The translations under genes and the position numbers were made by a program. 27,310 nt of DNA. Source: a virus (lineage: Duplodnaviria > Heunggongvirae > Uroviricota > Caudoviricetes). This document shows, piece after piece, positions 1 to 27,310 of the stretch. Numbering within the stretch: the first letter of the stretch is position 1; each line of letters starts with the position of its first letter. The stretch is from IMG/VR virus record IMGVR_UViG_2778261168_000001, one strand, 5' to 3'. The notes under the pieces are model-generated. The model saw nothing but the letters and a program-made list of their open reading frames with translations, did no database searches and was not told where the DNA came from.

Positions 1-457
1 TCTGCTGAACATTATCTGCCAGCGTTTCAACCTGCTCTTTTATCAGAGCTGCCGCTTCAGCATGTTGCCCTGCCTGTTGCTCGCTTTTCGCTGCGGCCTC
101 GGCGCTCTGTTGTGCCTGCGCCACCAGTTCTTCGAACCGCTTAACAACATCCGGTTTCAGGTCGCCTTCATCGAGAGCGGTCAGGAAGTCGTTCAGCGTG
201 CCGGGCTTTGAATCATCGTATACAGCAATATCTCCAACACAATATTCATAATCATCTTTAATCCATTGCCTGAGATAAACACAGTATTTCCCGAGCTGTG
301 CCTCGAACGAATATTCCCCATTATTTCCGGTCACCACGTCGGCAACTGTGCGCATCACCACCTCTGAGGTGTTTACCCGGGATTTCAAAATTATGTGGCA
401 TCCGGACATGGGGATACCTGCGCCATCAATCAGCGCACCTGATATCACTACAGACAT
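1..457 (-). CDS. Side tail fibre protein, N-terminal part (lambda Stf-like); partial, continues beyond window start
   Basis: ATG at 457..455. My translation begins MSVVISGALIDGAGIPMSGCHIILKSRVNTSEVV...YDDSKPGTLNDFL, which parallels the lambda Stf N-terminus as I recall it (MAVKISGVLKDGTGKPVQNCTIQLKARRNSTTVV...YEDSQPGTLNDFL). Frame stays open to position 1. Confidence 0.6.
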   Translation of the reverse strand, partial: MSVVISGALIDGAGIPMSGCHIILKSRVNTSEVVMRTVADVVTGNNGEYSFEAQLGKYCVYLRQWIKDDYEYCVGDIAVYDDSKPGTLNDFLTALDEGDLKPDVVKRFEELVAQAQQSAEAAAKSEQQAGQHAEAAALIKEQVETLADNVQQ

Positions 458-480
458 AGTTTTTCTCGCGATAAATTAAA

Positions 481-1011
481 TCAGGAAGAGGCTTCCGGAG
501 AGACAGGCCATTCAATGGCGTTATATGAGGTTTTATCAGTGACGGTGCTGAAATCCATTGCCTGCAGCGATTTCGCGTAAATGCGCCAGGCTGCCAGCTT
601 TTCTATTTCTTTATCACTGATGATTCCCAGAAGTAAATCCGTCTTCTTATCGGATATTTCCCGTTCGGCAGTCGCAGTGAGACGTGCTCGTTCCGACTCA
701 GCCAGCAGTCTGTAATCAACAGGGACTGGCAGTACTTCACCGTCTTTATAATACCAGCGGGCTTCAATACAAAAGCCTTCCGGTAGTTCATCCACTTCCA
801 CAATGGTAAAACCAACGGGATAAAGGCGGGATACATCTTCCGCCATGGAATAAATAACGCCGGTTTCAGGATGTGTGCACAGCTTGTATTTCTTCGTGAA
901 TTTATCCAGTGATTCATAAAAATCCTGGCCGTCTTCACTACGGAAATACTGAATGCCTTCACCATAAGGCATATCTTCAGGGTAGTAACGCGTAACGTTT
1001 ACGAGTTCCAT
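481..1011 (-). CDS. Tail fibre assembly protein (Tfa-like chaperone)
   Basis: 176 aa; ATG at 1011 with AAGGA RBS. C-terminal segment (...EIEKLAAWRIYAKSLQAMDFSTVTDKTSYNAIEWPVSPE) resembles the lambda Tfa C-terminus as recalled (...[27 protein letters not shown]). Lies directly downstream of a fibre gene. Confidence 0.75.
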   Translation of the reverse strand: MELVNVTRYYPEDMPYGEGIQYFRSEDGQDFYESLDKFTKKYKLCTHPETGVIYSMAEDVSRLYPVGFTIVEVDELPEGFCIEARWYYKDGEVLPVPVDYRLLAESERARLTATAEREISDKKTDLLLGIISDKEIEKLAAWRIYAKSLQAMDFSTVTDKTSYNAIEWPVSPEASS

Positions 1012-1024
1012 TATTTTTCCTTAA

Positions 1025-2407
1025 TTAACCTGATACTGAGCGCCATGCGCCATTTATATAAATCTGAGCCTGTTTGTAATACACTCCACCGATATTGTCC
1101 GCAGAGTTACTACCGGTCTCCTGCACATTAATCCCAGAAAGAGTGCAACCTGACGGCGCCCGAAAAACCCAGGAAACCTGATTACCGGCTGGTTTGTGAA
1201 ACACCTCACTGGTGTACTGAAAATTCTGCACGCCGCCTGTTTTGGTCTGGTAGCGTTCATCGAAATTGCCATAATCAGTTGGTGTTACCCGCCCTGAAAC
1301 ATCCACTGCACGGTTACTTTGTAACGCGCCATTCTGAAAACGGAATACGTGCTGTCCATTCGCATAAACATCCAGAATGCCGTCACCATTCTGTTTAAAG
1401 CCTGTATCGTTATCCCCGATCGCTATTGAGTTTCCACCCAGCGTGTTCTGAACGCCGATACCAAGTGCACCATTGACCTGAGAACCGCCACCAACAGACA
1501 CTTTATGCGACATGGATATTTCACCCGTCCGCAGATTAATAGTGAACGGGCGAAGTGGACCAATATCGCCATTTTCACCCTGGTTTTCCTGTGTTGGAAT
1601 AAGGTGCAGGCACTCTTCCGAACGACGAAAAATCAGGCCAAAGGCTTCGTTGAAAATCCTCAGCGCATTAACACCACGGATTTTCAGTTCCCCGGTCATC
1701 AAATCACCAGATTTTTTTACATATCGCAGATCAAAATCTGAATAGATATTGCCGGGGTTTATCACGCTGAAATAGCTTTTCTCGCTATCAAGAATGCAAA
1801 TCAAAGGAATACCCTTAATGATATCATTCGCTACCAGCTCGGACTTGTTCCCCTTATAAAGTGGGAACGTACCAAGAACCTTTCCGCCTAGTGTTAGTTG
1901 AAGTGTCGCCGCGTTGGTATTGTTTTGAACGGGGAAAACGATAATCGGGGTTCGTAGCGTCCAATCTGTACCCTCATTAACAAAAAACGTCGAGGGAAGT
2001 TCCAGCGTCAGTGTGTTTGCAGTGCCACCAGAAACACCCGCAATATAATGACCGCTCTGAAGCTGCGCTATCTGTACGAAATAATTTTCCGAACCACGCG
2101 TGGCAAAGTTAGCCACAACGTCATTAAGGGACCAACCTTTCGCGGTTGTTCCTTCCTGCCCACGAATGACTTTCAACACATCACCGCTTACCGATACCAA
2201 GTGACAAATCTCAAATGCAGACTCTTTATTATCGGTAAGCGTAATTTTTGCATAGACGCGTTGCCCGTTCGATTTATTTTCAAAATCGGCAGAAAGCAAT
2301 TTTGCAAATTTAGCCCCTGTACCGGGCATTACCGGAATATCAGTCTGAATCGTGGTGATATCACCAGCCAGTGCTGAAACAACGTTATTGCCGAACCCAA
2401 GAATCAT
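1025..2407 (-). CDS. Tail fibre protein
   Basis: 460 aa. ATG at 2407 overlaps the upstream stop (ATGA). Assigned by position between the gpI-like gene and Tfa, and by Gly/Ser/Thr/Asn-rich composition; family not independently verified. Confidence 0.55.
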   Translation of the reverse strand: MILGFGNNVVSALAGDITTIQTDIPVMPGTGAKFAKLLSADFENKSNGQRVYAKITLTDNKESAFEICHLVSVSGDVLKVIRGQEGTTAKGWSLNDVVANFATRGSENYFVQIAQLQSGHYIAGVSGGTANTLTLELPSTFFVNEGTDWTLRTPIIVFPVQNNTNAATLQLTLGGKVLGTFPLYKGNKSELVANDIIKGIPLICILDSEKSYFSVINPGNIYSDFDLRYVKKSGDLMTGELKIRGVNALRIFNEAFGLIFRRSEECLHLIPTQENQGENGDIGPLRPFTINLRTGEISMSHKVSVGGGSQVNGALGIGVQNTLGGNSIAIGDNDTGFKQNGDGILDVYANGQHVFRFQNGALQSNRAVDVSGRVTPTDYGNFDERYQTKTGGVQNFQYTSEVFHKPAGNQVSWVFRAPSGCTLSGINVQETGSNSADNIGGVYYKQAQIYINGAWRSVSG

Positions 2408-3030
2408 TTTTGAATCACCGTTGTTGCATAAGAATAAATAAAAGGGAGTTTTACATATTTCTGGTCAATGGCATCTTTCAGAAAATAGCCTATACCATCA
2501 CCATATTCTGGTATATGAATAGAAAAAACACTGTCCGATACAGTCACGCTCACATCAAAAGTGTGCTGCAACGGCGGGTCTATTCCGTTTTTTCCATGAA
2601 TGAACCGCGCCACACGGCGCTTTAACCAGTCAATGCAGAAATGCGAACCGTCAGCCTTATAAAAATTCCACGTTAATATTCGTTTGAAATAATCATCAGG
2701 GACATACGATGCCTGCCCCGGAACGTAATTCCGCATTGCTGCGTACGGGATCGTATTGTATTCAATGGTATCGTATGCACCGCGCGCAATAGCCTCCTCT
2801 GAAACCTGTAGTAAAGGTCTTTCAACACCGTAAATACCAAGTGCTATCCAGTCCAGCAACTGCCCGGTTATTGATTCCGATGTCCAGCATGGCAATGCCA
2901 GATTGTTGAGCGAATCGAGGTATTCCTGAGCAATTTCATTGTATGCTTCAAAGAACGCAACAACATTCGGATCATCTCTATACTGCACAAACGGATAAGC
3001 AGGAAGTATTTTCTCAGTCAGATATTGCAT
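2404..3030 (-). CDS. Baseplate/tail protein, P2 gpI / Mu gp48 / YmfQ-like by position
   Basis: Track ORF 2404..3138 begins with TTG. First plausible ATG is at 3030 (MQYLTEKILPAYPF...), overlapping the J-like gene end by 17 nt; an ATG at 3087 is an alternative. Position between J-like and fibre matches P2/Mu/e14 order. Confidence 0.5.
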   Translation of the reverse strand: MQYLTEKILPAYPFVQYRDDPNVVAFFEAYNEIAQEYLDSLNNLALPCWTSESITGQLLDWIALGIYGVERPLLQVSEEAIARGAYDTIEYNTIPYAAMRNYVPGQASYVPDDYFKRILTWNFYKADGSHFCIDWLKRRVARFIHGKNGIDPPLQHTFDVSVTVSDSVFSIHIPEYGDGIGYFLKDAIDQKYVKLPFIYSYATTVIQK

Positions 3031-4240
3031 ACTTATTGACCTGAACCTGTGATGCCACCGTCGAAAAATAGGAATAGGTATCGCCATAAACCAGGCTTGT
3101 GTCTTTTGCCGGAAGAACAATATGGCCGTTAATACCAATGCTCACACTGATTGTTGAGATCAACGTCGCATCAACCAGCAATTTTACGGAGCTGGTAAAA
3201 ATATCCTGGATTCGCAGCAGATTTATCGGGTGACCGACTTCAATAGAATTGATGTAATCAGCAACGTTTTGCTGCACAGCCATAGCAATACCCGCCGGAT
3301 CAACATAATCATCAGACACCGTGTTCCAGGTGATTAGCACCATGACGTTTTGTGATGACGGGATAACGAACGGCACCTGATAAACGTCCGGCGAAACGGT
3401 TATTGAAACCGTGCGTTTTTCCACTGCCGCACCGGATGGATTGCTTACATCGTTGGTCAGTTTCGAAATATCCGGTACAGATTTGTAAATCGCATAAGCC
3501 ACATCATACGGATCACCGCCACCAACAACCGCAACCCATTTCCCCAGCGACGACTGCCGGAAAGAAATCAGGTTTTCTCGCACACCGCTTACTGATTTGA
3601 GCATAGCTTTAAAGCAATCCGGTGTTCCCTGCACACCAAACATGCCGGACTCCATGACTTCGGCGCGGTAAGATGCCCACGTTTGCGCCTCCTGACCGGG
3701 CATTCCTGCGGTAAGGTTGGTGCATTTTACAGGCTGGTCTTTGGGTACTGAGGTAATGACCTGCGTCACGGTCCCTTCCGGTACAGCCCATGAGCCTGAC
3801 GTTGTGGCCACACAGTAGACTGGCTCAGTCTGCCCGTTTTCCGGTACCACGGTATCGCGGGAAACCGCATACTGGTAGTTGCCGTCACCGACAACAAATC
3901 CTTTAGGGATACCAAACCCCGGCAACGCCTCAAACACCACGTATACCGCCGTATTTGTACTTAATCCCTTCTGTGCTCCATATATGTTTCCGAGTTGCAT
4001 CAGTAACGGAATATTCGCGCCGTATGGGCTTACGGAGTTAATAAGGTCCACCCGCGCCTGGTCTATTAATGCCAGCGCCCCGACAGCCGTGCTGGCAAGG
4101 TCTGTAATAAGCCCCGCCGGAAGGTTGGCTGTATATCCAGGTACTTTTTCAGCAACTCTGGTGATAAGATTCGCGAGCAAATCATTGGGTGGCGTAGGCT
4201 GCGCACCCGCACTGGTCATAGTAATTGGTATTTCTGACAT
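3014..4240 (-). CDS. Baseplate J-like protein (P2 gpJ / Mu gp47 family)
   Basis: 408 aa; ATG at 4240 with GGAG RBS 5 nt upstream. Size and position upstream of the gpI-like and fibre genes. Confidence 0.65.
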   Translation of the reverse strand: MSEIPITMTSAGAQPTPPNDLLANLITRVAEKVPGYTANLPAGLITDLASTAVGALALIDQARVDLINSVSPYGANIPLLMQLGNIYGAQKGLSTNTAVYVVFEALPGFGIPKGFVVGDGNYQYAVSRDTVVPENGQTEPVYCVATTSGSWAVPEGTVTQVITSVPKDQPVKCTNLTAGMPGQEAQTWASYRAEVMESGMFGVQGTPDCFKAMLKSVSGVRENLISFRQSSLGKWVAVVGGGDPYDVAYAIYKSVPDISKLTNDVSNPSGAAVEKRTVSITVSPDVYQVPFVIPSSQNVMVLITWNTVSDDYVDPAGIAMAVQQNVADYINSIEVGHPINLLRIQDIFTSSVKLLVDATLISTISVSIGINGHIVLPAKDTSLVYGDTYSYFSTVASQVQVNKYAISD

Positions 4241-4251
4241 ATTTACTCCAT

Positions 4252-4278
4252 AAAAAAACCCGCTTTCGCGGGTTTTTT
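4252..4278. terminator. Bidirectional rho-independent terminator (A7-CCCGC-tttc-GCGGG-T6)
   Basis: Plus 4252..4278 reads aaaaaaacccgctttcgcgggtttttt: perfect 5-bp GC stem extendable by A:T pairs, 4-nt loop, A-run on one side and T-run on the other. Sits 0 nt after the moron stop (4281..4283) and about 10 nt before the J-like RBS. Confidence 0.65.
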
Positions 4279-4280
4279 AC

Positions 4281-5441
4281 TTATTCAACCTCTTCTAAAC
4301 TGCTCACTCTGGACCCTCGGCGGAAATTATCATCATTTTTAACATACTCGTATGAATCCAGAATCAAACCAGATATGCGAAGTATATCTTCCGGATTAGT
4401 TATATGTATCCTTTTACCATCCGTATCAAGTCGAGCTCGTCTTATTTCATTCAACTGAACTTCACTAAGCGAAATAGGTAAAGTTATAAATGAAGATTTT
4501 TTATCATAAAATCTTAACAGCCATCTATTAGTTTTACCATTCAATAGTACACCGAAATATGACTCAGTATCTTTATATTCTATATTATCTTCTGTTTGTA
4601 TGATTTGTTTTACCCTTTCAAATAGCTCCAATTCTTTGGCTGTGGTTATTATGTTGGGGTTTTCTTCATCAACAATGGCGTTATTAACTTGTGTATCCGT
4701 TGCATCATTTTCTTTAGTTTGCTCTACCGGTTGTGTAGATAGCCCGGAAACCACCATTGCGCTAACAGCGCGCTCAACGGCCTGTTTAACTAATGGAGTC
4801 ACGAACTCAAGAAATCTCTGATTAAGTTGTCTCTCAATATTTGAACGACTAGCAACATATCGAACAAACTCCAGATCAACTTCACGAAGACTAGAACTGA
4901 TTGTTTTAGTAAATGAATTCAAATAAACACTTTCTTCAGCCAGTGTCCGTAAAGCCTCTGGTTTGAATTTATCATAACGAAAACGAAATAATTGTGTAAT
5001 ATCGGAGTGAGTTAGAGAATCCATTCTTAATTTTAAAAACGGCGTTGAATCCATTATGTTTTTTTGTTTCAAATCCGTAAAAAAACGCCATTCAACACCA
5101 TTTGTAATGGCTGATATAGTAACTTCCGGTGTTGAATTAAAATATCTTGATAGCTGTGGGCAGTGATTATCAATTTGTTCTGAAAACGATTTCGCCTCAA
5201 TGAACATCACAGGAACATCATGACAAAATAAAGCGTAATCAACCCGTTCATTAGCCTTAACCCCGGGGAAGTCAGCACTATACTCAGCTTTGACTTTTCT
5301 TGGATCATACGGAGTAAAACCAAGAATATCTAGTAATGGCATAATGAGTGCTTGTTTTGTCGTTTCTTCAGTTGTACAAAACACCCCCATTTTTGCAACA
5401 TGCTCTGTGTGTATTTTTAACTTATTTGCAAAATTTTCCAT
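4281..5441 (-). CDS. Moron-encoded protein with N-terminal HsdR-N-like PD-(D/E)xK nuclease domain and a C-terminal domain of unknown function; candidate phage-exclusion protein
   Basis: Track ORF 4281..5456 (391 aa). ATG at 5441 (MENFANKL...) has a GGAGGAG RBS; the ATG at 5456 has none. N-terminus shows TEETTKQALIMPLLDILGF...ERVDYALF...PVMFIEAKSF...ITNGVEWRFF, the motif set of the type I restriction R-subunit N-terminal nuclease domain (compare EcoKI HsdR ...ADYVLF...VVEAK as recalled). Gene is conspicuously AT-rich by eye relative to flanking tail genes. Confidence 0.55.
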   Translation of the reverse strand: MENFANKLKIHTEHVAKMGVFCTTEETTKQALIMPLLDILGFTPYDPRKVKAEYSADFPGVKANERVDYALFCHDVPVMFIEAKSFSEQIDNHCPQLSRYFNSTPEVTISAITNGVEWRFFTDLKQKNIMDSTPFLKLRMDSLTHSDITQLFRFRYDKFKPEALRTLAEESVYLNSFTKTISSSLREVDLEFVRYVASRSNIERQLNQRFLEFVTPLVKQAVERAVSAMVVSGLSTQPVEQTKENDATDTQVNNAIVDEENPNIITTAKELELFERVKQIIQTEDNIEYKDTESYFGVLLNGKTNRWLLRFYDKKSSFITLPISLSEVQLNEIRRARLDTDGKRIHITNPEDILRISGLILDSYEYVKNDDNFRRGSRVSSLEEVE

Positions 5442-5469
5442 GCTTGTCTCCTCCATGGTTACAATCTGT

Positions 5470-5499
5470 ATTTTGCAAATCCGAAATAATATATGTCAA
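5470..5499 (-). promoter_or_regulatory. Candidate sigma70 promoter for the moron gene
   Basis: Minus strand has a perfect -35 TTGACA (5499..5494), an 18-nt spacer, then CAAAAT (5475..5470, 4/6 to TATAAT), about 15 to 30 nt upstream of the candidate starts. A 17-bp AT-rich perfect palindrome lies upstream at 5569..5585. Confidence 0.3.
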
Positions 5500-5590
5500 T
5501 ATGCTCCAGCTTAGAAAATTACTCGCCCCCCTAAAATATCTCTCTACAGCACTCCAAACCAAGGTAAAAGTTTTATCATAAAACTGTGAT

Positions 5591-5938
5591 TCATACCGGC
5601 ACCTGCGTCCGGTAACTGGTCCCATTAAAAAACACAACATCGATGTTATAGGTGGGGTTATCTGCTCCATCTACCTTTGAAATTGCCAATGATGCAAAAT
5701 AGCCGGCAAACTGTTGCTGAACCATGTTCACATAGTAGTCCGGGTAAATCTGCTGCACGATGCACTGCTGCGCAGGAATACCGTAATTCGCGTAAAACGG
5801 CGACTCCCCCAATCCCAGCTTTAACGTCTGAATGAGCGTCGTCAGCCAGCCGTAGGAGAAATCACCGTTGGCGTCAGATTCTACTGCAACCCATTTTTTG
5901 TTGCCGTTCGCGTCGGTGACGCGGCCCCATGTTCTCAT
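5591..5938 (-). CDS. Small baseplate protein, gp25/W-like by position and size (Mu gp46 slot)
   Basis: Track ORF 5591..5971 begins with TTG. ATG at 5938 (MRTWGRV...) has a GGTGAGGG RBS and sits 8 nt after the small upstream ORF stop. 115 aa between spike and J-like genes; family not verified from sequence. Confidence 0.35.
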   Translation of the reverse strand: MRTWGRVTDANGNKKWVAVESDANGDFSYGWLTTLIQTLKLGLGESPFYANYGIPAQQCIVQQIYPDYYVNMVQQQFAGYFASLAISKVDGADNPTYNIDVVFFNGTSYRTQVPV

Positions 5939-5945
5939 CGTGCCC

Positions 5946-6083
5946 TCACCACCATCGGATCTGGCCAACAAAATAACCAGACGCCAGAATCAGAAAGACC
6001 AACCAAATAAGCAAAAACTTCCAGGTGGATAATTTTTCAGCCATAACTCGAATCTCCCGAATCAGTTTGCTAAAATCAAACAC
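5946..6083 (-). CDS. Small hydrophobic single-pass membrane protein (45 aa from GTG, or 32 aa from the internal ATG at 6044)
   Basis: Not in the ORF track (below length cut-off). Minus strand reads AAGGAGAAGTC-GTG...: MFDFSKLIREIRVMAEKLSTWKFLLIWLVFLILASGYFVGQIRWW-stop. Strong SD, hydrophobic core, translationally coupled to the next gene. Confidence 0.35.
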   Translation of the reverse strand: MFDFSKLIREIRVMAEKLSTWKFLLIWLVFLILASGYFVGQIRWW

Positions 6084-6112
6084 GACTTCTCCTTGCCTTA
6101 TTCAAGGTCAGA

Positions 6113-6147
6113 AACAAAAAGCCCCGACTGCTGCAACAGTTCGGGGC
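6113..6147 (-). terminator. Rho-independent terminator on the minus strand, downstream of the spike gene
   Basis: Minus strand reads GCCCCGAACTGTTGCAGCAGTCGGGGC followed by TTTTTGTTTC: about 10-bp GC-rich stem with one bulge, then a T5 run. Confidence 0.5.
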
Positions 6148-6188
6148 TTTCGCTTTATGGATAGAATTTAAAGTGAAATAAACTGGTA

Positions 6189-6902
6189 TTAACCCGGATT
6201 TGGTTGCTTCGACGTGATCGTGCTGCCGCCGCTTTGAACGCCAGTCACATCGTGGCTGTGGCCGCTGGCGCTCACGCCGTTGATAATTGCATCCTTCTCG
6301 ACCTTAAGAGGACCAATCAGCGAAGCGGTTGTATCCTTCATCTGTGCTTCGTCTTGGACGATTGGACCGTTCAGGTGAATTTTCCCGTTCAGGAAAATAT
6401 CTTCAGCCTCGAGGTAAACAGCTTTCGACTTTTGCCTGATTTCTTCCGGAGCCACCGTTACCGAGCTACTGCCGTCCTCTGTTTTGAGGATCGCGCCATC
6501 CGGACCGTACAAAACGATTTTTTGCGGATCTTCGTCGGACCAGTCCTTGTTTGCCAGTGGCACGAAAAACAGTGGAGTGAGCGACATCGAGTAAGAGAGC
6601 GTCGCCATACCGGTTCCCAATCCGGACACTCCGCGCAGTGATACATCAGCGGCAATTGTTACTCCTCGATCGCCCGGCTGTATCGGGTAACGAATATACG
6701 GGAATGTGGCGACAGGGATTGTTATCTGCGGAAAGTTGATCCCCTCCGGCAGCATATCAAACTGAACTGTCACTATCTGCCCGCTGACATCGACAACATG
6801 GCAGGGCAATTCACGGCCTTTAAGCTCGGCTTGCTGGTTACCAGAACTGGTCATCATCTCTGACAGCGTTCGGAGAAACGGTATTTTTTGAGCGTTTGAC
6901 AT
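6189..6902 (-). CDS. Baseplate central spike protein (P2 gpV / Mu gp45-like)
   Basis: 237 aa; ATG at 6902 overlaps the upstream stop (TAATG). C-terminal Gly/Ser-rich tip contains an HSH motif (..SGHSHDVTGVQSGG..), as in iron-binding spike apex domains. Position after the hub-like gene. Confidence 0.5.
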   Translation of the reverse strand: MSNAQKIPFLRTLSEMMTSSGNQQAELKGRELPCHVVDVSGQIVTVQFDMLPEGINFPQITIPVATFPYIRYPIQPGDRGVTIAADVSLRGVSGLGTGMATLSYSMSLTPLFFVPLANKDWSDEDPQKIVLYGPDGAILKTEDGSSSVTVAPEEIRQKSKAVYLEAEDIFLNGKIHLNGPIVQDEAQMKDTTASLIGPLKVEKDAIINGVSASGHSHDVTGVQSGGSTITSKQPNPG

Positions 6903-16754: not shown

Positions 16755-16768
16755 TAATTAATATCCCC

Positions 16769-17386
16769 TTAAATTAAAAACAGGCCGCACGGTTTGCCGA
16801 TTTCCCAGACAACGTTACCGCCATCCTCTTTTTTCACCGTCAGGTTTCCGTCAACTGAAACCATCAGCAATTTAATATCCACTTTCGGATTAGCTCCGGG
16901 TGATCCCGAATAAACATCAACCATGTTTTTCGTCAGATCCCACACAAAACCACTGGCAGCAACGGTGTTATTACCATCAGCCAGCGCAACAACTTCTGCA
17001 CTGACAGGGAGAGGAATGCGGGCACCTGAGCCAACGCGGTAATAGTGAACAAAGCCACCCGCGAGATATAACGGCACCGGATTATCCGGCGTGGTAATGC
17101 CATGAAATGCCTGATTAAAGACCGTAAAGGCGTTACATGCGTTTTGTGTAGCCTGCTTAATTACCGCGCCGTTAACGCTGTCTTTCGCGGGAGCAATGCA
17201 CTCCATAACTCCAACGCCACCCCATACCGGCTCAGTGATTTTGCTGTCCAGTCGACCGGAGCAAAGTTGCAGACGAATTGCCGGATCATCCTGCGCATCC
17301 CCCTGCATCAGCCCACGGGATTCGACGTTAAAAAGGCCACCAAATGCTCCACGGTTTTTAAACGGATGAAAGTTAATATCAGCCAT
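16769..17386 (-). CDS. Head protein between protease/scaffold-like gene and capsid gene (scaffold or decoration candidate)
   Basis: 205 aa; ATG at 17386 overlapping the upstream stop by 8 nt. Confidence 0.35.
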   Translation of the reverse strand: MADINFHPFKNRGAFGGLFNVESRGLMQGDAQDDPAIRLQLCSGRLDSKITEPVWGGVGVMECIAPAKDSVNGAVIKQATQNACNAFTVFNQAFHGITTPDNPVPLYLAGGFVHYYRVGSGARIPLPVSAEVVALADGNNTVAASGFVWDLTKNMVDVYSGSPGANPKVDIKLLMVSVDGNLTVKKEDGGNVVWEIGKPCGLFLI

Positions 17387-18701
17387 TGTTCAGGCTCCCT
17401 TGAGTGTTAATTTTTGCCAGACGACGCCCCGGAATTTTGAAAGCACTTAGCCAGACGTTCGGATCGCCCTGATATTCAGTAATGCGACGCCCGGCTTCAT
17501 CGTTGCGGATACGTTTATGCAGTTGCCCCTGCGTACTCATCATTTCTTTTTCGATGGACTGACGGGCAGCACTGAAAATTGCGTCCTCAAGCACAGCCAG
17601 CGTTGCAGAATCCGCAATCGCGCGAATATTGACGTCCTTATGTGCCGGAGAGTGTTTCTGCATAGCGATTAGCGCACGCTTGCGGTAGTCCAGCGCATTT
17701 TCACCAGAAAACGGTGCTGGCGCGTTTTTACCGCAGGCACTGAATGCGGAGTCGGCTTTAGCCTGTGCTTCTGCCAGGGCAGAGTCATTGCGTTCTTTTT
17801 CTGCCTCCTCGTCAGCCTTACGCTGTTCTTCCGCTTCGGAATCAGCCTTTGCTTTCTCCTCAGCGTCTTTAGCTGCCGCCTCGTCAGCTTTGGCTTTTTC
17901 TTCCGCCTCCTTTGCCGCAGCTTTATCAGCTTTACGCTGTTCCTCTGCGGCTTCATCGGCTTTGGCCTTTTCTTCGGCCTCTTTTTTCGCCTGATCTTCG
18001 GCGTCCGCCCGCGCTTTGTCCCGCTGTTCCAGTGAGTCCATGCGCGTGACTACTCCATCGATTTTCTGATTAATGCCGCTCAGGGCATCGTTAACCACCC
18101 CCTGTAACAGGGCCTGGAGTTCTTCTTTTTCCATCTCAATTTCACCTGTATTTGTCACTTCAACCCCTGCGGGGATCCGGTCTTTATCCCACACGCCCAG
18201 CGAGCCGTGGTCTTTCGTCACCAGGGCGATGTGATCAACAAGGAAAGGAACGCCCTCGATTAAAAAATTGGTGTCACCTTCCTGTACTTCCACATTTCCT
18301 GATGTGCTGTTGAACACCACCGACGGACTTGTCGAAACATCCCCCTCAGTGATTTCTTCAACAATGCTCTGGAGATAAACGCGGCACACCGCCCATACCT
18401 CGTCACCCCGGATATACGGCAGCATGACACTGCCGACGATCCGCGATTTAAAATCCTCCTCCGTCAGAACTGCGTCGTCAGGATGGTTTGCGATAACCGG
18501 AAGGCCATTGCATCGCCTTAAAAACTCCTCGTTCAGATAGAGCTTTGGATCACGCCATACGTGCTCTTTCAGCCCGGCGCGATAGGCAAGCCCGGTTCCG
18601 GTTATTCGCAAATTCACCAGCCACATGTTGGAGAATTTCACCGGAGACGGTACGGTTCCGTCCCTGATGCGTTCTGCCACTTCAAGCTCGGTTAAACTCA
18701 C
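17379..18701 (-). CDS. Prohead protease/scaffold-like protein with Lys/Ala/Glu-rich repeat region
   Basis: 440 aa from GTG at 18701 (GGAGAAGGG RBS). Central region is degenerate tandem repeats (AEEKAKADEAA..., EEQRKAD...) typical of scaffold coiled coils. Position between the head-morphogenesis gene and capsid. Confidence 0.45.
   Translation of the reverse strand: MSLTELEVAERIRDGTVPSPVKFSNMWLVNLRITGTGLAYRAGLKEHVWRDPKLYLNEEFLRRCNGLPVIANHPDDAVLTEEDFKSRIVGSVMLPYIRGDEVWAVCRVYLQSIVEEITEGDVSTSPSVVFNSTSGNVEVQEGDTNFLIEGVPFLVDHIALVTKDHGSLGVWDKDRIPAGVEVTNTGEIEMEKEELQALLQGVVNDALSGINQKIDGVVTRMDSLEQRDKARADAEDQAKKEAEEKAKADEAAEEQRKADKAAAKEAEEKAKADEAAAKDAEEKAKADSEAEEQRKADEEAEKERNDSALAEAQAKADSAFSACGKNAPAPFSGENALDYRKRALIAMQKHSPAHKDVNIRAIADSATLAVLEDAIFSAARQSIEKEMMSTQGQLHKRIRNDEAGRRITEYQGDPNVWLSAFKIPGRRLAKINTQGSLNNG
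17774..18029 (-). repeat. Imperfect in-frame tandem repeats encoding a KAE-rich coiled-coil segment
   Basis: DNA shows reiterated gct-tt(c/t)-tc-ttc-(c/g)gc-ctc units on the plus strand; protein shows AEEKAKADEAA x3 and EEQRKAD x2. Confidence 0.6.
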
Positions 18702-19515
18702 GTTTGCCCTTCTCCGTTAAAAATTCGTCGGGTAGTTTCTGAGGGGCGTAGATCGGCAGTGCATCGCAACTGCAATAAACCTCCTCCCCGGCAGCAGTGA
18801 TTTCGTCATAAAAACCATATACGGGCTTAATCAGCCCCTGCTCCAGCGCCCACGAATCGCGGAGGAGATAAATTTTCTCGTCGCGCTCTTTGTGGTCCTG
18901 TCGGTATTTGTAGCCCGGACGCCGCCAGTTCGAATGCCAGCGCAGAGCAATCGCACCACTCTGAACAGCCAGCAGATACTTAACGTTGCTTGCCAGCTTA
19001 TGCCCCTGGTCAATTGCCACCCGGCGACTGATAAAATCCATATCCTTCACGGACTTCTGAAAACTGGACTTCACTTCCCGGCGATCAATTTCGCTCACCC
19101 CGTCAGGCGGAATGGACGTAACCCACCCCTGAAAACGCTGTATGGTTTTCTCGATGGCCTGTTCTCGGTTGAGTTTTATCAGGTTGGCACTGGCGAAAAT
19201 TCGCCTGTCGAGTTCCTTGCGAAACTCAGGTTTCAGTTTTTCAACAGTGATTTTTTTAGGGCCGTCAGGAGGCTGATCCCGTAATGCCCCGCCGTCGATG
19301 ACAAGACGGCTGTAGATAGCGGTGAGATGTTTTCTGGCTACGGTATCATCAGGGGTTTCTCGCTGAGCGGCTACACGGAGTTTCCGGCACCATTGGAGCA
19401 ATGATTTTTCGCTATCCCACCCGTGATTTACGTAGTAGTTAACGGCATCCGTCAGAACCTCATACAGCGTCCTGATCCGTCTCTTCCTCCTCCCCGCCCG
19501 GCTGGAAATTGCCAT
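18682..19515 (-). CDS. Head morphogenesis / minor head protein (Mu F / SPP1 gp7-like by position)
   Basis: Track start 19653 is TTG. ATG at 19515 (MAISSRAGRRKRR..) has an AGGAG RBS 7 nt upstream and overlaps the portal 3' end by 56 nt. Immediately follows the portal gene. Confidence 0.45.
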   Translation of the reverse strand: MAISSRAGRRKRRIRTLYEVLTDAVNYYVNHGWDSEKSLLQWCRKLRVAAQRETPDDTVARKHLTAIYSRLVIDGGALRDQPPDGPKKITVEKLKPEFRKELDRRIFASANLIKLNREQAIEKTIQRFQGWVTSIPPDGVSEIDRREVKSSFQKSVKDMDFISRRVAIDQGHKLASNVKYLLAVQSGAIALRWHSNWRRPGYKYRQDHKERDEKIYLLRDSWALEQGLIKPVYGFYDEITAAGEEVYCSCDALPIYAPQKLPDEFLTEKGKREFNRA

Positions 19516-20896
19516 CAGGCGTCTCCTGCTTCGGTGGTTCATAATTCGCCAGCGCGTCCACATCAATGATGAGTGGAGCTTCGCCATAGGTTTGCGTGGC
19601 ATTAACAAGGCTTGCCAGCCATTCAGTGACGGCGGCACGGTTTTCAGGATCAACCTGTGGCGACACGGCCGAGAAAAGTGCTATCGCCTGTTGAATCACT
19701 TTACTGTCGCTTTCCCGGCGTTTGTCCGGCGACTCCTCCACCAGCTCCTGCCACGTCGCGGTAAATTCACGTCGCCACTGGTAAAACGTGGTTTTATAGT
19801 CGTCGGTTATGATGTCCGGGTAATCATTTTTCAGCGACTGATAAAATTCCTCGTTCCAGGCGATGTACTGCACCAGGCGTTCGAAATAATCCATCACAGG
19901 TTCAATCTGCTGGCGTACACCATCGATATACTGGCTGACGGCTTTCGAATCTTCGGTCCCCTCACCGAAACCATTCGAAAAGGCTTCCTCTTTAATGAGG
20001 ATCGCCGGAACGTCACTCCCTGACGCAATATCGGAAATAATATTGTCGCGTGCAGCGTTTAGCGCACCATCGATGTTTTGTAGATTCAGCGAGGTAACGT
20101 CCTCATCCTTCCCGATACTAAGTACACCTTTATTTTTTGCCTCTTTGACGTTTTCCCTTTTTCGTCCCGTGGCGGCAGCCATGATCCCGTCAAGTTTCGA
20201 ACCATACTGCACAACTTTAGCTACCAGTACGCCCGCCTTCTGGCTGACGAGATCATTAGCCTCCATTGTGTTGATATAGGATTTCAGGGAATAAAGAACG
20301 CGCTGAAACACACTTCGTCCGGTGAATCCGAACGATGAACTCTGAAACTCCAGATAAATCGGTGTGCCGTTGAAGATTTTCAGTGTGCGTGACGGATGCC
20401 AGTCTTTTCCGCCAATCTTCAGCTTTTTATTGGCTTCCTGGAAAAACGGACTGTTTGGGTTCTGGTCAGTCACCATCGAACCGGAAGCGTTCAACGGATC
20501 CCACGCGTTGATATACACATCCTCTTCTGTCAGTCCGAACGTCGGAAGCGGTTCACGACATGAAACACTGTCGGTGCCCACGCCGATCGCTGCAGCACCG
20601 TAGCAACGAGACAGAAAAAACAGATTTTTAATCTTCTCGTTAACCTTCATACGTTCCCATACCTCCTGAAAACGCCGCACAACCCGCTCGTCAGGGTCTG
20701 TCTCCACGTTGTACTGGCGCGGCTTACACATCGCCATCAGTATGGGTTTTTCGACAAGTTTCCCGCCCAGCGGGTGGTACTGCCACAGCAGTTTACACAG
20801 TTCATAGCCAATGTCTGTTCCCGGCTGAATTTCTTCAGCCTCAAGAATGCGCATCAGCGAAGAACTGAGATTTACAGAAATCTCGATCTCAGCCAT
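19460..20896 (-). CDS. Portal protein
   Basis: 478 aa; ATG at 20896, 18 nt after the terminase stop; acidic C-terminal tail (..GGEEEETDQDAV). Position and size. Confidence 0.65.
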   Translation of the reverse strand: MAEIEISVNLSSSLMRILEAEEIQPGTDIGYELCKLLWQYHPLGGKLVEKPILMAMCKPRQYNVETDPDERVVRRFQEVWERMKVNEKIKNLFFLSRCYGAAAIGVGTDSVSCREPLPTFGLTEEDVYINAWDPLNASGSMVTDQNPNSPFFQEANKKLKIGGKDWHPSRTLKIFNGTPIYLEFQSSSFGFTGRSVFQRVLYSLKSYINTMEANDLVSQKAGVLVAKVVQYGSKLDGIMAAATGRKRENVKEAKNKGVLSIGKDEDVTSLNLQNIDGALNAARDNIISDIASGSDVPAILIKEEAFSNGFGEGTEDSKAVSQYIDGVRQQIEPVMDYFERLVQYIAWNEEFYQSLKNDYPDIITDDYKTTFYQWRREFTATWQELVEESPDKRRESDSKVIQQAIALFSAVSPQVDPENRAAVTEWLASLVNATQTYGEAPLIIDVDALANYEPPKQETPDGNFQPGGEEEETDQDAV

Positions 20897-20914
20897 CAGA
20901 AAAAATCCAGATTT

Positions 20915-22243
20915 TTACAATTCCGCGTAATTACCGTGCGCGATAATCAATCCGTAGGTGTAACAATCGAAAAGGTCATCAGCACGTTTATGTGCGTCTT
21001 TGTCTGCCAGGTGGAACCCGGCTATTTGCTTAATGAGGTGGTTTGCGGTGGTGCGTTTGAATGAAACGGTCTTGTCGTAAGCCTCCCGGACGATTTTGCA
21101 CATCCCCTGATAGTGGTAGCTGGATGCCATCACCGCCCGTTCGTCTTTGCCTTTGCTGGTTAGTGCCGATTTAATCGGCGTCATATCCCAGCCTTCGGTT
21201 TCCGCCTTCTGGTTGAGGATTGCCCCCATCGCAGCGTCTTCCATAAAAATTCCCTGGCTACCCAGACGCGGACGGCATAATTTCGCCAGGCGCTCGAGGT
21301 TGCCATAAACGCCGGGGATATATTCAGGAAGCAATGACGCTTTAATTTGCGTCACATCCCAGTCAATAATCGTCAGTTTTGGCTCGTCCGAATACGTTGA
21401 CTCATAAGCGAAATACACCACGCCAGTACCATCATTTTCGGTCCCGCCTTTCAGCGCCGTATCCATCACTGCGAAAATCATGTCGCAATGCGGCGGCATC
21501 TCAATCGGCTGACCGTCCACCAGCAGCTTATCGACATCGAGTAACGCGTCTTTCGACCAGTCCACGAACTCGGCAAGATATTCCTGCTGCCAGACACGCG
21601 GATCGGATTTCTTCTCCGTTTCCTCCAGTTCTTCTTTCGGAATGTACGGATTCGATGAAGTTGGCGCATAGTGCATGACAAATCCCAGGGATTCATCGTG
21701 GCATATCGCGTAGAAAAAATTGCTCTCGTCGATACCGTTTGGTGTGGAAAATACCCACGCACAGCCACGGTAATCGACAAGCGTCGGGCGTATAGCGCGG
21801 GGCCAGATTTCCTCGAGCATTTCCGGCGATTTAGTGAATGCGGCCTCATCAATCAGCACAGCGTGATACTTACGCCCACGTCCGGCCAGTTTGTTATTGT
21901 CCGTTACCCAAAAATCGATGCGTCCCCCATTGCGGAGGATGATTCGTTTTTCGTTCTTGGACTGACTGAGTATCAGTGGTTGCAGTGCAGCGCAAATCTC
22001 GTCCCAGATTTCCTGGTACTGACGGTATTGAGCGGTAAAGATTCCCACCCTGCCAGCTATCAACTGCCCGGTAGTGGGCACTGCAAATCGTCTGGTTGCA
22101 TAACTGGTGGCGATGTTCACCAGCATCACCGTTTTACCCCAACGGCGACCGCAACATACCGCATGGAAACGCTCTTCTATTGCCGCCGTCCATGCGGCAA
22201 TTTGCCCCTCGTGAGGCTTTGGAAGGAAAATTTCAATCGACAT
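20915..22243 (-). CDS. Terminase large subunit
   Basis: 442 aa; ATG at 22243 with GGGAGTGG RBS. N-terminal Walker A-like motif CCGRRWGKT, and an acidic VLIDEAA segment consistent with Walker B. Position before portal. Confidence 0.8.
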   Translation of the reverse strand: MSIEIFLPKPHEGQIAAWTAAIEERFHAVCCGRRWGKTVMLVNIATSYATRRFAVPTTGQLIAGRVGIFTAQYRQYQEIWDEICAALQPLILSQSKNEKRIILRNGGRIDFWVTDNNKLAGRGRKYHAVLIDEAAFTKSPEMLEEIWPRAIRPTLVDYRGCAWVFSTPNGIDESNFFYAICHDESLGFVMHYAPTSSNPYIPKEELEETEKKSDPRVWQQEYLAEFVDWSKDALLDVDKLLVDGQPIEMPPHCDMIFAVMDTALKGGTENDGTGVVYFAYESTYSDEPKLTIIDWDVTQIKASLLPEYIPGVYGNLERLAKLCRPRLGSQGIFMEDAAMGAILNQKAETEGWDMTPIKSALTSKGKDERAVMASSYHYQGMCKIVREAYDKTVSFKRTTANHLIKQIAGFHLADKDAHKRADDLFDCYTYGLIIAHGNYAEL

Positions 22244-23327
22244 TATCCACTCCCGGCATCGGCAGAGAGTTGTGAATAATTACTTGGTTATTAGCGCCAC
22301 CAGCACCTTTCTTGAGGTTTTCAATCTCGGTGCGCAGTTTTTCATTGCGCAGGCGTTTCCATTCATCATCCAGATCCCTATTTGCAGATCCTTCTTTATT
22401 TTCCGGCAACGGCTTTTTCACAGTCGTCAGATACTTCAGGAGTTCGCGTCGCGCTGCGCTTTTGTCCTCCATCAGTATTTCGACGCCGAATTTCCCGTAC
22501 TTAGCCCCGGCATAAAGCAGTCGCGCATCACCATCAAGCAGGGTGGTATCGGCAATATGGATTTCTCCCCGCCCCTCACCACAGCATTTCGGGCAGTCAT
22601 GATTGGGTATGGCGTTATCAACGAATCCGAGGCCGCCATACTCAGGCGCAGGTTTACCGTCCTTGCTGGCCTTCTCTGCGGCTTTATCGAATTCCTCAAT
22701 ATCGCGCCACTGGTAGAGATGGTTCTCGCCCCAGCAATAACGGCAGTTAACACGGCGAAATTGTGCAAGCTGATTGGGGTCGGCCTGGACAATGGCCATC
22801 AACTGACTCACCAGTAAATCCAGGTCTGCGGTATAGCGTTTCTGGTACTGATTGCGGAAGTAGCTGATGGCACGATAAACCCTGGCATTTCTAAACATGC
22901 GGCTGGCGTTGCTGTTGGCTGTCGCACCTTTCCCTTCATACCCAGCCAGTCGGTATGCCTCTGTCGGCTTTTTACCTTGGGCAACCAGCATGGCGAATTT
23001 TGCCTGCTGGTCAGAAATGCCGAATTCATCGGGACAGAATGAAATTTCCTCCGCGTCGCCCTCATTCAGGCACGCATCGGATACTGGCTTTTTTTTCTGA
23101 GATTTTCCGTTCCGCTTGTGCGCAGTCTGCGCAGATTTTTTCAGCGCACTTTTTTGCGCAGTTTTGCGCATTTCTGTCTGCGCATTTTTCGGAGGTTTTT
23201 TGATGTAACGACGGGCTGTTGCGTAATTAAGTCCCCTTGCTTCACACCATGCCACCGGAGATATACCGGAGCGGGTGTATTCAGCAATATACTCCTGCTG
23301 CAACGCCCCCCAGTCCGGTCTGCTCAT
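22233..23327 (-). CDS. Terminase small subunit candidate (N-terminal HTH, lysine-rich linker, CxxC..CxxC zinc-ribbon-like motif)
   Basis: 364 aa; ATG at 23327; overlaps the terminase large start by 11 nt. N-terminus GALQQEYIAEYTRSGISPVAWCEARGLNYATARRYIKK looks like an HTH; ..CRYCWGE...CPKCCGEG are Cys pairs. Larger than typical TerS, so the call is by position. Confidence 0.45.
   Translation of the reverse strand: MSRPDWGALQQEYIAEYTRSGISPVAWCEARGLNYATARRYIKKPPKNAQTEMRKTAQKSALKKSAQTAHKRNGKSQKKKPVSDACLNEGDAEEISFCPDEFGISDQQAKFAMLVAQGKKPTEAYRLAGYEGKGATANSNASRMFRNARVYRAISYFRNQYQKRYTADLDLLVSQLMAIVQADPNQLAQFRRVNCRYCWGENHLYQWRDIEEFDKAAEKASKDGKPAPEYGGLGFVDNAIPNHDCPKCCGEGRGEIHIADTTLLDGDARLLYAGAKYGKFGVEILMEDKSAARRELLKYLTTVKKPLPENKEGSANRDLDDEWKRLRNEKLRTEIENLKKGAGGANNQVIIHNSLPMPGVDNVD
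23119..23184. repeat. Six phased copies of (T/A)GCGCA separated by T-runs inside the terminase small-subunit candidate gene
   Basis: TGCGCA at 23119, 23128, 23155, 23165 and 23179, and AGCGCA at 23143, with intervening T4 to T6 runs. Region encodes the Lys/Ala-rich linker. Confidence 0.6.
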
Positions 23328-23330
23328 CAG

Positions 23331-23582
23331 TTAATCCTGATTTTTATCCACCCTGAGTAGTTCGCGCAGGGCAAAGGCATCCCCTTTTCTGGCAAGCTTA
23401 AACAATGCCGCTCGTAGCTCGGCTTCACCTTTCGCTCTGCCCTTACGGATGGACGCATAAAAATTTGTCATTGCTTCCCGATTTTCTTTCAGTCGGTTCA
23501 GATCAACATCCAGAACGTCAGCGATTTGTTGTGCAGTCATCCGGCACGCTGCCAGAGACTCGACTTTCGAATACGGAATCAT
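23331..23582 (-). CDS. Small HTH DNA-binding protein upstream of the packaging genes
   Basis: 83 aa; ATG at 23582 with GGGGGTGA RBS; stop is 3 nt before the next start. MTAQQIADVLDVDLNRLKEN is HTH-like. Confidence 0.4.
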   Translation of the reverse strand: MIPYSKVESLAACRMTAQQIADVLDVDLNRLKENREAMTNFYASIRKGRAKGEAELRAALFKLARKGDAFALRELLRVDKNQD

Positions 23583-24450
23583 TTGTCACCCCCATTGATA
23601 TGCAGGGTGTCTTCTTCCTGTATTTTTCGTGAATGATTTTTACTGCAGCGTTGTTCCAGGTGACCTGATGGTGAATGCGTTTATGGCTGGCGCCCATCAG
23701 GGATATTTTTACGCACGACGGCGCATACATGACGGAGTAAAAACTTTTAACGTAGGTTCCGGAATCCAGATACAGTTCGGTCATTCCGCCGCTGTTTTTC
23801 TGCGTCTGTTTCTGCCCTAACTGGACAGCACCAATCGTCATAAACAACTCACCACGGCGACCGAGATTCGTGTACGTATTCACATCCTCGTTAATGCGCC
23901 CCATGAATGAGAACGGTCGATCAACCGAACAGATAAAGCTGTTCATTGCCTTGCGTTTCACCCACGAAGCATGGCCGCCATTGTCACCAAGAAAATCCCC
24001 GCCCTGCGACATAGCGATGGAAAGAGCAGGTATTGATTCGTAGTACGCCAGCATTTCAGAAAGGATCGCATCCAGTTTCCTTATCGGAAAATAGGCCTGG
24101 TCATAGTTGCGATCCACCCGAAACTGGAACTCGTGATAATCATCATCGAGCTGAATGAAGTATTTACACCCGACCAGTTTTGCCAGGTCGAAACAGGCAT
24201 TACGGGCGTAAAAAATTGAGCGGCGGTCACAGAAATTATCGGCTTCGTCAAAACGACTGGCGATATCGGCTTTGGAAAACACCAGCACCTGTTCACCAAA
24301 TTCAGCCATGTATTGATGCCGTGTCTTATCTTCATCATCAACAACGATAAAAATTTTCCCGGTATAGCCAGCACGACGCAACGTCCGGTAAGTCAGAACT
24401 TTGTCCGGTCGCCCGTGAGTCAGAATAAAGGCGCAAAAATCATCACGCAT
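23518..24450 (-). CDS. Soluble GT-A-fold (family 2-like) nucleotide-sugar transferase-like protein
   Basis: Track start 24471; the ATG at 24450 (MRDDFCAF..) has a very strong GAGGAGGAGG RBS. N-terminus FILTHGRPDKVL...GKIFIVVDDED and a later FIQLDDDYHEF (DxD-type) motif match the GT-A N-terminal signature. No obvious transmembrane segments. Confidence 0.45.
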   Translation of the reverse strand: MRDDFCAFILTHGRPDKVLTYRTLRRAGYTGKIFIVVDDEDKTRHQYMAEFGEQVLVFSKADIASRFDEADNFCDRRSIFYARNACFDLAKLVGCKYFIQLDDDYHEFQFRVDRNYDQAYFPIRKLDAILSEMLAYYESIPALSIAMSQGGDFLGDNGGHASWVKRKAMNSFICSVDRPFSFMGRINEDVNTYTNLGRRGELFMTIGAVQLGQKQTQKNSGGMTELYLDSGTYVKSFYSVMYAPSCVKISLMGASHKRIHHQVTWNNAAVKIIHEKYRKKTPCISMGVTNDSVFESRVSGSVPDDCTTNR

Positions 24451-25234
24451 ATTCCTCCTCCTCACCACCATGCATGATCTCCACCATGCGCTGCGTCATC
24501 CGGACAAATCCATTTTCAATAGCCTGCTGATAATCAATGATCACCAGCGCCGACTCCTCGAAAAAACACTGAATTTCAGCGGGGGCGTGAGCGTAATAGT
24601 CCGCAATTCTGCTGAAATTAAACACCGTGTGACGTTCTGCCGCACACAAGAGGAACTTCTCAATATCAGGCTCAAGGGACGCCGAACGTATCCGGCTGAT
24701 CAACTCCTGAGTTTTCGTATCGTCGTACAGTTCACTGATATCTGGTTTATCGCCCGACGGCTCATAAACAGGCGTATCAATTTTCGTCGTGTACGGCTCC
24801 TCCTCATTTCCTGTACCGGGCAAAACATCCGTCAACAGTTCATCAATTTCTGTCGGGATGAAGCCTGTCAGGGAGACATCAAAATCAGCATTGATTAGGT
24901 CCGACAGCTCCATCCGCAACAGATCTTCATCCCAGCCAGCATTCATCGGCAGGCGATTATCTGCCAGGCGGTACGCCTTTTTCTGCTCATCCGTCAGGCC
25001 AGACAGAACAATGACCGGAACAGAATCCATTTTGAGCATTTCAGCCGCCATAACACGACCGTGACCCGCAATAATTTCGCCCTTTTCGTCAATCAGCACC
25101 GGATTAGTCCAGCCGAATTGCTTAATACTTTCTACCAGTTGTGCCACCTGCTCAGTACTGTGCGTCCTGGCGTTGTGCGCATACGGTGACAATTCTTGTA
25201 ATGGGCGATAGACTATCTTTAATTTCTCGCTCAT
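24443..25234 (-). CDS. ParB-like nuclease domain protein
   Basis: 263 aa; ATG at 25234. N-terminus YRPLQELSPYAHNARTHSTEQVAQLVESIKQFGWTNPVLIDEKGEIIAGHGR contains the ParB/sulfiredoxin-fold GxxR box (AGHGR). Overlaps the next gene start, so the two are co-operonic. Confidence 0.65.
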   Translation of the reverse strand: MSEKLKIVYRPLQELSPYAHNARTHSTEQVAQLVESIKQFGWTNPVLIDEKGEIIAGHGRVMAAEMLKMDSVPVIVLSGLTDEQKKAYRLADNRLPMNAGWDEDLLRMELSDLINADFDVSLTGFIPTEIDELLTDVLPGTGNEEEPYTTKIDTPVYEPSGDKPDISELYDDTKTQELISRIRSASLEPDIEKFLLCAAERHTVFNFSRIADYYAHAPAEIQCFFEESALVIIDYQQAIENGFVRMTQRMVEIMHGGEEEEYA

Positions 25235-25261
25235 ACAGCCTTGCTTTATGAATAAAACGCA

Positions 25262-25285
25262 CCCCAGCAGCCAGTGCTACTGGGG
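25262..25285 (-). terminator. Possible intrinsic terminator downstream of trkG
   Basis: Plus reads ccccagcag-ccagtg-ctactgggg (9-bp stem with 1 mismatch); the minus-strand stem is followed by TGCGTTTTATT. Confidence 0.35.
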
Positions 25286-25371
25286 ACGGAGGTGTTGCTG
25301 GTAAAGTTAGGTATTGGATCAATGAGTGAGTCAACATAATATTAAACTCACAATTATAAATCAGCCATATA

Positions 25372-26829
25372 TTAGGAGCGCCAAAAAAAACCTGAAAACA
25401 ATATAATAACAGGATAAATTTCAAGGCGACCAAGAATCATAGCTATGCACATTAAACATTTTGCAATGTCATTAAGCACTCCGAATGACGATGCAGTAGC
25501 CCCAAAACCTAATCCCATATTATTAATACATGCAGCCACTGTTGCAAATGATGTAAGAAAATCATATCCCATACCATTTAACACCAGTATAAAAAACACC
25601 GTGAAGAGAGTATAAAGAAAAAAGAAACTCCATACAGACCTCATTACACGATCTGTAACTATCTTCCCTCCTACATTTACACTCAACAACGCTCTGGGAT
25701 GAGAAAGCTGATTTATCTCGTGTTTGCTTTGTTTGAAAAGTATAAGAAATCGAAGTGACTTAATTCCACCACAAGTTGAACCTATACATCCCCCAAAGAA
25801 ACTTGACAACAGCAAAAACACTATCGTGTGCGTGGGCCAACTTGCATAATCCTGCGTAGCTAAACCATTATCAGTGAGCATGGAGCTGGCAAGAAAAAAC
25901 GAATGAATAAAACTTCCATGCAAGTCATACATACCTATATGCCAGACCTGGAAAGAGGTAACAATGATCACCCCTAAGGCTATTAACAGAAAGAAACGAA
26001 GTTCAATATCTCTGATTAAAGGTTTTATCGTTTTCCTGCTAATAACAATATACCAAAGAGTGAAGTTGAAAGCCGATAGCAGGGAAAAAGAACCAGCCAC
26101 CAGCTCAACCAAATAGTTATTAAAATATCCGATACTCTCGCTATGAGTTGAGAAACCACCAAGCGAAACTGTGGAAATCCCGTGACAAATAGCATCAAAC
26201 AAAGGCATTCCTGCAAGTCTATAACAGACAATACAAGCAATACCTAATAAAGAATAAGTTATCCACAGTGTCCGTGACGTATCGGCCAGGCGGGGAGTGA
26301 GTTTGTCATCCTTAAATGGCCCCGGCATTTCTGACTGATAAAGCTTTGCACCACCAATACCCAATAATGGCAATACAGCAACCGCCAGAACAATAACTCC
26401 TAAACCACCTATAAAATTTAACTGTGACCGATAGTACAAATATGCCCGAGGTAATGAACTAACATCATCAATTACAGTTGCTCCTGTTGTTGTTATTCCA
26501 GAAACCCCTTCAAACAGAGCATCAATGAACGTTAAATTAAGTTCTGAGTCAATCCATAAAGGGAATGCACTAATAACAGAAAACAAAATCCAAAACATTA
26601 CAATTATAATAAACCCATCACGGGTACGTAATTGAATGCCAGATTTCTTAGTTGTATACCACGCTCCGCCACCAATGCAAAAAAATATAACGAAAGTTAT
26701 AAAGAAAACGAACAGGCTTTTTTCTTTATAAAACAATGCTACAACCATTGGTGGCAACATTGAAAGACTATAGAGCCAAACCAGGAACCCACACATATGA
26801 GTAACAACTCTTACATGAGATGTATTCAT
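25372..26829 (-). CDS. trkG: TrkG/TrkH-family potassium uptake transporter (prophage cargo)
   Basis: 485 aa from ATG at 26829 (MNTSHVRVV..); the track's 491-aa version starts at TTG 26847, which has an AAGGTGG SD. Multiple membrane helices with the reiterated glycine-containing pore motifs of TrkH/KtrB (FCIGGGAWY, TTGATV, NFIGGLGV, STVSLGGFS, GGCIGSTCGG, INNMGLGFGAT). Gene is visibly AT-rich. Rz/Rz1-trkG is the Rac prophage arrangement as I recall it. Confidence 0.85.
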   Translation of the reverse strand: MNTSHVRVVTHMCGFLVWLYSLSMLPPMVVALFYKEKSLFVFFITFVIFFCIGGGAWYTTKKSGIQLRTRDGFIIIVMFWILFSVISAFPLWIDSELNLTFIDALFEGVSGITTTGATVIDDVSSLPRAYLYYRSQLNFIGGLGVIVLAVAVLPLLGIGGAKLYQSEMPGPFKDDKLTPRLADTSRTLWITYSLLGIACIVCYRLAGMPLFDAICHGISTVSLGGFSTHSESIGYFNNYLVELVAGSFSLLSAFNFTLWYIVISRKTIKPLIRDIELRFFLLIALGVIIVTSFQVWHIGMYDLHGSFIHSFFLASSMLTDNGLATQDYASWPTHTIVFLLLSSFFGGCIGSTCGGIKSLRFLILFKQSKHEINQLSHPRALLSVNVGGKIVTDRVMRSVWSFFFLYTLFTVFFILVLNGMGYDFLTSFATVAACINNMGLGFGATASSFGVLNDIAKCLMCIAMILGRLEIYPVIILFSGFFWRS

Positions 26830-26846
26830 ATCTAAATATTCTTTCA

Positions 26847-26900
26847 ATTATAACCACCTTGCTGCAATATTATGATTATACTGTATAAAATTTAACTCCT
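26847..26900 (-). promoter_or_regulatory. AT-rich upstream region of trkG with two perfect TATAAT hexamers (candidate promoter)
   Basis: Minus-strand TATAAT at 26880..26875 and 26852..26847; no convincing -35 found. Confidence 0.25.
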
Positions 26901-26966
26901 CTTAGATCTTACTTCACTGTTCCTTATGAAACAATCATCAAAATGAATCATATTGTAGTTAAGATT

Positions 26967-27263
26967 TTACTTTAAACACTGCTCGGTTATGTATTGCTGA
27001 GCACCTTCAAGTTGGGCCTGCATCATTACCAGTCGTTCCCGGAGGGTGAAATAATCCCGTTCAGCGGTGTCTGCCAGTCGGGGGGAGGCTGCATTATCCA
27101 CGCCGGAGGCGGTGGTGGCTTCACGCACTGACTGACAGACTGCTTTGATGTGCAACCGACGACGACCAGCGGCAACATCATCACGCAGAGCATCATTTTC
27201 AGCTTTCGCATCAGCTAACTCCTTCGTGTATTTTGATCCTACCCACGTAATATGGACACAGGC
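26967..27263 (-). pseudogene. rzpR: Rz-like i-spanin gene fragment (C-terminal part only; N-terminal membrane anchor missing)
   Basis: Translation ...KYTKELADAKAENDALRDDVAAGRRRLHIKAVCQSVREATTASGVDNAASPRLADTAERDYFTLRERLVMMQAQLEGAQQYITEQC matches the lambda Rz C-terminal two-thirds as recalled. The frame hits an in-frame TAG at 27266..27264, and the residues upstream of KYTKEL diverge from Rz. Confidence 0.55.
27026..27211 (-). CDS. rzoR: Rz1-like o-spanin outer-membrane lipoprotein
   Basis: 61 aa, ATG at 27211: MRKLKMMLCVMMLPLVVVGCTSKQ... with lipobox LVVVGC and a proline-rich segment (KPPPPPAWIMQPPPDWQTP), embedded in the +1 frame of the Rz-like ORF. Near-identical to lambda Rz1 as recalled. 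Confidence 0.8.
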   Translation of the reverse strand: MRKLKMMLCVMMLPLVVVGCTSKQSVSQCVKPPPPPAWIMQPPPDWQTPLNGIISPSGNDW

Positions 27264-27310
27264 CTAAGCGAGGTTCTTGTTTTCAAATTGTTCCGGACTG
27301 AGGCCGCCAC

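Follow-up and report, generated by a model that had tools for sequence, protein, structure and literature searches.

Introduction

The N-terminal domain of the second fibre described here has solved homologues in two phages. In Ur-lambda, the gpV/gpM junction is encircled by a collar of 12 subunits made up of Stf residues 1-94 (PMC12617516). In the Vibrio myophage XM1, gp40 starts with the same N-terminal domain, continues into a coiled coil, and binds the neck proteins gp4 and gp5 (PMC10457771). The proteins of the DUF4376 family, on the other hand, have been characterized experimentally as fibre chaperones in the Alteromonas phages V22 and A5 (PMC7289586, PMC10579305). The V22 homologue is required for a functional fibre (PMC7289586), whereas the A5 chaperone is dispensable and has been proposed to be a transient cap (PMC10579305).

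A four-gene end composed of a fibre, a Tfa, an Stf-type fibre and a DUF4376 protein is found in Rac-SA53, pPE4, and the Stx2e phage phiP27, and our literature search returned no virion-level study of Rac-SA53, of pPE4, or of the PF08400 domain on contractile-tail phages. Here, we analyze a stretch of 27,310 nt (hereafter the window) from a virus of the Caudoviricetes, recorded in IMG/VR as IMGVR_UViG_2778261168_000001, in which the same arrangement begins. An initial sequence-only reading had noticed that a Tfa gene precedes a second, lambda Stf-like fibre gene at the edge of the window, and had offered a mosaic joint, a remnant of a fibre-switching region, and a phage with two receptor-binding fibres as possible meanings. 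Our analysis indicates that the locus probably encodes two independent fibre systems, with the second fibre (Stf2) carried on the virion, putatively docked at the neck, and with no switching by inversion.

Results

Gene content of the fibre region

The features of the region are given below; the last two lie outside the window and are numbered on the public contig L006.

3014..4240, minus strand: J/gp47-like baseplate wedge protein, 408 aa (PF04865, E 9.6e-8; phrog_6 baseplate wedge, E 4.7e-38)
2404..3030, minus strand: I-like baseplate protein, 208 aa (phrog_8212, E 7e-119)
1025..2407, minus strand: fibre 1, 460 aa (phrog_25419 over aa 1-254; phrog_6859 "tail fiber" over aa 226-459, E 3e-117)
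481..1011, minus strand: Tfa tail-fibre assembly chaperone for fibre 1, 176 aa (PF02413 Caudo_TAP, E 1.1e-20; phrog_136, E 1e-52)
1..457, minus strand: Stf2, lambda-Stf-type second fibre, first 152 codons, cut at the window edge (PF08400, E 2.6e-58)
L006 13360-13935: predicted DUF4376 fibre-chaperone gene, 191 aa (PF14301, E 1.1e-16)
L006 14184-14209: Rac-type attR core, 249 nt past the last gene and followed by uspF

The minus-strand J/I-like genes, the 460-aa fibre and Tfa are all present as originally read, with Pfam and PHROGs scores far beyond chance. In E. coli relatives, the J-like gene is annotated as "baseplate J/gp47 family". The I-like gene overlaps the end of the J-like gene with its start and the start of fibre 1 with its stop, and its position between J and the fibre is conserved across all Rac-SA53-type loci. 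The phage encodes a contractile tail, including a sheath (phrog_205), a baseplate hub (phrog_196), and a spike resembling phi92 gp138. The latter was the sole match when 14 concatenated head, neck and tail proteins were compared with PDB sequences using phmmer, and no sequence match to XM1 gp4 or gp5 was detected among the neck proteins of this phage. Candidate neck-protein ORFs of the window lie at 15198-15683, 14758-15198 and 14321-14776.

Fibre 1 can be divided into two parts. The N-terminal part of about 230 aa is peculiar to this tail backbone and presumed to serve as the baseplate adaptor, and the C-terminal part of about 230 aa is an exchangeable shaft and tip, in which aa 319-354 match the distal subunit of the S16 long tail fibre and aa 404-460 the short tail fibre of phiTE (E 8.6e-15), both from the PDB. 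Tfa starts 13 nt past the fibre 1 stop and has the two hallmarks of the Tfa/Mu U/P2 G proteins, namely the PF02413 domain and a gene immediately 3' of the cognate fibre.

Stf2 and its continuation beyond the window

The Stf2 gene starts 23 nt past the Tfa stop. The portion inside the window encodes a transthyretin-like collar domain (aa 1 to about 95), which a short linker joins to the first part of a long coiled coil. Its N-terminus is 41% identical to those of both lambda Stf and K-12 StfR, which together with the PF08400 match bears out the resemblance proposed for this gene at the outset.

The continuation past position 1 was read from contig L006, a record other than the window's own that is 100% identical to the window across 12,407 nt. 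In L006, Stf2 is an intact ORF of 469 aa (11951-13360) and not a truncated remnant. The full protein consists of the N-terminal collar domain, a coiled coil of about 130 aa, and a divergent C-terminal domain of about 240 aa that we take to be the putative receptor-binding part. The start of the next gene overlaps the Stf2 stop at position 13360. Judged by its PF14301 domain and its location directly 3' of a fibre gene, the product is predicted to be a DUF4376-family chaperone, distant from the Alteromonas homologues; it shows no similarity to lambda Tfa or TfaR. The flanking uspF/ompN sequence in L006 is 98.5% identical to that of K-12. As to whether Stf is followed by its own Tfa and an invertase, a chaperone gene is present, of the DUF4376 family instead of Tfa, and L006 contains no Pin/Gin homologue.

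Compared with lambda-Stf-type systems, the locus shares the PF08400 collar domain, the coiled-coil shaft and, as seen in L006, a complete ORF. It departs from them downstream, where a cognate Tfa (PF02413) is replaced by the DUF4376 gene, and in the tail itself, which has a sheath, baseplate hub, J-type wedge and spike and lacks lambda J/lom, in place of a non-contractile lambda-like tail.

Fold of the Stf2 collar domain

Against lambda Stf residues 1-94 (PDB 9e7m), the Stf2 N-domain gave an E value of 2.7e-17 as a single sequence and 6.5e-40 with a 12-sequence profile. An AlphaFold2 model of the N-terminal part (pLDDT 82.8) comprises six strands followed by a helix at aa 102-151. The best Foldseek matches of this model were lambda Stf (E 3.8e-7, TM 0.82) and XM1 gp40 (E 6.3e-7, TM 0.62), with the next match at E 2e-3; a weaker structural similarity was seen to, among others, tail-tip chains of the siphovirus Bxb1 and the neck fibre of cyanophage A-1(L), which has a contractile tail. 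XM1 gp40 is thus the second-best PDB match of the domain by fold and also by profile (E 8.7e-4, N-terminus aligned to N-terminus); by both measures its neck-binding N-terminal domain, which leads into a trimeric coiled coil, is homologous to the N-domain of Stf2. An initial phmmer match to gp40 (E 9.5e-8) was discarded since its alignment ran into the Ala/Gln/Glu-rich coiled coil. With the N-domain alone, the single-sequence comparison gave E 0.1, and in view of these values together the relationship is retained as a remote one. In a large-database search for Stf2 homologues, nearly all matches were partial proteins at contig ends.

Distribution and mosaicism

Related loci were taken from 80 viral contigs that encode a closely similar Stf N-domain. 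The Stf2 module was found on backbones of Rac-SA53 type (41 contigs), P2 order (15) and phiP27 type (11), with the remainder being of a second P2-related order (7), lambda-like (2) or unassigned (4); the collar subtype of the window resides on a contractile-tail backbone in 74 of the 76 backbone-assigned contigs. Three backbones with no detectable similarity among their neck and tail proteins carry collar-domain alleles that are at least 97% identical. In 45 of 49 assessable loci Stf2 is intact with the chaperone gene abutting, its length ranges from 422 to 1047 aa, and its C-termini have diverged to about 30% identity between variants; in one related genome the gene is a pseudogene. A survey of complete E. 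coli genomes revealed the Tfa-Stf junction in 113 of 5,426. The domain is present in 307 records of isolated phages, and in 303 of these the variant is less than 60% identical to that of the window; the records listed were of lambdoid or other non-contractile-tail phages. The two-fibre layout is ordinary, being common to many prophages and already contained in the deposited genomes of phiP27 and Rac-SA53.

Comparison with phiP27 shows that the region is mosaic. What the two phages have in common is limited to fibre 1 aa 230-459, Tfa, Stf2 and the DUF4376 protein, with no other protein matching at E<1e-3, and the alignments place the exchange boundary with respect to phiP27 inside fibre 1, at about aa 230. 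Window positions 1223-1699, in the fibre 1 shaft, are 91% identical in DNA to both phiP27 and a P2-like prophage. The P2-order prophages with the module have the same attR arm and uspF flank as the present locus; in these prophages, the module follows gene D and not Tfa, and the adjacency of Tfa and Stf is therefore positional. The Tfa-then-Stf order is a by-product of Stf2-DUF4376 being the last module before attR. Of the proposed mosaic joint, the mosaicism stands, with its boundary moved into fibre 1, while the order of the two genes carries no functional meaning.

Search for an invertible segment

A tblastn search with PinR gave no serine invertase match at E<0.08 for the window and L006, and none at 1e-5 for the 80 related loci. 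The extended locus has no gix/hix-like site at up to 3 mismatches and no inverted fibre copy, its only inverted repeat being 20 nt with 80% complementarity, and all of its genes are on one strand. The components of an invertible segment, that is, an invertase, inverted crossover sites and an opposed alternative fibre C-terminus with Tfa, are thus missing. The remark that neither an invertase nor an inverted copy is visible in the window proved correct and extends to the sequence beyond it, but the suggested remnant of a fibre-switching region finds no counterpart in this locus.

Discussion

The region is best read as the last part of the late operon, which holds the tail genes, of an intact temperate phage of the Rac type. 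This phage has a contractile tail, is related to Rac-SA53, and as a prophage occupies the ttcA/uspF site of E. coli. In the first fibre system, the backbone-specific N-terminal half of fibre 1 would plug into the J/I-type baseplate, and the exchangeable C-terminal shaft and tip would be folded by the Tfa encoded just downstream. The second system would consist of the accessory Stf2 (469 aa) and its DUF4376 chaperone, encoded last before attR. Both systems would belong to one transcription unit with the tail genes; no promoter-like site was found between the genes, which are separated by spacers of 13 and 23 nt and overlap at the other junctions. Because of this shared transcription unit, two receptor-binding specificities would be displayed on one virion at once. 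The early notion of a phage with two fibre systems is strengthened by finding Stf2 complete, with a chaperone gene of its own, in the identical contig.

How might Stf2 be held on such a virion? The collar domains would ring an exposed ring junction of the tail, and on a sheathed tail the likeliest site would be the neck, at the terminator/connector junction, as for XM1 gp40. By analogy with that fibre, we infer that Stf2 would sit at the neck of the contractile tail. Counting against a specific docking site are the near-identical collar alleles on dissimilar backbones, which are hard to reconcile with one protein partner. The reading is further weakened by the remoteness of the gp40 relationship, by the reliance on L006 for the sequence past position 1, by the pseudogene in one related genome, and by the predominance, in isolated phages, of domain variants less than 60% identical to the window's.

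A different placement would keep Stf2 on the virion and put it at the baseplate or on a branch from fibre 1, away from the neck. Branched receptor-binding complexes of this sort are known in phages G7C, CBA120 and DT57C. In about 60 of the 80 loci the module immediately follows fibre 1 and Tfa, the fibre 1 shaft segment at 1223-1699 is conserved at 91% across three backbones, and a partner transferred together with the module would account for identical collar alleles on unrelated backbones. Nevertheless, we consider this arrangement unlikely. Ten of the 80 loci keep Stf2 without that fibre 1 segment (their fibre 1 ends are of the lambda-Stf/Tfa type, or they are lambda-like phages), and 6 kb separate Stf2 from the H and G genes in the P2-order prophages; docking on fibre 1 was rejected as the main model on these two grounds. 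Moreover, both solved close homologues ring the tail axis and not another fibre (PMC12617516, PMC10457771).

Two further explanations would remove Stf2 from the virion or turn the region into a relic. Stf2-DUF4376 could be a lambdoid leftover beside attP/int, inherited from a siphovirus ancestor of Rac, that is expressed and not assembled. The equivalent place of StfR in K-12 Rac, beside attR and accompanied by lambda-like tail remnants, would fit such an origin, as would the predominance of siphoviruses among isolated phages with the domain and the attR arm and uspF flank shared by P2-order prophages, which suggest that the module is linked to the integration module. We nonetheless judge it very improbable: most assessable loci retain the intact ORF and the abutting chaperone gene, the C-terminal domains are diversified and shuffled like those of active receptor-binding proteins, the phiP27 module is at a different att site, and most occurrences of the collar subtype are on contractile-tail backbones. 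Still less credible, and close to negligible, is a decayed invertible segment such as Mu G, e14 P or Rac pin. The signs in its favour are indirect: K-12 Rac carries pinR after stfR-tfaR, and in Mu and P1 members of the families that include the fibre 1 C-terminus and Tfa undergo switching. Opposed to this are the absence of an invertase homologue from the window, its extension and the related loci, the lack of crossover-like sites and of any inverted repeat of fibre sequence, and the fact that two complete fibre genes run on the same strand up to an attR only 249 nt past the last gene.

Within the preferred reading of two independent fibre systems, it is conceivable, although we hold it with reserve, that Stf2-DUF4376 is a portable module that clips on to any exposed ring junction through a collar ring of variable subunit number and requires no backbone-specific adaptor. 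On siphoviruses this junction would then be that of tube and tip, and on contractile tails it would be the neck. If true, this would explain near-identical collar alleles on Rac-SA53-type, phiP27-type, P2-related and lambda-like virions, and a second receptor specificity could be gained in one recombination step. Such generic docking, if true, would also make the domain a ready-made handle through which engineered phages or tailocins could be given another receptor specificity, and would help explain the host-range mosaicism of toxin-carrying prophages (Stx2e, LT-II). For the window alone the result is of little import; what it describes is a Rac-type prophage whose dual-fibre end is normal and intact. 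The wider point is that a collar fibre of the lambda Stf type is common on contractile-tail E. coli prophages, with near-identical docking domains on unrelated backbones.

Comparison with known systems

Fibre and Tfa following J/I-type baseplate genes are shared with P2 H-G, Mu S-U and the e14/Rac cassettes, and Tfa, a PF02413 protein, is 25-41% identical to Mu U; the invertase, inverted alternative fibre C-terminus and crossover sites of the invertible cassettes in this group are absent here. In K-12 Rac, stfR-tfaR is followed by pinR. Downstream of Stf2, the resemblance is to Alteromonas V22 (gp27) and A5 (gp9), where a PF14301 chaperone gene likewise lies directly downstream of a fibre, although the relationship is distant.

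Lambda Stf, as known from Ur-lambda, shares with Stf2 the PF08400 collar domain (41-45% identity), the subsequent linker and coiled coil, a gene at the far end of the late operon, and a chaperone gene just downstream. The similarity does not extend beyond about aa 130, the chaperone is Tfa in lambda and DUF4376 here, and the tail of the present phage is contractile and without the J/lom context. The ring in lambda is located at the tube/tail-tip junction; in this phage, the sheath and baseplate would cover that site. XM1 gp40 belongs to a contractile-tail phage and has the same succession of a transthyretin/Ig-like N-domain of about 100 aa, a trimeric coiled coil and a receptor-binding part; its identity to Stf2 is only 26%, and its C-terminus is tailspike-like whereas that of Stf2 is not.

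The order of fibre, Tfa, Stf-type fibre, DUF4376 protein and attR is the same in Rac-SA53 (tail1-tail4) and phiP27 (L54-L57). phiP27 differs in its att site and in having a head, a neck and a Mu-like baseplate that are unrelated; identity to phiP27 amounts to 74% for the fibre 1 C-terminal half, 41% for Tfa, 78% for the DUF4376 protein, and 59% for Stf2 overall, rising to about 90% in the collar domain. Stf2 is 469 aa long here, as opposed to 490 aa in phiP27 and 1061 aa in Rac-SA53, and its C-terminal domain of about 240 aa is only about 30% identical to the Rac-SA53/pPE4-type C-termini. With Rac-SA53, in contrast, the phage has the whole tail backbone in common (about 89-92% DNA identity), as well as the same ttcA/uspF site.

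Tail-end genes and their continuation past position 1

Positions 1-4240 of the window hold five genes, all on the minus strand:

3014-4240, minus strand: J/gp47-like baseplate wedge protein, 408 aa (PF04865, phrog_6)
2404-3030, minus strand: I-like protein, 208 aa (Pfam/PHROGs)
1025-2407, minus strand: fibre 1, 460 aa (phrog_25419 over aa 1-254; tail-fibre family phrog_6859 over aa 226-459)
481-1011, minus strand: Tfa, 176 aa (PF02413, E 1.1e-20)
from 457, minus strand: Stf-like ORF (Stf2), 152 codons, running off the window edge (PF08400 'Prophage tail fibre N-terminal', E 2.6e-58)

Pfam and PHROGs agree for each ORF, which confirms the two fibre genes and the Tfa gene where the sequence-only reading had placed them. 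The J-like gene overlaps the I-like gene, whose stop overlaps the fibre 1 start; spacers of 13 nt and 23 nt separate fibre 1 from Tfa and Tfa from Stf2, respectively. The Stf2 N-terminus is 41% identical to lambda Stf and likewise to K-12 StfR, with no similarity to either past about aa 130. Since a tail sheath (phrog_205), a baseplate hub (phrog_196) and a central spike like phi92 gp138 lie upstream, the tail is contractile. The spike, a 237-aa protein (6189-6902, minus strand), matches phi92 gp138 in its C-terminal part (E 0.003) and was the only match when 14 head, neck and tail proteins were searched by sequence against solved structures; no further solved relative of this contractile tail family seems to be detectable by sequence.

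The locus was extended by querying public assemblies with the exact fibre 1 protein, which returned 20 contigs. Contig L006 matches the window at 100% identity over 12,407 nt and reaches position 1, and two further contigs are 100% identical over about 3.5 kb. In L006 the Stf2 gene is uninterrupted and encodes 469 aa, so that the interruption expected of a non-functional remnant is absent; the window edge is probably an assembly break in this gene. The Stf2 stop is overlapped by the start of a 191-aa gene (PF14301/DUF4376, E 1.1e-16), and DUF4376 proteins of Alteromonas phages are fibre chaperones with experimental support (PMC7289586, PMC10579305). The 26-nt Rac att core, as annotated in Escherichia phage Rac-SA53, lies 249 nt past the DUF4376 gene, the second fibre and its chaperone being the last genes before attR. 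Beyond it follow uspF, ompN and nifJ, 98.5% identical to E. coli K-12. The TrkH-family K+ transporter of the window (25372-26847, minus strand) is 100% identical to K-12 Rac TrkG, a marker of Rac-type prophages. Taken together, the att core, the uspF flank and this TrkG show the prophage to be intact, of Rac type and located at the ttcA/uspF site.

Assemblies often break within the Stf2 gene: several of the contigs whose fibre 1 is identical run out in Tfa or Stf2, and almost every Stf2 homologue in the databases is a partial protein at a contig end, in some cases misnamed 'shikimate transporter'.

Fibre switching and mosaic joints

The position of Tfa ahead of a Stf-type gene had been taken to suggest a mosaic joint or the remnant of a fibre-switching region. 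Neither an invertase nor an inverted copy had been seen in the window, and the same holds for the extended locus (window plus L006), in which no Pin/Gin homologue, no gix/hix-like site (up to three mismatches allowed) and no inverted fibre segment was found; an invertase within 10 kb occurs in 0 of 80 related loci. The switching remnant is thereby refuted.

The mosaic joint is partly supported. The fibre 1 shaft DNA (window 1223-1699) is about 91% identical to both Stx2e phage phiP27 and a P2-like prophage, and identity to both falls over the fibre 1 tip and the 5' part of Tfa. Against phiP27 it recovers at the Tfa 3' end and is about 86% across the 23-nt spacer and on into the Stf2 collar domain and coiled coil. 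In the P2-like prophage the 6-kb distance between the two genes splits the match into separate segments, the 3' end of Tfa at about 78% and the 5' region of Stf2 at about 74%. The Tfa 3' end, spacer and Stf 5' end are conserved as one block in several backbones, and such a block could act as a recombination linker. Among 5,426 complete E. coli genomes, 113 have the Tfa-Stf junction. In some E. coli genomes (H92, H93) a DUF4376 gene directly follows the Tfa 3' end, which suggests a deletion of Stf2 or a different joint.

The Stf2 module across backbones

A scan of viral contigs for N-domains closely related to that of Stf2 gave 80 loci, which were classed by reference proteins.

Backbones of the 80 loci carrying close relatives of the Stf2 N-domain
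Rac-SA53-type backbone: 41 loci
True P2 gene order: 15 loci
phiP27-type backbone: 11 loci
Second P2-related order: 7 loci
Lambda-like siphovirus: 2 loci
Unknown backbone: 4 loci

In P2-order prophages the module of Stf2 and DUF4376 genes takes the place that ogr has in P2, immediately behind gene D, and lies 6 kb from H and G (contig L076, 8888-13147, and 14 similar loci). The module of L076 is flanked by a Rac-type attR arm and uspF as in the window's prophage (94% identity), suggesting that P2-like virion modules were joined to a Rac-type integration module. An IMG/VR lambda-like prophage (L057, 7049-10765) has an intact Ur-lambda-type Stf (776 aa) with Tfa and, 41 nt after this pair, a second Stf-type gene with an N-domain 74% identical to the window's; it therefore has two Stf-type genes in one phage, and its siphovirus tail would bear two different collar-type side fibres. 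Its position after gene D or after stf-tfa marks the module as a unit placed last in the late operon, and Tfa adjoins it only where fibre 1 and Tfa happen to end the tail genes.

Collar alleles with at least 97% identity occur on both the Rac-SA53-type and the phiP27-type backbone, and also in two loci assigned to a P2-related backbone. Of the 49 assessable loci, 45 have an intact Stf2 with a chaperone gene abutting it; the length of Stf2 ranges from 422 to 1047 aa with diverged C-termini, and the window's C-terminal variant has a 96% identical copy on a P2-order prophage. An active receptor-binding module open to exchange would be expected to look like this, and a relic would not. The N-terminal ~230 aa of fibre 1 co-vary with baseplate type, while backbones exchange the C-terminal half and Tfa; fibres of P2 H or Mu S type with a PF02413 chaperone usually have this adaptor-plus-tip design. 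The intact Stf2 with its DUF4376 gene and this survey pattern support the earlier suggestion of two receptor-binding fibres, and the locus quite likely encodes two functional, non-switching fibre systems.

Possible docking of Stf2 on a contractile tail

The question raised by this locus is where a lambda-Stf-type collar fibre is seated on a contractile tail, the same collar occurring on several unrelated tails. In Ur-lambda, a 12-subunit collar of Stf residues 1-94 surrounds the gpV/gpM junction at the tail tip (PMC12617516). In Vibrio phage XM1, whose tail is contractile, the gp40 N-domain binds neck proteins gp4 and gp5 in 18 copies; within gp40 it is followed by a coiled coil and then the receptor-binding part (PMC10457771). 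The Stf2 docking domain strongly resembles lambda Stf (profile E 6.5e-40, TM 0.82), and its likeness to XM1 gp40 is remote but specific: E 0.1 with the single-sequence N-domain only, E 8.7e-4 with a 12-sequence N-domain profile, N-terminus aligned to N-terminus, and E 6.3e-7 with Foldseek on an AlphaFold2 model (pLDDT 82.8), the next match being generic transthyretin-like (E 2e-3). Foldseek also gave weaker matches, among them the neck fibre of A-1(L), a cyanophage with a contractile tail, and chains from the tail tip of siphovirus Bxb1.

The tube/tip junction of a sheathed tail is presumably covered, and for this reason we place the Stf2 collar at the neck, a position to which we give only slightly better than an even chance. 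Near-identical collar domains occur on backbones whose proteins of neck, tube and baseplate have no detectable sequence similarity, which a specific docking interface does not readily explain. If Stf2 docked on fibre 1, such sharing would be accounted for, but the conserved fibre 1 segment is absent in 10 of the 80 loci, which still keep Stf2. A generic ring held mainly by collar-collar contacts could likewise explain the same collar on dissimilar tails; such a ring can close with 12 (lambda) or 18 (XM1) subunits. Among isolated phages, 307 records have the domain; in 303 of them it falls below 60% identity to the window's variant, and among the records listed the carriers are lambdoid or other non-contractile-tail phages. 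A literature search found no virion-level study of contractile-tail phages with a Stf-type collar fibre.

Cargo genes elsewhere in the window

A variable cargo slot amid the baseplate genes, which holds Ant, Rha, YafO toxin or LprI-family genes in relatives, here encodes a 391-aa protein (4281-5456, minus strand; phrog_4225 'endonuclease'; no PADLOC match) with an HSDR_N domain, the N-terminal domain of type I restriction R subunits. Two genes at 23518-25234 (minus strand), just upstream of the small terminase gene, encode a 317-aa TET-associated glycosyltransferase (PF20691, E 4e-36) and, next to it, a 263-aa ParB_N-domain protein partially matching a PADLOC type II methyltransferase model; the two may be DNA-modification cargo.

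Comparison with known systems

The order fibre, Tfa, Stf-type fibre, DUF4376 gene, attR also occurs in Rac-SA53, in the record of 'Actinobacillus phage vB_Apl-pPE4' (L004, PP818812.1) and in phiP27. Rac-SA53 has the same backbone and integration site as the window's prophage. The vB_Apl-pPE4 record is about 94% identical to it over the tail region, and its Actinobacillus host label looks doubtful. With phiP27, nothing is shared at E<1e-3 outside the fibre 1 C-terminal half (74%), Tfa (41%), Stf2 (59% overall, about 90% in the first 100 aa) and the DUF4376 protein (78%). K-12 Rac differs: it carries lambda-like tail remnants (ynaA, lomR, stfR, tfaR, pinR) where the window's prophage has its contractile-tail module, and its pinR, after stfR-tfaR, belongs to that different tail end. 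The locus is thus the intact two-fibre end of a Rac-SA53-like prophage, real, correctly located and ordinary; its layout is common among E. coli and known from genomes already deposited.

Follow-up and report, generated by a model that had tools for sequence, protein, structure and literature searches.

Accessory genes carried inside late operons, and the passage of late transcription across them, have been described for several lambdoid phages. Morons, as recounted for HK97 and HK022 in parts of PMC2629481 (after Juhala et al. 2000), are extra genes with their own promoter and factor-independent terminator, placed between late genes that are adjacent elsewhere. In P22, RNA polymerase from the late promoter must transcribe through the 'ant moron' to reach the tailspike gene (passages of PMC2629481 citing Adams et al. 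1985). Late-operon Q proteins block the formation of terminator hairpins, according to excerpts of PMC9388147 and bioRxiv 10.1101/651190, and DUF1133 has been listed as 'Q antiterminator (HHPred)' (PMC8136144).

The locus analyzed here lies in a window of 27,310 nucleotides (the whole stretch of DNA that was analyzed, IMG/VR record IMGVR_UViG_2778261168_000001), in which a terminator-like hairpin stands between a moron gene and a J-like baseplate gene in the late tail-gene operon of a Rac-type lambdoid E. coli prophage (Table 1). We consider it probable, judging from sequence and related genomes, that the hairpin is the self-contained terminator of the moron, that late transcripts cross it by Q-like antitermination and that the nearby stop codon adds some leakiness. 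The arrangement would then be an ordinary one, in which polymerases transcribing the late genes should pass over the stop signal of a moron.

Table 1. Features of the locus and other late-strand hairpins, in window coordinates.
Feature	Position	Strand	Basis or remark
J-like baseplate gene, 408 aa	3014..4240	-	Pfam Baseplate_J; phrog_6 baseplate wedge subunit
J Shine-Dalgarno GGAG	4246..4249	-	2 nt after U-run, 5 nt ahead of AUG
Inserted cassette (promoter, gene and terminator, as predicted)	4250..5590	-	31-40% GC; homology breakpoints with relatives
Bidirectional intrinsic-terminator-like hairpin	4252..4278	both	G/C core 4259..4272; sequence, folding, strict scan
Moron ORF, 386 aa, HsdR_N-type (PD-(D/E)xK nuclease-like)	4281..5441	-	full-length phrog_4225 'endonuclease' member
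Moron sigma-70-like promoter, TTGACA-18 nt-CAAAAT	5470..5499	-	consensus match only
115-aa baseplate-region gene	5591..5938	-	phrog_7986; upstream of cassette
Second hairpin, GCCCCGAACUG-UUGC-AGCAGUCGGGGC then U5GUUUC	6111..6147	-	after bppV-like gene
Third hairpin, GGGGAGC-UAAAU-GCUCCCC then U6GU	15680..15706	-	19 nt after major-head-like ORF
Hairpin with U-rich tail	25250..25285	-	after trkG moron, ~15 nt before ParB-like late-strand gene start

On the minus strand, which carries the genes, the TAA of the moron ORF (4283-4281) is followed in order by GU, A6, CCCGC, GAAA, GCGGG, U7, AU, the GGAG (4249-4246), UAAAU and the AUG of J (4240-4238). Read on the plus strand, the hairpin consists of A7 (4252-4258), CCCGC (4259-4263), TTTC (4264-4267), GCGGG (4268-4272) and T6 (4273-4278), so that the transcripts would be A6-CCCGC-GAAA-GCGGG-U7 in the gene orientation and A7-CCCGC-UUUC-GCGGG-U6 in the other. 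The whole is a perfect 11-bp palindrome with a 4-nt loop and A6-7 and T6-7 runs on either side, and it takes up 27 of the 40 intergenic nucleotides between the moron and J. The moron stop codon lies 2 nt from the A-run and 8 nt from the G/C stem, and the minus-strand U-run ends 11 nt from the AUG of J. The first-pass annotation had given the letters and coordinates of the hairpin exactly and had placed it correctly behind the moron on the late-gene strand; its estimate of about 6 nt between the T-run and the GGAG is corrected here to 2 nt.

The gene strand displays the anatomy of an intrinsic terminator, with five G/C pairs closed by a GAAA loop and followed without a gap by U7, situated downstream of a stop codon in the intergenic gap. 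The A-tract upstream is the U-tract of the opposite strand, the anatomy of a bidirectional terminator. Either strand folds at -15.4 to -15.8 kcal/mol (z -3.9 to -7.1; 0 of 200 shuffles as good), with -9.1 kcal/mol for the G/C core by itself. A strict scan of the 27.3-kb window picked out this hairpin and no other as flanked by an A-run and, on the opposite side, by a T-run; 60 dinucleotide shuffles contained none, and perfect stems of at least 11 bp arose at 0.02 per shuffle. The hairpin is absent from the output of a consensus terminator scan, probably as a result of the stem being extended through the A/T pairs, which consumes the T-run. Six other cassette-bearing E. coli genomes have the same hairpin at the same spacing to J, the only change being U6A there versus U7 in the window, and the identical stem in all available copies leaves no covariation signal to be obtained.

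The cassette upstream of J measures 1.34 kb and has a GC content of 31-40%, against 47-55% in its flanks. In relatives with other cargo, homology extends to the stop codon that closes the 115-aa gene, breaks off there and restarts at the ribosome-binding site or ATG of J. An in-frame ATG at 5456 would lengthen the moron product to 391 aa; the start at 5441 is favoured by a GGAGGAG ribosome-binding site (5454..5448) and is also the one picked by PGAP. The candidate promoter combines a perfect -35 with a weak -10, and both hexamers are invariant in seven sequences. The protein has no match at E <= 0.1 among PADLOC defence-system families, zero matches among PDB sequences and, in NCBIfam, only sub-threshold similarity to type I HsdR. 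A homologue in KpF5 adjoins the repressor and ends with a near-identical terminator design, AAAUCCCGC-UUAU-GCGGGAUUUUUUU. Another, in an Stx2 prophage, is convergent with Q and has no obvious terminator, so the pairing of gene and terminator is not constant. The gene appears dispensable for virion assembly, being endonuclease-like and missing from sister phages. Along the lines of Juhala and Hendrix, it has flanking genes that are adjacent elsewhere, a terminator-like hairpin of its own inside the cassette bounds and a deviant GC content, and the label of moron seems genuine, indeed a textbook case.

Comparison with relatives lacking the insert, which the first-pass annotation had proposed, clarifies the history of the junction. 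In Yersinia phage vB_YenM_29.18 the homologues of J and the 115-aa gene share an ATGA overlap, and they are arranged likewise in Klebsiella phage Chronis (identities of 52% and about 43% for the flanking-gene homologues); the two phages appear to serve as empty sites. These distant phages are the only ones to do so, with no empty site in close E. coli relatives among the best 60 records. Instead, the same junction holds other cargo (ant, LprI-like, Rha) in more than 35 E. coli genomes among the matches listed and in phage Rac-SA53. The cassette therefore looks like a replacement at a hotspot and not a fresh insertion, and the junction is best described, on this comparative evidence, as a putative cargo hotspot of Rac-type lambdoid prophages in E. 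coli. In the sister phages the ant/LprI-like cargo is antisense, leaving 1-2.5 kb untranslated on the late strand, and a plus-strand gene begins 21 nt from the ATG of J. The plus-strand promoter in the 5' end of J that the sister phages suggest was considered and set aside, with no promoter-like site there in the window or Rac-SA53.

The 2 nt between the U-run and the J Shine-Dalgarno are too short for any promoter, which leaves late transcripts no way to J and the I-like, fibre and Tfa genes that follow it except across the hairpin. On this layout, expression of J and its downstream genes is predicted to depend on read-through, as the first-pass annotation had concluded. It had left three explanations side by side (a leaky hairpin, antiterminated late transcripts or lowered fibre-gene expression), of which Q-type antitermination appears the likeliest route. 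The support comes from the lambdoid family, from a Q-like DUF1133 gene with a promoter-like site and tandem terminators, and from at least three other late-strand hairpins. The hairpin at 6111..6147 is kept in all relatives, with an E. coli W variant that still pairs, and that at 15680..15706 is found exactly in E. coli 214-4. The candidate at 25250..25285 is weaker because its U-tract is not adjacent to the stem.

The Q-like gene, the pR'-like promoter and the terminators near them are seen in related genomes only, outside the window; in the window, an IS3-family end inside Rz separates the late operon from whatever lies farther upstream. In E. coli 214-4, one strand carries in order recE/kilR, replication genes, DUF1367-DUF1364-DUF1133, tRNAs, lysis genes, terminase, head and tail. 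The DUF1133 gene was named Q by the depositors of Rac-SA53. Its protein scores 26.2 and 27.6 bits against Pfam PF06530 Phage_antitermQ, borderline at a cut-off of 26, and its best PDB sequence matches, weak at E 0.24, are chains deposited as Q or antiterminator Q. Downstream of the gene in E. coli 214-4 there are seven terminator-like sites versus 2.4 +/- 1.4 in shuffles; it is followed by a TTGAAA-16-TATTAT site, two tRNAs, tandem terminators and one more terminator before the holin gene. No Q-binding or pause element was identified, there being no model for an element of the DUF1133 type.

In a lysogen, RNA initiated at the moron's own promoter would stop in the U7 tract, and the hairpin would protect its 3' end while keeping J and the I-like, fibre and Tfa genes silent. 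Upon induction, the late transcript would start far upstream at a pR'-like promoter, as the architecture and the relatives suggest, and RNA polymerase carrying the Q-like DUF1133 protein would prevent terminator hairpins from forming. Such a polymerase would read through 4252..4278 and at least three other late-strand hairpins and, in the sister phages, would also cross the 1-2.5 kb of antisense cargo. Since no more than 8 nt lie between stop codon and stem, ribosomes completing translation of the moron could occlude the 5' arm and may add leakiness independent of Q, by analogy with published tR2 experiments. The A-run side could in turn stop plus-strand antisense transcripts, for which nothing in the window calls.

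Intrinsic leakage in place of antitermination, as the main route by which J and the fibre gene are transcribed, is rather unlikely, even with several features in its favor. The hairpin, with its 5-bp core, is weaker than the three others on the late strand, so that of the 'strong bidirectional' terminator of the first-pass annotation the two-sided anatomy stands while its strength is not established, and a terminating ribosome would mask the 5' arm. In lambda tR2, placing the stop codon 5 bp upstream instead of 28 bp upstream reduced termination from ~90% to <10%, and full efficiency required more than 27 nt between stop and terminator (PMC4824070). Yet the other late-strand terminators are stronger and stand farther from stop codons (19 and about 40 nt), so a general means of read-through would still be required; the sister phages have their untranslated stretch to cross, and the family possesses a Q-like gene whose downstream region is laid out as expected. 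Leakage and antitermination are not mutually exclusive. That the insertion has instead lowered or silenced the expression of J and of the I-like, fibre and Tfa genes, leaving cassette-bearing prophages impaired or defective, we regard as decidedly unlikely. The cassette occurs in 0 of 50,697 phage records, and the IS3-family end interrupts Rz in the prophage of the window itself. Against this, the cassette has at least 99.3% identity across 25 complete genomes that differ in source and serotype and represent two diverged backbones, with J annotated as intact. Between two cassette-bearing prophages, J and the I-like gene have a dN/dS of 0.04-0.05 and no stops, which points to strong purifying selection and not decay, although that selection on J could have acted mostly in cassette-free ancestors and have reached this locus through recombination. 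The J Shine-Dalgarno, a weaker GAGA in relatives, is if anything the better one here. Lowered expression is conceivable, but the downstream genes are not decaying.

Two further readings concern the hairpin itself. A selected role on the plus strand, keeping antisense transcripts that originate in the J/fibre region, or in host genes past the prophage end, out of the moron and making termination in the late direction a mere by-product, is very improbable as a whole. The canonical features are present in both orientations, which makes the plus-strand stop envisaged by the first-pass annotation structurally possible, and the sister-phage plus-strand gene so close to the ATG of J implies that in those phages transcription on the plus strand has to start inside J or past it. 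However, no plus-strand promoter-like site that would require such a stop was found in 2049-4559 of the window or upstream of the Rac-SA53 plus-strand gene, consensus scans being weak evidence either way. The better tail (U7) and the GAAA tetraloop both belong to the minus orientation, which comes directly after a stop codon, and A-tracts are also common upstream of one-way terminators, as reported in part of PMC4824070. That there is no terminator at all, only a chance palindrome or an element of RNA stability or processing, has the slightest probability. Searched in full against Rfam at gathering thresholds, the window returned zero matches, as this reading would have it, though Rfam does not model generic terminators. 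The lack of such hairpins in the shuffles, the exact placement between stop codon and next ribosome-binding site, the perfect U7 tract and the near-identical design behind the KpF5 homologue all argue for a terminator.

Returning to the antiterminated moron terminator, the close spacing at this junction (stop codon, 8 nt, stem, U7, 2 nt and Shine-Dalgarno) also invites a more speculative idea, which we think unlikely, that the terminator is gated by ribosomes. If so, the entry of polymerase into J would be set by how closely it is followed by a ribosome translating the endonuclease-like moron, and expression of J, the I-like gene and fibre would hinge on translation of an accessory gene that may serve in defence, a coupling that would replace the ancestral ATGA translational coupling of the 115-aa gene to J. 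The locus has little importance beyond annotation, but offers a clean and well-bounded case of a lambdoid prophage adding an accessory gene, predicted to be independently expressed, without breaking its late operon. Of greater interest may be the nuclease-like protein of the moron, which is widespread in phages but missing from catalogues of defence systems. As a compact natural bidirectional terminator of 27 nt, as predicted, the hairpin could be used to test the effects of stop-codon proximity and of antitermination by DUF1133 Q-like proteins, which have been little studied.

Compared with known systems, the hairpin shares the A-tract, G/C hairpin and U-tract of E. coli bidirectional intrinsic terminators, as treated in part of PMC4824070; those usually lie between convergent genes, whereas the present one lies between two genes of the same direction. 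Like the late operons under Q-lambda, Q21 and Q82 (excerpts of PMC9388147 and bioRxiv 10.1101/651190), the relatives have a gene in the Q position, a promoter-like site, tRNAs and terminators, with more than 25 kb of lysis, head and tail genes on one strand and several internal terminators; the DUF1133 protein differs in being only borderline similar to the Q21 family, and the likeness is read from relatives, all outside the window. The resemblance to the lambdoid morons of HK97 and HK022 (Juhala et al. 2000, via portions of PMC2629481) comprises the extra non-morphogenesis gene of deviant base composition, its own promoter-like site and factor-independent terminator, the position between late genes adjacent elsewhere and the direction of the operon. 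It differs in that close relatives of the window carry other cargo and no empty site, and independent expression is here a prediction. The ant moron or immI region of P22-like phages, between gene 16 and tailspike gene 9 (PMC2629481), has unrelated cargo and different flanking genes, and serves a podovirus tailspike where the window encodes a myovirus-like baseplate; the cassette here has no ant, mnt or arc. Still, the place where the 115-aa gene meets J, as a putative Rac-type cargo hotspot, is analogous to that site. Both place hypervariable cargo just before the last tail genes of the late operon, often with an antirepressor, as in the sister phages, and both require transit of the polymerase, which may modulate the amount of downstream tail product (passages of PMC2629481; Adams, Brown & Casjens 1985).

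The hairpin described in the first-pass annotation, A7-CCCGC-TTTC-GCGGG-T6 at 4252..4278, is exact in the sequence, and all of the genes neighbouring it are on the minus strand. It takes up 27 of the 40 bases between the moron ORF and the baseplate J-like gene (J), and its U-run ends 2 nt before the GGAG Shine-Dalgarno of J, not the ~6 nt originally described. The folding energy is -15.4 to -15.8 kcal/mol on either strand (0 of 200 shuffles as stable), with -9.1 kcal/mol for the G/C core by itself. In a custom scan no other hairpin of the 27.3-kb window lay between an A-run and a T-run (0 in 60 dinucleotide shuffles), and nine strict terminator-like hairpins were counted over both strands (0.83 +/- 0.92 in shuffles). 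A consensus terminator scan of the window did not list the hairpin, probably because it runs the stem on into the A/T pairs and thereby consumes the T-run.

Features of the hairpin, its cassette and the late strand (positions in the window)
Feature	Position	Strand	Basis or remark
Plus-strand hairpin parts	A7 4252-4258; CCCGC 4259-4263; TTTC; GCGGG 4268-4272; T6 4273-4278	+	sequence
Minus-strand order	TAA of 386/391-aa ORF (4283-4281), GU, A6-CCCGC-GAAA-GCGGG-U7, AU, GGAG (4249-4246), UAAAU, J AUG (4240-4238)	-	sequence
Sigma-70-like site of moron, TTGACA-18-CAAAAT	5499..5470	-	consensus scan
Gene after hairpin, baseplate J-like		-	Pfam Baseplate_J; phrog_6
Order beyond J: 208-aa gene, fibre gene, Caudo_TAP tail-fibre-assembly gene		-	gene calls, Pfam
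Terminator-like hairpin after bppV-like gene	6147..6121	-	-17.8 kcal/mol; kept in every relative
Terminator-like hairpin after major-head-like ORF	15706..15688	-	-14.2 kcal/mol
Terminator-like hairpin after trkG moron	25285..25262	-	-18.9 kcal/mol; tail less canonical

The cassette boundaries were aligned among the window, E. coli 214-4 (same cassette), phage Rac-SA53, E. coli W and the 'Actinobacillus' phage pPE4. Homology breaks upstream where the 115-aa gene stops (about 5591) and downstream no more than about 10 nt from the J ATG, and the hairpin is therefore part of an inserted cassette (4250..5590), as the earlier reading of a moron insertion implied. In the distant phages Yersinia vB_YenM_29.18 and Klebsiella Chronis (J 42% identical), the 115-aa-gene homologue (52% identity) overlaps J through ATGA with no gap; thus the ancestral state is two adjacent genes, probably translationally coupled. 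Sister phages carry in the same gap an opposite-strand LprI-like gene starting 21 nt from the J ATG, a hypothetical gene, and an AntA-family antirepressor with a promoter-like site of its own. The window's cassette occurs at 99.3% identity or more in 25 of 5,426 complete E. coli genomes and, among the matches listed, ant/LprI/Rha cargo variants of differing lengths occur in many more. The junction of the 115-aa gene and J is a cargo hotspot in Rac-type phages.

Set against E. coli 214-4, the window's cassette is 99.8% identical and its 115-aa gene (5591..5938) has 0 differences in 348 nt, amid flanking genes that differ by 1.4-4% on both sides. Recent recombination therefore appears to have carried the cassette, together with the gene upstream of it, between diverged prophage backbones. 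Over its first 89 nt (4152..4240), J matches, at 95.5%, an unannotated stretch in a 221.5-kb E. coli record (NZ_JBREQR010000002.1, strain 401651) with no match around the 89 nt, which may be a recombination remnant. 'Actinobacillus phage vB_Apl-pPE4' (PP818812.1) has ~96.5% DNA identity to E. coli Rac-type prophages over the tail region, which is unexpected when the host belongs to the Pasteurellaceae and points to an E. coli origin or a mix-up. Another small insert (5946..6147) lies between the bppV-like and 115-aa genes, which overlap in the Yersinia/Klebsiella phages. It holds a terminator-like hairpin and a 45-aa hydrophobic ORF (6083..5946, phrog_6632), and its DNA has ~84% identity to a stretch shared by roughly 900 genomes of E. 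coli and by many Stx phages; phage CP-1639 has a homologue of the ORF directly upstream of Rz.

On the evidence of the sequence itself, late transcription has to cross the hairpin for J to be expressed, as previously argued. No promoter fits in the 2 nt before the Shine-Dalgarno, and there is no conserved J promoter because the sequence directly upstream of J varies with cargo type. Antitermination, leakage and lowered fibre-gene expression had been offered as alternatives, and Q-type antitermination appears the most likely route. The prophage is Rac-type lambdoid and E. coli 214-4 carries, on one strand, recE/kilR/ydaT, replication genes, DUF1367-DUF1364-DUF1133, two tRNAs, holins and endolysin, terminase, head and tail genes. 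The DUF1133 gene is named Q by the depositors of Rac-SA53, and DUF1133 is given as 'Q antiterminator (HHPred)' in a survey of Stx phages (PMC8136144); the protein is barely over the cut-off for Pfam Phage_antitermQ (PF06530), and its top PDB sequence matches, deposited as Q / antiterminator Q (6JNX, 6P18), are weak (E = 0.24). Past the Q-like gene of 214-4 lie a promoter-like site, the tRNAs, two tandem terminators and one more before the holin gene, a region with 7 sites compared to 2.4 +/- 1.4 in shuffles. The window has three more terminator-like hairpins on the late strand, and in sister phages late transcription has an extra 1-2.5 kb to cross with no translation on that strand; such an operon needs a processive, termination-resistant polymerase. 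Q proteins narrow the RNA exit channel, leaving no room for terminator hairpins to form (PMC9388147; bioRxiv 10.1101/651190). We infer that late polymerase with a Q-like (DUF1133) antiterminator would read through the hairpin, the Q gene being outside the window.

Some Q-independent leak is plausible by analogy to lambda tR2, where a stop codon 5 bp before the terminator reduces termination from about 90% to under 10% and full activity requires a stop codon >27 nt away, because the terminating ribosome masks the 5' arm of the hairpin (Li et al., PMC4824070). The G/C stem begins 8 nt past the moron stop codon, and a ribosome ending there may add leak to the Q route. The bidirectional anatomy proposed at first stands, but 'strong' is not established, this core stem also being the weakest among the four late-strand hairpins. 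That the insertion crippled the genes downstream is argued against by their conservation between the window and 214-4, with the cassette in both: J has 17 nt differences and just 2 aa changes (dN/dS 0.04), the gene after J has 25 nt and 4 aa differences (dN/dS 0.05), and neither has internal stops, though recombination could have imported sequence selected elsewhere. Upstream baseplate genes gave dN/dS 0.12-0.19. Additionally, strains from humans, cattle, a baboon, an otter and water carry the cassette, on two diverged backbones, and the GGAG of J is a better Shine-Dalgarno than the GAGA of relatives.

The hairpin had also been described as able to stop plus-strand antisense transcription. With its UUUC loop and U6, the plus-strand form is close enough to canonical to function, but a consensus scan found no plus-strand promoter-like site within 2 kb upstream, nor was one found at the equivalent place in Rac-SA53. 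Bidirectionality is probably a by-product of the A-tract.

GC content is 31-40% across the island that holds the moron ORF (4281..5441), compared to 47-55% in both flanks, and the sigma-70-like site of the ORF precedes a GGAGGAG RBS and an ATG at 5441. The ORF hits Pfam HSDR_N and HSDR_N_2 and belongs, over its full length, to phrog_4225 'endonuclease' (E = 9.5e-149); RefSeq names it 'type I restriction endonuclease'. An N-terminal HsdR_N-type nuclease domain precedes ~250 residues without a Pfam match, and the protein matched neither PADLOC defence models nor PDB sequences. A 78% identical copy of the gene in an Stx2 prophage is convergent with Q and has no obvious terminator; in Klebsiella phage KpF5 the gene for a 66% identical protein is directly downstream of the repressor and ends in a terminator much like that of the window, AAAUCCCGC-UUAU-GCGGGAUUUUUUU. 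Temperate phages of Firmicutes, Porphyromonas, Corynebacterium and Fusobacterium encode remoter homologues, in a family that spans several phyla and is often found beside repressors or Q genes. These locations are typical for accessory genes expressed from the prophage, and the protein may serve prophages as an uncharacterised nuclease for exclusion or defence.

A second moron of the operon is the AT-rich trkG/TrkH potassium-transporter gene (25372..26847, late strand), flanked by Rz1 and the ParB-like gene, the same layout as in K-12 Rac; its hairpin and U-rich tail end ~15 nt ahead of the next gene start. The right end of the window (27234..27310) resembles the terminal repeat of an IS3-family element that inserted into the Rz lysis gene, of which only the C-terminal 62 aa remain (26967..27155), with the embedded Rz1-like lipoprotein ORF (27211..27026) intact. 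E. coli L73 has a simple IS3 insertion at the same Rz junction, and beyond it lie the genes for lysozyme, holin and a DUF1133 Q-like protein. Elsewhere, a 478-aa protein of E. coli 214-4 (28198..29634 in its sequence L005; window 19460..20896) is named 'anti-CBASS protein Acb1 family protein' in RefSeq; its gene lies between terminase and head genes, the position of a portal protein, which puts the name in question.

The first-pass observation is confirmed and its interpretation supported but for small corrections. The hairpin would be a moron terminator of a kind already known, ordinary for the late operon of a lambdoid prophage. The cassette fits the published definition of a moron, and the 'ant moron' of P22, between gene 16 and the tailspike gene, is a close parallel (PMC2629481).

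Follow-up and report, generated by a model that had tools for sequence, protein, structure and literature searches.

The position immediately downstream of a prophage repressor gene is a classic place for exclusion genes that are expressed in the lysogen. Lambda rexAB, Rac sieB and bstA of Salmonella phage BTP1 are repressor-linked genes of this kind, RexAB and BstA being known for abortive infection. Among described nucleases, those that come closest to the protein of this study belong to several groups. The type I subunit HsdR (EcoR124I, PDB 2w00; HsdR fragment 3h1t) has an N-terminal nuclease domain, the type IIL/IIG enzymes DrdV (7lo5), BpuSI (3s1s) and the MmeI family contain a nuclease-plus-connector module, and type IV enzymes (Mrr, the prophage-encoded GmrSD) are solitary nucleases on mobile elements that have no cognate methyltransferase. 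Shedu (SduA, DUF4263) is a defence nuclease of the PD-(D/E)xK type that consists of a single protein. Here we analyse one gene in a window of 27,310 nt, the whole stretch of viral DNA (Caudoviricetes; IMG/VR record IMGVR_UViG_2778261168_000001) available to us, in which an earlier note made from the sequence alone had pointed to a candidate phage-exclusion gene.

A variable cassette in the tail-gene cluster of a Rac-type prophage

The host element is an E. coli Rac-type prophage of ~46 kb, and the cassette that carries the gene lies inside its tail-gene cluster, between two genes of the minus strand:

4242..5590, no strand assigned: variable cassette (moron), between the start codon of the J-like gene and the stop codon of the W-like gene
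3014..4240, minus strand: baseplate J-like gene, downstream flank (Pfam Baseplate_J, 9.6e-08)
5591..5938, minus strand: putative 'W-like' structural-cluster gene, 115 aa, upstream flank (phrog_7986, unknown function)

The Pfam match agrees with the earlier assignment of the downstream flank to baseplate protein J, and a baseplate hub is located upstream. The putative 'W-like' protein gave no match in a Pfam search; its gene is 96-97% identical in the related prophages Rac-SA53 and pPE4. An Rfam scan of the whole window returned no known RNA family.

The earlier note had described the segment as an AT-rich moron in the baseplate operon, and the features it described are all present at the positions given. 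The GC content of 4250-5590 is 0.357 compared to 0.488 in the remaining window, and no other 1,341-bp window within the 27 kb is as low (z = -3.9). The same deviation is seen at codon positions, GC3 of the nuclease gene being 0.258 versus 0.49-0.61 for the flanking genes. Comparison with Rac-SA53 and pPE4 yielded sharp edges: homology is lost at about 4242-4250, only a few bases from the start codon of J, and is back at 5591, exactly at the stop codon of the W-like gene. By this alignment the ribosome-binding site of the J gene (GGAG, 4246-4249) lies inside cassette-derived sequence.

The nuclease gene is present in 25 of the 94 E. coli genomes that harbour this phage type, and the copies are nearly identical to each other. 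The remaining genomes carry, among the matches listed, Ant/AntB antirepressor cassettes of ~0.9-2.7 kb in the same slot. An empty slot was not seen in any related phage, and the event is therefore a cassette swap and not a simple insertion. Two features by which a moron is recognised were found here, an atypical base composition and presence or absence at the same junction in closely related phages; for a third, a promoter and terminator of its own, the cassette offers a promoter-like consensus match and a strong hairpin (see below). A second moron slot for the same gene exists beside the Q antiterminator of Stx-type phages (Q slot). The extreme composition, the exact edges, the alternative cargo and the second slot together indicate that the nuclease gene is probably an accessory gene that has moved horizontally.

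Start codon and putative expression signals of the nuclease gene

The cassette layout read from the letters in the earlier note (a single open reading frame with a strong ribosome-binding site, promoter-like elements of its own and a terminator directly after the stop) was recovered with the following features:

4281..5441, minus strand: standalone HsdR-N-type nuclease gene, 386 aa, stop codon included (open reading frame; RefSeq WP_000426903.1)
5449..5454, minus strand: ribosome-binding site GGAGGA, 8 nt before the ATG at 5441 (read from the sequence)
5470..5499, minus strand: promoter-like element, TTGACA (5499-5494), 18-nt spacer, CAAAAT (5475-5470)
4252..4278, minus strand: intrinsic-terminator-like hairpin A5-CCCGCG-AAAG-CGCGGG-U7, between the nuclease stop and the ribosome-binding site of J

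The only open reading frame of the segment extends from 5456 to 4281 and encodes 391 aa if an upstream in-frame ATG at 5456 is used. Translation almost certainly begins at the ATG at 5441, resulting in 386 aa, because GGAGGA is placed 8 nt upstream of it, because PGAP made the same choice and because the 78-85% variants have an equivalent ATG. Residue numbers in this contribution refer to the 391-aa frame; subtraction of 5 gives those of the 386-aa protein. The family profile phrog_4225 covers the full length of the protein (1e-148).

The promoter-like pair matches 10 of 12 consensus positions and is the best site in the region, its -10-like hexamer CAAAAT being weak. Cassettes in the Q slot have an equivalent pair (TTGACG-17-GAAAAT) at equal distance from the ATG despite unrelated flanks. 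The pair is absent where the gene sits 6-21 bp behind a repressor gene, and so the gene appears to carry a promoter-like element of its own only where it is located outside a repressor operon. For the terminator, the scan tool listed none in the region. Folding of the minus strand between 4238 and 4290 gave an 11-bp, G+C-rich stem with a run of A on one side and a run of U on the other (-15.8 kcal/mol, z = -4.4); none of 200 shuffled sequences folded equally well. The hairpin is symmetric, so it is potentially bidirectional; it is not common to the Q-slot cassettes. As the nuclease gene has the same orientation as the tail genes, this copy may conceivably be expressed only late in infection.

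Predicted domains and catalytic residues

The protein can be divided into a nuclease core, a connector, a linker and a C-terminal domain, all encoded on the minus strand:

5013..5375: PD-(D/E)xK nuclease core, aa 28-148 (Pfam HSDR_N / HSDR_N_2)
5367-5369: helix acid E30, a conserved alignment column
5142..5240: catalytic block with D73 (5238-5240), E87 (5196-5198), K89 (5190-5192), Q101 (5154-5156) and Y105 (5142-5144)
4722..5012: helical connector, aa 149-245
4674..4721: acidic, disordered linker of variable length, aa 246-261 (pLDDT and family comparison)
4323..4673: C-terminal alpha/beta 'double-wing' domain, aa 262-378, a putative target-selection or sensor module

The motifs that had been quoted earlier as those of an HsdR N-terminal domain are all present in the translation and fall inside the span of two Pfam matches, HSDR_N (PF04313; E = 5.6e-14, 52.9 bits at a gathering cut-off of 25.1) and HSDR_N_2 (PF13588; E = 2.4e-09, 37.7 bits at a cut-off of 25). 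An alignment of 100 sequences down to ~27% identity has E30, D73, K89 and Y105 invariant and E87 and Q101 conserved at 99%. The AF2 model is confident (pLDDT 92), and its closest folds come from HsdR, DrdV and BpuSI, in each case from the nuclease domain, in agreement with the HsdR-N-type fold that had been expected. Sequence searches against solved structures gave chance-level matches only for the single protein and none for the family profile. The defining elements of a PD-(D/E)xK enzyme (the acids, D, (D/E)xK and a downstream QxxxY) are present as residues in the sequence and as a fold in the model. From these residues we assume that the N-terminal domain is catalytically competent as a nuclease.

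The linker has a pLDDT below 50 at residues 246-256 and is acidic, and its length in different family members ranges between 0 and 69 aa. It leads to a C-terminal domain with a 'double-wing' fold of the YdhG/YjbR/MotA-CTD-like type, which lies outside the known modified-base reader folds (SRA, EVE/YTH/ASCH, winged-helix and similar). This domain is acidic to neutral, with a net charge of -6 here and a family median of -1.3, and only five basic positions are conserved. A role of the domain in targeting is weakly supported, since the domain is acidic to neutral and its closest fold is YdhG-like, no demonstrated DNA binder. The idea that it is a swappable sensor found also on other effectors was dropped, as a profile search gave only fragments of the same family. 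A few family members have unrelated C-terminal segments.

Lack of restriction-modification partners

The earlier note had held that the gene does not belong to a restriction-modification system, and we come to the same result: the protein has no motor domain and is accompanied by neither an M nor an S partner. Pfam finds only HSDR_N domains in the 386 aa and no helicase or ATPase domain; in the model, a helical connector and a small alpha/beta domain take the place of the SF2 translocase. A fused methyltransferase domain is likewise absent, and the structural similarity to type IIG/IIL enzymes does not extend beyond the nuclease and the residues next to it. The annotation of the entire ~46-kb prophage contains no methyltransferase or specificity gene, and neither hsdM nor hsdS is annotated there or beside the homologues that were examined. 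Adjacent methyltransferase genes are also missing from the Citrobacter, Providencia and Gilliamella loci. A methyltransferase partner as a requirement was rejected on these grounds (none in this prophage, none adjacent in several homologue loci).

Linkage of the gene family to lysogeny repressors

With 3,356 clusters at 50% identity the family is large; it spans phyla from Proteobacteria to Firmicutes and has copies in only 33 of 5,426 E. coli genomes. The protein of the window and its Q-slot variant are identical at 85.5% of residues, yet 63% of the fourfold-degenerate sites differ; these direct site counts were used instead of an NG86 dN/dS ratio, for which synonymous sites are saturated. 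Residue identity of this degree beside such divergence points to strong purifying selection on the family and to a functional protein.

In several phyla the usual position of the gene is directly downstream of a lysogeny repressor gene on the same strand. Repressor-linked copies were found in Citrobacter, Providencia, Salmonella Mu-like, E. coli (RacR), Klebsiella, pneumococcal and Clostridium phages, for example directly after racR in E. coli PCN061, and the linkage extends to distant members at ~33% identity. A tally of IMG/VR loci other than those of the window type yielded a same-strand upstream neighbour in 52 of 54 cases and a repressor, judged by size and sequence, in ~51 of the 54; this tally stems from a 13-sequence alignment biased towards Enterobacterales and is redundant, 21 loci having one identical RacR-type neighbour. 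By Pfam, eight representative neighbour types fall into four unrelated repressor architectures. Downstream neighbours are variable, and no trigger or partner is conserved alongside. Solitary copies occur on chromosomes among housekeeping genes, e.g. in Gilliamella, and on plasmids. The copy of the window is not beside a repressor and occupies the tail-cluster slot with its own promoter-like element.

Several generic computational labels are already attached to the family, namely 'type I restriction endonuclease', 'endonuclease' (phrog_4225) and 'predicted type IV restriction endonuclease', the last being the name that one source gives to fragments of the family. As stated in the earlier note, no named system was recognised: PADLOC-DB v2.0.0 gave 0 families at E <= 1. 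Our literature searches retrieved no functional study of the family, and the protein is not mentioned in the DefensePredictor paper and its supplements or in the domain-centric discovery paper.

Proposed function and alternatives

On balance we favour the view that the gene encodes a lysogen-made, standalone, motor-less HsdR-type PD-(D/E)xK endonuclease that most likely defends against superinfecting phage DNA. The usual position of the family behind prophage repressors makes the exclusion idea better supported than it was in the first reading, although repressor adjacency informs on the timing of expression and not on function. A phage-exclusion role would fit the genomic pattern, and the gene is a good candidate for it.

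The following sequence of events is proposed. As shown above, the cassette replaced the cargo of the slot exactly between the stop codon of the W-like gene and the start codon of J. In lysogeny, transcription would be driven by its own promoter-like element and would end at the hairpin before J, and during lytic growth antiterminated late transcription would read through the hairpin; expression in the lysogen is also suggested by the same-strand position of homologues directly behind lysogeny repressors. The nuclease domain would employ E30, D73, E87-x-K89 and Q101-x3-Y105, residues that are all in place, for cleavage. Because the enzyme is devoid of a translocase, the choice of target presumably falls to the helical connector and the double-wing domain on its flexible acidic linker. 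As no methyltransferase is available, host and prophage DNA would be spared by lacking the recognised feature. Candidates for this feature are a DNA modification of the phage (type IV-like), a DNA structure specific to phages and a trigger that the phage makes.

Direct restriction is not the only manner in which such a protein could exclude a phage. In an abortive-infection or toxin-type nuclease, the C-terminal domain and linker would autoinhibit the enzyme until a phage cue activates it, and indiscriminate DNA degradation would kill the cell. A single protein in which a flexible linker joins a nuclease to a distinct small domain would suit this mode of action, as would the acidic nature of the C-terminal domain, which is no known DNA-modification reader, and the repressor-linked position by analogy to known prophage genes of this type. 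No sequence feature separates this explanation from direct restriction. However, a conserved adjacent trigger or partner is missing, downstream neighbours vary, and the prophage must finish its own lytic cycle with the protein around. We therefore regard abortive infection as rather unlikely.

A nuclease serving the lysogeny-related biology of the phage itself, such as one that processes DNA at induction or excision, takes part in recombination or, to the advantage of the phage, breaks down the DNA of the host or of competitors, is in our view unlikely. Many phage lineages have the gene in tight linkage with their lysogeny modules (repressor, integrase), and PHROGs places it in the category 'DNA, RNA and nucleotide metabolism'; both speak for this role. 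On the other hand, the gene is dispensable, being missing from 96-97% identical sister phages and rare in E. coli as a species, and solitary chromosomal and plasmid copies exist. Moreover, repressors of four unrelated architectures suggest a shared timing rather than a mechanistic partnership.

We give very little credence to an orphan, type II-like enzyme with a protective methyltransferase encoded elsewhere in the phage or host. Methyltransferase genes are indeed found within a few kb in an Stx2 phage, a Salmonella Mu-like phage, PCN061, STEC384 and KpF5, but they are of different families, are located on other strands or within early lytic operons, and occur commonly in phages of this kind anyway; none is annotated in this prophage, and none is adjacent in the three loci named above. 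The intergenic position with exact boundaries between conserved structural genes and the near-identical copies in 25 genomes might also suggest a selfish homing endonuclease, free-standing and propagated by cleavage of relatives that lack the cassette. This reading was rejected on genomic context as highly improbable: relatives hold unrelated cargo in the same slot and no empty target site was seen, members of the family usually reside in repressor operons and do not recur in any one target gene, strong purifying selection acts on this ancient family in several phyla, and HSDR_N is, to our knowledge, not among the recognised homing-endonuclease families.

Returning to defence against superinfecting phage DNA, we tentatively suggest, with somewhat less confidence than for the gene itself, that the protein represents, in E. 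coli, an unnamed pan-bacterial family of single-protein defence systems. Its members would be lysogeny-module genes in temperate phages of many phyla, each encoding a nuclease aimed or switched by a double-wing domain and discriminating phage DNA in a methyltransferase-free manner. If this is true, a very widespread family whose present annotation is no more than 'type I restriction endonuclease' or 'endonuclease' would gain a function, that of a lysogen-expressed, methyltransferase-independent restriction factor beside the repressors of temperate phages from Proteobacteria to Firmicutes. The defence catalogue would be extended by one further single-gene system and by a clean case of an HsdR nuclease module re-used outside type I systems. 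The double-wing domain, not known to have been tied to immunity before, would become a new candidate sensor or targeting fold, and the repressor-nuclease linkage would help to find immunity regions and so improve prophage annotation. The gain would be incremental rather than conceptual, because nuclease-based prophage defences already form a well-populated category.

Comparison with known systems

The resemblance to HsdR is one of fold and is confined to the N-terminal nuclease domain. The 386-aa protein is devoid of the SF2 translocase, the C-terminal helical domain and the HsdM/HsdS partners of type I systems, and sequence similarity is too low for the family profile to match any HsdR in the PDB. 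The nuclease-plus-connector module is comparable to that of DrdV, BpuSI and the MmeI family, but these enzymes continue into a fused methyltransferase and a target-recognition domain where our protein has a disordered linker and a small double-wing domain. With type IV enzymes it shares the solitary occurrence on a mobile element and the lack of a cognate methyltransferase; it differs from them by having a YdhG/YjbR/MotA-CTD-like C-terminal domain in place of a recognised modified-base reader domain and by showing no sequence relationship to the type IV families known to PADLOC. Shedu belongs to another Pfam family with the opposite domain order and had no PADLOC match here. A PICI-encoded system that was reportedly described by Fillol-Salom et al. 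in 2022 and is said to be the 'FS_HsdR_like' system of DefenseFinder would, if its name is taken as a guide, also be a solitary HsdR-like protein on a mobile element; this comparison is one of names only. In its genomic logic the family agrees with rexAB, sieB and bstA, whose proteins are unrelated to the nuclease.

Cassette and exchange site

The window is a Rac-family prophage of the Rac-SA53 type, integrated at ttcA. Between its J-like (3014..4240) and W-like (5591..5938) genes lies the AT-rich stretch described in the earlier note; 4250-5590 has a GC content of 0.357 vs 0.488 in the remaining window and is the lowest-GC 1,341-bp stretch within the 27 kb (z = -3.9). It carries the following features:

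4281..5456, minus strand: nuclease ORF, longest reading
5499..5470, minus strand: promoter-like site TTGACA-18-CAAAAT, the best such site in the region
4252-4278, minus strand: terminator-like hairpin, an 11-bp G+C-rich stem with an A run on one side and a U run on the other

The GC3 of the nuclease gene is 0.258 vs 0.49-0.61 in the neighbouring structural genes. Translation almost certainly begins at the ATG at 5441, yielding 386 aa, because GGAGGA precedes this codon by 8 nt, RefSeq WP_000426903.1 begins there, and an equivalent start is used by variants of 78-85% identity, which outside the J/W slot lie next to the Q antiterminator in lambdoid phages of the Stx type. The TTGACA at 5499, put forward as a -35 element, proved to be part of the promoter-like site, and the terminator claimed directly after the stop is supported by the fold of the 53 nt that follow it (-15.8 kcal/mol, z = -4.4), though a terminator scanner listed none for the region.

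The J-like gene encodes a Pfam Baseplate_J protein, with a baseplate hub located upstream; the W-like gene matches phrog_7986, of unassigned function in PHROGs, so its label is provisional. The flanks are 96-97% identical to Rac-SA53 and to phage vB_Apl-pPE4, and the cargo differs in both: two hypothetical genes and an Ant antirepressor in Rac-SA53 (4263-6131), and one hypothetical gene and an anti-repressor in pPE4 (4263-5318), on the strand opposite the tail genes in each case. Compared with these two, homology breaks a few bases past the J start codon (about 4242-4250) and restarts exactly at the W-like stop codon (5591); the J ribosome-binding site falls within cassette-derived sequence. 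Of 5,426 complete E. coli genomes 94 contain the J/W region, and 25 of these carry the nuclease gene (99.3-99.9% identity); the remaining ones listed hold Ant/AntB cassettes, in some cases accompanied by LprI-family, Rha and hypothetical genes, in inserts of about 0.9-2.7 kb. Since no empty slot was seen among the relatives listed, we read the arrangement as cassette exchange at a hotspot.

In most relatives the slot is filled by Ant/AntB-type modules on the strand opposite the tail genes, to which a secreted LprI-family (lysozyme-inhibitor-like) protein, Rha regulators and hypotheticals may be added. Judged by its gene content, the slot is an immI-like secondary immunity region within the tail cluster, and the nuclease cassette has therefore replaced an immunity-type module. 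The deposited host of pPE4 (PP818812.1) is Actinobacillus pleuropneumoniae, and its baseplate region shares 96.5% identity with Rac-type prophages of E. coli; the assigned host seems questionable, and the phage may stem from induction of an E. coli strain.

Other features of the window

5949..6083, minus strand: small hydrophobic ORF of 45 aa, MFDFSKLIREIRVMAEKLSTWKFLLIWLVFLILASGYFVGQIRWW; phrog_6632, function unassigned; rac58 homologue

The V-like and W-like genes are separated by a terminator-like hairpin at about 6115-6150, then a good RBS and this ORF. Matches of about 84% identity to the 193-bp stretch 5946-6138 occur in roughly 870 E. coli genomes and 39 Stx-converting phages, where most are unannotated, and 5946-6150 may hold a further, very small moron for a membrane peptide common to unrelated phage types. 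The 478-aa product of 19460-20896 (minus strand) is named 'anti-CBASS protein Acb1 family protein' in RefSeq; it matches Pfam Phage_portal_3 (1.8e-13) and terminase genes adjoin, so the name Acb1 seems to have arisen from an annotation error. Next after the cassette in AT-richness comes about 25640-26980 (GC 0.372), which is the lysis region (M15 peptidase, two holins, DUF3927 gene) by coordinate mapping to an annotated relative.

Predicted nuclease

The HsdR-N motifs reported earlier correspond to Pfam HSDR_N (5.6e-14) and HSDR_N_2 (2.4e-09) at aa 30-133 (391-aa frame; subtract 5 for the 386-aa protein), beyond which Pfam finds nothing. The full length matches phrog_4225 'endonuclease' (1e-148), and an NCBIfam type I endonuclease model matches locally and sub-threshold only. 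As the earlier note had stated, there is no helicase/ATPase motor domain, methyltransferase or specificity partner, either by Pfam in the protein or in the annotation of the whole prophage.

An exhaustive search retrieved 3,356 cluster representatives (50% identity) of the family, of which 290 score below 1e-30, mostly with lengths of 340-420 aa. In an alignment of 100 sequences, down to about 27% identity, five residues are invariant (E30, D73, K89, Y105, G120) and two more reach 99% conservation (E87, Q101); the family holds the complete E...D...ExK...QxxxY catalytic set. Purifying selection is strong: our protein and the Q-slot variant agree at 85.5% of residues but differ at 63% of fourfold-degenerate sites. 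An AlphaFold2 model built with this alignment (pLDDT 92.2 for the whole protein) comprises:

N-terminal: nuclease core
aa 149-245: helical connector
aa 246-261: disordered acidic linker, 0-69 aa long across the family
after the linker: C-terminal domain

The C-domain, with T271, T272, E275, D296, Y300 and R315 conserved, is acidic to neutral and has five conserved basic positions only, so that its possible binding to DNA is weakly supported. A profile of this domain finds nothing beyond fragments of the family itself, and one source labels some of these 'predicted type IV restriction endonuclease'. In a few aligned members the HSDR_N nuclease and connector are kept and an unrelated C-terminal segment replaces the double-wing domain with its 'TTxEEL...YKDT...W..R' signature; this suggests that the C-terminal module is occasionally swapped.

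Linkage to lysogeny repressors

The majority of other copies lie directly 3' of a prophage lysogeny repressor on the same strand.

Position of the nuclease gene in other prophages and phages
Citrobacter Rac-like prophages: 22 bp after an HTH_3+Peptidase_S24 repressor
Providencia: 9 bp after the repressor
Salmonella Mu-like prophage: downstream of the repressor
E. coli PCN061: after racR
E. coli STEC384: after an HTH repressor
Klebsiella phage KpF5: after a Rac-type repressor
S. pneumoniae phage IPP25: repressor, hypothetical, nuclease gene, integrase
Clostridium phage: after HTH regulators
Distant members (~33% identity): adjoining HTH/S24 and a serine integrase, or ImmR/ImmA

Relatives are encoded on 210 viral contigs in IMG/VR. 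Among the 54 non-window-type loci with an upstream gene, a redundant sample skewed to Enterobacterales, this neighbour is on the same strand in 52 and is probably a repressor, judged by size and sequence, in about 51. Four unrelated architectures occur (HTH_3+S24, RacR-type, short HTH_3/CI-type and Arc-like), as assigned by Pfam on eight representative types and, for the RacR type, record annotation. Behind an S24-type repressor (6-21 bp) the nuclease gene has an RBS only and no promoter. In both stand-alone slots, J/W and Q, a TTGAC(A/G)-17/18-(C/G)AAAAT pair stands at identical distance to the ATG, and the sequence farther out is unrelated; the terminator hairpin is not common to the two cassettes compared.

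The family is rare in E. coli (33/5,426 genomes) and occurs on 50 of 72,556 plasmids from diverse phyla. One copy lies on a mobile element among toxin-antitoxin and ANT genes, and in Gilliamella the gene is solitary amid housekeeping genes. A divergent member (about 72% nucleotide identity) in E. coli NZ_OZ547461.1 (4421873-4423354) is split by an IS1A insertion.

Proposed role

The repressor linkage is our most informative result and strengthens the case for a prophage-defence gene. The proposal of a phage-exclusion candidate thus gains support that the sequence alone could not reveal. The evidence best fits a standalone restriction-type endonuclease that would be expressed in the lysogen and protect it from incoming DNA. 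In this scheme the cassette's promoter would drive the gene during lysogeny, the hairpin would keep this transcription out of the tail operon, and antiterminated late transcription would pass through the hairpin. The protein presumably cleaves DNA, and the connector and C-domain may select the target or activate the nuclease. As no methyltransferase is present, the recognised feature would have to be absent from self DNA; candidates for it are a modification of phage DNA (type IV-like), a DNA structure specific to phages and, as in abortive infection, a phage trigger.

Alternatively, the nuclease might serve the phage's own lysogeny or induction biology, be a homing endonuclease, or represent an orphan type II-like enzyme. 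As a group, these readings are weakened by the dispensability of the gene in sister phages, its linkage to unrelated repressor types, a slot without any recurrent target and the lack of a methyltransferase in this prophage.

Comparison with known systems

The earlier note recognised no named system, in agreement with PADLOC, which has no model for this nuclease and gave 0 matches at E <= 1. The protein would work like a restriction nuclease, but the motor and M/S partners of type I R-M were sought and not found. Type IIG/IIL enzymes share the nuclease and adjacent structure, whereas their methyltransferase and target-recognition domains are missing here. Type IV enzymes are likewise methyltransferase-independent, but the nuclease has no recognised modified-base reader. 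A possible counterpart is the PICI-derived system 'FS_HsdR_like' listed in DefenseFinder. Repressor-linked exclusion genes include rexAB, sieB and bstA; their genomic logic matches that of the nuclease, although the proteins are unrelated. Nuclease-based prophage defence itself is already known, and the unusual feature here is the architecture of a detached HsdR nuclease with a double-wing domain. The nuclease is no conceptual surprise but a well-founded candidate, open to experiment, in a crowded category of prophage defences.

Follow-up and report, generated by a model that had tools for sequence, protein, structure and literature searches.

The window analysed here is the whole 27,310-nt stretch of a Caudoviricetes virus record (IMGVR_UViG_2778261168_000001). 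On its minus strand, a very small open reading frame (ORF) and a hairpin of the intrinsic-terminator type lie between a spike gene and a W-like baseplate gene. The upstream spike or baseplate-V-like gene (6189..6902, minus strand, 237 aa) gave a weak match to TIGR01644 (phage_P2_V) and is named bppV in phage Rac-SA53; its stop is located 41 nt before the hairpin. The small ORF (5946..6083, minus strand; MFDFSKLIREIRVMAEKLSTWKFLLIWLVFLILASGYFVGQIRWW) contains 45 codons, starts with GTG at 6083-6081, ends with TGA at 5948-5946 and encodes a peptide with the C-terminus ...GQIRWW. It is preceded by a short 5'UTR (6084..6111, minus strand) including the Shine-Dalgarno (SD) sequence AAGGAG at 6094-6089, with a spacer of 5 nt to the start codon. 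Downstream, the W-like gene (5591..5938, minus strand, 115 aa), which was assigned by its match to phrog_7986, begins with ATG (5938-5936) 7 nt past the stop of the small ORF and obtains its SD from UGGUGGUGAGGG at the ORF end. These coordinates agree with the preliminary description of the locus, which had listed a strong SD, a GTG start, 45 codons, an internal ATG leaving 32 codons and a WW end; the 8 nt that it gave from the stop to the ATG of the W-like gene correspond to the 7-nt spacer, counted there as 8 positions.

An SD-like GGGAG (6054-6058) was located inside the ORF, followed after a 9-nt spacer by the ATG of Met14 (6042-6044; whole element 6042..6058, minus strand). The Met14 codon was ATG in 37/37 unique ORFs, and the purine-rich motif before it was kept as CGGGAG, ATGGAG, CAGGGG or AAGGAA despite amino-acid changes. 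Judged from this conservation, the internal SD and ATG probably form a possible start of a 32-aa isoform, and the 32-aa form is called by some annotators.

Conservation of the gene and the hairpin

The small ORF matched the phrog_6632 HMM from end to end (E 2.1e-28, residues 1-45 against profile 1-45/45), and the homologues of Salmonella and Azoarcus matched the same family, which is annotated as 'unknown function' and does not belong to a lysis category. A total of 32 homologues were found. Among ~20 peptide variants, which came from Escherichia, Salmonella, Yersinia, Pantoea, Brenneria and an Azoarcus MAG, the reading frame was kept, as were the start codon (GTG or TTG) and the stop. The dN/dS values calculated with the Nei-Gojobori method were 0.06-0.19, indicating strong purifying selection, and close pairs differed by 6-9 synonymous and 0 non-synonymous changes. 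Abundant synonymous changes and conservative replacements were observed in the transmembrane segment, and the selection covers the whole peptide. The 45-codon ORF is a real, conserved phage gene, as had been proposed from the single sequence; the check suggested there, conservation of the ORF with its synonymous and non-synonymous changes, gave a frame kept across six genera and strong purifying selection. From the short length, the GTG start and the missing PGAP call one might suppose that there is no gene and that the ORF arose by chance behind an ordinary terminator inside the operon. However, the end-to-end PHROG match, the frame kept in six genera and at least five genomic contexts, and the substitution pattern of the close pairs make it extremely improbable, and it is effectively refuted already. 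The gene had also been regarded as unannotated: in the closest RefSeq genome PGAP indeed calls nothing in this gap, but the gene is annotated as rac58 in phage Rac-SA53, and the identical peptide is present in NCBI as 'hypothetical protein' entries.

The two halves of the gene differed in their synonymous sites. In several Escherichia and Yersinia comparisons the synonymous sites of codons 2-23 were nearly frozen, with 0-2 changes per ~13 sites, whereas codons 24-45 showed 5-10 synonymous changes per ~15 sites. The rare codons CGG9 and CGA12 were invariant.

The hairpin is a GC-rich stem-loop at 6121..6147 on the minus strand, reading from G6147 to C6121 as GCCCCGA[A]CUGU-UGCA-GCAGUCGGGGC, and it is directly followed by the U-run UUUUUGUUU (6112..6120, minus strand). 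A GC-rich stem-loop followed by a U-run is the sequence pattern of an intrinsic (Rho-independent) terminator. The folding energy of the hairpin region (91 nt) was -26.4 kcal/mol with z = -3.97, and none of the 200 shuffled sequences folded equally well. Double compensatory changes were detected by RNAalifold at 10 of the 24 predicted pairs among 21 variants. Both the strong fold and the compensatory changes confirm, as a terminator-type hairpin, the element that had been described on the minus strand downstream of the spike gene; its extent, U-run included, is 6112-6147(-). A simple terminator scan gave no call for the hairpin of the window, which we attribute to the bulged A in its stem; the same scan called the corresponding hairpin in bulge-free relatives (L260 and L258). 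The U-run was kept in the Enterobacterales copies and was poor in the Azoarcus copy. Immediately 5' of the hairpin, an A-rich tract AUAAAGCGAAA (6148..6158, minus strand) is able to pair with the U-run and forms the U-tract UUUCGCUUUAU on the opposite strand; this tract was kept in all contexts as ATAAAGCGAAAG, ATAAAAGTAAAAA or AATAAAACGAAAG.

Other candidate elements around the start of the gene were rejected. In the 5'UTR, CCUUG (6103-6107) and the SD-overlapping CAAGG (6091-6095) are able to form a weak pairing of -5.2 kcal/mol (z -0.2); this SD-occluding mini-hairpin was not accepted as a conserved structure, its stability being no higher than that of shuffled sequences and its position being out of register with the Stx-type and Pantoea-type UTRs, and other UTR versions showed different weak pairings beside the SD. 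A stem between the start codon and codons 10-12, predicted by RNAalifold, was unconvincing, as its pairs are invariant or G.U apart from one clade-level double change. An antisense ORF on the plus strand (6025-6171) was rejected because it runs across the hairpin, where close relatives differ by indels.

Genomic contexts of the cassette

In related phages of Shewanella, Yersinia and Klebsiella the W gene directly adjoins the spike gene or overlaps it; in vB_YenM_29.18, Chronis and vB_Sb_QDWS the overlap is 4 nt or the distance 12 nt. The hairpin and the small gene of this Rac-like prophage are therefore an insertion between the two genes. Comparison of the copies further shows, beyond what had been described before, that the hairpin, the 5'UTR and the ORF travel between phages as one cassette of ~200 bp. 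The DNA homology with Stx phages (84%) begins within the terminator stem and ends exactly at the stop codon, and a hairpin precedes the ORF in all contexts apart from a copy disrupted by IS66 and the second copy of a tandem arrangement (L116-118). The location in the tail operon was thus described correctly with regard to the tail and baseplate genes and the tight spacing to the W-like gene, but it is not tail-specific, the element being an inserted mobile cassette.

The commonest cassette site was between the endolysin and the i-spanin (Rz-type) genes. The order endolysin, cassette, Rz-like spanin was found in three non-homologous lysis cassettes and in Salmonella SPN3UB; the lysis contexts comprise the Stx type with ~160 loci, a context with the holins phrog_198 and phrog_217, the endolysin phrog_181 and the spanin phrog_1026 (L120), and a context with phrog_126, phrog_873 and phrog_214 (L121). 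The Stx-type copy was present in 885 of 5426 complete E. coli genomes (~16%). Other sites were the baseplate operons (~70 loci), the position after a lambda gpI-like gene, the position after a gene for a 965-aa protein and the position between podovirus internal virion proteins. The cassette closes the operon in Brenneria and Symbiopectobacterium, where no co-directional gene is found downstream. The lysis cassettes with this peptide already have their own holin(s). The endolysin of the Stx-type cassettes carrying phrog_6632 has a hydrophobic N-terminus and looks SAR-like by sequence, and the peptide also occurs alongside endolysins without a hydrophobic N-terminal segment. The cassette is dispensable: in Sakai Sp5 and Sp15 its site is occupied by ant and a different 48-aa ORF, and in E2348/69 PP2 nothing of it lies between the lysozyme gene and Rz.

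In most co-directional contexts the distance from the stop to the next start was 1, 3, 7, 14 or 16-22 nt. This spacing fits a leader ORF whose peptide has no role, the cassette serving to restart translation after the hairpin and to give an SD (UGGUGGUGA) to the next gene. Right before the Rz or W start, the last three codons (RWW) read as the SD-like GGUGGUGA, and the ...IRWW-stop junction was retained in a small ORF of unrelated sequence in phage GER2. However, the purifying selection on amino acids along the whole peptide, the related phages with W directly after the spike gene and no such ORF, and the Brenneria and Symbiopectobacterium cassettes at operon ends all argue against a mere leader, and we consider it quite improbable.

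Predicted topology and expression of the peptide

A transmembrane helix was predicted at codons 24-42 (LLIWLVFLILASGYFVGQI; 5958..6014, minus strand), with a Kyte-Doolittle 19-residue mean of 2.16 and only RWW on the C-side of the helix. The N-side contains 5 basic and 3 acidic residues, with a muH of 0.49. AlphaFold gave helices at residues 4-17 and 20-44 with a pLDDT of ~82. The peptide is predicted to consist of an amphipathic cytoplasmic helix and one C-terminal transmembrane helix, and both the hydropathy and the AlphaFold helix 20-44 agree with the hydrophobic single-helix membrane peptide that had been proposed. The peptide gave no match in Pfam or NCBIfam, including the holin, antiholin, releasin and spanin families; 0 families of the PADLOC defence models were matched at E <= 1, a full-text literature search for the peptide or its PHROG id returned nothing, and the peptide was absent from the Sakai Ribo-seq small-gene supplements.

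The promoter scan detected no promoter-like site on the ORF strand between the 3' end of the spike gene and the ORF. The gap from the hairpin to the start is 30 nt, which is too short to hold a promoter. For these two reasons the separate regulation from the upstream tail genes, suggested in the preliminary description, was not supported. In Rac-SA53, Q is followed by co-directional late genes, and an intact relative showed the same layout. As the late genes of this phage family lie downstream of a Q antiterminator, the simplest reading is that the terminator gates the expression to antiterminated late transcription.

On this basis we tentatively favour, at slightly less than even probability, an accessory cassette with late, terminator-gated expression encoding a lysis-accessory membrane peptide. 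The gene would have no promoter of its own, and the upstream terminator would stop stray transcription in the lysogen, so that synthesis of the peptide would require read-through by terminator-resistant (Q-modified) late transcription. Translation would take place within the operon and be coupled to the next gene, and the peptide would enter the inner membrane late in infection, where it could act as a non-essential lysis accessory, either tuning the timing in a holin- or antiholin-like manner or perturbing the membrane. We infer the late-only expression and the lysis role from the layout and the gene neighbourhood. The neighbourhood is what points to lysis, and the positions may just represent tolerated insertion points in late operons, since the cassette also occurs in baseplate and other late-operon sites. 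The nearly frozen synonymous sites of codons 2-23 are explained only in part by such a lysis helper. The copy of the prophage in this window has a truncated Rz beside trkG; Q and the lysis genes may be missing from it, and the operon may then be silent here.

If this reading is true, about 1 in 6 sequenced E. coli strains has an uncharacterised fourth or fifth component of the lysis cassette, and many Stx1, Stx2a and Stx2c phages carry a tail-anchored peptide of 45 or 32 aa exactly between the endolysin and spanin genes. Lysis timing of Stx phages affects both phage yield and toxin release, and a modulator of this timing would therefore be of practical interest. With the terminator first, the gene second and no promoter, the layout points to a simple means by which a harmful gene could be made dependent on antiterminated late transcription. 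The endolysin|i-spanin junction also seems to be a hotspot for tiny function-unassigned membrane ORFs mostly skipped by annotation pipelines; at least three unrelated families of such ORFs were found there, phrog_6632, phrog_1115/4493 and phrog_4906.

Another reading is that of a classical moron, in which the membrane peptide serves the lysogen, for example by excluding superinfecting phages at the inner membrane (HK97 gp15, T4 Imm), and the site in the tail operon is incidental. HK97 gp15 shows that a small inner-membrane protein of a tail operon can act as an exclusion factor. As with the morons described by Hendrix and Juhala (HK97 gp15, lambda bor and lom), the accessory gene is inserted between late genes adjacent in relatives, and is exchanged horizontally among unrelated phages, its borders coinciding with the ends of genes. 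In the window it adjoins a second clear moron, an HsdR_N endonuclease, and it is common in E. coli prophages. However, classical morons are flanked by their own promoter in front and a terminator behind and are active in the lysogen, whereas this cassette has its terminator upstream, has no promoter-like site between the spike gene and the ORF with 30 nt from terminator to start, and is tightly linked to the late gene that follows. The position of the conserved terminator is wrong for a moron, and from there it would block transcription entering the gene; the start codon (GTG or TTG) is weak, the repeated exact placement between endolysin and spanin is not expected for an exclusion gene, and PADLOC gave no match. 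We regard a moron serving the lysogen as unlikely. Among the functions named in the preliminary description (toxin, exclusion factor, holin-like protein), the context favours a lysis-associated, holin-like or toxin-like peptide over an exclusion factor expressed in the lysogen.

Comparison with lysis proteins and antisense-controlled toxins

Among the known lysis proteins, the holin/antiholin pairs of lambda (S105/S107) and phage 21 (S68/S71) are likewise small inner-membrane proteins encoded beside the endolysin in lysis cassettes, and the two conserved in-frame starts of the present gene would similarly yield a long and a short product, the extension containing basic residues. However, the dual starts of holin and antiholin are 1-3 codons apart, while they are 13 codons apart here. 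The peptide has a single predicted transmembrane domain (TMD) and virtually no hydrophilic C-terminal tail, RWW being all that follows the TMD in place of a charged hydrophilic domain. It shares no sequence similarity with the holin families described in Pfam, NCBIfam and PHROG. The lysis-cassette position was seen in relatives but not in this window.

P2 LysA is a non-essential membrane protein of ~141 aa with several TMDs, encoded between the endolysin K and the spanins lysB/lysC, and it affects lysis timing. The present peptide resembles it in the position between endolysin and i-spanin, in being a membrane protein and in its dispensability, but LysA is larger and multi-TMD, and the peptide is not homologous to it. 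Mu gp25 releasin (DUF2730) is a 99-aa protein with N-out/C-in topology and a 73-aa anionic cytoplasmic domain (PMC9239132). It is likewise small, membrane-tethered, mostly cytoplasmic and encoded near the endolysin, whereas the present peptide has 45 aa, is predicted to be N-in, the opposite topology, and gave no DUF2730/PF10805 match in Pfam.

The cassette also resembles type I toxin-antitoxin systems (hok/sok, symE/SymR and zorO/orzO) and P22 sar/ant, in that a small hydrophobic peptide (45 aa, single predicted TMD) has a guarded translation start, a candidate antisense promoter shortly after the start codon and, suitably spaced from it, a terminator that looks bidirectional. The candidate promoter, based on sequence only, consists of TCGAAT (6048-6053), a 17-nt spacer and the extended -10 TGcTAAAAT (6068-6076), covering 6048..6076 on the plus strand, with a predicted start at ~6083 and the RNA end at the plus-strand hairpin at ~6156. 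In this reading the cassette would encode a toxin under a cis-antisense RNA; the promoter inside codons 3-12 would fire toward the hairpin, which would be a bidirectional terminator, and the resulting RNA of ~75 nt, fully complementary to the SD and the GTG, would hold the toxic peptide off until late transcription outruns it.

Several observations are consistent with such an antisense RNA. The synonymous sites of codons 2-23 are nearly frozen, with CGG9 and CGA12 invariant, and the -10 motif ATTTTAnCA was kept in all copies retaining the conserved 5' coding end. It is exact in the Azoarcus copy (TGATAAAAT), although the amino acids differ there (DFSK -> NFIK), and SPN3UB carries the variant TGCTAATAT; the second tandem copy in L116-118 has none. 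The conserved A-tract 5' of the hairpin provides a U-tract on the other strand, and in the Azoarcus copy a good U-run and the stabler stem were found on the opposite strand only. The predicted 76-nt antisense RNA folds at -26 kcal/mol (z -4.2). A different small-ORF family (PhiR5_2) has the same hairpin and UTR, and in its 650 bp the sole promoter-like site is antisense (TAGTCA-18-TATACT), with its start at the start codon of that ORF. The tandem copies are reminiscent of many type I toxins. However, the promoter scan did not call the antisense candidate in the window, its -35 being weak with matches at 3/6 positions only, and one promoter-like match per 650 bp is at the shuffle level (0.7 expected). 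The hairpin fold was stabler on the ORF strand than on the opposite strand in 58 of the 62 variants, for which G.U pairs are responsible, and the opposite-strand hairpin of the Stx type falls to -13.6 kcal/mol with a large loop. The internal SD and ATG together with the needs of translation initiation could also explain the synonymous constraint. Unlike classical type I systems, the putative toxin lacks its own promoter, the conserved homology beginning at the hairpin, and it lies in sense orientation within a late operon, with no match to protein families. The Rfam search over the whole window gave nothing at the gathering threshold; the sub-threshold matches to sar, ohsC, ctRNA and rimP leader owe their scores to the terminator stem and serve as a lead only, the sar match scoring 19-22 bits, mostly from this stem, vs a gathering score of 43.

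A precedent for an antisense-oriented sRNA inside a lambdoid tail operon is PasB of EPEC prophage PP6 (PMC8550237), a proven Hfq-bound sRNA encoded between gpI and gpJ (PMC8550237; bioRxiv 10.64898/2026.05.13.724894). PasB is likewise a small element in an intergenic gap of such an operon, but it differs in sequence and site (gpI/gpJ), is antisense to the operon and is not the element described here. Considering both sides, we judge control of a toxin by a cis-antisense RNA to be fairly unlikely, with a chance that is small but real. It is similarly doubtful whether the cassette could represent a new cis-antisense-controlled membrane toxin, in which a sar-like or type-I-antitoxin-like RNA of ~75 nt would silence the gene in the lysogen and in early infection, terminator-resistant late transcription would override it and thereby time a lysis-modulating peptide, and the 5' control module would be common to two or more unrelated families of small ORFs found where endolysin and spanin genes meet, phrog_6632 and phrog_1115/4493.

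A conserved gene for a small membrane peptide

All window genes were coded on the minus strand. They make up the late region of a lambdoid, Rac-like prophage that has a contractile-tail module, and include terminase, head and tail, baseplate hub, spike, W-like, baseplate J and tail fibre genes and a tape-measure-sized protein of 692 aa, the counterpart of which is annotated as a lytic transglycosylase in Rac-SA53. On this strand, the 3' end of the spike-like gene (6189) was followed by an A-tract (AUAAAGCGAAA), a stem-loop (G6147 to C6121), a U-run (UUUUUGUUU, 6120-6112) and a spacer of about 28-30 nt holding AAGGAG (6094-6089), after which a small ORF of 45 codons started with GTG at 6083-6081. 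Its product ended in ...GQIRWW, its TGA stop was at 5948-5946, and the ATG of the W-like gene (5938) lay 7 nt beyond. The hairpin region folded at -26.4 kcal/mol (z = -3.97), and none of 200 shuffles folded equally well. The preliminary description of a terminator, an SD and a GTG-initiated ORF was thus accurate. A simple terminator scan missed the window hairpin and called the equivalent hairpin in relatives; we attribute the miss to a bulged A in the stem.

In a PHROG family search, the ORF and the phrog_6632 profile matched from end to end (E 2e-28). Through protein and locus searches, ~250 loci were retrieved that encode around 20 different peptide variants, in Escherichia, Salmonella, Yersinia, Pantoea, Brenneria, Symbiopectobacterium and one Azoarcus MAG. 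Conserved in all variants were the frame, a GTG or TTG start after a strong SD, Met14, an EK(L)xxWKF motif and the hydrophobic C-terminal half. Against the window-type sequence, dN/dS (Nei-Gojobori) was 0.06-0.19, except for one Pantoea-type comparison (0.38, with dS close to saturation), and the closest pairs differed by 6-9 synonymous and 0 non-synonymous changes. The proposed check of synonymous against non-synonymous changes in relatives therefore spoke for a gene, and a chance ORF was refuted by the family match, the kept frame and the low dN/dS. The gene had also been called unannotated, which held for the closest RefSeq chromosome, where PGAP calls no gene in the gap, but not for Rac-SA53, which annotates it as rac58 in DNA 98% identical to the window, nor for the many deposited 'hypothetical protein' entries with the identical peptide. 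It is thus already catalogued but uncharacterised; a literature search found no paper on it.

Residues 24-42 of the peptide were strongly hydrophobic (Kyte-Doolittle 2.16) and followed by RWW only, while the N-terminal 23 residues were amphipathic (muH 0.49) with five basic and three acidic side chains. AlphaFold (10-sequence alignment, mean pLDDT 82) gave a helix at 4-17, a break at 18-19 (Ser-Thr in the window peptide, Pro-Asn in other clades) and a helix at 20-44, in line with the single hydrophobic membrane helix proposed earlier. By the positive-inside rule, we infer that the peptide would be N-in and tail-anchored in the inner membrane. Met14 had an invariant ATG with GGGAG 9 nt upstream, an SD-like purine-rich motif persisted at this position despite residue changes (ATGGAG, CAGGGG, AAGGAA), and several annotators called the 32-aa form. 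Because this motif and the ATG are conserved, two products of 45 and 32 aa are likely. The long form also appears to be translated, since divergent copies also conserve the amino-acid sequence of the N-terminal extension (IDFSKLIRELRVM, IDLPEKLIKELREM, VNFIKSLKELMGM).

Mobility of the cassette and selection on the hairpin

Together with its hairpin (6121-6147) and short 5'UTR, the small ORF formed a cassette of ~200 bp found at several genomic sites. Most often (about 160 loci), the cassette stood between the endolysin and Rz/Rz1 genes of a Stx-type lysis cassette, where the Rz ATG comes one base after the small-ORF stop. The endolysin-cassette-spanin order recurred in two more lysis cassettes of non-homologous parts, one (L120) with holins phrog_198 and phrog_217, GH19-type endolysin phrog_181, the cassette and spanin phrog_1026 with an embedded lipoprotein ORF, the other (L121) with holin/antiholin phrog_126, endolysin phrog_873, the cassette and spanin phrog_214 with an embedded Rz1-like ORF. 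An unannotated copy also separates endolysin from Rz in Salmonella phage SPN3UB. In baseplate operons, a 237-aa spike and a 115-aa W-like gene flank the cassette in the window and some 40 loci like it, and about 30 Pantoea-type loci have a 246-aa spike on one side and a 117-aa W gene that looks unrelated on the other. Further copies followed a lambda gpI-like and a lipoprotein gene, a 965-aa protein at an operon end, or, on the Azoarcus contig, an internal virion protein, with a lytic internal protein of 772 aa on the other side. In Yersinia vB_YenM_29.18, Klebsiella Chronis and Shewanella vB_Sb_QDWS, which have homologous W genes, the spike, W and J genes overlap or are 12 nt apart; this identifies two insertions in the window, the cassette itself and, between W and J, the low-GC HsdR_N endonuclease gene.

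The DNA match between the window and Stx1a-, Stx2a- and Stx2c-converting phages, H-19B and CP-1639 was limited to 5946-6138 (84% identity), from the hairpin interior to the final base of the stop codon, so the mobile unit includes the hairpin as well as the ORF. Of 5426 complete E. coli genomes, 885 covered at least 80% of a query made from the Stx-type copy. The hairpin preceded the ORF in all contexts with two exceptions, an IS66-disrupted copy and a second tandem copy. In the former (L022, about 750-2380), an IS66-family transposase element lay between the hairpin position and the SD, the terminator being lost and the ORF intact. The latter belonged to loci (L116-L118, 2420-2892) in which spike and W genes flank two diverged tandem copies; the second of these has no hairpin and a replaced N-terminus (MKFLFIVYKLLVEIRVM...).

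The stem sequence was highly variable, even among near-identical prophages, with pairing maintained, and RNAalifold on 21 variants gave compensatory double substitutions at 10 of 24 pairs. Of the 62 upstream variants, 58 folded more stably on the ORF strand than on the opposite one owing to G.U pairs (mean -19.7 vs -16.5 kcal/mol; Stx-type hairpin -20.5 vs -13.6 kcal/mol). These compensatory changes and G.U pairs argue for selection on the structure at least on the ORF strand. The window hairpin (AAAGCCCCGaACUGUUGCAGCAGUCGGGGCUUU) also resembled the terminator stem-loop of the P22 sar antisense RNA, with sub-threshold Rfam similarity at 6118-6150 (-, 21.9 bits) and 6087-6154 (+, 19.1 bits; gathering score 43), which could reflect chance or common ancestry of immI-type control regions.

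Synonymous differences in several Escherichia and Yersinia comparisons numbered 0-2 over ~13 sites in codons 2-23 vs 5-10 over ~15 sites in codons 24-45. Across 37 unique ORFs, codons 3-5, 9, 10 and 12 showed zero synonymous variation, including the rare codons CGG9 and CGA12, and Arg43 was written with four codons. The internal ribosome-binding site would account for part of this constraint; the remainder, at codons 3-7, overlaps an opposite-strand extended -10 motif (TGcTAAAAT, 6068-6076), which with TCGAAT (6048-6053) and a 17-nt spacer forms a predicted plus-strand promoter. A cis-antisense RNA starting at about the complement of the GTG and running through the anti-SD to the hairpin is a candidate that we consider rather unlikely. 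The conserved A-tract would be its U-tract, the predicted 76-nt RNA folds at -26 kcal/mol (z -4.2), and the Azoarcus copy retains the -10 motif despite amino-acid changes and has a good U-run on the opposite strand only. SPN3UB has a variant of the motif (TGCTAATAT), and it is missing from the second tandem copy. The unrelated small-ORF family phrog_1115/4493 in PhiR5_2 has the same hairpin and UTR, and the sole promoter-like site there is antisense, with its predicted start on the start codon. However, the -35 is weak, the G.U pairs favour the ORF strand, and shuffles also give one promoter-like match.

Proposed late expression and a possible role in lysis

The promoter scan found no promoter-like site upstream of the small ORF on its strand, and the gap from U-run to GTG cannot hold one. 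Homology between contexts began inside the terminator stem, so no sequence is shared upstream of the A-tract and no conserved promoter lies there. In Rac-SA53 and in an intact relative, a Q-type antiterminator gene precedes the late genes, all of which are co-directional with it; among lambdoids, the Stx phages are classical examples of Q dependence. Terminator-gated, Q-dependent late expression is the best-supported reading: the terminator would block unmodified polymerase, so that no peptide would be made in the lysogen, while Q-modified transcription would pass and the peptide would be translated within the operon, its final codons (UGGUGGUGA) also serving as the next gene's SD region. The missing promoter and the terminator in front speak against an exclusion moron expressed in the lysogen, and a mere coupling ORF is disfavoured by the selection on the peptide and by relatives that manage without one. 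The leading terminator, weak start codon and tight late-only coupling would fit a product harmful if mistimed.

Judged from gene neighbourhood only, its repeated capture by unrelated lysis cassettes, each time between endolysin and i-spanin, suggests an inner-membrane role during lysis, which might be control of timing via two isoforms, in the manner of holin/antiholin pairs, or membrane perturbation. The cassette would then be relevant to Stx-phage lysis. It is dispensable, since the same site is empty or holds other small ORFs in other phages. We class it as a late-operon accessory membrane-protein cassette. It is like a moron as an insertion, but does not have the upstream promoter and downstream terminator that define one. 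The small ORF is similar in position and size class to dual-start holin/antiholin genes and to P2 lysA, but belongs to neither family and lacks the hydrophilic C-tail of the former; no membership of any described lysis-protein family was found. Comparison with Mu releasin and PasB led us to reject a Mu-type releasin identity for the peptide and a PasB identity for the cassette.

Tiny ORFs with a single TMD, belonging to at least three families (phrog_6632, phrog_1115/4493 and phrog_4906), mark the endolysin-spanin junction as a hotspot; the first two families share a 'terminator-first' control module. The phrog_1115/4493 ORF, at the endolysin-Rz junction of PhiR5_2 (L260, 2073-2401) and GER2 (L259, 2137-2250), has 60 aa with an internal Met13 after an SD, and the 37-aa GER2 form ends in ...AIRWW directly before Rz. 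The phrog_4906 ORF (43-48 aa) lies downstream of the ant gene (Sakai Sp5 ECs_5707, L253, 9383-9529).

Other genes of the window and its relatives

At 25372-27310 (-), a TrkH-family (trkG-like) gene followed an Rz gene that had lost its N-terminus, although the Rz1 lipoprotein ORF embedded in it was intact; this is the arrangement of the defective K-12 Rac prophage (rzpR'/rzoR-trkG). Given this resemblance, the window copy may lack Q, holin and endolysin and possibly stay silent. In the intact relative E. coli 214-4, this layout is replaced by a DUF1133 (Q-like) gene, tRNAs, holins and an M15 endolysin, and a 60-codon hypothetical ORF sits immediately 3' of the endolysin (L262, 3374-3556).

In Rac-SA53, the closest sequenced phage, pertussis-like toxin (eplBA) and heat-labile enterotoxin IIa genes flank the holin/endolysin genes (L261, 20466-24628), which makes the window's family a toxin-converting prophage lineage; no toxin genes of these types were seen within the window.

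The HsdR_N gene (4281-5456, -) encodes a 391-aa protein with HsdR N-terminal domains of type I restriction (PF04313, PF13588; phrog_4225 'endonuclease'); the W-like and baseplate-J genes on either side of it overlap in related phages. The GC of the HsdR_N gene was 0.31-0.40 vs about 0.50 in the surroundings, a promoter-like site lay upstream (5499->5470), and Rac-SA53 has an antirepressor and two other ORFs on the opposite strand at this site. It is a second moron and possibly a defence gene; it had no match in PADLOC. At 23518-25234 (-), adjoining the terminase small subunit on its upstream side, a TET-associated glycosyltransferase gene (PF20691, E 4e-36) overlapped a ParB_N-domain gene, and the pair may constitute a module for DNA modification within the late operon.

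Follow-up and report, generated by a model that had tools for sequence, protein, structure and literature searches.

Comparative analysis of small terminase (TerS) sequences indicates that an array of hexamers inside the terS gene of the prophage described here probably represents the binding sites of the protein's own N-terminal HTH domain and, as such, the recognition part of the prophage pac site. The array lies in the window, by which we mean the whole stretch of 27,310 nucleotides of viral DNA that was analysed. A pac or TerS recognition site had already been proposed at this place in the first-pass annotation, and the proposal is supported by comparison, namely by the covariation of the hexamer with a predicted recognition helix and by the arrangement of the pacA gene of phage P1. 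The neighbourhood of terS is that of a Rac-type prophage, in which terS heads an unbroken minus-strand morphogenesis operon. Upstream of it lie an 83-aa ORF (23331-23582), which ends 3 nt before terS and matches a “terminase small subunit” PHROG, and genes for a TAGT-family glycosyltransferase, a ParB_N protein and a TrkG-like transporter. The type of TerL was also looked up in NCBIfam and among PDB sequences, with no informative result. The features are as follows.

20915..22243, minus strand: terL, large terminase subunit; its start overlaps the 3' end of terS; presumed nuclease and motor partner
22233..23327, minus strand: terS, small terminase subunit of 364 aa; Pfam Terminase_2 (1e-8), PHROG 51 (1e-71)
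23199..23327, minus strand: predicted N-terminal three-helix (HTH-like) domain, aa 1-43; AF2 models, pLDDT 84 for the N-domain alone
23034..23198, minus strand: Lys/Ala/Gln-rich linker, aa 44-98; predicted disordered, with the array inside
22845..23033, minus strand: canonical small-terminase DNA-binding domain (SF6/SPP1 G1P-like), aa 99-161; Terminase_2 profile and Foldseek
23119..23184, minus strand: hexamer array, proposed pac array; gene nt 144-209 of 1095, codons N48-H70; five TGCGCA and one TGCGCT on the gene strand
23179..23184: copy 1, TGCGCA; gene nt 144-149, frame 2, N-A-Q; unchanged among close relatives
23165..23170: copy 2, TGCGCA; gene nt 158-163, frame 1, M-R-K; the sole out-of-frame copy; TGTGCA or TGCGTA in some relatives
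23155..23160: copy 3, TGCGCA; gene nt 168-173, frame 2, T-A-Q
23143..23148: copy 4, degenerate; gene nt 180-185, frame 2, S-A-L; AGCGCA on the plus strand, TGCGCT on the gene strand; TGCGCA (S-A-Q) in most relatives
23128..23133: copy 5, TGCGCA; gene nt 195-200, frame 2, S-A-Q
23119..23124: copy 6, TGCGCA; gene nt 204-209, frame 2, T-A-H; many relatives have TGCACA
22331..22351: two extra TGCGCA, starting at 22331 and 22346; gene nt 977 and 992, frame 1, L-R-N-E-K-L-R-T; towards the 3' end of terS

On the plus strand, positions 23119-23184 begin with gTGCGCAgtcTGCGCAgattttttcAGCGCActtttttTGCGCAgttttGCGCA and hold five TGCGCA and one AGCGCA within 66 bp, with start-to-start spacings of 9, 15, 12, 10 and 14 bp from 23119 upward. 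The six hexamers with spacings of 9-15 bp and T4-T6 runs between them, as first reported, were confirmed by a recount; they occupy codons 48-70 of the 364-aa terS. TGCGCA is its own reverse complement. It occurs 13 times in the 27.3-kb window, compared with 10.5 expected, and in 200,000 rounds of random placement of 13 sites a group of five in 66 bp was obtained 0 times, the largest cluster being four, which was obtained twice; the array is therefore not a product of chance. The window has one such cluster, and the next TGCGCA copies are 770 nt off. The pair at 22331 and 22346 is possibly a second subsite, possibly chance. No hexamer is found within 300 bp upstream of the terS ATG, and the array lies entirely inside the coding region. 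Likewise, no GATC (Dam site) occurs in or near the array, and a consensus scan for the IHF site WATCAANNNNTTR gave no match within terS.

The T runs of the region (T6 at 23136-41, T6 at 23150-55, T4 at 23162-65 and T5 at 23185-89) place it in the top 0.1% of 110-bp windows by T-run density. Since terS is encoded on the minus strand, these tracts are A-runs on the coding strand and mostly Lys codons. The first-pass annotation had called the repeats phased and had mentioned intrinsic bending in connection with pac sites. The periodicity is about 12 bp (top 0.09%), while that at 10-10.5 bp is not significant; as this period is not helical, phasing in the helical sense is unsupported, and so is bending by helically phased tracts of the SPP1/SF6 kind.

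In the AlphaFold model of TerS aa 1-162, the N-domain consists of helices 6-20, 24-31 and 35-~42, followed by a linker with a pLDDT below 50 at aa 59-93 and by aa 99-161, which are helical and well predicted. The last segment matches the SF6 small terminase 4zc3 with a target-normalised TM-score of 0.79 and an rmsd of 2.2 (Foldseek). The linker (aa 44-98), which directly follows the N-domain and whose first part is encoded by the array, is rich in Lys, Ala and Gln and predicted to be disordered. The predicted recognition helix, Y35-K43, reads YATARRYIK, with R39 and R40 in the third helix and R39 as the covarying residue discussed below. There is no Pfam model for the N-domain and its Foldseek matches are singly insignificant, yet nearly all of them are HTH DNA-binding domains (IstA, Aca1, DeoR, Rex, sigma region 4). 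A profile of the N-domain found 274 cluster representatives among 1.84 billion proteins, in every case at residues 1-49, and the N-domain cassette was found attached to small terminases only. We regard this extra N-domain as the candidate for the specific reader of the array.

The comparison covered 80 viral contigs and 77 loci taken from one genome per species, the species being drawn from Enterobacterales, Vibrionaceae, Aeromonas and Gallibacterium. The helix A-R-R-Y-I-K is paired with TGCGCA and the helix A-K-R-Y-I-K with TGCGAA(T). The 140 loci with an A-R-R helix have TGCGCA arrays and contain on average 4.86 TGCGCA in the array and 0.04 TGCGAA/TTCGCA; the former value refers to 185 bp, compared with 1.56 in the other 2.7 kb of each fetched locus. 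All 12 of the 12 loci with an A-K-R helix have TGCGAA(T)/ATTCGCA arrays, with a mean of 5.17 as opposed to 0.08 TGCGCA. This rule is true in both TerS bodies, one of them Terminase_2 with a CxYCWG motif and the other a coiled coil without a Pfam match, and in one relative (P0073) the N-domain and array are fused to an Sf6_terminase body. K alleles appear at no fewer than five places in the N-domain tree, which is short and weak.

Further alleles are accompanied by further motifs. Stx-converting phages with the helix A-R-T-R-I-K carry (C/T)GATCAT four times with an exact 12-bp period, and the WGTAKKHITIK allele is found with a TCGCGA-type motif, AAAAATCGCGAA, three times in two frames. In a relative with the same body and an unrelated HTH_50-like N-domain, GTTTCCAC occurs twice together with two or three GTGGAAA(C); here the motif is present on both strands, in the orientations GTTTCCAC/GTGGAAAC. 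Exceptions are two loci with the R allele and no array, namely L135, a truncated gene, and L154 from Oceanisphaera, as well as obvious pseudogenes. The TerS of Rac-SA53 was considered as a counter-example and set aside, as it has lost the N-domain by deletion or fusion with three hexamers left and was read as a decayed copy. The type of hexamer thus appears to switch with one residue of the predicted recognition helix, regardless of the TerS body, which supports the reading as a recognition site.

The closest parallel with experimental data is phage P1, whose pac is a 161-bp segment within pacA. It comprises an IHF site and seven TGATCA/G hexamers (HEX4 and HEX3); host Dam and IHF act on this pac, and the titre fell 9-fold when the hexamers were recoded synonymously (PMC10028697). 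The hexamer starts in the P1 record are at pacA nt 194, 201, 213 and 228 (frames 1, 2, 2, 2) and at nt 324, 336 and 347 (frames 2, 2, 1). The two clusters span nt 194-233 and 324-352, and the annotated cuts lie between them at nt 276-285. As in P1, the window has an array of 6-bp palindromes early in the small-terminase gene and after the DNA for the N-terminal domain, which in the window ends at gene nt 129, and the hexamers of both fall in more than one reading frame. The N-terminal signature LN-x-x-TARRY[IL][KR] is common to P1 PacA and the TerS of the window: PacA aa 3-41, including the N-terminal ..NTARRYL.., align end to end with the N-domain (BLASTP E = 0.008; hhalign probability 76%, E = 2e-5). 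Of the 528 P1 ORFs, PacA scores best against an HMM built from 74 N-domains (HMMER), yet with an E-value of only 0.043. The TerS of the Stx phages matches PacA with E = 8e-4, and the Stx-phage members of the TerS family share GATCA and IDH-type peptides with P1. Judged from these sequence comparisons, the likeness of the N-domain to PacA is marginal.

There are also clear differences. P1 has two clusters flanking the cut and the window a single cluster, although many Klebsiella-type relatives contain a second cluster of three TGCGCA 150-200 nt downstream (nt ~348-403), similar to the 4 + 3 arrangement of P1. The P1 hexamer is TGATCA/G, whereas TGCGCA is without GATC, which the Stx-phage members of the family do have; lacking a Dam site, TGCGCA is presumably not under methylation control. 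The IHF site that P1 has between its clusters has no consensus counterpart in the terS of the window, and the body of TerS is Terminase_2 (SPP1/SF6-like) and not PacA. Moreover, the P1 hexamer is TGATCA despite the A-R-R-Y of its helix, which means that the choice of hexamer depends on more than residue 39. The array would be a variant of the P1-type pac, with another hexamer, without methylation control, with a single cluster in this copy and on a mobile cassette.

The N-domain might instead bind the array in order to autoregulate the transcription or translation of terS/terL, with the true pac located elsewhere. The covariation shows that domain and sites belong together and not what their binding achieves; the sites are placed early in the first gene of a late packaging operon, and pac recognition could be left to the second, canonical terminase DNA-binding domain. 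We nevertheless consider this explanation unlikely, because the equivalent hexamers of P1 are a functional pac (PMC10028697), because five to seven sites exceed the usual need of a simple operator, and because the cassette is attached solely to small terminases. Autoregulation through TerS binding, possible if unlikely, is compatible with a role as pac.

Another protein could also bind the hexamers, for example a host factor, the product of the 83-aa ORF or a GCGC methyltransferase, in which case the covariation would reflect linkage only. Such a binder has a precedent in the action of host Dam and IHF at the P1 pac (PMC10028697), and the 83-aa ORF, with its match to a “terminase small subunit” PHROG, would be suitably placed directly before terS. 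However, Klebsiella, Yersinia and Stx relatives have the array without this ORF, and no methyltransferase gene adjoins terS in the window. The type of array follows the N-domain allele across TerS bodies and across hosts from Enterobacterales to Vibrionaceae and Pasteurellaceae, which makes a host factor hard to invoke, and we rate this alternative lower still.

Hexamers of this kind may further act in RNA, either as mRNA hairpins that tune terS translation or as opposite-strand hairpins that, together with the T runs, terminate antisense transcription. The array of the window does show a folding z-score of -5.1 and that of Klebsiella one of -4.0, and four terminator-like hairpins are predicted on the plus strand. 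The stems, however, are just 6 bp long and the arrays of the sister classes, those with TGCGAA and GATCAT included, are unstructured, and so is that of P1 (z = +0.6 in Gallibacterium, -0.8 in Yersinia, -0.7 in the Stx phage and -1.6 in P1), so that the folding is a by-product of a GC-rich palindrome and not a conserved property. Antisense terminators formed by the plus-strand hairpins were rejected with the same by-product explanation, and an RNA or transcription signal is very improbable.

The relatives also show whether the encoded peptide or the DNA is conserved. Their TGCGCA arrays consist of 3-7 copies each, and among 61 diverged loci with the same helix, 208 of the 281 copies are in frame 2 (xAQ), 56 in frame 1 ([VLM]R[TSKN]) and 17 in frame 0 (CA). 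As copies in all three frames encode unrelated peptides, the peptide is dictated by the position of the hexamer. Klebsiella phage terS genes with only about 70% DNA identity to the window in this region have six TGCGCA at nt 138-201, in frames 2, 2, 2, 1, 2 and 0. Ala-Gln pairs are written as T-GCG-CAR in 193 of 218 cases (89%) in the array zone vs 54 of 136 (40%) elsewhere in terS (Fisher p = 2e-22). The motif piles up at gene nt 120-240 (102 loci) in A-rich flanks, with the consensus A(C/G)TGCGCA(A/G)A and spacings that cluster at 7, 9, 12 and 14-16 bp. In a Gallibacterium relative, AAACTGCGAAA is repeated six times and encodes acidic N-C-E peptides.

Reading frames, synonymous sites and conservation across genera show that the TGCGCA array is kept by selection on the DNA itself, which is more certain than the function proposed for it. 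A purely coding origin, in which a low-complexity Lys/Ala/Gln linker with an x-A-Q-K peptide repeat yields the hexamer by chance and which the first-pass annotation had left open, agrees with the single frame of 5/6 copies in the window (xA[QLH]), with the predicted disorder of the linker and with a 12-bp period that is a multiple of three, but is scarcely credible and was rejected, given that 26% of the 281 copies are in other frames ([VLM]R[TSKN] or CA), that synonymous positions are fixed, that the peptides of other classes are acidic or unrelated or their motifs occur on both strands, and that the motif switches with the allele of the upstream helix. Close E. coli relatives show occasional mutations of single copies (TGTGCA, TGCGCG, TGCACA) and deletions of 12 or 28 nt by which copies are lost, which implies that the array tolerates the loss of individual sites. 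Either the constraint per copy is loose or many of the prophages in these E. coli relatives are decaying.

An arrangement in which an N-terminal domain binds repeats in the linker DNA of its own gene is known from phage lambda, where the ori iterons lie within gene O in the DNA for the inter-domain linker. Lambda O differs in that it initiates replication instead of serving as a terminase, and the iterons measure 19 bp. Among terminases, SPP1 and SF6 belong to the same Pfam family as the TerS of the window, whose aa 99-161 have the SF6 DNA-binding fold, and both they and the window have AT-run repeats near the start of terS, which in both are probably bound by a ring of many weak HTHs (PMC4737164). 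The DNA-binding domain of the SF6/SPP1 terminase binds pac DNA without sequence specificity and the SPP1/SF6 repeats are poorly conserved, so repeats near terS need not be the recognised element (PMC4737164). In contrast to SPP1/SF6, where pac (pacL-pacC-pacR) spans the promoter and the start of terS, the array of the window is wholly within the coding region, and it is a sharply defined hexamer that covaries with an additional N-terminal domain.

In P22, pac is likewise inside the small-terminase gene, so that specificity and site travel together (PMC11260489). The P22/Sf6 pac is a single asymmetric site of about 17-22 bp, while that proposed here is a reiterated 6-bp palindrome with 5-7 hexamers; the pac site of ES18 is still unknown (PMC11260489). 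For the prophage Gally of E. coli LF82, a pac peak was mapped inside its terS (PMC9928086). Gally was rejected as a parallel, as its TerS is an unrelated 140-aa protein, and it supports the general principle only. The Morganella phage Mecenats66 and papers on lateral transduction were set aside, being without a relevant terminase.

The mechanism that we propose starts from a TerS with an extra N-domain (aa 1-43), a basic linker of about 55 residues and an SF6-like DNA-binding domain, as predicted by models and profiles, the linker being predicted to be disordered. The DNA encoding the linker holds 5-6 palindromic TGCGCA that frames, synonymous sites and cross-genus conservation show to be kept at the DNA level. 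Several N-domains of one TerS ring would bind several hexamers together, so that contacts weak in themselves would jointly select the phage concatemer with high specificity. TerL would then be placed to cut nearby, as P1, P22 and SPP1 suggest by analogy, and headful packaging would follow the transcription from terS to terL, which leads to lower coordinates of the window. Because the reader domain and its sites occupy one short stretch of DNA, they would move together as a specificity cassette between terminase bodies. Our incomplete literature search returned no account of this array, which does not by itself prove novelty, nor any binding, cleavage or virion-end experiment on the prophage or close relatives. 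The ends of phage records and virome contigs were of no use as a proxy for the start of packaging, as terS is internal in them or the record starts look arbitrary.

The widest form of this proposal, about which we are evenly divided, is a joint claim. According to it, temperate phages of Enterobacterales, Vibrionaceae, Aeromonas and Pasteurellaceae widely carry a portable cassette, made up of a PacA-like N-terminal HTH and its own hexamer array in the linker DNA. This cassette would be joined to at least three unrelated TerS bodies and fall into the discrete classes TGCGCA, TGCGAA(T), TCGCGA and GATCA-type, with a single Arg/Lys change in the recognition helix accompanying a change of C to A at position 5 of the hexamer.

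Experiments have located pac in only a handful of phages, and for most prophages the site is not predictable. The signature described here, in which an N-terminal HTH has its own hexamer array behind it, is shared by about 900 of the 5,426 complete E. coli genomes, by Stx-converting phages and by many other genera. If the pac reading is true, the array would mark the start of headful packaging in these prophages and hence of the lateral transduction of neighbouring host genes. It would also provide a small, testable protein-DNA pair, R39/K39 with TGCGCA/TGCGAA, and compact packaging signals for the design of phagemids and transducing particles, as has been done for P1. Should the cassette prove portable, pac specificity and the starts of lateral transduction would become readable from sequence and could be reprogrammed.

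Beyond the proposed recognition array in the 5' part of terS, the small-terminase gene, the hexamer TGCGCA recurs in the window near the 3' end of the same gene, and in many relatives a second cluster of three copies, with spacings of 12 and 26-34 nt, was found further downstream in the gene (positions in relatives refer to the gene strand):

Window 22331-22336 and 22346-22351, near the terS 3' end: two TGCGCA, 15 bp apart, read in frame 1 as L-R-N-E-K-L-R-T
L001, nt 360-403: second TGCGCA cluster
L098, L115, L117, L124 and L136, nt ~348-391: second TGCGCA cluster
L095 and L130, nt ~297-349: second TGCGCA cluster

The second clusters lie within the part of the gene that codes for the canonical terminase DNA-binding domain, and the resulting two-cluster layout of the relatives is bipartite, resembling the HEX4 and HEX3 hexamer clusters of the P1 pac site. 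At the corresponding position the window contains TGCCCA only. The 3'-end pair, of which the relatives retain one copy at that place, may represent a second subsite or a chance occurrence. On the strand antisense to terS, four intrinsic-terminator-like hairpins were scored at window 23116-23184 (+), which are made of pairs of the hexamers followed by T runs.

Repeats of different sequence accompany other N-terminal domains of TerS:

L006, L007 and L009 (Stx-converting phages), terS nt ~138-185: four (C/T)GATCAT with an exact 12-bp period
L004 (phage vB_Apl-pPE4), terS nt ~145-200, 3' of an HTH_50-like N-domain: two GTTTCCAC and two to three GTGGAAA(C)
L169, nt 168-225, 3' of the N-domain allele WGTAKKHITIK: three AAAAATCGCGAA(T)

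The array of the Stx phages, which encodes the peptide IDHEIDHKTDHEIDH and carries a Dam GATC site in every copy, is closely similar to the first of the two hexamer clusters in P1 pac. The TerS of vB_Apl-pPE4 combines a terminase body of the window type with a different, HTH_50-like N-domain, and its two repeats are a single motif present in both orientations. In L169 the palindrome is TCGCGA, and its copies fall in two frames (KIAN and KSRK).

The surroundings of the packaging genes contain the following features:

23331-23582 (-): 83-aa ORF, stop 3 nt ahead of the terS start codon
23518-24471 (-): TAGT-family (TET-associated) glycosyltransferase, Pfam 4e-36
24443-25234 (-): ParB_N-domain protein, overlapping the glycosyltransferase gene
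25372-26847 (-): TrkG-like potassium transporter, adjoining the prophage late region

The 83-aa ORF matched PHROG 309 "terminase small subunit" (E = 2.5e-22, profile positions 145-218 of 319) and no Pfam family, and its product may act as a further packaging or DNA-binding protein; the Klebsiella, Yersinia and Stx relatives do not have it ahead of terS. The glycosyltransferase, whose relatives are named "GREB1-related protein" by PGAP, could form a DNA-modification pair with the ParB_N protein; no TET/JBP gene was seen in the window. Both genes are situated directly upstream of the packaging genes. A TrkG-like transporter gene likewise lies beside the late region in the Rac prophage of E. coli K-12. 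From terS to the tail-fibre genes (window 23327 down to ~480), the morphogenesis operon is apparently unbroken.

The TGCGCA array was not found in Oceanisphaera litoralis (L154) and Hafnia psychrotolerans (L135), both with an A-R-R-type third helix in the N-domain; the former has five GGGCAA in its place, coding for G-K/G-N repeats, and the locus of the latter is truncated by the contig end. In phage Rac-SA53 (L003), the gene is annotated as an O-terS fusion formed by deletion; the N-domain is lost, and only two TGCGCA and one TGCGCT are left. Four E. coli-type relatives (L072, L073, L074 and L076) have lost one or two hexamers to in-frame 12- or 28-nt deletions, which suggests that the copy number changes through slippage or recombination between the repeats.

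Follow-up and report, generated by a model that had tools for sequence, protein, structure and literature searches.

The 27,310-nucleotide stretch analyzed here (the window) contained, within a Rac-type prophage of Escherichia coli, two overlapping late genes on the minus strand that constitute a conserved two-gene cassette of tailed viruses. The cassette is predicted to encode a soluble GT-A glycosyltransferase of the TAGT family (PF20691) and a dedicated ParB-fold partner. By analogy with the ParB-dependent thymine dioxygenases of phages, the pair may act as a ParB-assisted, DNA-directed glycosyltransferase late in infection, a reading for which we consider the chances evenly balanced.

Both of the minus-strand ORFs listed in a preliminary description of this DNA were present, with the neighbors listed there: trkG upstream and an HTH-like ORF and terminase genes downstream (Table 1). 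The longest ORF for the transferase (positions 23518 to 24471) would encode 317 amino acids (aa); translation probably begins at the ATG at position 24450, which is preceded by a Shine-Dalgarno sequence, is also the start in the RefSeq annotation (product label, “GREB1-related protein”), and gives the 310 aa originally described. The stop of the ParB-fold gene and the start of the transferase gene share 8 nt, an overlap that couples the two translationally; the earlier designation of the genes as co-operonic was upheld. The corresponding junctions in related loci were also abutting or overlapping. Homology with prophages without trkG starts at position 25284, and the terminator-like hairpin ahead of the pair therefore travels with the cassette; it may shield the pair from transcription out of trkG, such that the pair would be read only by antiterminated late transcription. 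The HTH-like ORF (69 aa if started at 23540, as in RefSeq, and 83 aa in its longest form) falls in phrog_309, which is part of a terminase small subunit, and was confined to enterobacterial loci, making it context rather than core of the cassette. Repeats around the pair, parS-like or other, were limited to short ones at chance level, with no palindromic repeat nearby.

Table 1. Positions of the cassette, its internal features, and its neighbors in the window
Feature	Position	Strand	Description
TerL (terminase large subunit) gene	20915-22243	-	Profile matches; conserved downstream context
TerS (terminase small subunit) gene	22233-23327	-	Profile matches; conserved downstream context
Small HTH-like ORF	23331..23582	-	Overlaps 3' end of transferase gene; phrog_309 match, 2.5e-22
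TAGT-family GT-A glycosyltransferase gene	23518..24450	-	310 aa, soluble, pI 8.3
DDD (D102-D104), DxD-type metal/NDP-sugar motif	24139..24147	-	Invariant in alignments
Translational-coupling junction	24443..24460	-	Shine-Dalgarno GAGGAGGA at 24453-24460; ATGCGTGA overlap at 24443-24450
ParB/Srx-fold partner gene	24443..25234	-	263 aa; full-length form of K-12 YnaK
C-terminal helical domain of partner, aa about 170-255	24470..24727	-	Invariant R201, H202, D234; in TAGT-linked partners alone
Linear motif of partner, Y148-x6-P155-x-Y157-x-P159	24755..24799	-	PYTTKIDTPVYEPS; invariant; predicted disordered linker
N-terminal ParB nucleotide-binding-type domain of partner, aa 1-135	24830..25234	-	Structure and sequence alignments; pLDDT 80-93
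GC-rich terminator-like hairpin, then TGCGTTTTAT	25262..25285	-	27 nt upstream of ParB start
trkG	25372-26847		Upstream neighbor of pair

The transferase matched the TAGT profile at 125.3 bits (cutoff, 27.5; E = 4e-36) over 202 of its 205 positions, and PF20691 was carried by all 120 of the homologues listed. A match to phrog_842 (1e-103), a PHROG named after the second glucosyltransferase of phages T2 and T6, was also obtained. The AlphaFold (AF2) model of the protein (pLDDT, 72.5; >90 across most of residues 1 to 150) predicts a GT-A (nucleotide-diphospho-sugar transferase) fold rather than a non-transferase fold; its best structural matches were viral TAGT proteins (E = 1e-22; TM 0.73 to 0.81), and Foldseek also returned GalS1, SpsA, SunS, K4CP, and glycogenin (E, 3e-5 to 1e-3). 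The preliminary description had read a glycosyltransferase family 2-like protein from the motifs FILTHGRPDK (residues 8 to 17), IVVDDED (residues 35 to 41), and DDD (residues 102 to 104), all of which are present. The soluble GT-A transferase was retained from that reading, whereas the generic “GT2-like” assignment was replaced by membership in TAGT. A PDB sequence search with the TAGT profile gave nothing below an E value of 0.6, and the transferase therefore has no close solved relative; no PADLOC defense-system model and no NCBIfam model matched it. The TAGT family is said to have been defined, and phage ParB genes discussed, by Iyer et al. 2013 (NAR 41:7635).

The NDP-sugar active-site signature of the transferase was intact and invariant: R14, D102 to D104, and D189 did not vary in alignments of 13 and 49 sequences, and E188 and Y193 were invariant or nearly so. 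The enzyme appears to match the R...DDD...ED(Y/F) signature, with a putative residue-by-residue correspondence to the phage GT-A DNA glycosyltransferases and the trypanosome base-J glucosyltransferase (JGT) in which the R...DDD...EDY/F active site was published (bioRxiv 10.1101/2023.12.21.572611). The maximum 19-residue Kyte-Doolittle mean was 1.08, in agreement with the earlier statement that membrane segments are lacking. The GtrB enzymes of serotype conversion are likewise GT-A proteins encoded by enterobacterial prophages but are membrane anchored and cooperate with flippase/transferase partners, GtrA and GtrC, in the vicinity of the attachment site. The window transferase, in contrast, has no hydrophobic segment, adjoins trkG, ParB, and terminase genes in place of gtrA or gtrC, and belongs to another family; bactoprenol-linked serotype conversion was rejected because the membrane segment is missing.

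For the partner, the ParB/Srx fold previously proposed from motif reading (AGHGR, residues 56 to 60) was upheld by a match to Pfam ParB_N (PF02195; 29.4 bits against a cutoff of 26.3; 8e-7). The protein also matched phrog_620 (1e-90), and its residues 7 to 93 matched Spo0J/ParB structures (Spo0J 1vz0; E = 1.8e-5). Candidate NTP contacts are N21 and R23 (Box I), G57 and R60 (Box II, GHGR), and D92 and N93 (Box III); in homologue alignments N21, G57, and N93 were invariant and R60 and D92 were at least 90% conserved, and His58 occupies the position of the catalytic Glu in GERR. Which NTP, if any, such a ParB domain binds is beyond prediction (PMC12704722). The Tyr/Pro motif that follows showed no variation across homologues from bacterial and archaeal viruses and lies in a segment modeled at a pLDDT of <50 (residues 137 to 166). 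The C-terminal domain, modeled with low confidence and represented by no Pfam family, was tied to the transferase: tblastn with residues 146 to 263 retrieved 28 phage records, with a TAGT gene directly downstream in 28 of 28. The domain was found in 1180 clusters at 50% identity, at the C-terminus, and constituted the entire partner in Vibrio phage pv27 and in one further locus (L077).

The label “DNA-binding nuclease domain,” which the preliminary description had attached to the partner, was not sustained. The protein is acidic (pI 4.5), matched no HTH family or other recognizable DNA-binding domain in Pfam, and showed no nuclease motif or other nuclease evidence. TIGR00180 reached 38 bits (cutoff, 58), confined to the N-terminal domain, and no parA was found in the annotated Rac-type prophages. 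A canonical partition ParB of a ParABS system was rejected on the lack of ParA, HTH, and parS.

The pairing of the two genes, for which a check had been proposed earlier, was very widespread. A ParB homologue lay directly upstream of the transferase gene in 80 of 80 IMG/VR contigs retrieved with the transferase; in L086 it lay 3 kb upstream. The same pair was found in Lactobacillus phages phi jlb1 and c5, Nocardia phage NTR1, archaeal virus HHTV-2, and five further metagenomic lineages, such that the hosts include Proteobacteria, Firmicutes, Actinobacteria, and Archaea and the carriers include virulent and temperate phages. “Salmonella phage SPF_0923” was dropped as a complete pair-bearing genome, the record being prophage plus host DNA (sitABCD and ompN). 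ParB and TAGT identities were correlated across 33 loci (Spearman, 0.89), and a natural TAGT::ParB-partner fusion of 534 aa, which takes in the entire partner, was present on three independent contigs, followed by a second TAGT gene and then by terminase. A SAM-methyltransferase fusion and neighboring DNA methylases were also seen among the cassette loci. Both genes are under purifying selection (dN/dS, 0.05 to 0.13), which, together with the recurrence of the pair across domains of life, places it far beyond chance. Among the outcomes open to computation that the preliminary description had set against its own proposal, neither a non-transferase fold nor a failure of the pair to co-occur in other phages was found.

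The region was detected in about 30% of complete E. coli genomes and is carried in full by ETEC H10407. In K-12, homology with the window ends at position 24981, within the ParB gene, leaving only its first 85 codons and no transferase, so that K-12 is a natural null background for the cassette; ydaY of K-12, which is unrelated, was rejected as the transferase. The loss in K-12, the IS insertions and truncations seen in some strains, and the frequently defective state of Rac would fit a remnant that is decaying within a cryptic prophage and no longer functions in this genome. Against such decay stand the selection noted above, the intact state of both ORFs in the window and in most of 46 near-identical viral loci, and the complete late region of the window, and we find it scarcely credible.

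In most lineages the pair was directly upstream of terminase genes, where it opens the late packaging operon, and phage ParB genes have earlier been tied to packaging (PMC8256090). The pair could on these grounds be a packaging accessory without glycosyl transfer, the ParB-fold protein assisting terminase by pac/cos recognition or as a nuclease and the transferase-like protein playing a structural part. This is very improbable. The transferase keeps an invariant catalytic signature, at least four unrelated terminase families (Terminase_2/6N, Terminase_3, TerL_ATPase, and GpA) occur with the cassette, and many cassette phages retain their own HNH/TerS. In jumbo Vibrio phages, the cassette is placed among replication genes (primase, helicase, and exonuclease) with no terminase beside it. 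The repeat and nuclease searches described above, which gave neither a parS-like repeat near the pair nor a nuclease motif, also argue against a packaging factor.

Comparison with characterized systems favored a DNA-modifying enzyme. The beta-glucosyl-HMC-alpha-glucosyltransferase of T2 and T6 belongs to PF20691 (PMC13216743; PMC13390438) and, like the window enzyme, is a soluble GT-A protein of about 280 to 310 aa. The T-even enzyme, however, adds a second glucose to glucosyl-hmC DNA, requires dCMP hydroxymethylase and an alpha-glycosyltransferase (alpha-GT), neither of which was found in the genome context of the window, and has no ParB partner; identity between T4-like homologues and the window transferase was only 22 to 24%. 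The TET/5mYOX-associated phage GT-A glycosyltransferases and JGT, with which the active-site signature is shared, act on DNA after replication and frequently neighbor ParB and terminase genes, but they use 5hmC or 5hmU supplied by an adjacent methyltransferase/dioxygenase pair or a thymidylate-synthase homologue, none of which was found here.

The closest parallels to the partner are ParB proteins associated with DNA-modifying enzymes. In the 5mYOX176/ParB176 system, an HTH-less ParB adjoins a thymine dioxygenase and activates it specifically on double-stranded DNA, and ParB176 consists of a nucleotide-binding domain, a short helical segment, a disordered linker of roughly 50 aa, and a C-terminal domain, with no HTH (PMC13229309). 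The window partner is predicted to have the same layout and stands beside its cognate, putatively DNA-modifying enzyme, with strict adjacency and a natural fusion. The systems differ in that the enzyme of the window is a glycosyltransferase rather than a dioxygenase and that the C-terminal domain forms a family of its own, encountered solely with TAGT. Fusions of ParB domains to DNA methyltransferases are enriched in prophages (PMC12704722), and their ParB module was matched very strongly by the N-terminal domain of the window partner (phrog_498, 7.8e-51; PADLOC MTase_II, 1.6e-38). In those fusions the enzyme is joined to ParB and transfers a methyl group, whereas the window enzyme is a separate polypeptide with predicted sugar transfer, although a TAGT::ParB fusion exists.

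The neighborhoods of the pair were checked for an enzyme that would prepare an acceptor, using per-gene Pfam listings for five metagenomic lineages and targeted scans. Within ±10 kb in these five lineages, no TET_JBP gene, hydroxymethylase, first-sugar alpha/beta-GT, or dioxygenase-plus-methyltransferase pair was recorded. No acceptor-making enzyme was annotated in phage c5 (31.8 kb), whose larger unannotated ORFs (139 to 208 aa) had no oxygenase or thymidylate-synthase-like Pfam match, and none was present in two annotated Rac-type prophages. No hydroxymethyl-pyrimidine source having been found, the known chemistry of the family is therefore without an obvious substrate here, which complicates the modification role (DNA or protein; anti-restriction) that the preliminary description had suggested. 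The literature searched documented no DNA modification in any cassette-bearing phage.

A conventional DNA glycosyltransferase that extends a hydroxymethyl-pyrimidine or a sugar could still be accommodated if the acceptor were made by an unrecognized and strongly divergent oxygenase or hydroxymethylase encoded at another site in the genome, or if the enzyme acted on the DNA of a different phage, for example a superinfecting T-even phage. Known TAGT chemistry requires 5hmC, 5hmU, or a first sugar, ORF profiling covered part of the ORFs across loci, and divergent oxygenases exist, as thousands of contigs with 5mYOX profiles carry no Pfam TET/JBP annotation (PMC13229309). The c5 genome, however, leaves little space for such an enzyme, the Rac-type prophages and metagenomic lineages likewise lacked one, and action on competitor DNA fits poorly with virulent as well as temperate carriers and with late or replication operons. 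We consider a conventional enzyme quite unlikely.

The lack of a hydroxymethyl-base pathway in the loci checked is also compatible with a protein target. The TAGT domain is shared with animal GREB1, a large eukaryotic protein with no ParB partner that is reported to O-GlcNAcylate the estrogen receptor (PMC7968844), a report that counts against the DNA reading. The transferase could accordingly O-glycosylate its own partner at the invariant Tyr/Thr of PYTxKIDTPVYEPS, in the manner of glycogenin, or else a terminase, portal, or host protein, with the ParB-fold protein as substrate or targeting subunit. The invariant Tyr/Pro motif in the disordered linker and the structural matches to self-glucosylating glycogenin and to peptide S-glycosyltransferases are consistent with such a role. 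Against it, the characterized viral and trypanosome TAGT members all act on DNA, and the N-terminal domain type of the partner is tied to DNA-modifying enzymes. Genes for virion glycosylation, as known from mycobacteriophages, are expected after the capsid gene. One locus (L088) has a separate GT2 cluster in that position, while its ParB-TAGT pair remains upstream of terminase; more generally, the cassette is not bound to one terminase family and, in the Vibrio phages, lies among replication rather than virion genes. We consider a protein target rather unlikely.

Under the preferred reading of a ParB-assisted, DNA-directed enzyme, the pair would be a self-contained glycosylation cassette in which the partner uses its linker and C-terminal domain to bind the transferase, holds or activates it on double-stranded DNA in the manner of the ParB activators of thymine dioxygenases, and possibly serves as an NTP-gated clamp. 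DNA engagement by the partner, an acidic protein without a DNA-binding domain, is a step that we infer. Replicated phage DNA would be glycosylated shortly before or during packaging, and progeny DNA would be shielded from host nucleases and other DNA-targeting defenses. A bolder version, which we advance tentatively and hold to be unlikely, is that the ParB-partnered TAGT glycosylates DNA without prior hydroxymethylation, placing a sugar on a canonical base or other native DNA group under the guidance of an NTP-gated ParB-type clamp. If so, direct glycosylation would be a one-enzyme, post-replicative route in temperate viruses of E. coli, dairy phages of Lactobacillus, and haloarchaeal viruses; to our knowledge, no such one-enzyme route has been described for any virus.

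Decoration of phage DNA with sugars is a main escape route from restriction, CRISPR, and DNA-glycosylase defenses, and all DNA-glycosylation pathways that we know of begin at a hydroxymethylated or hydroxylated pyrimidine. In a 2026 survey, 288 of 753 phage genomes carrying glycosyltransferases had “solitary” TAGT genes of undefined function (PMC13216743). We show here that a large proportion of these genes in fact form one-half of an obligate pair that precedes the packaging genes and whose other half is a dedicated ParB-fold partner. The pair is directly testable in E. coli, with the genes available in strains such as ETEC H10407 and with K-12 as the null. If the pair modifies protein, it would represent a new post-translational system of phages that is tied to packaging. 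If it modifies DNA, the principle that a ParB activates a DNA-modifying enzyme would extend from dioxygenases to glycosyltransferases, and a new acceptor chemistry may emerge.

ORFs were examined for enzymatic identity, pairing, and genomic position. The 310-aa protein, described preliminarily as a soluble GT-A-fold transferase, matched the Pfam family TAGT (“TET-associated glycosyltransferase,” PF20691; E = 4e-36) and phrog_842 (1e-103). The GT-A assignment was upheld by the Pfam match and by solved GT-A glycosyltransferases among the structural matches of its AlphaFold model (pLDDT, 72.5); predicted viral TAGT proteins matched the model much better than the solved enzymes (TM, 0.7 to 0.8), and no close relative with a solved structure was found in the PDB. 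All motifs quoted in the preliminary description were present in the two proteins, and neither contained a hydrophobic segment. R14, DDD102-104, and E188/D189/Y193 were invariant or nearly so in alignments of homologues and probably represent the R...DDD...EDY/F active-site signature published for the trypanosome base-J glucosyltransferase and for GT-A DNA glycosyltransferases of phages (bioRxiv 10.1101/2023.12.21.572611). The transferase was basic (pI 8.3) and belonged to the same Pfam family as the T2/T6 enzyme that adds a second glucose to glucosyl-hmC DNA (PMC13390438; PMC13216743).

The ParB/Srx fold proposed for the 263-aa partner was supported by matches to PF02195 and Spo0J (E = 1.8e-5). 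This acidic protein (pI 4.5) comprised a ParB/Srx N-domain, a disordered linker, and a predicted helical C-terminal domain, and contained no HTH. The N-domain, which matched phrog_498 (7.8e-51) and PADLOC MTase_II (1.6e-38), was of the type fused to phage DNA methyltransferases and, in alignments with ParB CTPases, kept candidate nucleotide-contact residues (N21/R23, G57/R60, and D92/N93). The linker (~30 residues, modeled as disordered) carried an invariant Y-x6-P-x-Y-x-P motif, and the C-terminal domain, for which a Pfam scan returned no family, contained invariant R201, H202, and D234.

The window covered the late region (lysis to tail fiber) of a Rac-type lambdoid Escherichia coli prophage, with minus-strand genes in the order rzoR, trkG, ParB partner, TAGT, small HTH-like ORF, TerS, TerL, portal, head, sheath, baseplate, and fiber. 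Translation of the transferase almost certainly begins with the ATG at 24450 and yields 310 aa. GAGGAGGA precedes this ATG, and the start overlaps the stop codon of the partner gene in the junction ATGCGTGA; RefSeq uses the same start. Homology of related prophages lacking trkG reached only 25284, right at the terminator-like hairpin, marking the boundary of the trkG moron and showing that the hairpin is part of the cassette and not of trkG. The C-terminal tail of the E. coli transferase was ~20 residues longer than in relatives of 285 to 290 aa and overlapped the start of the small HTH-like gene by 23 to 65 nt, according to start codon; residues 282 to 310 were predicted to be disordered (pLDDT <50). 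Elsewhere in the window, the RefSeq homologue of the portal protein (phrog_146, 2e-74) was named “anti-CBASS protein Acb1 family protein,” probably a misnomer, and PADLOC returned no match for the portal protein. An endonuclease gene between the baseplate and tail genes (phrog_4225, 1e-148; RefSeq homologue, “type I restriction endonuclease”) lay in a low-GC patch (0.36 to 0.40 versus ~0.50 around it) and looks like a moron, possibly a defense or exclusion gene.

Coordinates of the cassette, neighboring features, and related loci
Feature	Sequence	Coordinates	Strand	Remark
trkG, moron	window	25372-26847	-	between lysis genes and cassette
Terminator-like hairpin	window	25262-25285	-	just upstream of ParB-partner gene
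ParB-fold partner gene	window	24443-25234	-	263 aa
TAGT transferase gene	window	ORF open from 24471; probable start ATG 24450	-	310 aa
Transferase C-terminal tail	window	23518-23582	-	
Portal gene	window	19460-20896	-	478 aa; directly after TerL
Endonuclease gene	window	4281-5456	-	391 aa
Region with ynaK remnant	L092 (E. coli K-12 MG1655)	1425377-1425980		compared with window 24981-25234; homology stops at 24981, deletion junction
Partner ORF labeled pseudogene	L001	21144-21935		263 codons
Partner ORF labeled pseudogene	L002	35041-35832		263 codons
Short partner, no ParB N-domain	L096 (Vibrio phage pv27)	6459-6878		134-139 aa
Short partner, no ParB N-domain	L077	9601-10005		134-139 aa
P0381 fusion	L098	214-1818		534 aa
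P0381 fusion	L099	26-1630		534 aa
P0381 fusion	16.6-kb JGI contig			534 aa
TAGT-methyltransferase fusion	L086	10001-11719		572 aa
Four successive GT2-family genes	L088	17837-20316		just downstream of capsid gene

The cassette region was detected in 1,619 of 5,426 complete E. coli genomes and was essentially full length in 867. K-12 MG1655, the usual laboratory strain, lacks the cassette, because its ynaK represents just the first 85 codons of the partner gene, the transferase gene is lost, and ydaY, considered as a possible member, is unrelated to either gene. At two loci, the RefSeq entry for the partner is a partial pseudogene of 258 nt (“ynaK, missing C-terminus”) despite intact ORFs; this label is an annotation artifact masking a full-length gene. 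Decay of the pair in a cryptic prophage is a very remote prospect, as both ORFs were intact and both genes were under purifying selection (dN/dS, 0.05 to 0.13).

Co-occurrence across phages, which the preliminary description had proposed as a check, was widespread. Retrieval from IMG/VR with a TAGT alignment as the query returned 80 loci, all with a same-strand ParB-partner homologue, which abutted or overlapped the TAGT start in 79 (in the exception, L086, it lay 3 kb upstream). The pair was also present in Lactobacillus gasseri phage phi jlb1, L. delbrueckii phage c5 (ORF1 and ORF2, right after the cos site), haloarchaeal virus HHTV-2, Nocardia phage NTR1, and five further metagenomic lineages. 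With the linker and C-terminal domain alone as the query, TAGT was immediately downstream in 28/28 phage records. The C-terminal domain family contained at least 1,180 clusters at 50% identity, among which it almost always ended a ~260-aa protein. Partners in 191-kb Vibrio phages and L077 were cut down to the linker and C-domain, which identifies these parts as the TAGT-specific element. Three independent contigs encoded a natural fusion protein (P0381) in which a divergent TAGT domain is joined to the complete partner; on the longer contig, a second TAGT gene and then a Terminase_6N gene followed downstream, and a Dam methylase gene lay two genes upstream. The two successive transferases suggest that a disaccharide is being built. 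Identities of partner and transferase dropped together (Spearman, 0.89; n = 33 loci, not phylogenetically independent).

The first large ORF downstream of the cassette was nearly always a terminase (17 diverse loci), and these terminases were unrelated (Terminase_3, Terminase_6N, TerL_ATPase, lambda GpA, and Terminase_2 small subunits). The cassette is therefore tied to the packaging position, presumably to its timing, and not to one packaging machine. This variety, together with the invariant transferase active site, makes a noncatalytic role in packaging highly improbable. In Vibrio jumbo phages, the cassette lay among SSB, primase, exonuclease, and helicase genes and not beside a terminase. 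DNA or SAM-dependent methyltransferases were occasional neighbors or fusions, including a TAGT fused to a class I SAM-dependent methyltransferase (Methyltransf_12/23/25, residues ~420 to 510). One phage with the pair upstream of its terminase (L088) also carried a GT2 cluster, which may be a separate virion-glycosylation cluster.

Known TAGT-type enzymes require 5hmC, 5hmU, or a first sugar (bioRxiv 10.1101/2023.12.21.572611; PMC13390438; PMC13216743). No TET/JBP dioxygenase, thymidylate-synthase-like hydroxymethylase, or alpha-/beta-GT was found in two annotated Rac-type prophages, in 31.8-kb phage c5 (annotation, with Pfam for larger unknown ORFs), or within 10 kb on either side of the pair in five lineages (per-gene Pfam). 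Conventional hydroxymethyl-base chemistry, with the acceptor coming from a hidden or foreign source, is improbable, and direct, dioxygenase-independent glycosylation of DNA by the cassette is a tentative possibility. Of 753 phage genomes with GT genes, 288 were independently reported to have “solitary” TAGT genes, whose function was described as undefined (PMC13216743).

Both protein families are already known, and RefSeq labels are in place (“ParB/Srx family N-terminal domain-containing protein” and “GREB1-related protein”). The pairing was not mentioned in the 2026 TAGT paper (PMC13216743) or in a survey of ParB-CTPase-fold proteins from 2025 (PMC12704722). The searchable literature contained no account of an obligate, cross-domain cassette of TAGT with a dedicated ParB-fold partner (Iyer et al. 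2013 may note the neighborhood), of the partner's private C-terminal domain, or of a TAGT cassette standing without any hydroxymethyl-base pathway.

The closest mechanistic precedent is provided by thymine dioxygenases that were shown in 2026 to require cognate HTH-less phage ParB homologues, specifically on double-stranded DNA; in these homologues, too, a disordered linker connects the N-domain to a C-domain (PMC13229309). Phage ParB proteins were earlier proposed to steer DNA-modification enzymes during packaging (PMC8256090). A protein target is rather unlikely; it could be the partner itself, modified on its invariant tyrosines as in glycogenin, or a protein of the packaging apparatus or the host. 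GREB1, which is reported to O-GlcNAcylate a protein, offers a precedent (PMC7968844). Based on the dioxygenase analogy, the fusion, and the strict pairing, we give about even credence to a partner-assisted transferase acting on duplex DNA. The data establish the identity of the enzyme, its intact active site, the pairing, the fusion, selection, and the operon position, whereas the complex, the DNA target, and protection are proposed. Through its linker motif and C-domain, the partner would bind the basic transferase and, perhaps by serving as a nucleotide-gated clamp, hold or activate it on duplex DNA, and replicated phage DNA would be glycosylated late in infection, where the modification may be protective.

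Follow-up and report, generated by a model that had tools for sequence, protein, structure and literature searches.

The AT-rich gene located between the lysis genes and the packaging genes of this 27,310 nt stretch of viral DNA (hereafter the window) is trkG itself, the prophage-borne paralogue of trkH, and it is very probably a passenger gene ('moron') in a Rac-type lambdoid prophage, which in the lysogen would be transcribed from its own promoter, be translated from a TTG startcodon, be insulated by a hairpin from the genes downstream, and contribute to K+ uptake by the host. The identity, composition, position, boundaries and distribution of the gene and the purifying selection acting on it were observed here, while its promoter, H-NS repression and Na+-dependent transport come from published work on the E. 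coli K-12 locus, which is 99.9% identical. The presence of trkG in a Rac-type prophage, its low GC content, its own sigma-70 promoter, partial repression by H-NS and Na+-dependent K+ uptake were all known already, with the low GC content and the Rac location published in earlier work cited through PMC9898762. A first-pass annotation of the window had proposed a lysogenic conversion function in ion uptake, and a K+ uptake role that benefits the host is indeed the published function (PMC9898762). The features discussed are listed in Table 1.

Table 1. Features of the trkG locus and its surroundings in the window.
Feature	Position	Strand	Description
Contractile-tail head/tail module	481..22243	-	PHROG assignments; context for trkG, outside the trkG unit
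terS (terminase small subunit)	22233..23327	-	Terminase_2; first gene of packaging/morphogenesis module
TAGT (TET-associated glycosyltransferase-family) protein	23518..24471	-	PF20691, 4e-36
ParB/Srx N-terminal-domain protein, full length	24443..25234	-	263 aa; ParB_N 8e-07; RefSeq annotation in relatives
Intrinsic-terminator-like hairpin with U-rich tail	25252..25285	-	Stem 25285..25262; 17 nt upstream of ParB/ynaK start
trkG CDS as annotated in RefSeq	25372..26829	-	485 aa plus stop; ORF list and Pfam TrkH
Predicted TTG start and five more codons (MKEYLD)	26830..26847	-	491 aa; TTG at 26847-26845, 18 nt upstream of annotated ATG
Shine-Dalgarno-like AAGGTGG	26854..26860	-	6 nt upstream of TTG; read from sequence
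AT-rich upstream spacer of trkG	26830..26966	-	GC 0.255; contains two TATAAT hexamers
Rz i-spanin gene (rzpD/rzpR type), 3' part	26967..27233	-	Truncated by IS3
Rz1 o-spanin lipoprotein gene, embedded in Rz	27026..27211	-	61 aa, intact
IS3-family insertion sequence, left end	27234..27310	+	Starts TGATCCTACCCACG..., runs off window

The protein encoded in the window is 100% identical to K-12 TrkG (b1363, NP_415881.1), with 2 silent nucleotide differences in the DNA, and by this identity is the K+-translocating subunit of the Trk system; identity to E. coli TrkH (b3849) is 41% over the full length. The Pfam TrkH profile (PF02386) matched residues 40-483 (E=5e-145, 484 bits, profile positions 3-500 of 502), and residues 7-485 aligned end to end with TrkH of V. 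parahaemolyticus (PDB 3PJZ/4J9U, E=1e-120), as expected for the full-length TrkH-family transporter called at first pass. The alignment with TrkG and TrkH which had been proposed as a check runs through intact pore motifs, with the filter segments TTTG116AT, SLGG225FS, TDNG322LA and NNMG439LG aligned with those of TrkH. The gating loop GGCxGSTCGGxK is present as GGCIGSTCGGIK at residues 346-357 (family pattern GGCxGSTxGGxK), and the conserved arginine of the last helix as GR468LEI, so that the full-length profile, the four filter glycines, the gating loop and the arginine all place the protein in the TrkH/TrkG family of the Trk/Ktr/HKT superfamily, and its identity to the characterised K-12 protein, D327 included, makes it TrkG proper. 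Across 84 members of the TrkG clade there is no variation at G116, G225, G322, G439, R468 and D327 or in the gating loop. This clade is separate from TrkH, with 61-79% identity to TrkG and 40-44% to TrkH, and the relatives at 61-79% identity lie in ordinary chromosomal contexts. TrkG thus belongs to an Enterobacterales-wide clade of chromosomal paralogues with an invariant Na+-dependence residue, as D327 is required for the Na+ activation of TrkG, a protein shown to mediate Na+-dependent K+ uptake (PMC9898762). From its identity to the protein characterised in that study, TrkG of the window would also be expected to take up K+ in a manner dependent on TrkA, SapD and Na+.

The trkG coding sequence has a GC content of 0.381 (GC3 0.323), versus 0.488 for the remainder of the window, and is approximately 3.2 sd below the mean of 1458-nt windows (0.488, sd 0.033). 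Together with its spacer it deviates in composition from the flanking genes (0.49-0.53; Rz fragment 0.526, ParB 0.494, terS 0.513), and the complete interval 25235-26990 singled out at first pass has a GC content of 0.372, hence the low GC reported there is atypical when computed. It is not the lowest GC island in the window, as an HSDR_N ORF (4281..5456) has a GC content of 0.358. A low-GC donor of trkG was sought among its closest relatives and none was identified, with all relatives having a GC content above 0.381: the genes of E. fergusonii (79% identity, GC 0.424), Citrobacter (77%, 0.464), Pectobacterium (75%, 0.428), Buttiauxella (68%, 0.51) and Morganella (62%, 0.47-0.49) are all located in a non-phage context.

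The two TATAAT hexamers in the upstream spacer occupy 26880-26875 and 26852-26847 of the coding strand. The first is a candidate -10 box for trkG, while the second lies in the spacing between the Shine-Dalgarno sequence and the TTG startcodon, overlaps this likely start and is unlikely to have a -10 role; the AT-rich upstream region with TATAAT hexamers that the first-pass annotation had assigned to trkG is hence present, but only one of the hexamers is a plausible promoter element. A generic sigma-70 scan returned 5 promoter-like sites versus 6.5 expected from shuffled sequences, and no convincing -35/-10 pair could be discerned in the trkG upstream sequence. Since the scan gave no enrichment and called neither hexamer, support for the trkG promoter rests on the literature, where an RpoD-holoenzyme SELEX peak ('constitutive promoter') was reported at trkG in K-12 Rac (PMC5811629), a trkG promoter fragment drives luciferase and is partially repressed by H-NS (PMC9898762), and the promoter is active in uninduced K-12 with a transcript level similar to that of trkH (PMC5811629, PMC9898762). 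The K-12 Rac trkG region from which these data come is 99.9% identical to the window, and the upstream region is conserved in a stand-alone allele of E. albertii. An Rfam scan of the whole window detected no RNA family at gathering score, so that the spacers on either side of trkG contain neither a known riboswitch nor a known sRNA.

The annotated startcodon of trkG can probably be corrected. The Shine-Dalgarno sequence is conserved, reading AAGGTGGG in E. albertii and TGGAGG in E. fergusonii, and a TTG with a Shine-Dalgarno sequence 5-7 nt upstream is retained in E. albertii, E. fergusonii, Citrobacter and Pectobacterium, with the 491 aa relatives beginning at the position equivalent to the TTG at 26847. 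The annotated ATG of E. coli, in contrast, is replaced by CTG in Citrobacter and by ATT in Pectobacterium. Native TrkG probably starts at this conserved TTG, giving a protein of 491 aa rather than the annotated 485 aa.

On the downstream side, the stem of the hairpin has 10 pairs, 7 of which are G-C, followed by UGCGUUUUAU, with a folding energy of -22.5 kcal/mol (z = -4.05) that was equalled by 0/200 shuffled sequences. The hairpin described at first pass is therefore present, but its inclusion in the trkG unit does not stand, as the sibling prophages L034, L035 and L038, which lack trkG, match the window at 98-99% identity up to position 25284 with the hairpin included. Judged from these alignments the hairpin is a feature of the phage backbone at the end of the cargo slot and is not specific to trkG, and because siblings without trkG retain it, it cannot be taken as a sign that trkG brought in a terminator of its own. 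In strain 214-4, another hairpin followed by a T-run is located at the corresponding position. A search for repeats around the cassette found a single 12 nt family (approximately 92% identity, core TTATAATTG), with copies just past the trkG stopcodon (25348-25359), at the trkG start (26842-26853) and inside the gene. These could resemble a target-site duplication, but were treated as chance occurrences in AT-rich DNA, and the downstream copy lies beyond the end of the homology with E. albertii.

The position of trkG between Rz/Rz1 and a ParB-like gene, as recognised at first pass, is that found in K-12 Rac, and the 'lysis remnant' described there corresponds to an Rz gene cut by the left end of IS3. 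Homology between the window and the 465 nt rzpD gene of ETEC H10407 ends at 27235, whereas sibling L036 (assembly GCA_040741995.1) has an intact Rz gene of 154 aa and lacks the IS3, but is otherwise 99.95% identical to the window; many genomes contain IS3 ends that match window positions 27230-27310 at 100% identity. The translated Rz1 combines a lipobox-like MLPLVVVGC with a C-terminal part rich in proline, and its equivalent in L037 is called as Pfam Rz1. Towards the packaging genes, K-12 ynaK is a truncated remnant of the ParB/Srx gene, as K-12 homology stops at 24981 inside this gene. The TAGT protein is 97-100% identical in siphovirus-type and myovirus-type relatives, with ParB-TAGT forming a conserved joint upstream of terS, and the terS protein is identical in sibling prophages with and without trkG.

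The head/tail module consists of uninterrupted ORFs for terL, portal, head morphogenesis, capsid, sheath, tape measure/transglycosylase, baseplate hub and wedge, tail fibre and fibre-assembly proteins. Prophages that occupy the Rac site of other E. coli are 96-97% identical to it, and relatives of the module adjoin uspF/ompN at the right end of that site. The window is bounded by the IS3 on the early-gene side and by tail fibres on the other, and contains neither an att site nor early genes. The apparently complete morphogenesis module that had been highlighted next to trkG is thus intact at the level of its ORFs, but is not unusual, and with an IS3 in Rz the prophage is not pristine. Sequence covering at least 80% of window positions 19000-27310 was found in 0/5426 complete E. 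coli genomes and in no phage record, but a new combination of trkG with this head/tail module was ruled out by the draft assemblies L036 (99.95% over 15 kb), L037 and L039, the latter representing a contig type seen in 14 samples.

Of 5426 complete E. coli genomes, 1551 carry trkG DNA, in nearly every case directly flanked by the same sequences, and at least 80% of window positions 25100-27100 is covered in 1541 genomes, so that the Rz-side flank is retained; independent movement of the cassette is rare, because nearly all copies keep this flank. The same cassette is located next to distinct distal modules in the K-12 Rac remnant, in the prophage of ETEC H10407 with its lambda-like siphovirus module (ybhC), in a full Rac (ttcA) and in the present myovirus type, and these four contexts bear out the earlier suggestion that the cargo is conserved across mosaic backbones. 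Among siblings that have an identical terS protein and share the ParB/TAGT genes, some carry trkG and others do not, with the break at 25284/25285. The gene is therefore variably present between conserved genes, although the lysis cassette swaps along with it, so that the unit of exchange in the siblings comprises both. Strain EC9682 has a related Rz (94% identical from window position 26989) followed by other genes. In E. albertii, homology covers the promoter region and coding sequence only (window 27009..25368, 84% nucleotide identity), located between copCD and rsmF without Rz or ParB, and by this extent of homology the cassette is a self-contained unit in that species.

The linkage to the lysis genes raises an alternative, in which trkG mainly serves the phage in lytic growth, with late Na+-coupled K+ transport restoring the K+ lost upon infection or induction, or shifting the membrane potential and thus tuning holin triggering and lysis timing. 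The gene is on the strand of all late genes directly after Rz/Rz1, it co-varies with the holin_2_1/lysozyme/Rz cassette and travels with S-R-Rz, siblings lacking trkG have another lysis cassette, and nearly all copies keep the Rz flank. We nevertheless consider a mainly lytic role very improbable, as trkG is maintained by strong purifying selection both in K-12 Rac, a prophage unable to produce phage, and in E. albertii, where no phage genes flank it; its promoter is active in uninduced cells at the transcript level already mentioned (PMC5811629, PMC9898762), and its relatives at 61-79% identity reside in the chromosome. It is equally hard to credit that the lysis cassette and trkG form a single exchange module in which the Na+/K+ flux through late-expressed TrkG changes the membrane potential and thereby sets the holin trigger time, or restores K+ during phage development; TrkG would then be more than a passenger of benefit to the host.

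At the other extreme, trkG might be a largely neutral hitchhiker, which is xenogeneically silenced, redundant with TrkH, Kup and Kdp, and persists through its linkage to widespread prophage DNA. The repression by H-NS and the description of TrkH as the major and TrkG as the minor system (PMC9898762) would fit with this, as would the extreme AT content typical of H-NS targets and the absence of trkG from approximately 71% of complete E. coli genomes. Copies disrupted by IS1 (H64) and IS5 (H87) also exist, and because some genomes carry such copies, trkG is dispensable. Against neutrality, dN/dS between the E. coli and E. albertii alleles is 0.047 across approximately 16% nucleotide divergence, showing that purifying selection has acted on the TrkG protein; the frame is intact and at least 99% identical in 1518 records, the functional residues are all invariant across the clade, and trkG is not fully silenced and supports K+ uptake (PMC9898762). 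Neutral persistence thus seems unlikely.

We favour the reading of trkG as a host-benefit passenger, occupying a slot that is bounded by the lysis cassette on one side and the ParB-TAGT-terminase genes on the other. TrkG would function as the Trk membrane subunit, with four pore loops around one permeation path, which partners with the cytoplasmic TrkA ring of the host and, in E. coli, the SapD ATP-binding protein in Na+-dependent K+ uptake. In the lysogen, transcription would start from the sigma-70 promoter in the AT-rich spacer and be dampened by H-NS, translation would probably start six codons ahead of the annotated ATG, at the conserved TTG, and the hairpin before the ParB gene would stop the transcript from entering the packaging genes. 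During lytic growth, antiterminated late transcription would also read through trkG, because the gene has the same direction as the late genes. While trkG in Rac is a classic case of a phage-borne, housekeeping-type gene adopted by the host, and the window adds an intact myovirus-type Rac relative to the backbones carrying its cassette, there is little significance beyond good annotation. A by-product is a precise map of the cargo slot, which carries LT-IIa enterotoxin genes in Rac-SA53.

Compared with TrkH, TrkG is of the same family and architecture, with the four pore loops, gating loop and conserved arginine, but TrkH is encoded by a core gene with host-like GC content, has a Ser in place of D327, and is Na+-independent (PMC9898762). 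The K-12 Rac prophage shares with the window an Rz/Rz1 fragment upstream and the start of ynaK downstream of trkG (27235..24981, 99.9% identical), but has a deletion from inside ynaK (24981) to a tape-measure fragment, whereas the window has full-length ynaK, TAGT, terS, terL and a complete contractile-tail module; Rz is cut by a deletion in K-12 and by IS3 in the window. The ETEC H10407 prophage at ybhC and the full Rac at ttcA (deposited as vB_EcoS-683R6) have the same order of holin-lysozyme-Rz, trkG, ParB, TAGT and terS, with 97.6% identity over window 27235..22462 in the H10407 prophage, but continue from within terS with a P22-like capsid and a lambda-like non-contractile tail, where the window has a sheath/baseplate module. 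Conversely, Rac-SA53 (KU052037.1) and the siblings without trkG (214-4, L034, L035 and L038) share the myovirus-type module and the ParB-TAGT-terS joint, but have a lysis cassette of the holin/M15-peptidase type, and the lysis-packaging slot is occupied by LT-IIa genes in Rac-SA53 and by only a spacer of approximately 0.4-0.6 kb in the others. The classical lambdoid morons are bor and lom of lambda, and promoter-gene-terminator inserts have been described for HK97 and HK022. Like these, trkG is an extra gene of deviant composition past the lysis genes, which phage growth does not require and which would be expressed from the prophage. At 1.5 kb, however, it far exceeds them in size, its product is a transporter of the housekeeping type and not a surface or virulence protein, and the terminator-like hairpin behind it also occurs in relatives lacking trkG.

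The only long ORF in the interval 25235-26990 had been proposed in the first-pass annotation to be a full-length TrkH-family gene, and this was borne out: Pfam TrkH covers nearly the whole length of the 485 aa product (E=5e-145), and the crystallised Vibrio parahaemolyticus TrkH (3PJZ/4J9U) aligns with it end to end (E=1e-120). The suggested alignments gave 41% identity to E. coli TrkH and 100% identity to E. coli K-12 TrkG, with two nucleotide differences, both silent, and the pore motifs present. All four pore-loop glycines (G116, G225, G322 and G439) were found, as were the gating loop GGCIGSTCGGIK, R468 and D327, the last of which is needed for Na+ activation of TrkG (PMC9898762), and none of these residues varies among 84 full-length TrkG-clade proteins. 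Since the pore and gating residues and D327 are present and the identity to K-12 TrkG is complete, the gene is, by sequence, trkG itself and not just trkG-type. The observation is confirmed and its interpretation supported, with minor corrections, and the feature is already known: the K-12 trkG locus is 99.9% identical to the window DNA, and for that locus transport, reliance on TrkA, activation by Na+, an active promoter and partial repression by H-NS have been published (PMC9898762).

An in-frame TTG is located 18 nt 5′ of the annotated ATG, preceded by AAGGTGG at 6-nt spacing. This TTG and a Shine-Dalgarno sequence (together 26845-26860 here) are kept in E. albertii, E. fergusonii, Citrobacter and Pectobacterium. 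Where E. coli has its ATG, Citrobacter reads CTG and Pectobacterium ATT, and many relatives are called as 491 aa proteins with a first residue equivalent to the TTG. The true TrkG is probably a 491 aa protein (MKEYLDMNTSH...), with the annotated E. coli start probably misplaced by six codons.

Features surrounding trkG in the window
Feature	Position	Strand	Remarks
IS3-family element, left end	27234-27310		runs past window edge; interrupts Rz
Rz i-spanin gene, 3′ part	upstream of trkG, cut at 27234	-	truncated by IS3 left end
Rz1	27026..27211	-	embedded in Rz, intact
trkG ORF from in-frame TTG	25372..26847	-	ORF call
trkG CDS from annotated ATG	25372..26829	-	485 aa
Downstream hairpin	25285..25262	-	10 pairs, U-rich tail, -22.5 kcal/mol, z = -4.05
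ParB/Srx protein	24443..25234	-	full length; downstream of trkG
TAGT-family (TET-associated) glycosyltransferase	23518..24471	-	downstream of ParB gene
Small ORF	between TAGT gene and terS	-	
terS	22233..23327	-	
terL, portal, head morphogenesis protein, capsid, tail sheath	after terS	-	
Tape measure (transglycosylase domain), baseplate hub and wedge, tail fibre, fibre-assembly protein	further along	-	

The GC content of the trkG CDS is 0.381 (GC3 0.323) and that of the 137-nt upstream spacer 0.255, against 0.526 for the Rz fragment, 0.494 for the ParB gene and 0.488 for the rest of the window. The markedly low GC noted by eye was thus upheld by windowed computation (approximately 3.2 sd low in windows of trkG length, sd 0.033), although trkG is not the lowest-GC island of the window. 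A second AT-rich island within the baseplate gene block (4281-5456, minus strand; GC 0.358, GC3 0.265) is a 391-aa ORF with a nuclease-like HSDR_N domain (type I restriction enzyme R-subunit N-terminal) and relatives annotated as 'type I restriction endonuclease'; it resembles a further passenger gene, possibly used in defence.

The signals thought to make trkG an independent unit were only partly retained. TATAAT does occur twice upstream of trkG (26880-26875 and 26852-26847) and the hairpin exists, but with a TTG start the second hexamer is the spacer between Shine-Dalgarno sequence and start and not a -10 box, and the hairpin belongs to the common backbone, since sibling prophages lacking trkG match the window up to 25284. 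Strain 214-4, a trkG-less relative, has another hairpin with a T-run at the equivalent spot. A generic scan for promoter-like sites gave no enrichment; genomic SELEX with RpoD holoenzyme placed a constitutive promoter at trkG, from which its authors concluded that trkG came into Rac along with its own promoter (PMC5811629). Direct repeats with minus-strand core TTATAATTG, at 25348-25359 just past the trkG stop and 26842-26853 at its start, have a third copy within the gene and are probably due to chance in AT-rich DNA. In a lysogen, the hairpin would probably end the trkG transcript ahead of the ParB gene, while during lytic growth Q-antiterminated late transcription would probably run through trkG, as it is co-oriented with the late operon.

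The claimed position between Rz/Rz1 and a ParB-like gene was found as described. The IS3 insertion is recent, as the near-identical draft-assembly sibling L036 (GCA_040741995.1; 99.95% identity over 15 kb) lacks it. Every gene from ParB to the fibre-assembly protein is an uninterrupted ORF, and the head and tail module, of contractile-tail type, looks complete, in agreement with the earlier claim. The ParB/Srx and TAGT genes stand as a conserved pair just ahead of terS, with 97–100% identity across siphovirus-type and myovirus-type Rac relatives and a possible role in DNA modification or packaging; ynaK of K-12 is a remnant of the ParB/Srx gene. The stretch 21800-23200 (3′ end of terL and most of terS) has only 70–90% identity to the prophages of ETEC H10407 or 214-4 between flanks of 97–100% identity to relatives, and is, on these values, a local hypervariable or recombinant stretch in packaging-specificity genes. 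The label 'anti-CBASS protein Acb1 family protein' on RefSeq relatives of the minus-strand ORF 19460-20896 is probably an annotation artefact; this ORF takes the place of the portal gene and hits two portal families, phrog_146 (2e-74) and Pfam Phage_portal_3.

Three trkG-less siblings (L034, L035 and L038) have an identical terS protein and are 98–99% identical to the window up to 25284, past which they diverge into another lysis cassette with holins and an M15 peptidase; in this comparison trkG is exchanged together with the lysis cassette. At the opposite boundary, Rz relatives (94% identity) match the window only from 26989, and in strain EC9682 such an Rz is followed by other small genes instead. 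In lambdoid phages generally, the region past the lysis genes is a cargo slot, and the trkG region is such a slot. In phage Rac-SA53 (KU052037.1), the stretch that separates the lysis genes from terS (13347-14487) contains the genes for the heat-labile enterotoxin LT-IIa, making this a virulence-cargo slot in relatives; a pertussis-like toxin pair is located further upstream.

An allele in E. albertii NBRC 107761 (5819-7462; 84% nucleotide and 93% protein identity, GC 0.384) is located between copC/copD and rsmF, adjoining an NleF-like effector gene and without Rz or ParB, with homology limited to the upstream region and CDS (27009..25368). The dN/dS between the E. coli and E. albertii genes is 0.047, which indicates strong purifying selection, and both observations are evidence for trkG as a self-contained, selected unit. 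Redundancy with other K+ systems, H-NS repression and occasional IS-disrupted copies would suit a neutral hitchhiker, but this reading is contradicted by a dN/dS of 0.047 and by functional residues that do not vary across the clade. A role for TrkG in the lytic cycle would fit its co-orientation with the late genes and linkage to the lysis cassette, yet is unlikely because selection keeps trkG both in the defective Rac and at the phage-free E. albertii locus.

TrkG belongs to a clade (61–79% identity to TrkG, but only 40–44% to TrkH) spread over the Enterobacterales, including E. fergusonii, Citrobacter, Pectobacterium, Pantoea, Enterobacter, Cronobacter, Buttiauxella, Serratia, Xenorhabdus and Morganella. 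The three closest relatives examined are in non-phage contexts, for example next to ychF (Pectobacterium) or to porin genes (E. fergusonii). With a GC of 0.42–0.46, none of them reaches the AT content of trkG, and the comparison therefore yielded no donor.

trkG DNA was detected in 1551/5426 complete E. coli genomes (1518 records at ≥99% identity), with 1541 genomes containing ≥80% of 25100-27100, so the immediate flanks, the 3′ part of Rz and the 5′ part of ynaK, hardly vary, while the distal context differs between prophages. trkG with its Rz neighbour, at 99.6% identity, is also present on 15 large PLSDB plasmids, of which 12 are predicted conjugative; their hosts are E. coli, Klebsiella, Enterobacter and Citrobacter. 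On the one plasmid examined, Citrobacter freundii pA18-1 (9138-11197, typed non-mobilizable), it lies amid prophage fragments, IS26/IS5/Tn3-family elements and arsenic-resistance genes. A Rac-type prophage piece has thus moved onto plasmids and between genera.

The window's own combination, scored as ≥80% coverage of 19000-27310, was absent from all 5426 complete E. coli genomes and from phage records, but draft assemblies (L036, L037 and L039) do carry trkG with this module, which rules out a new mosaic. The myovirus-type module itself is shared with Rac-SA53 and prophages adjoining uspF/ompN. The earlier view of trkG as cargo conserved across mosaic backbones is supported by its other settings: in K-12 Rac only 27235..24981 is matched, as a deletion took away the remainder, whereas the trkG-bearing prophage of ETEC H10407, located at ybhC, is lambda-like and intact and combines a P22-like capsid with a non-contractile tail. 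The H10407 siphovirus module recurs in the deposit vB_EcoS-683R6, which is a full Rac at ttcA.

Follow-up and report, generated by a model that had tools for sequence, protein, structure and literature searches.

The closest described systems to the locus studied here are the Rz/Rz1 spanin genes of phage lambda, the rzpR/rzoR genes of the Rac prophage in Escherichia coli K-12 and the insertion sequence IS3 of E. coli. Lambda's lysis genes are arranged in the order holin-endolysin-Rz/Rz1, with Rz1 located in the +1 frame of Rz. Lambda Rz comprises a transmembrane domain (residues 1-24) and two coiled-coils, CC1 (residues 27-87) and CC2 (residues 121-150) (PMC5295617). Nonsense mutations recovered throughout the periplasmic domain, as well as mutations engineered at positions 151 and 152, are lysis-defective; the last residue (R153) alone is dispensable (PMC5295617). 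Loss of either spanin subunit leads to spherical cells in which the outer membrane stays intact (PMC5295617).

In K-12 Rac, the pseudogene rzpR and the embedded rzoR are found directly upstream of the potassium transporter gene trkG. Rz is kept from about codon 8 to its end. Its start codon, the endolysin and the holin are missing because a deletion joins Rz to a remnant of ydaW. In MG1655 (L001, 3440-3620) the junction of rzpR with the truncated DUF1627 gene (ydaW) lies at the extreme 5' end, so that nearly the whole Rz frame survives without a start codon. The third system, IS3, belongs to the IS3 family; it is 1258 bp long, has TG...CA ends, carries orfA and orfB with a programmed -1 frameshift and duplicates 3 bp of its target.

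The Rz fragment at the edge of the window

The stretch of DNA analysed here (the window) has a length of 27,310 nt. By an exact-protein look-up of its ParB-like gene, the window was identified as the reverse complement of the entire contig NTPE01000045.1 (27,310 bp) from the draft assembly GCA_002463665.1. What is seen at its two ends thus reflects where the assembly broke at repeats. Towards the high-numbered end of the window the following features are found:

25372..26829, minus strand: trkG, Trk potassium transporter of 485 aa, a cargo gene directly downstream of the lysis cassette (RefSeq annotation)
26967..27230, minus strand: codons 68-154 and the stop of the i-spanin gene Rz, a 3' fragment and one half of a split pseudogene (Pfam PF03245)
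27026..27211, minus strand: intact gene of the o-spanin lipoprotein Rz1, 61 aa, in the +1 frame of Rz (PF06085)
27231..27233: the 3-bp target-site duplication, one of its two copies; codon K67, which reads AAA in Rz sense and TTT on the plus strand; AAA is shared by both flanks
27234..27310, minus strand: right end of IS3, 77 nt, with 77/77 identity to annotated IS3 ends
about 27234-27272, minus strand: terminal inverted repeat IRR of IS3, part of the right end
27264-27266, minus strand: TAG stop of the orfB transposase, preceded by its last 14 codons, GGLSPEQFENKNLA (minus-strand translation)

A sequence-only reading of this region had noticed that the Rz-like frame matches lambda Rz only from KYTKELADAK onward and that it is closed by an in-frame TAG at 27266..27264. 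Both observations hold. In the Rz frame, the minus strand of 26967-27310 translates into GGLSPEQFENKNLA*ACVHITWVGSKYTKELADAKAEN...ITEQCLK* (asterisks mark stops), and the fragment 26967-27233 matches Pfam PF03245 with E=6.8e-41 over profile positions 39-125 of 126 only. By sequence, this fragment as well as the rebuilt protein described below belong to the PF03245 Rz family. The fragment itself lacks a start codon and a transmembrane domain; the first start that could be used in its frame is a TTG at 27155. A complete Rz gene, in which a start and an N-terminal transmembrane domain are contiguous with the periplasmic coiled-coils, is thus not present in the window.

The sequence upstream of the fragment belongs to IS3. 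Positions 27234-27310 are identical in 77 of 77 nt to the right ends of IS3 copies at three independent loci (strains MB22, SCZE5 and L73), where the CDSs are annotated as 'IS3-like element IS3 family transposase'. The transposase CDS annotated in MB22 stops 30 nt before the end of the IS, at the equivalent of window position 27264. The in-frame TAG is therefore the stop codon of IS3 orfB and GGLSPEQFENKNLA the C-terminus of the transposase. When 26800-27310 was compared with complete E. coli genomes by megablast, K-12 and many others matched with 99.8% identity only up to window position 27238; where a record extended over the last 72 nt, this was through a separate second piece that is annotated as IS3 transposase. 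Since the Rz frame is closed upstream by the orfB stop and the transmembrane part is located beyond IS3 (see below), we consider the window fragment a disrupted gene and not a functional family member.

The divergence from intact Rz and from K-12 begins precisely at the terminal TG of IS3. Intact Rz (SCZE5) and K-12 both run on as ...GTGTATTTTGCATCGAGC, whereas the window reads ...GTGTATTT|TGATCCTACCC from 27234; in the alignment with K-12 and SCZE5 the window switches to ...GTGTATTT|TGATCCTACCCACG. The similarity break is exact and the junction is therefore 27233|27234, not a scar near 27240..27270 as had been assumed before.

The earlier assignment of a complete Rz1 with the lipobox LVVVGC was also correct. 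The ORF MRKLKMMLCVMMLPLVVVGC...PPPPP... matches Pfam PF06085 with E=2e-19 and has the properties of Rz1: a signal peptide with a lipobox cysteine, a proline-rich mature part and a position in the +1 frame of Rz. Its product does not differ from that of K-12, which the RefSeq record used names rzoD; to lambda Rz1 the identity is 98.2% over 57 aa. The ribosome-binding site AAGGAG of Rz1 (27219-27224) is kept, at a distance of 10 nt from the IS3 end.

The 5' half of Rz and the origin of the junction

An IS3 insertion with a 3-bp duplication predicts a 67-aa Rz stub that ends with ...ALDAK and is followed by a TGA from the IS3 left end. This exact protein was found in the protein collection, and its look-up led to the end of contig NTPE01000002.1 (369,916 bp, locus L021) of the same assembly. 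Here the order is Q-like antiterminator (DUF1133), two TolA-like genes, holin, lysozyme, 5' part of Rz and IS3 end, including the following features:

end of NTPE01000002.1: holin (71 aa) and lysozyme (165 aa), both intact
L021:6001-6201: Rz codons 1-67 with the start codon, the transmembrane anchor and the first part of CC1
terminus of NTPE01000002.1: left end of IS3, 77 nt, TGATCTTACCCAGCAATAGTGG...CATGACAAAAACA, with the orfA ATG

The last 77 nt of this contig occur exactly in the IS3 left ends of strains LR-46 and MB22. The contig ends with ...GATGCAAAA|TGATCTTACCC, and the window in Rz sense reads ...GGTAGGATCA|AAATACACG, while intact Rz has GATGCAAAATACACG. The left flank thus ends with GATGCAAAA and the right flank starts with AAATACACG, such that both contain the AAA that intact alleles carry as a single copy. 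Both flanks map to positions 9597-9599 of the reference cassette (L013). Joining them minus one AAA yields a 465-nt ORF. The 154-aa protein that it encodes shows an identity of 95.4% to lambda Rz (over 152 aa) and of 99.4% to the intact Rz of L015. L015 is a contig from another sample; over 12.8 kb it matches the window with 99.8% identity, and its 154-aa Rz is uninterrupted at the site.

The two contig ends also agree with what is expected for IS3. They provide terminal inverted repeats 5'-TG...CA-3' that match known IS3 ends, as well as a short 3-bp direct target-site duplication. Of the IS3 copy in GCA_002463665.1 the start of orfA (on NTPE01000002.1) and the end of orfB (in the window) are visible, while the interior is collapsed in the draft. 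The other IS3 copies with identical ends are 1258 bp long in every complete copy measured and their annotation includes a programmed frameshift. At either end the terminal 77 nt, like the last 14 transposase codons with the stop and the target duplication, are those of E. coli IS3; no difference is detectable over the readable portion, which consists of the two 77-nt ends only.

We thus consider it very probable that the feature at the window edge is a simple insertion of IS3 after codon 67 of Rz in a Rac-like prophage, and a single insertion is by far the simplest reading of the matching duplication and orientation. A copy of IS3 would have transposed into the i-spanin gene inside coiled-coil 1, oriented like the lysis genes, and would have duplicated the 3-bp target AAA. 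From the matching duplication and the orientation of the ends we infer that one IS3 links NTPE01000002.1 and NTPE01000045.1. Both contigs reach exactly 77 nt into IS3, which points to an assembler overlap into a multicopy repeat: at each junction the short-read assembler would have halted 77 nt inside the element, so that the Rz 5' half, endolysin and holin would have been placed at the end of the second contig. What the window shows is limited to Rz1, the 3' half of Rz and the right end of IS3, because the assembly stops inside the multicopy IS3.

These data change the previous interpretation of the locus. That Rz is disrupted in the window stands, but its N-terminal anchor is not absent: it is found on NTPE01000002.1 across IS3. 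An intact Rz start with a transmembrane segment just past the window, which had been named as evidence against a truncation, does exist, but IS3 intervenes. The gene is therefore split, not truncated. The holin and endolysin that had been suggested to be sought beyond 27310 are both intact on NTPE01000002.1, next to the Rz 5' half.

The sequence-only reading had favoured a deletion or recombination junction, or a module boundary at which trkG-proximal sequence was joined. On this view the Rz 5' end, and perhaps also the lysis genes upstream of it, would have been lost through a deletion, illegitimate recombination or a module boundary. K-12 Rac is an example: its rzpR loses similarity to Rz near codon 7 and abuts the truncated DUF1627 gene (ydaW), and holin and endolysin are missing. 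Strains FT130 and 1919D3 moreover have IS3 in the cassette with unrelated far-side sequence and no target duplication, consistent with IS-associated deletions. Yet the divergent 77 nt are neither phage nor host DNA; they are the terminus of IS3, with 100% identity to three copies. In the assembly of the window itself, the left end of IS3 is bordered at the same AAA by the Rz 5' half, with endolysin and holin also present. The proposed alignment to lambda and K-12 Rac, which again gave an intact Rz1, placed the break point in Rz at a position different from that of K-12 rzpR. A loss of the Rz 5' end by deletion, recombination or module exchange is thus extremely improbable. The specific lesion of K-12 Rac, i.e. 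Rz fused near codon 7 to the ydaW remnant without holin and endolysin, is ruled out by the other break point, the IS3 beyond it and the presence of both genes in the assembly.

Alternatively, the two junctions could stem from two IS3 copies, either with extra DNA between them in a composite arrangement or parted by a later IS3-IS3 recombination, e.g. an inversion, that separated the Rz halves. The draft collapses all IS3 copies such that the connectivity across the element is unseen, and IS3-associated rearrangements at the lysis cassette occur in other strains. The matching 3-bp duplication together with the consistent orientation of the ends is, however, what a single simple insertion predicts, and a later rearrangement would be an additional, unsupported event. 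We consider two copies highly improbable, and also with two copies the junction in the window would originate from an IS3 insertion. Overall, the IS3 insertion and the Rz gene that it hit are both canonical, and what is seen at the contig end is already known biology. Literature searches found no paper on the particular insertion of the window. The 37-nt Rz/IS3 junction had no exact match in a scan of a species-representative genome collection, and the exact junction of the window was absent from the complete RefSeq E. coli genomes searched.

IS3 at other sites of the cassette

In complete E. coli genomes, IS3 elements of 1258 bp were found at at least eight other sites of the lysis cassette next to trkG, all in some 0.7 kb of endolysin and Rz sequence (loci L002, L003, L004, L020 and L046-L050). 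The site finding favoured IS3 elements in one orientation. The insertions, with positions given in the coordinates of the L013 reference cassette, were:

VTB97585v: endolysin, 8954-8956, duplication CAA
HeN100: endolysin, 9013-9015, duplication GTC
1919D3: endolysin, about 9058, far side unrelated, no duplication
SCZE5: endolysin, 9208-9210, duplication CTT
strain 1500: endolysin, 9302-9304, duplication ATC
FT130: endolysin, position not mapped, recT side, no duplication
L73: Rz, 9472, abuts a second, partial IS3
MB22: Rz/Rz1, 9639-9642, duplication GTTC
LR-46: Rz, 9597-9599, duplication AAA, opposite orientation

For the simple insertions the target duplications comprised 3 bp at five sites and 4 bp in MB22. 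The unrelated far side in FT130 and 1919D3 suggests an IS-associated deletion.

LR-46 (NZ_AP027537.1) carries its 1258-bp IS3 at exactly the same AAA of Rz as the window, also with a 3-bp duplication. It differs from the window in the opposite orientation of IS3, another Rz allele, a lambda-family holin and a GH24 endolysin. The insertion in LR-46 is therefore an independent event, and the Rz AAA was struck twice, in opposite orientations, in the lineage of the window and in LR-46.

Two apparent signs of further Rz lesions were rejected. The 67-aa length of the stub is shared by several allelic forms in the protein collection, and these many 'partial Rz' proteins could have been taken for a strong hot spot. 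Reading of the contigs did not support this: most of the forms (L022-L038) are contig breaks in which the sequence continues as ...GCAAAATA, i.e. native Rz and not IS3, and the form at L031 is due to a scaffold gap of Ns. The contigs read for the form with the lambda allele (L039-L044) are ENA metagenome contigs, of which the inspected one, L039, has a stop codon at position 68. Among the contigs read, real IS3 insertions at the Rz site of the window were present only in the window's assembly and in LR-46. Similarly, four loci with only Rz1 in the gene tables (L006, L009, L012 and L016) all have intact 154-aa Rz ORFs; Rz is missing from the tables because of an indexing artefact and not because of decay.

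One explanation for the recurrent insertions is that the trkG-adjacent lysis cassette of Rac-like prophages is a preferred or positively selected target of IS3, which we regard as a tentative and rather unlikely proposal. The recurrence could arise from a target preference, or from selection that has repeatedly favoured loss of lysis, with the prophage domesticated and trkG kept. Plain tolerance of insertions in prophage DNA is the other of the three options.

Consequences for lysis and state of the prophage

With the Rz halves joined, the locus can be compared to its relatives as a whole. The gene order holin-endolysin-Rz/Rz1 is that of lambda. In contrast to lambda, IS3 splits Rz after codon 67, trkG and not bor comes after the cassette, and the holin is of the type Phage_holin_2_1 (PF04971, 71 aa; family essD in RefSeq) where lambda has S. 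With K-12 Rac the locus shares the position of Rz/Rz1 directly upstream of trkG and a DNA identity of 99.8% over 439 nt. K-12 Rac, however, has no IS3 at Rz, whereas the prophage of the window keeps all lysis genes and full virion genes and is broken only by IS3. Many Rac-like prophages encode exactly the TrkG protein of the window (Pfam PF02386, TrkH) downstream of holin-lysozyme-Rz.

The insertion after codon 67 falls into coiled-coil 1, and the i-spanin should therefore be null; by analogy to the lambda mutants the IS3 insertion should abolish its function. The product would be a 67-aa Rz stub that ends at a TGA provided by the first bases of IS3. From lambda genetics one would expect that induced cells round up without rupture of the outer membrane. 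The earlier suggestion that the prophage may be lysis-defective is in this respect plausible as an impairment of lysis. Judged from their coding sequences, holin, endolysin and Rz1 are intact. Rz1 and trkG would now be located downstream of the IS, and late transcripts would have to cross the element to reach them. A promoter scan found no hybrid outward promoter at the IS3/Rz1 junction; 26700-27310 contained two promoter-like sites, which is no more than expected from shuffled sequence.

The rest of the window holds an apparently complete packaging, head and contractile-tail module, with genes for terminase, portal, a major-head-like protein, sheath, baseplate, tail fibre and tail-fibre assembly. 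The prophage of the window is thus much less decayed than K-12 Rac. The myovirus-like virion module, which adjoins the lambdoid lysis cassette and trkG and includes genes for tail sheath, baseplate J and baseplate hub (12053-13390, 3014-4240 and 6902-7909, all minus strand), is only about 95% identical to its best matches in complete E. coli genomes, and the top-ranked E. coli matches stop short of trkG. The trkG/Rz end shares 99.8% identity with K-12 Rac, which makes the prophage a mosaic.

Three further genes were noted in the window. Between the baseplate-J-like gene and other tail genes, 4281-5456 (minus strand) encodes a 391-aa protein with type I restriction enzyme R N-terminal domains (PF04313/PF13588; PHROG 4225, 'endonuclease'), which may be a cargo or defence-type gene within the tail module. 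The ParB/Srx-like gene at 24443-25234 (minus strand) is full length with 263 aa; of this gene K-12 keeps an 87-aa remnant, ynaK. In the window a TAGT-family gene comes next, at 23518-24471 (minus strand; PF20691; PHROG 842, annotated as glucosyltransferase), and then the terminase genes.

For annotation, the locus should be scored as a complete holin-endolysin-Rz1 set with an IS3-split Rz. What appeared to be a 'decayed, truncated' lysis gene at the window edge is corrected to the insertion of a mobile element, together with a repeat at which the contig breaks, and the window edge does not demonstrate a deletion of the lysis module. In contrast to the ancient remnant in K-12 Rac, the prophage has probably either lost its activity recently or is impaired in lysis only in part. 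Together with the insertions in other strains, the recurrence of IS3 in the cassette provides a small data point on how prophages are disarmed.
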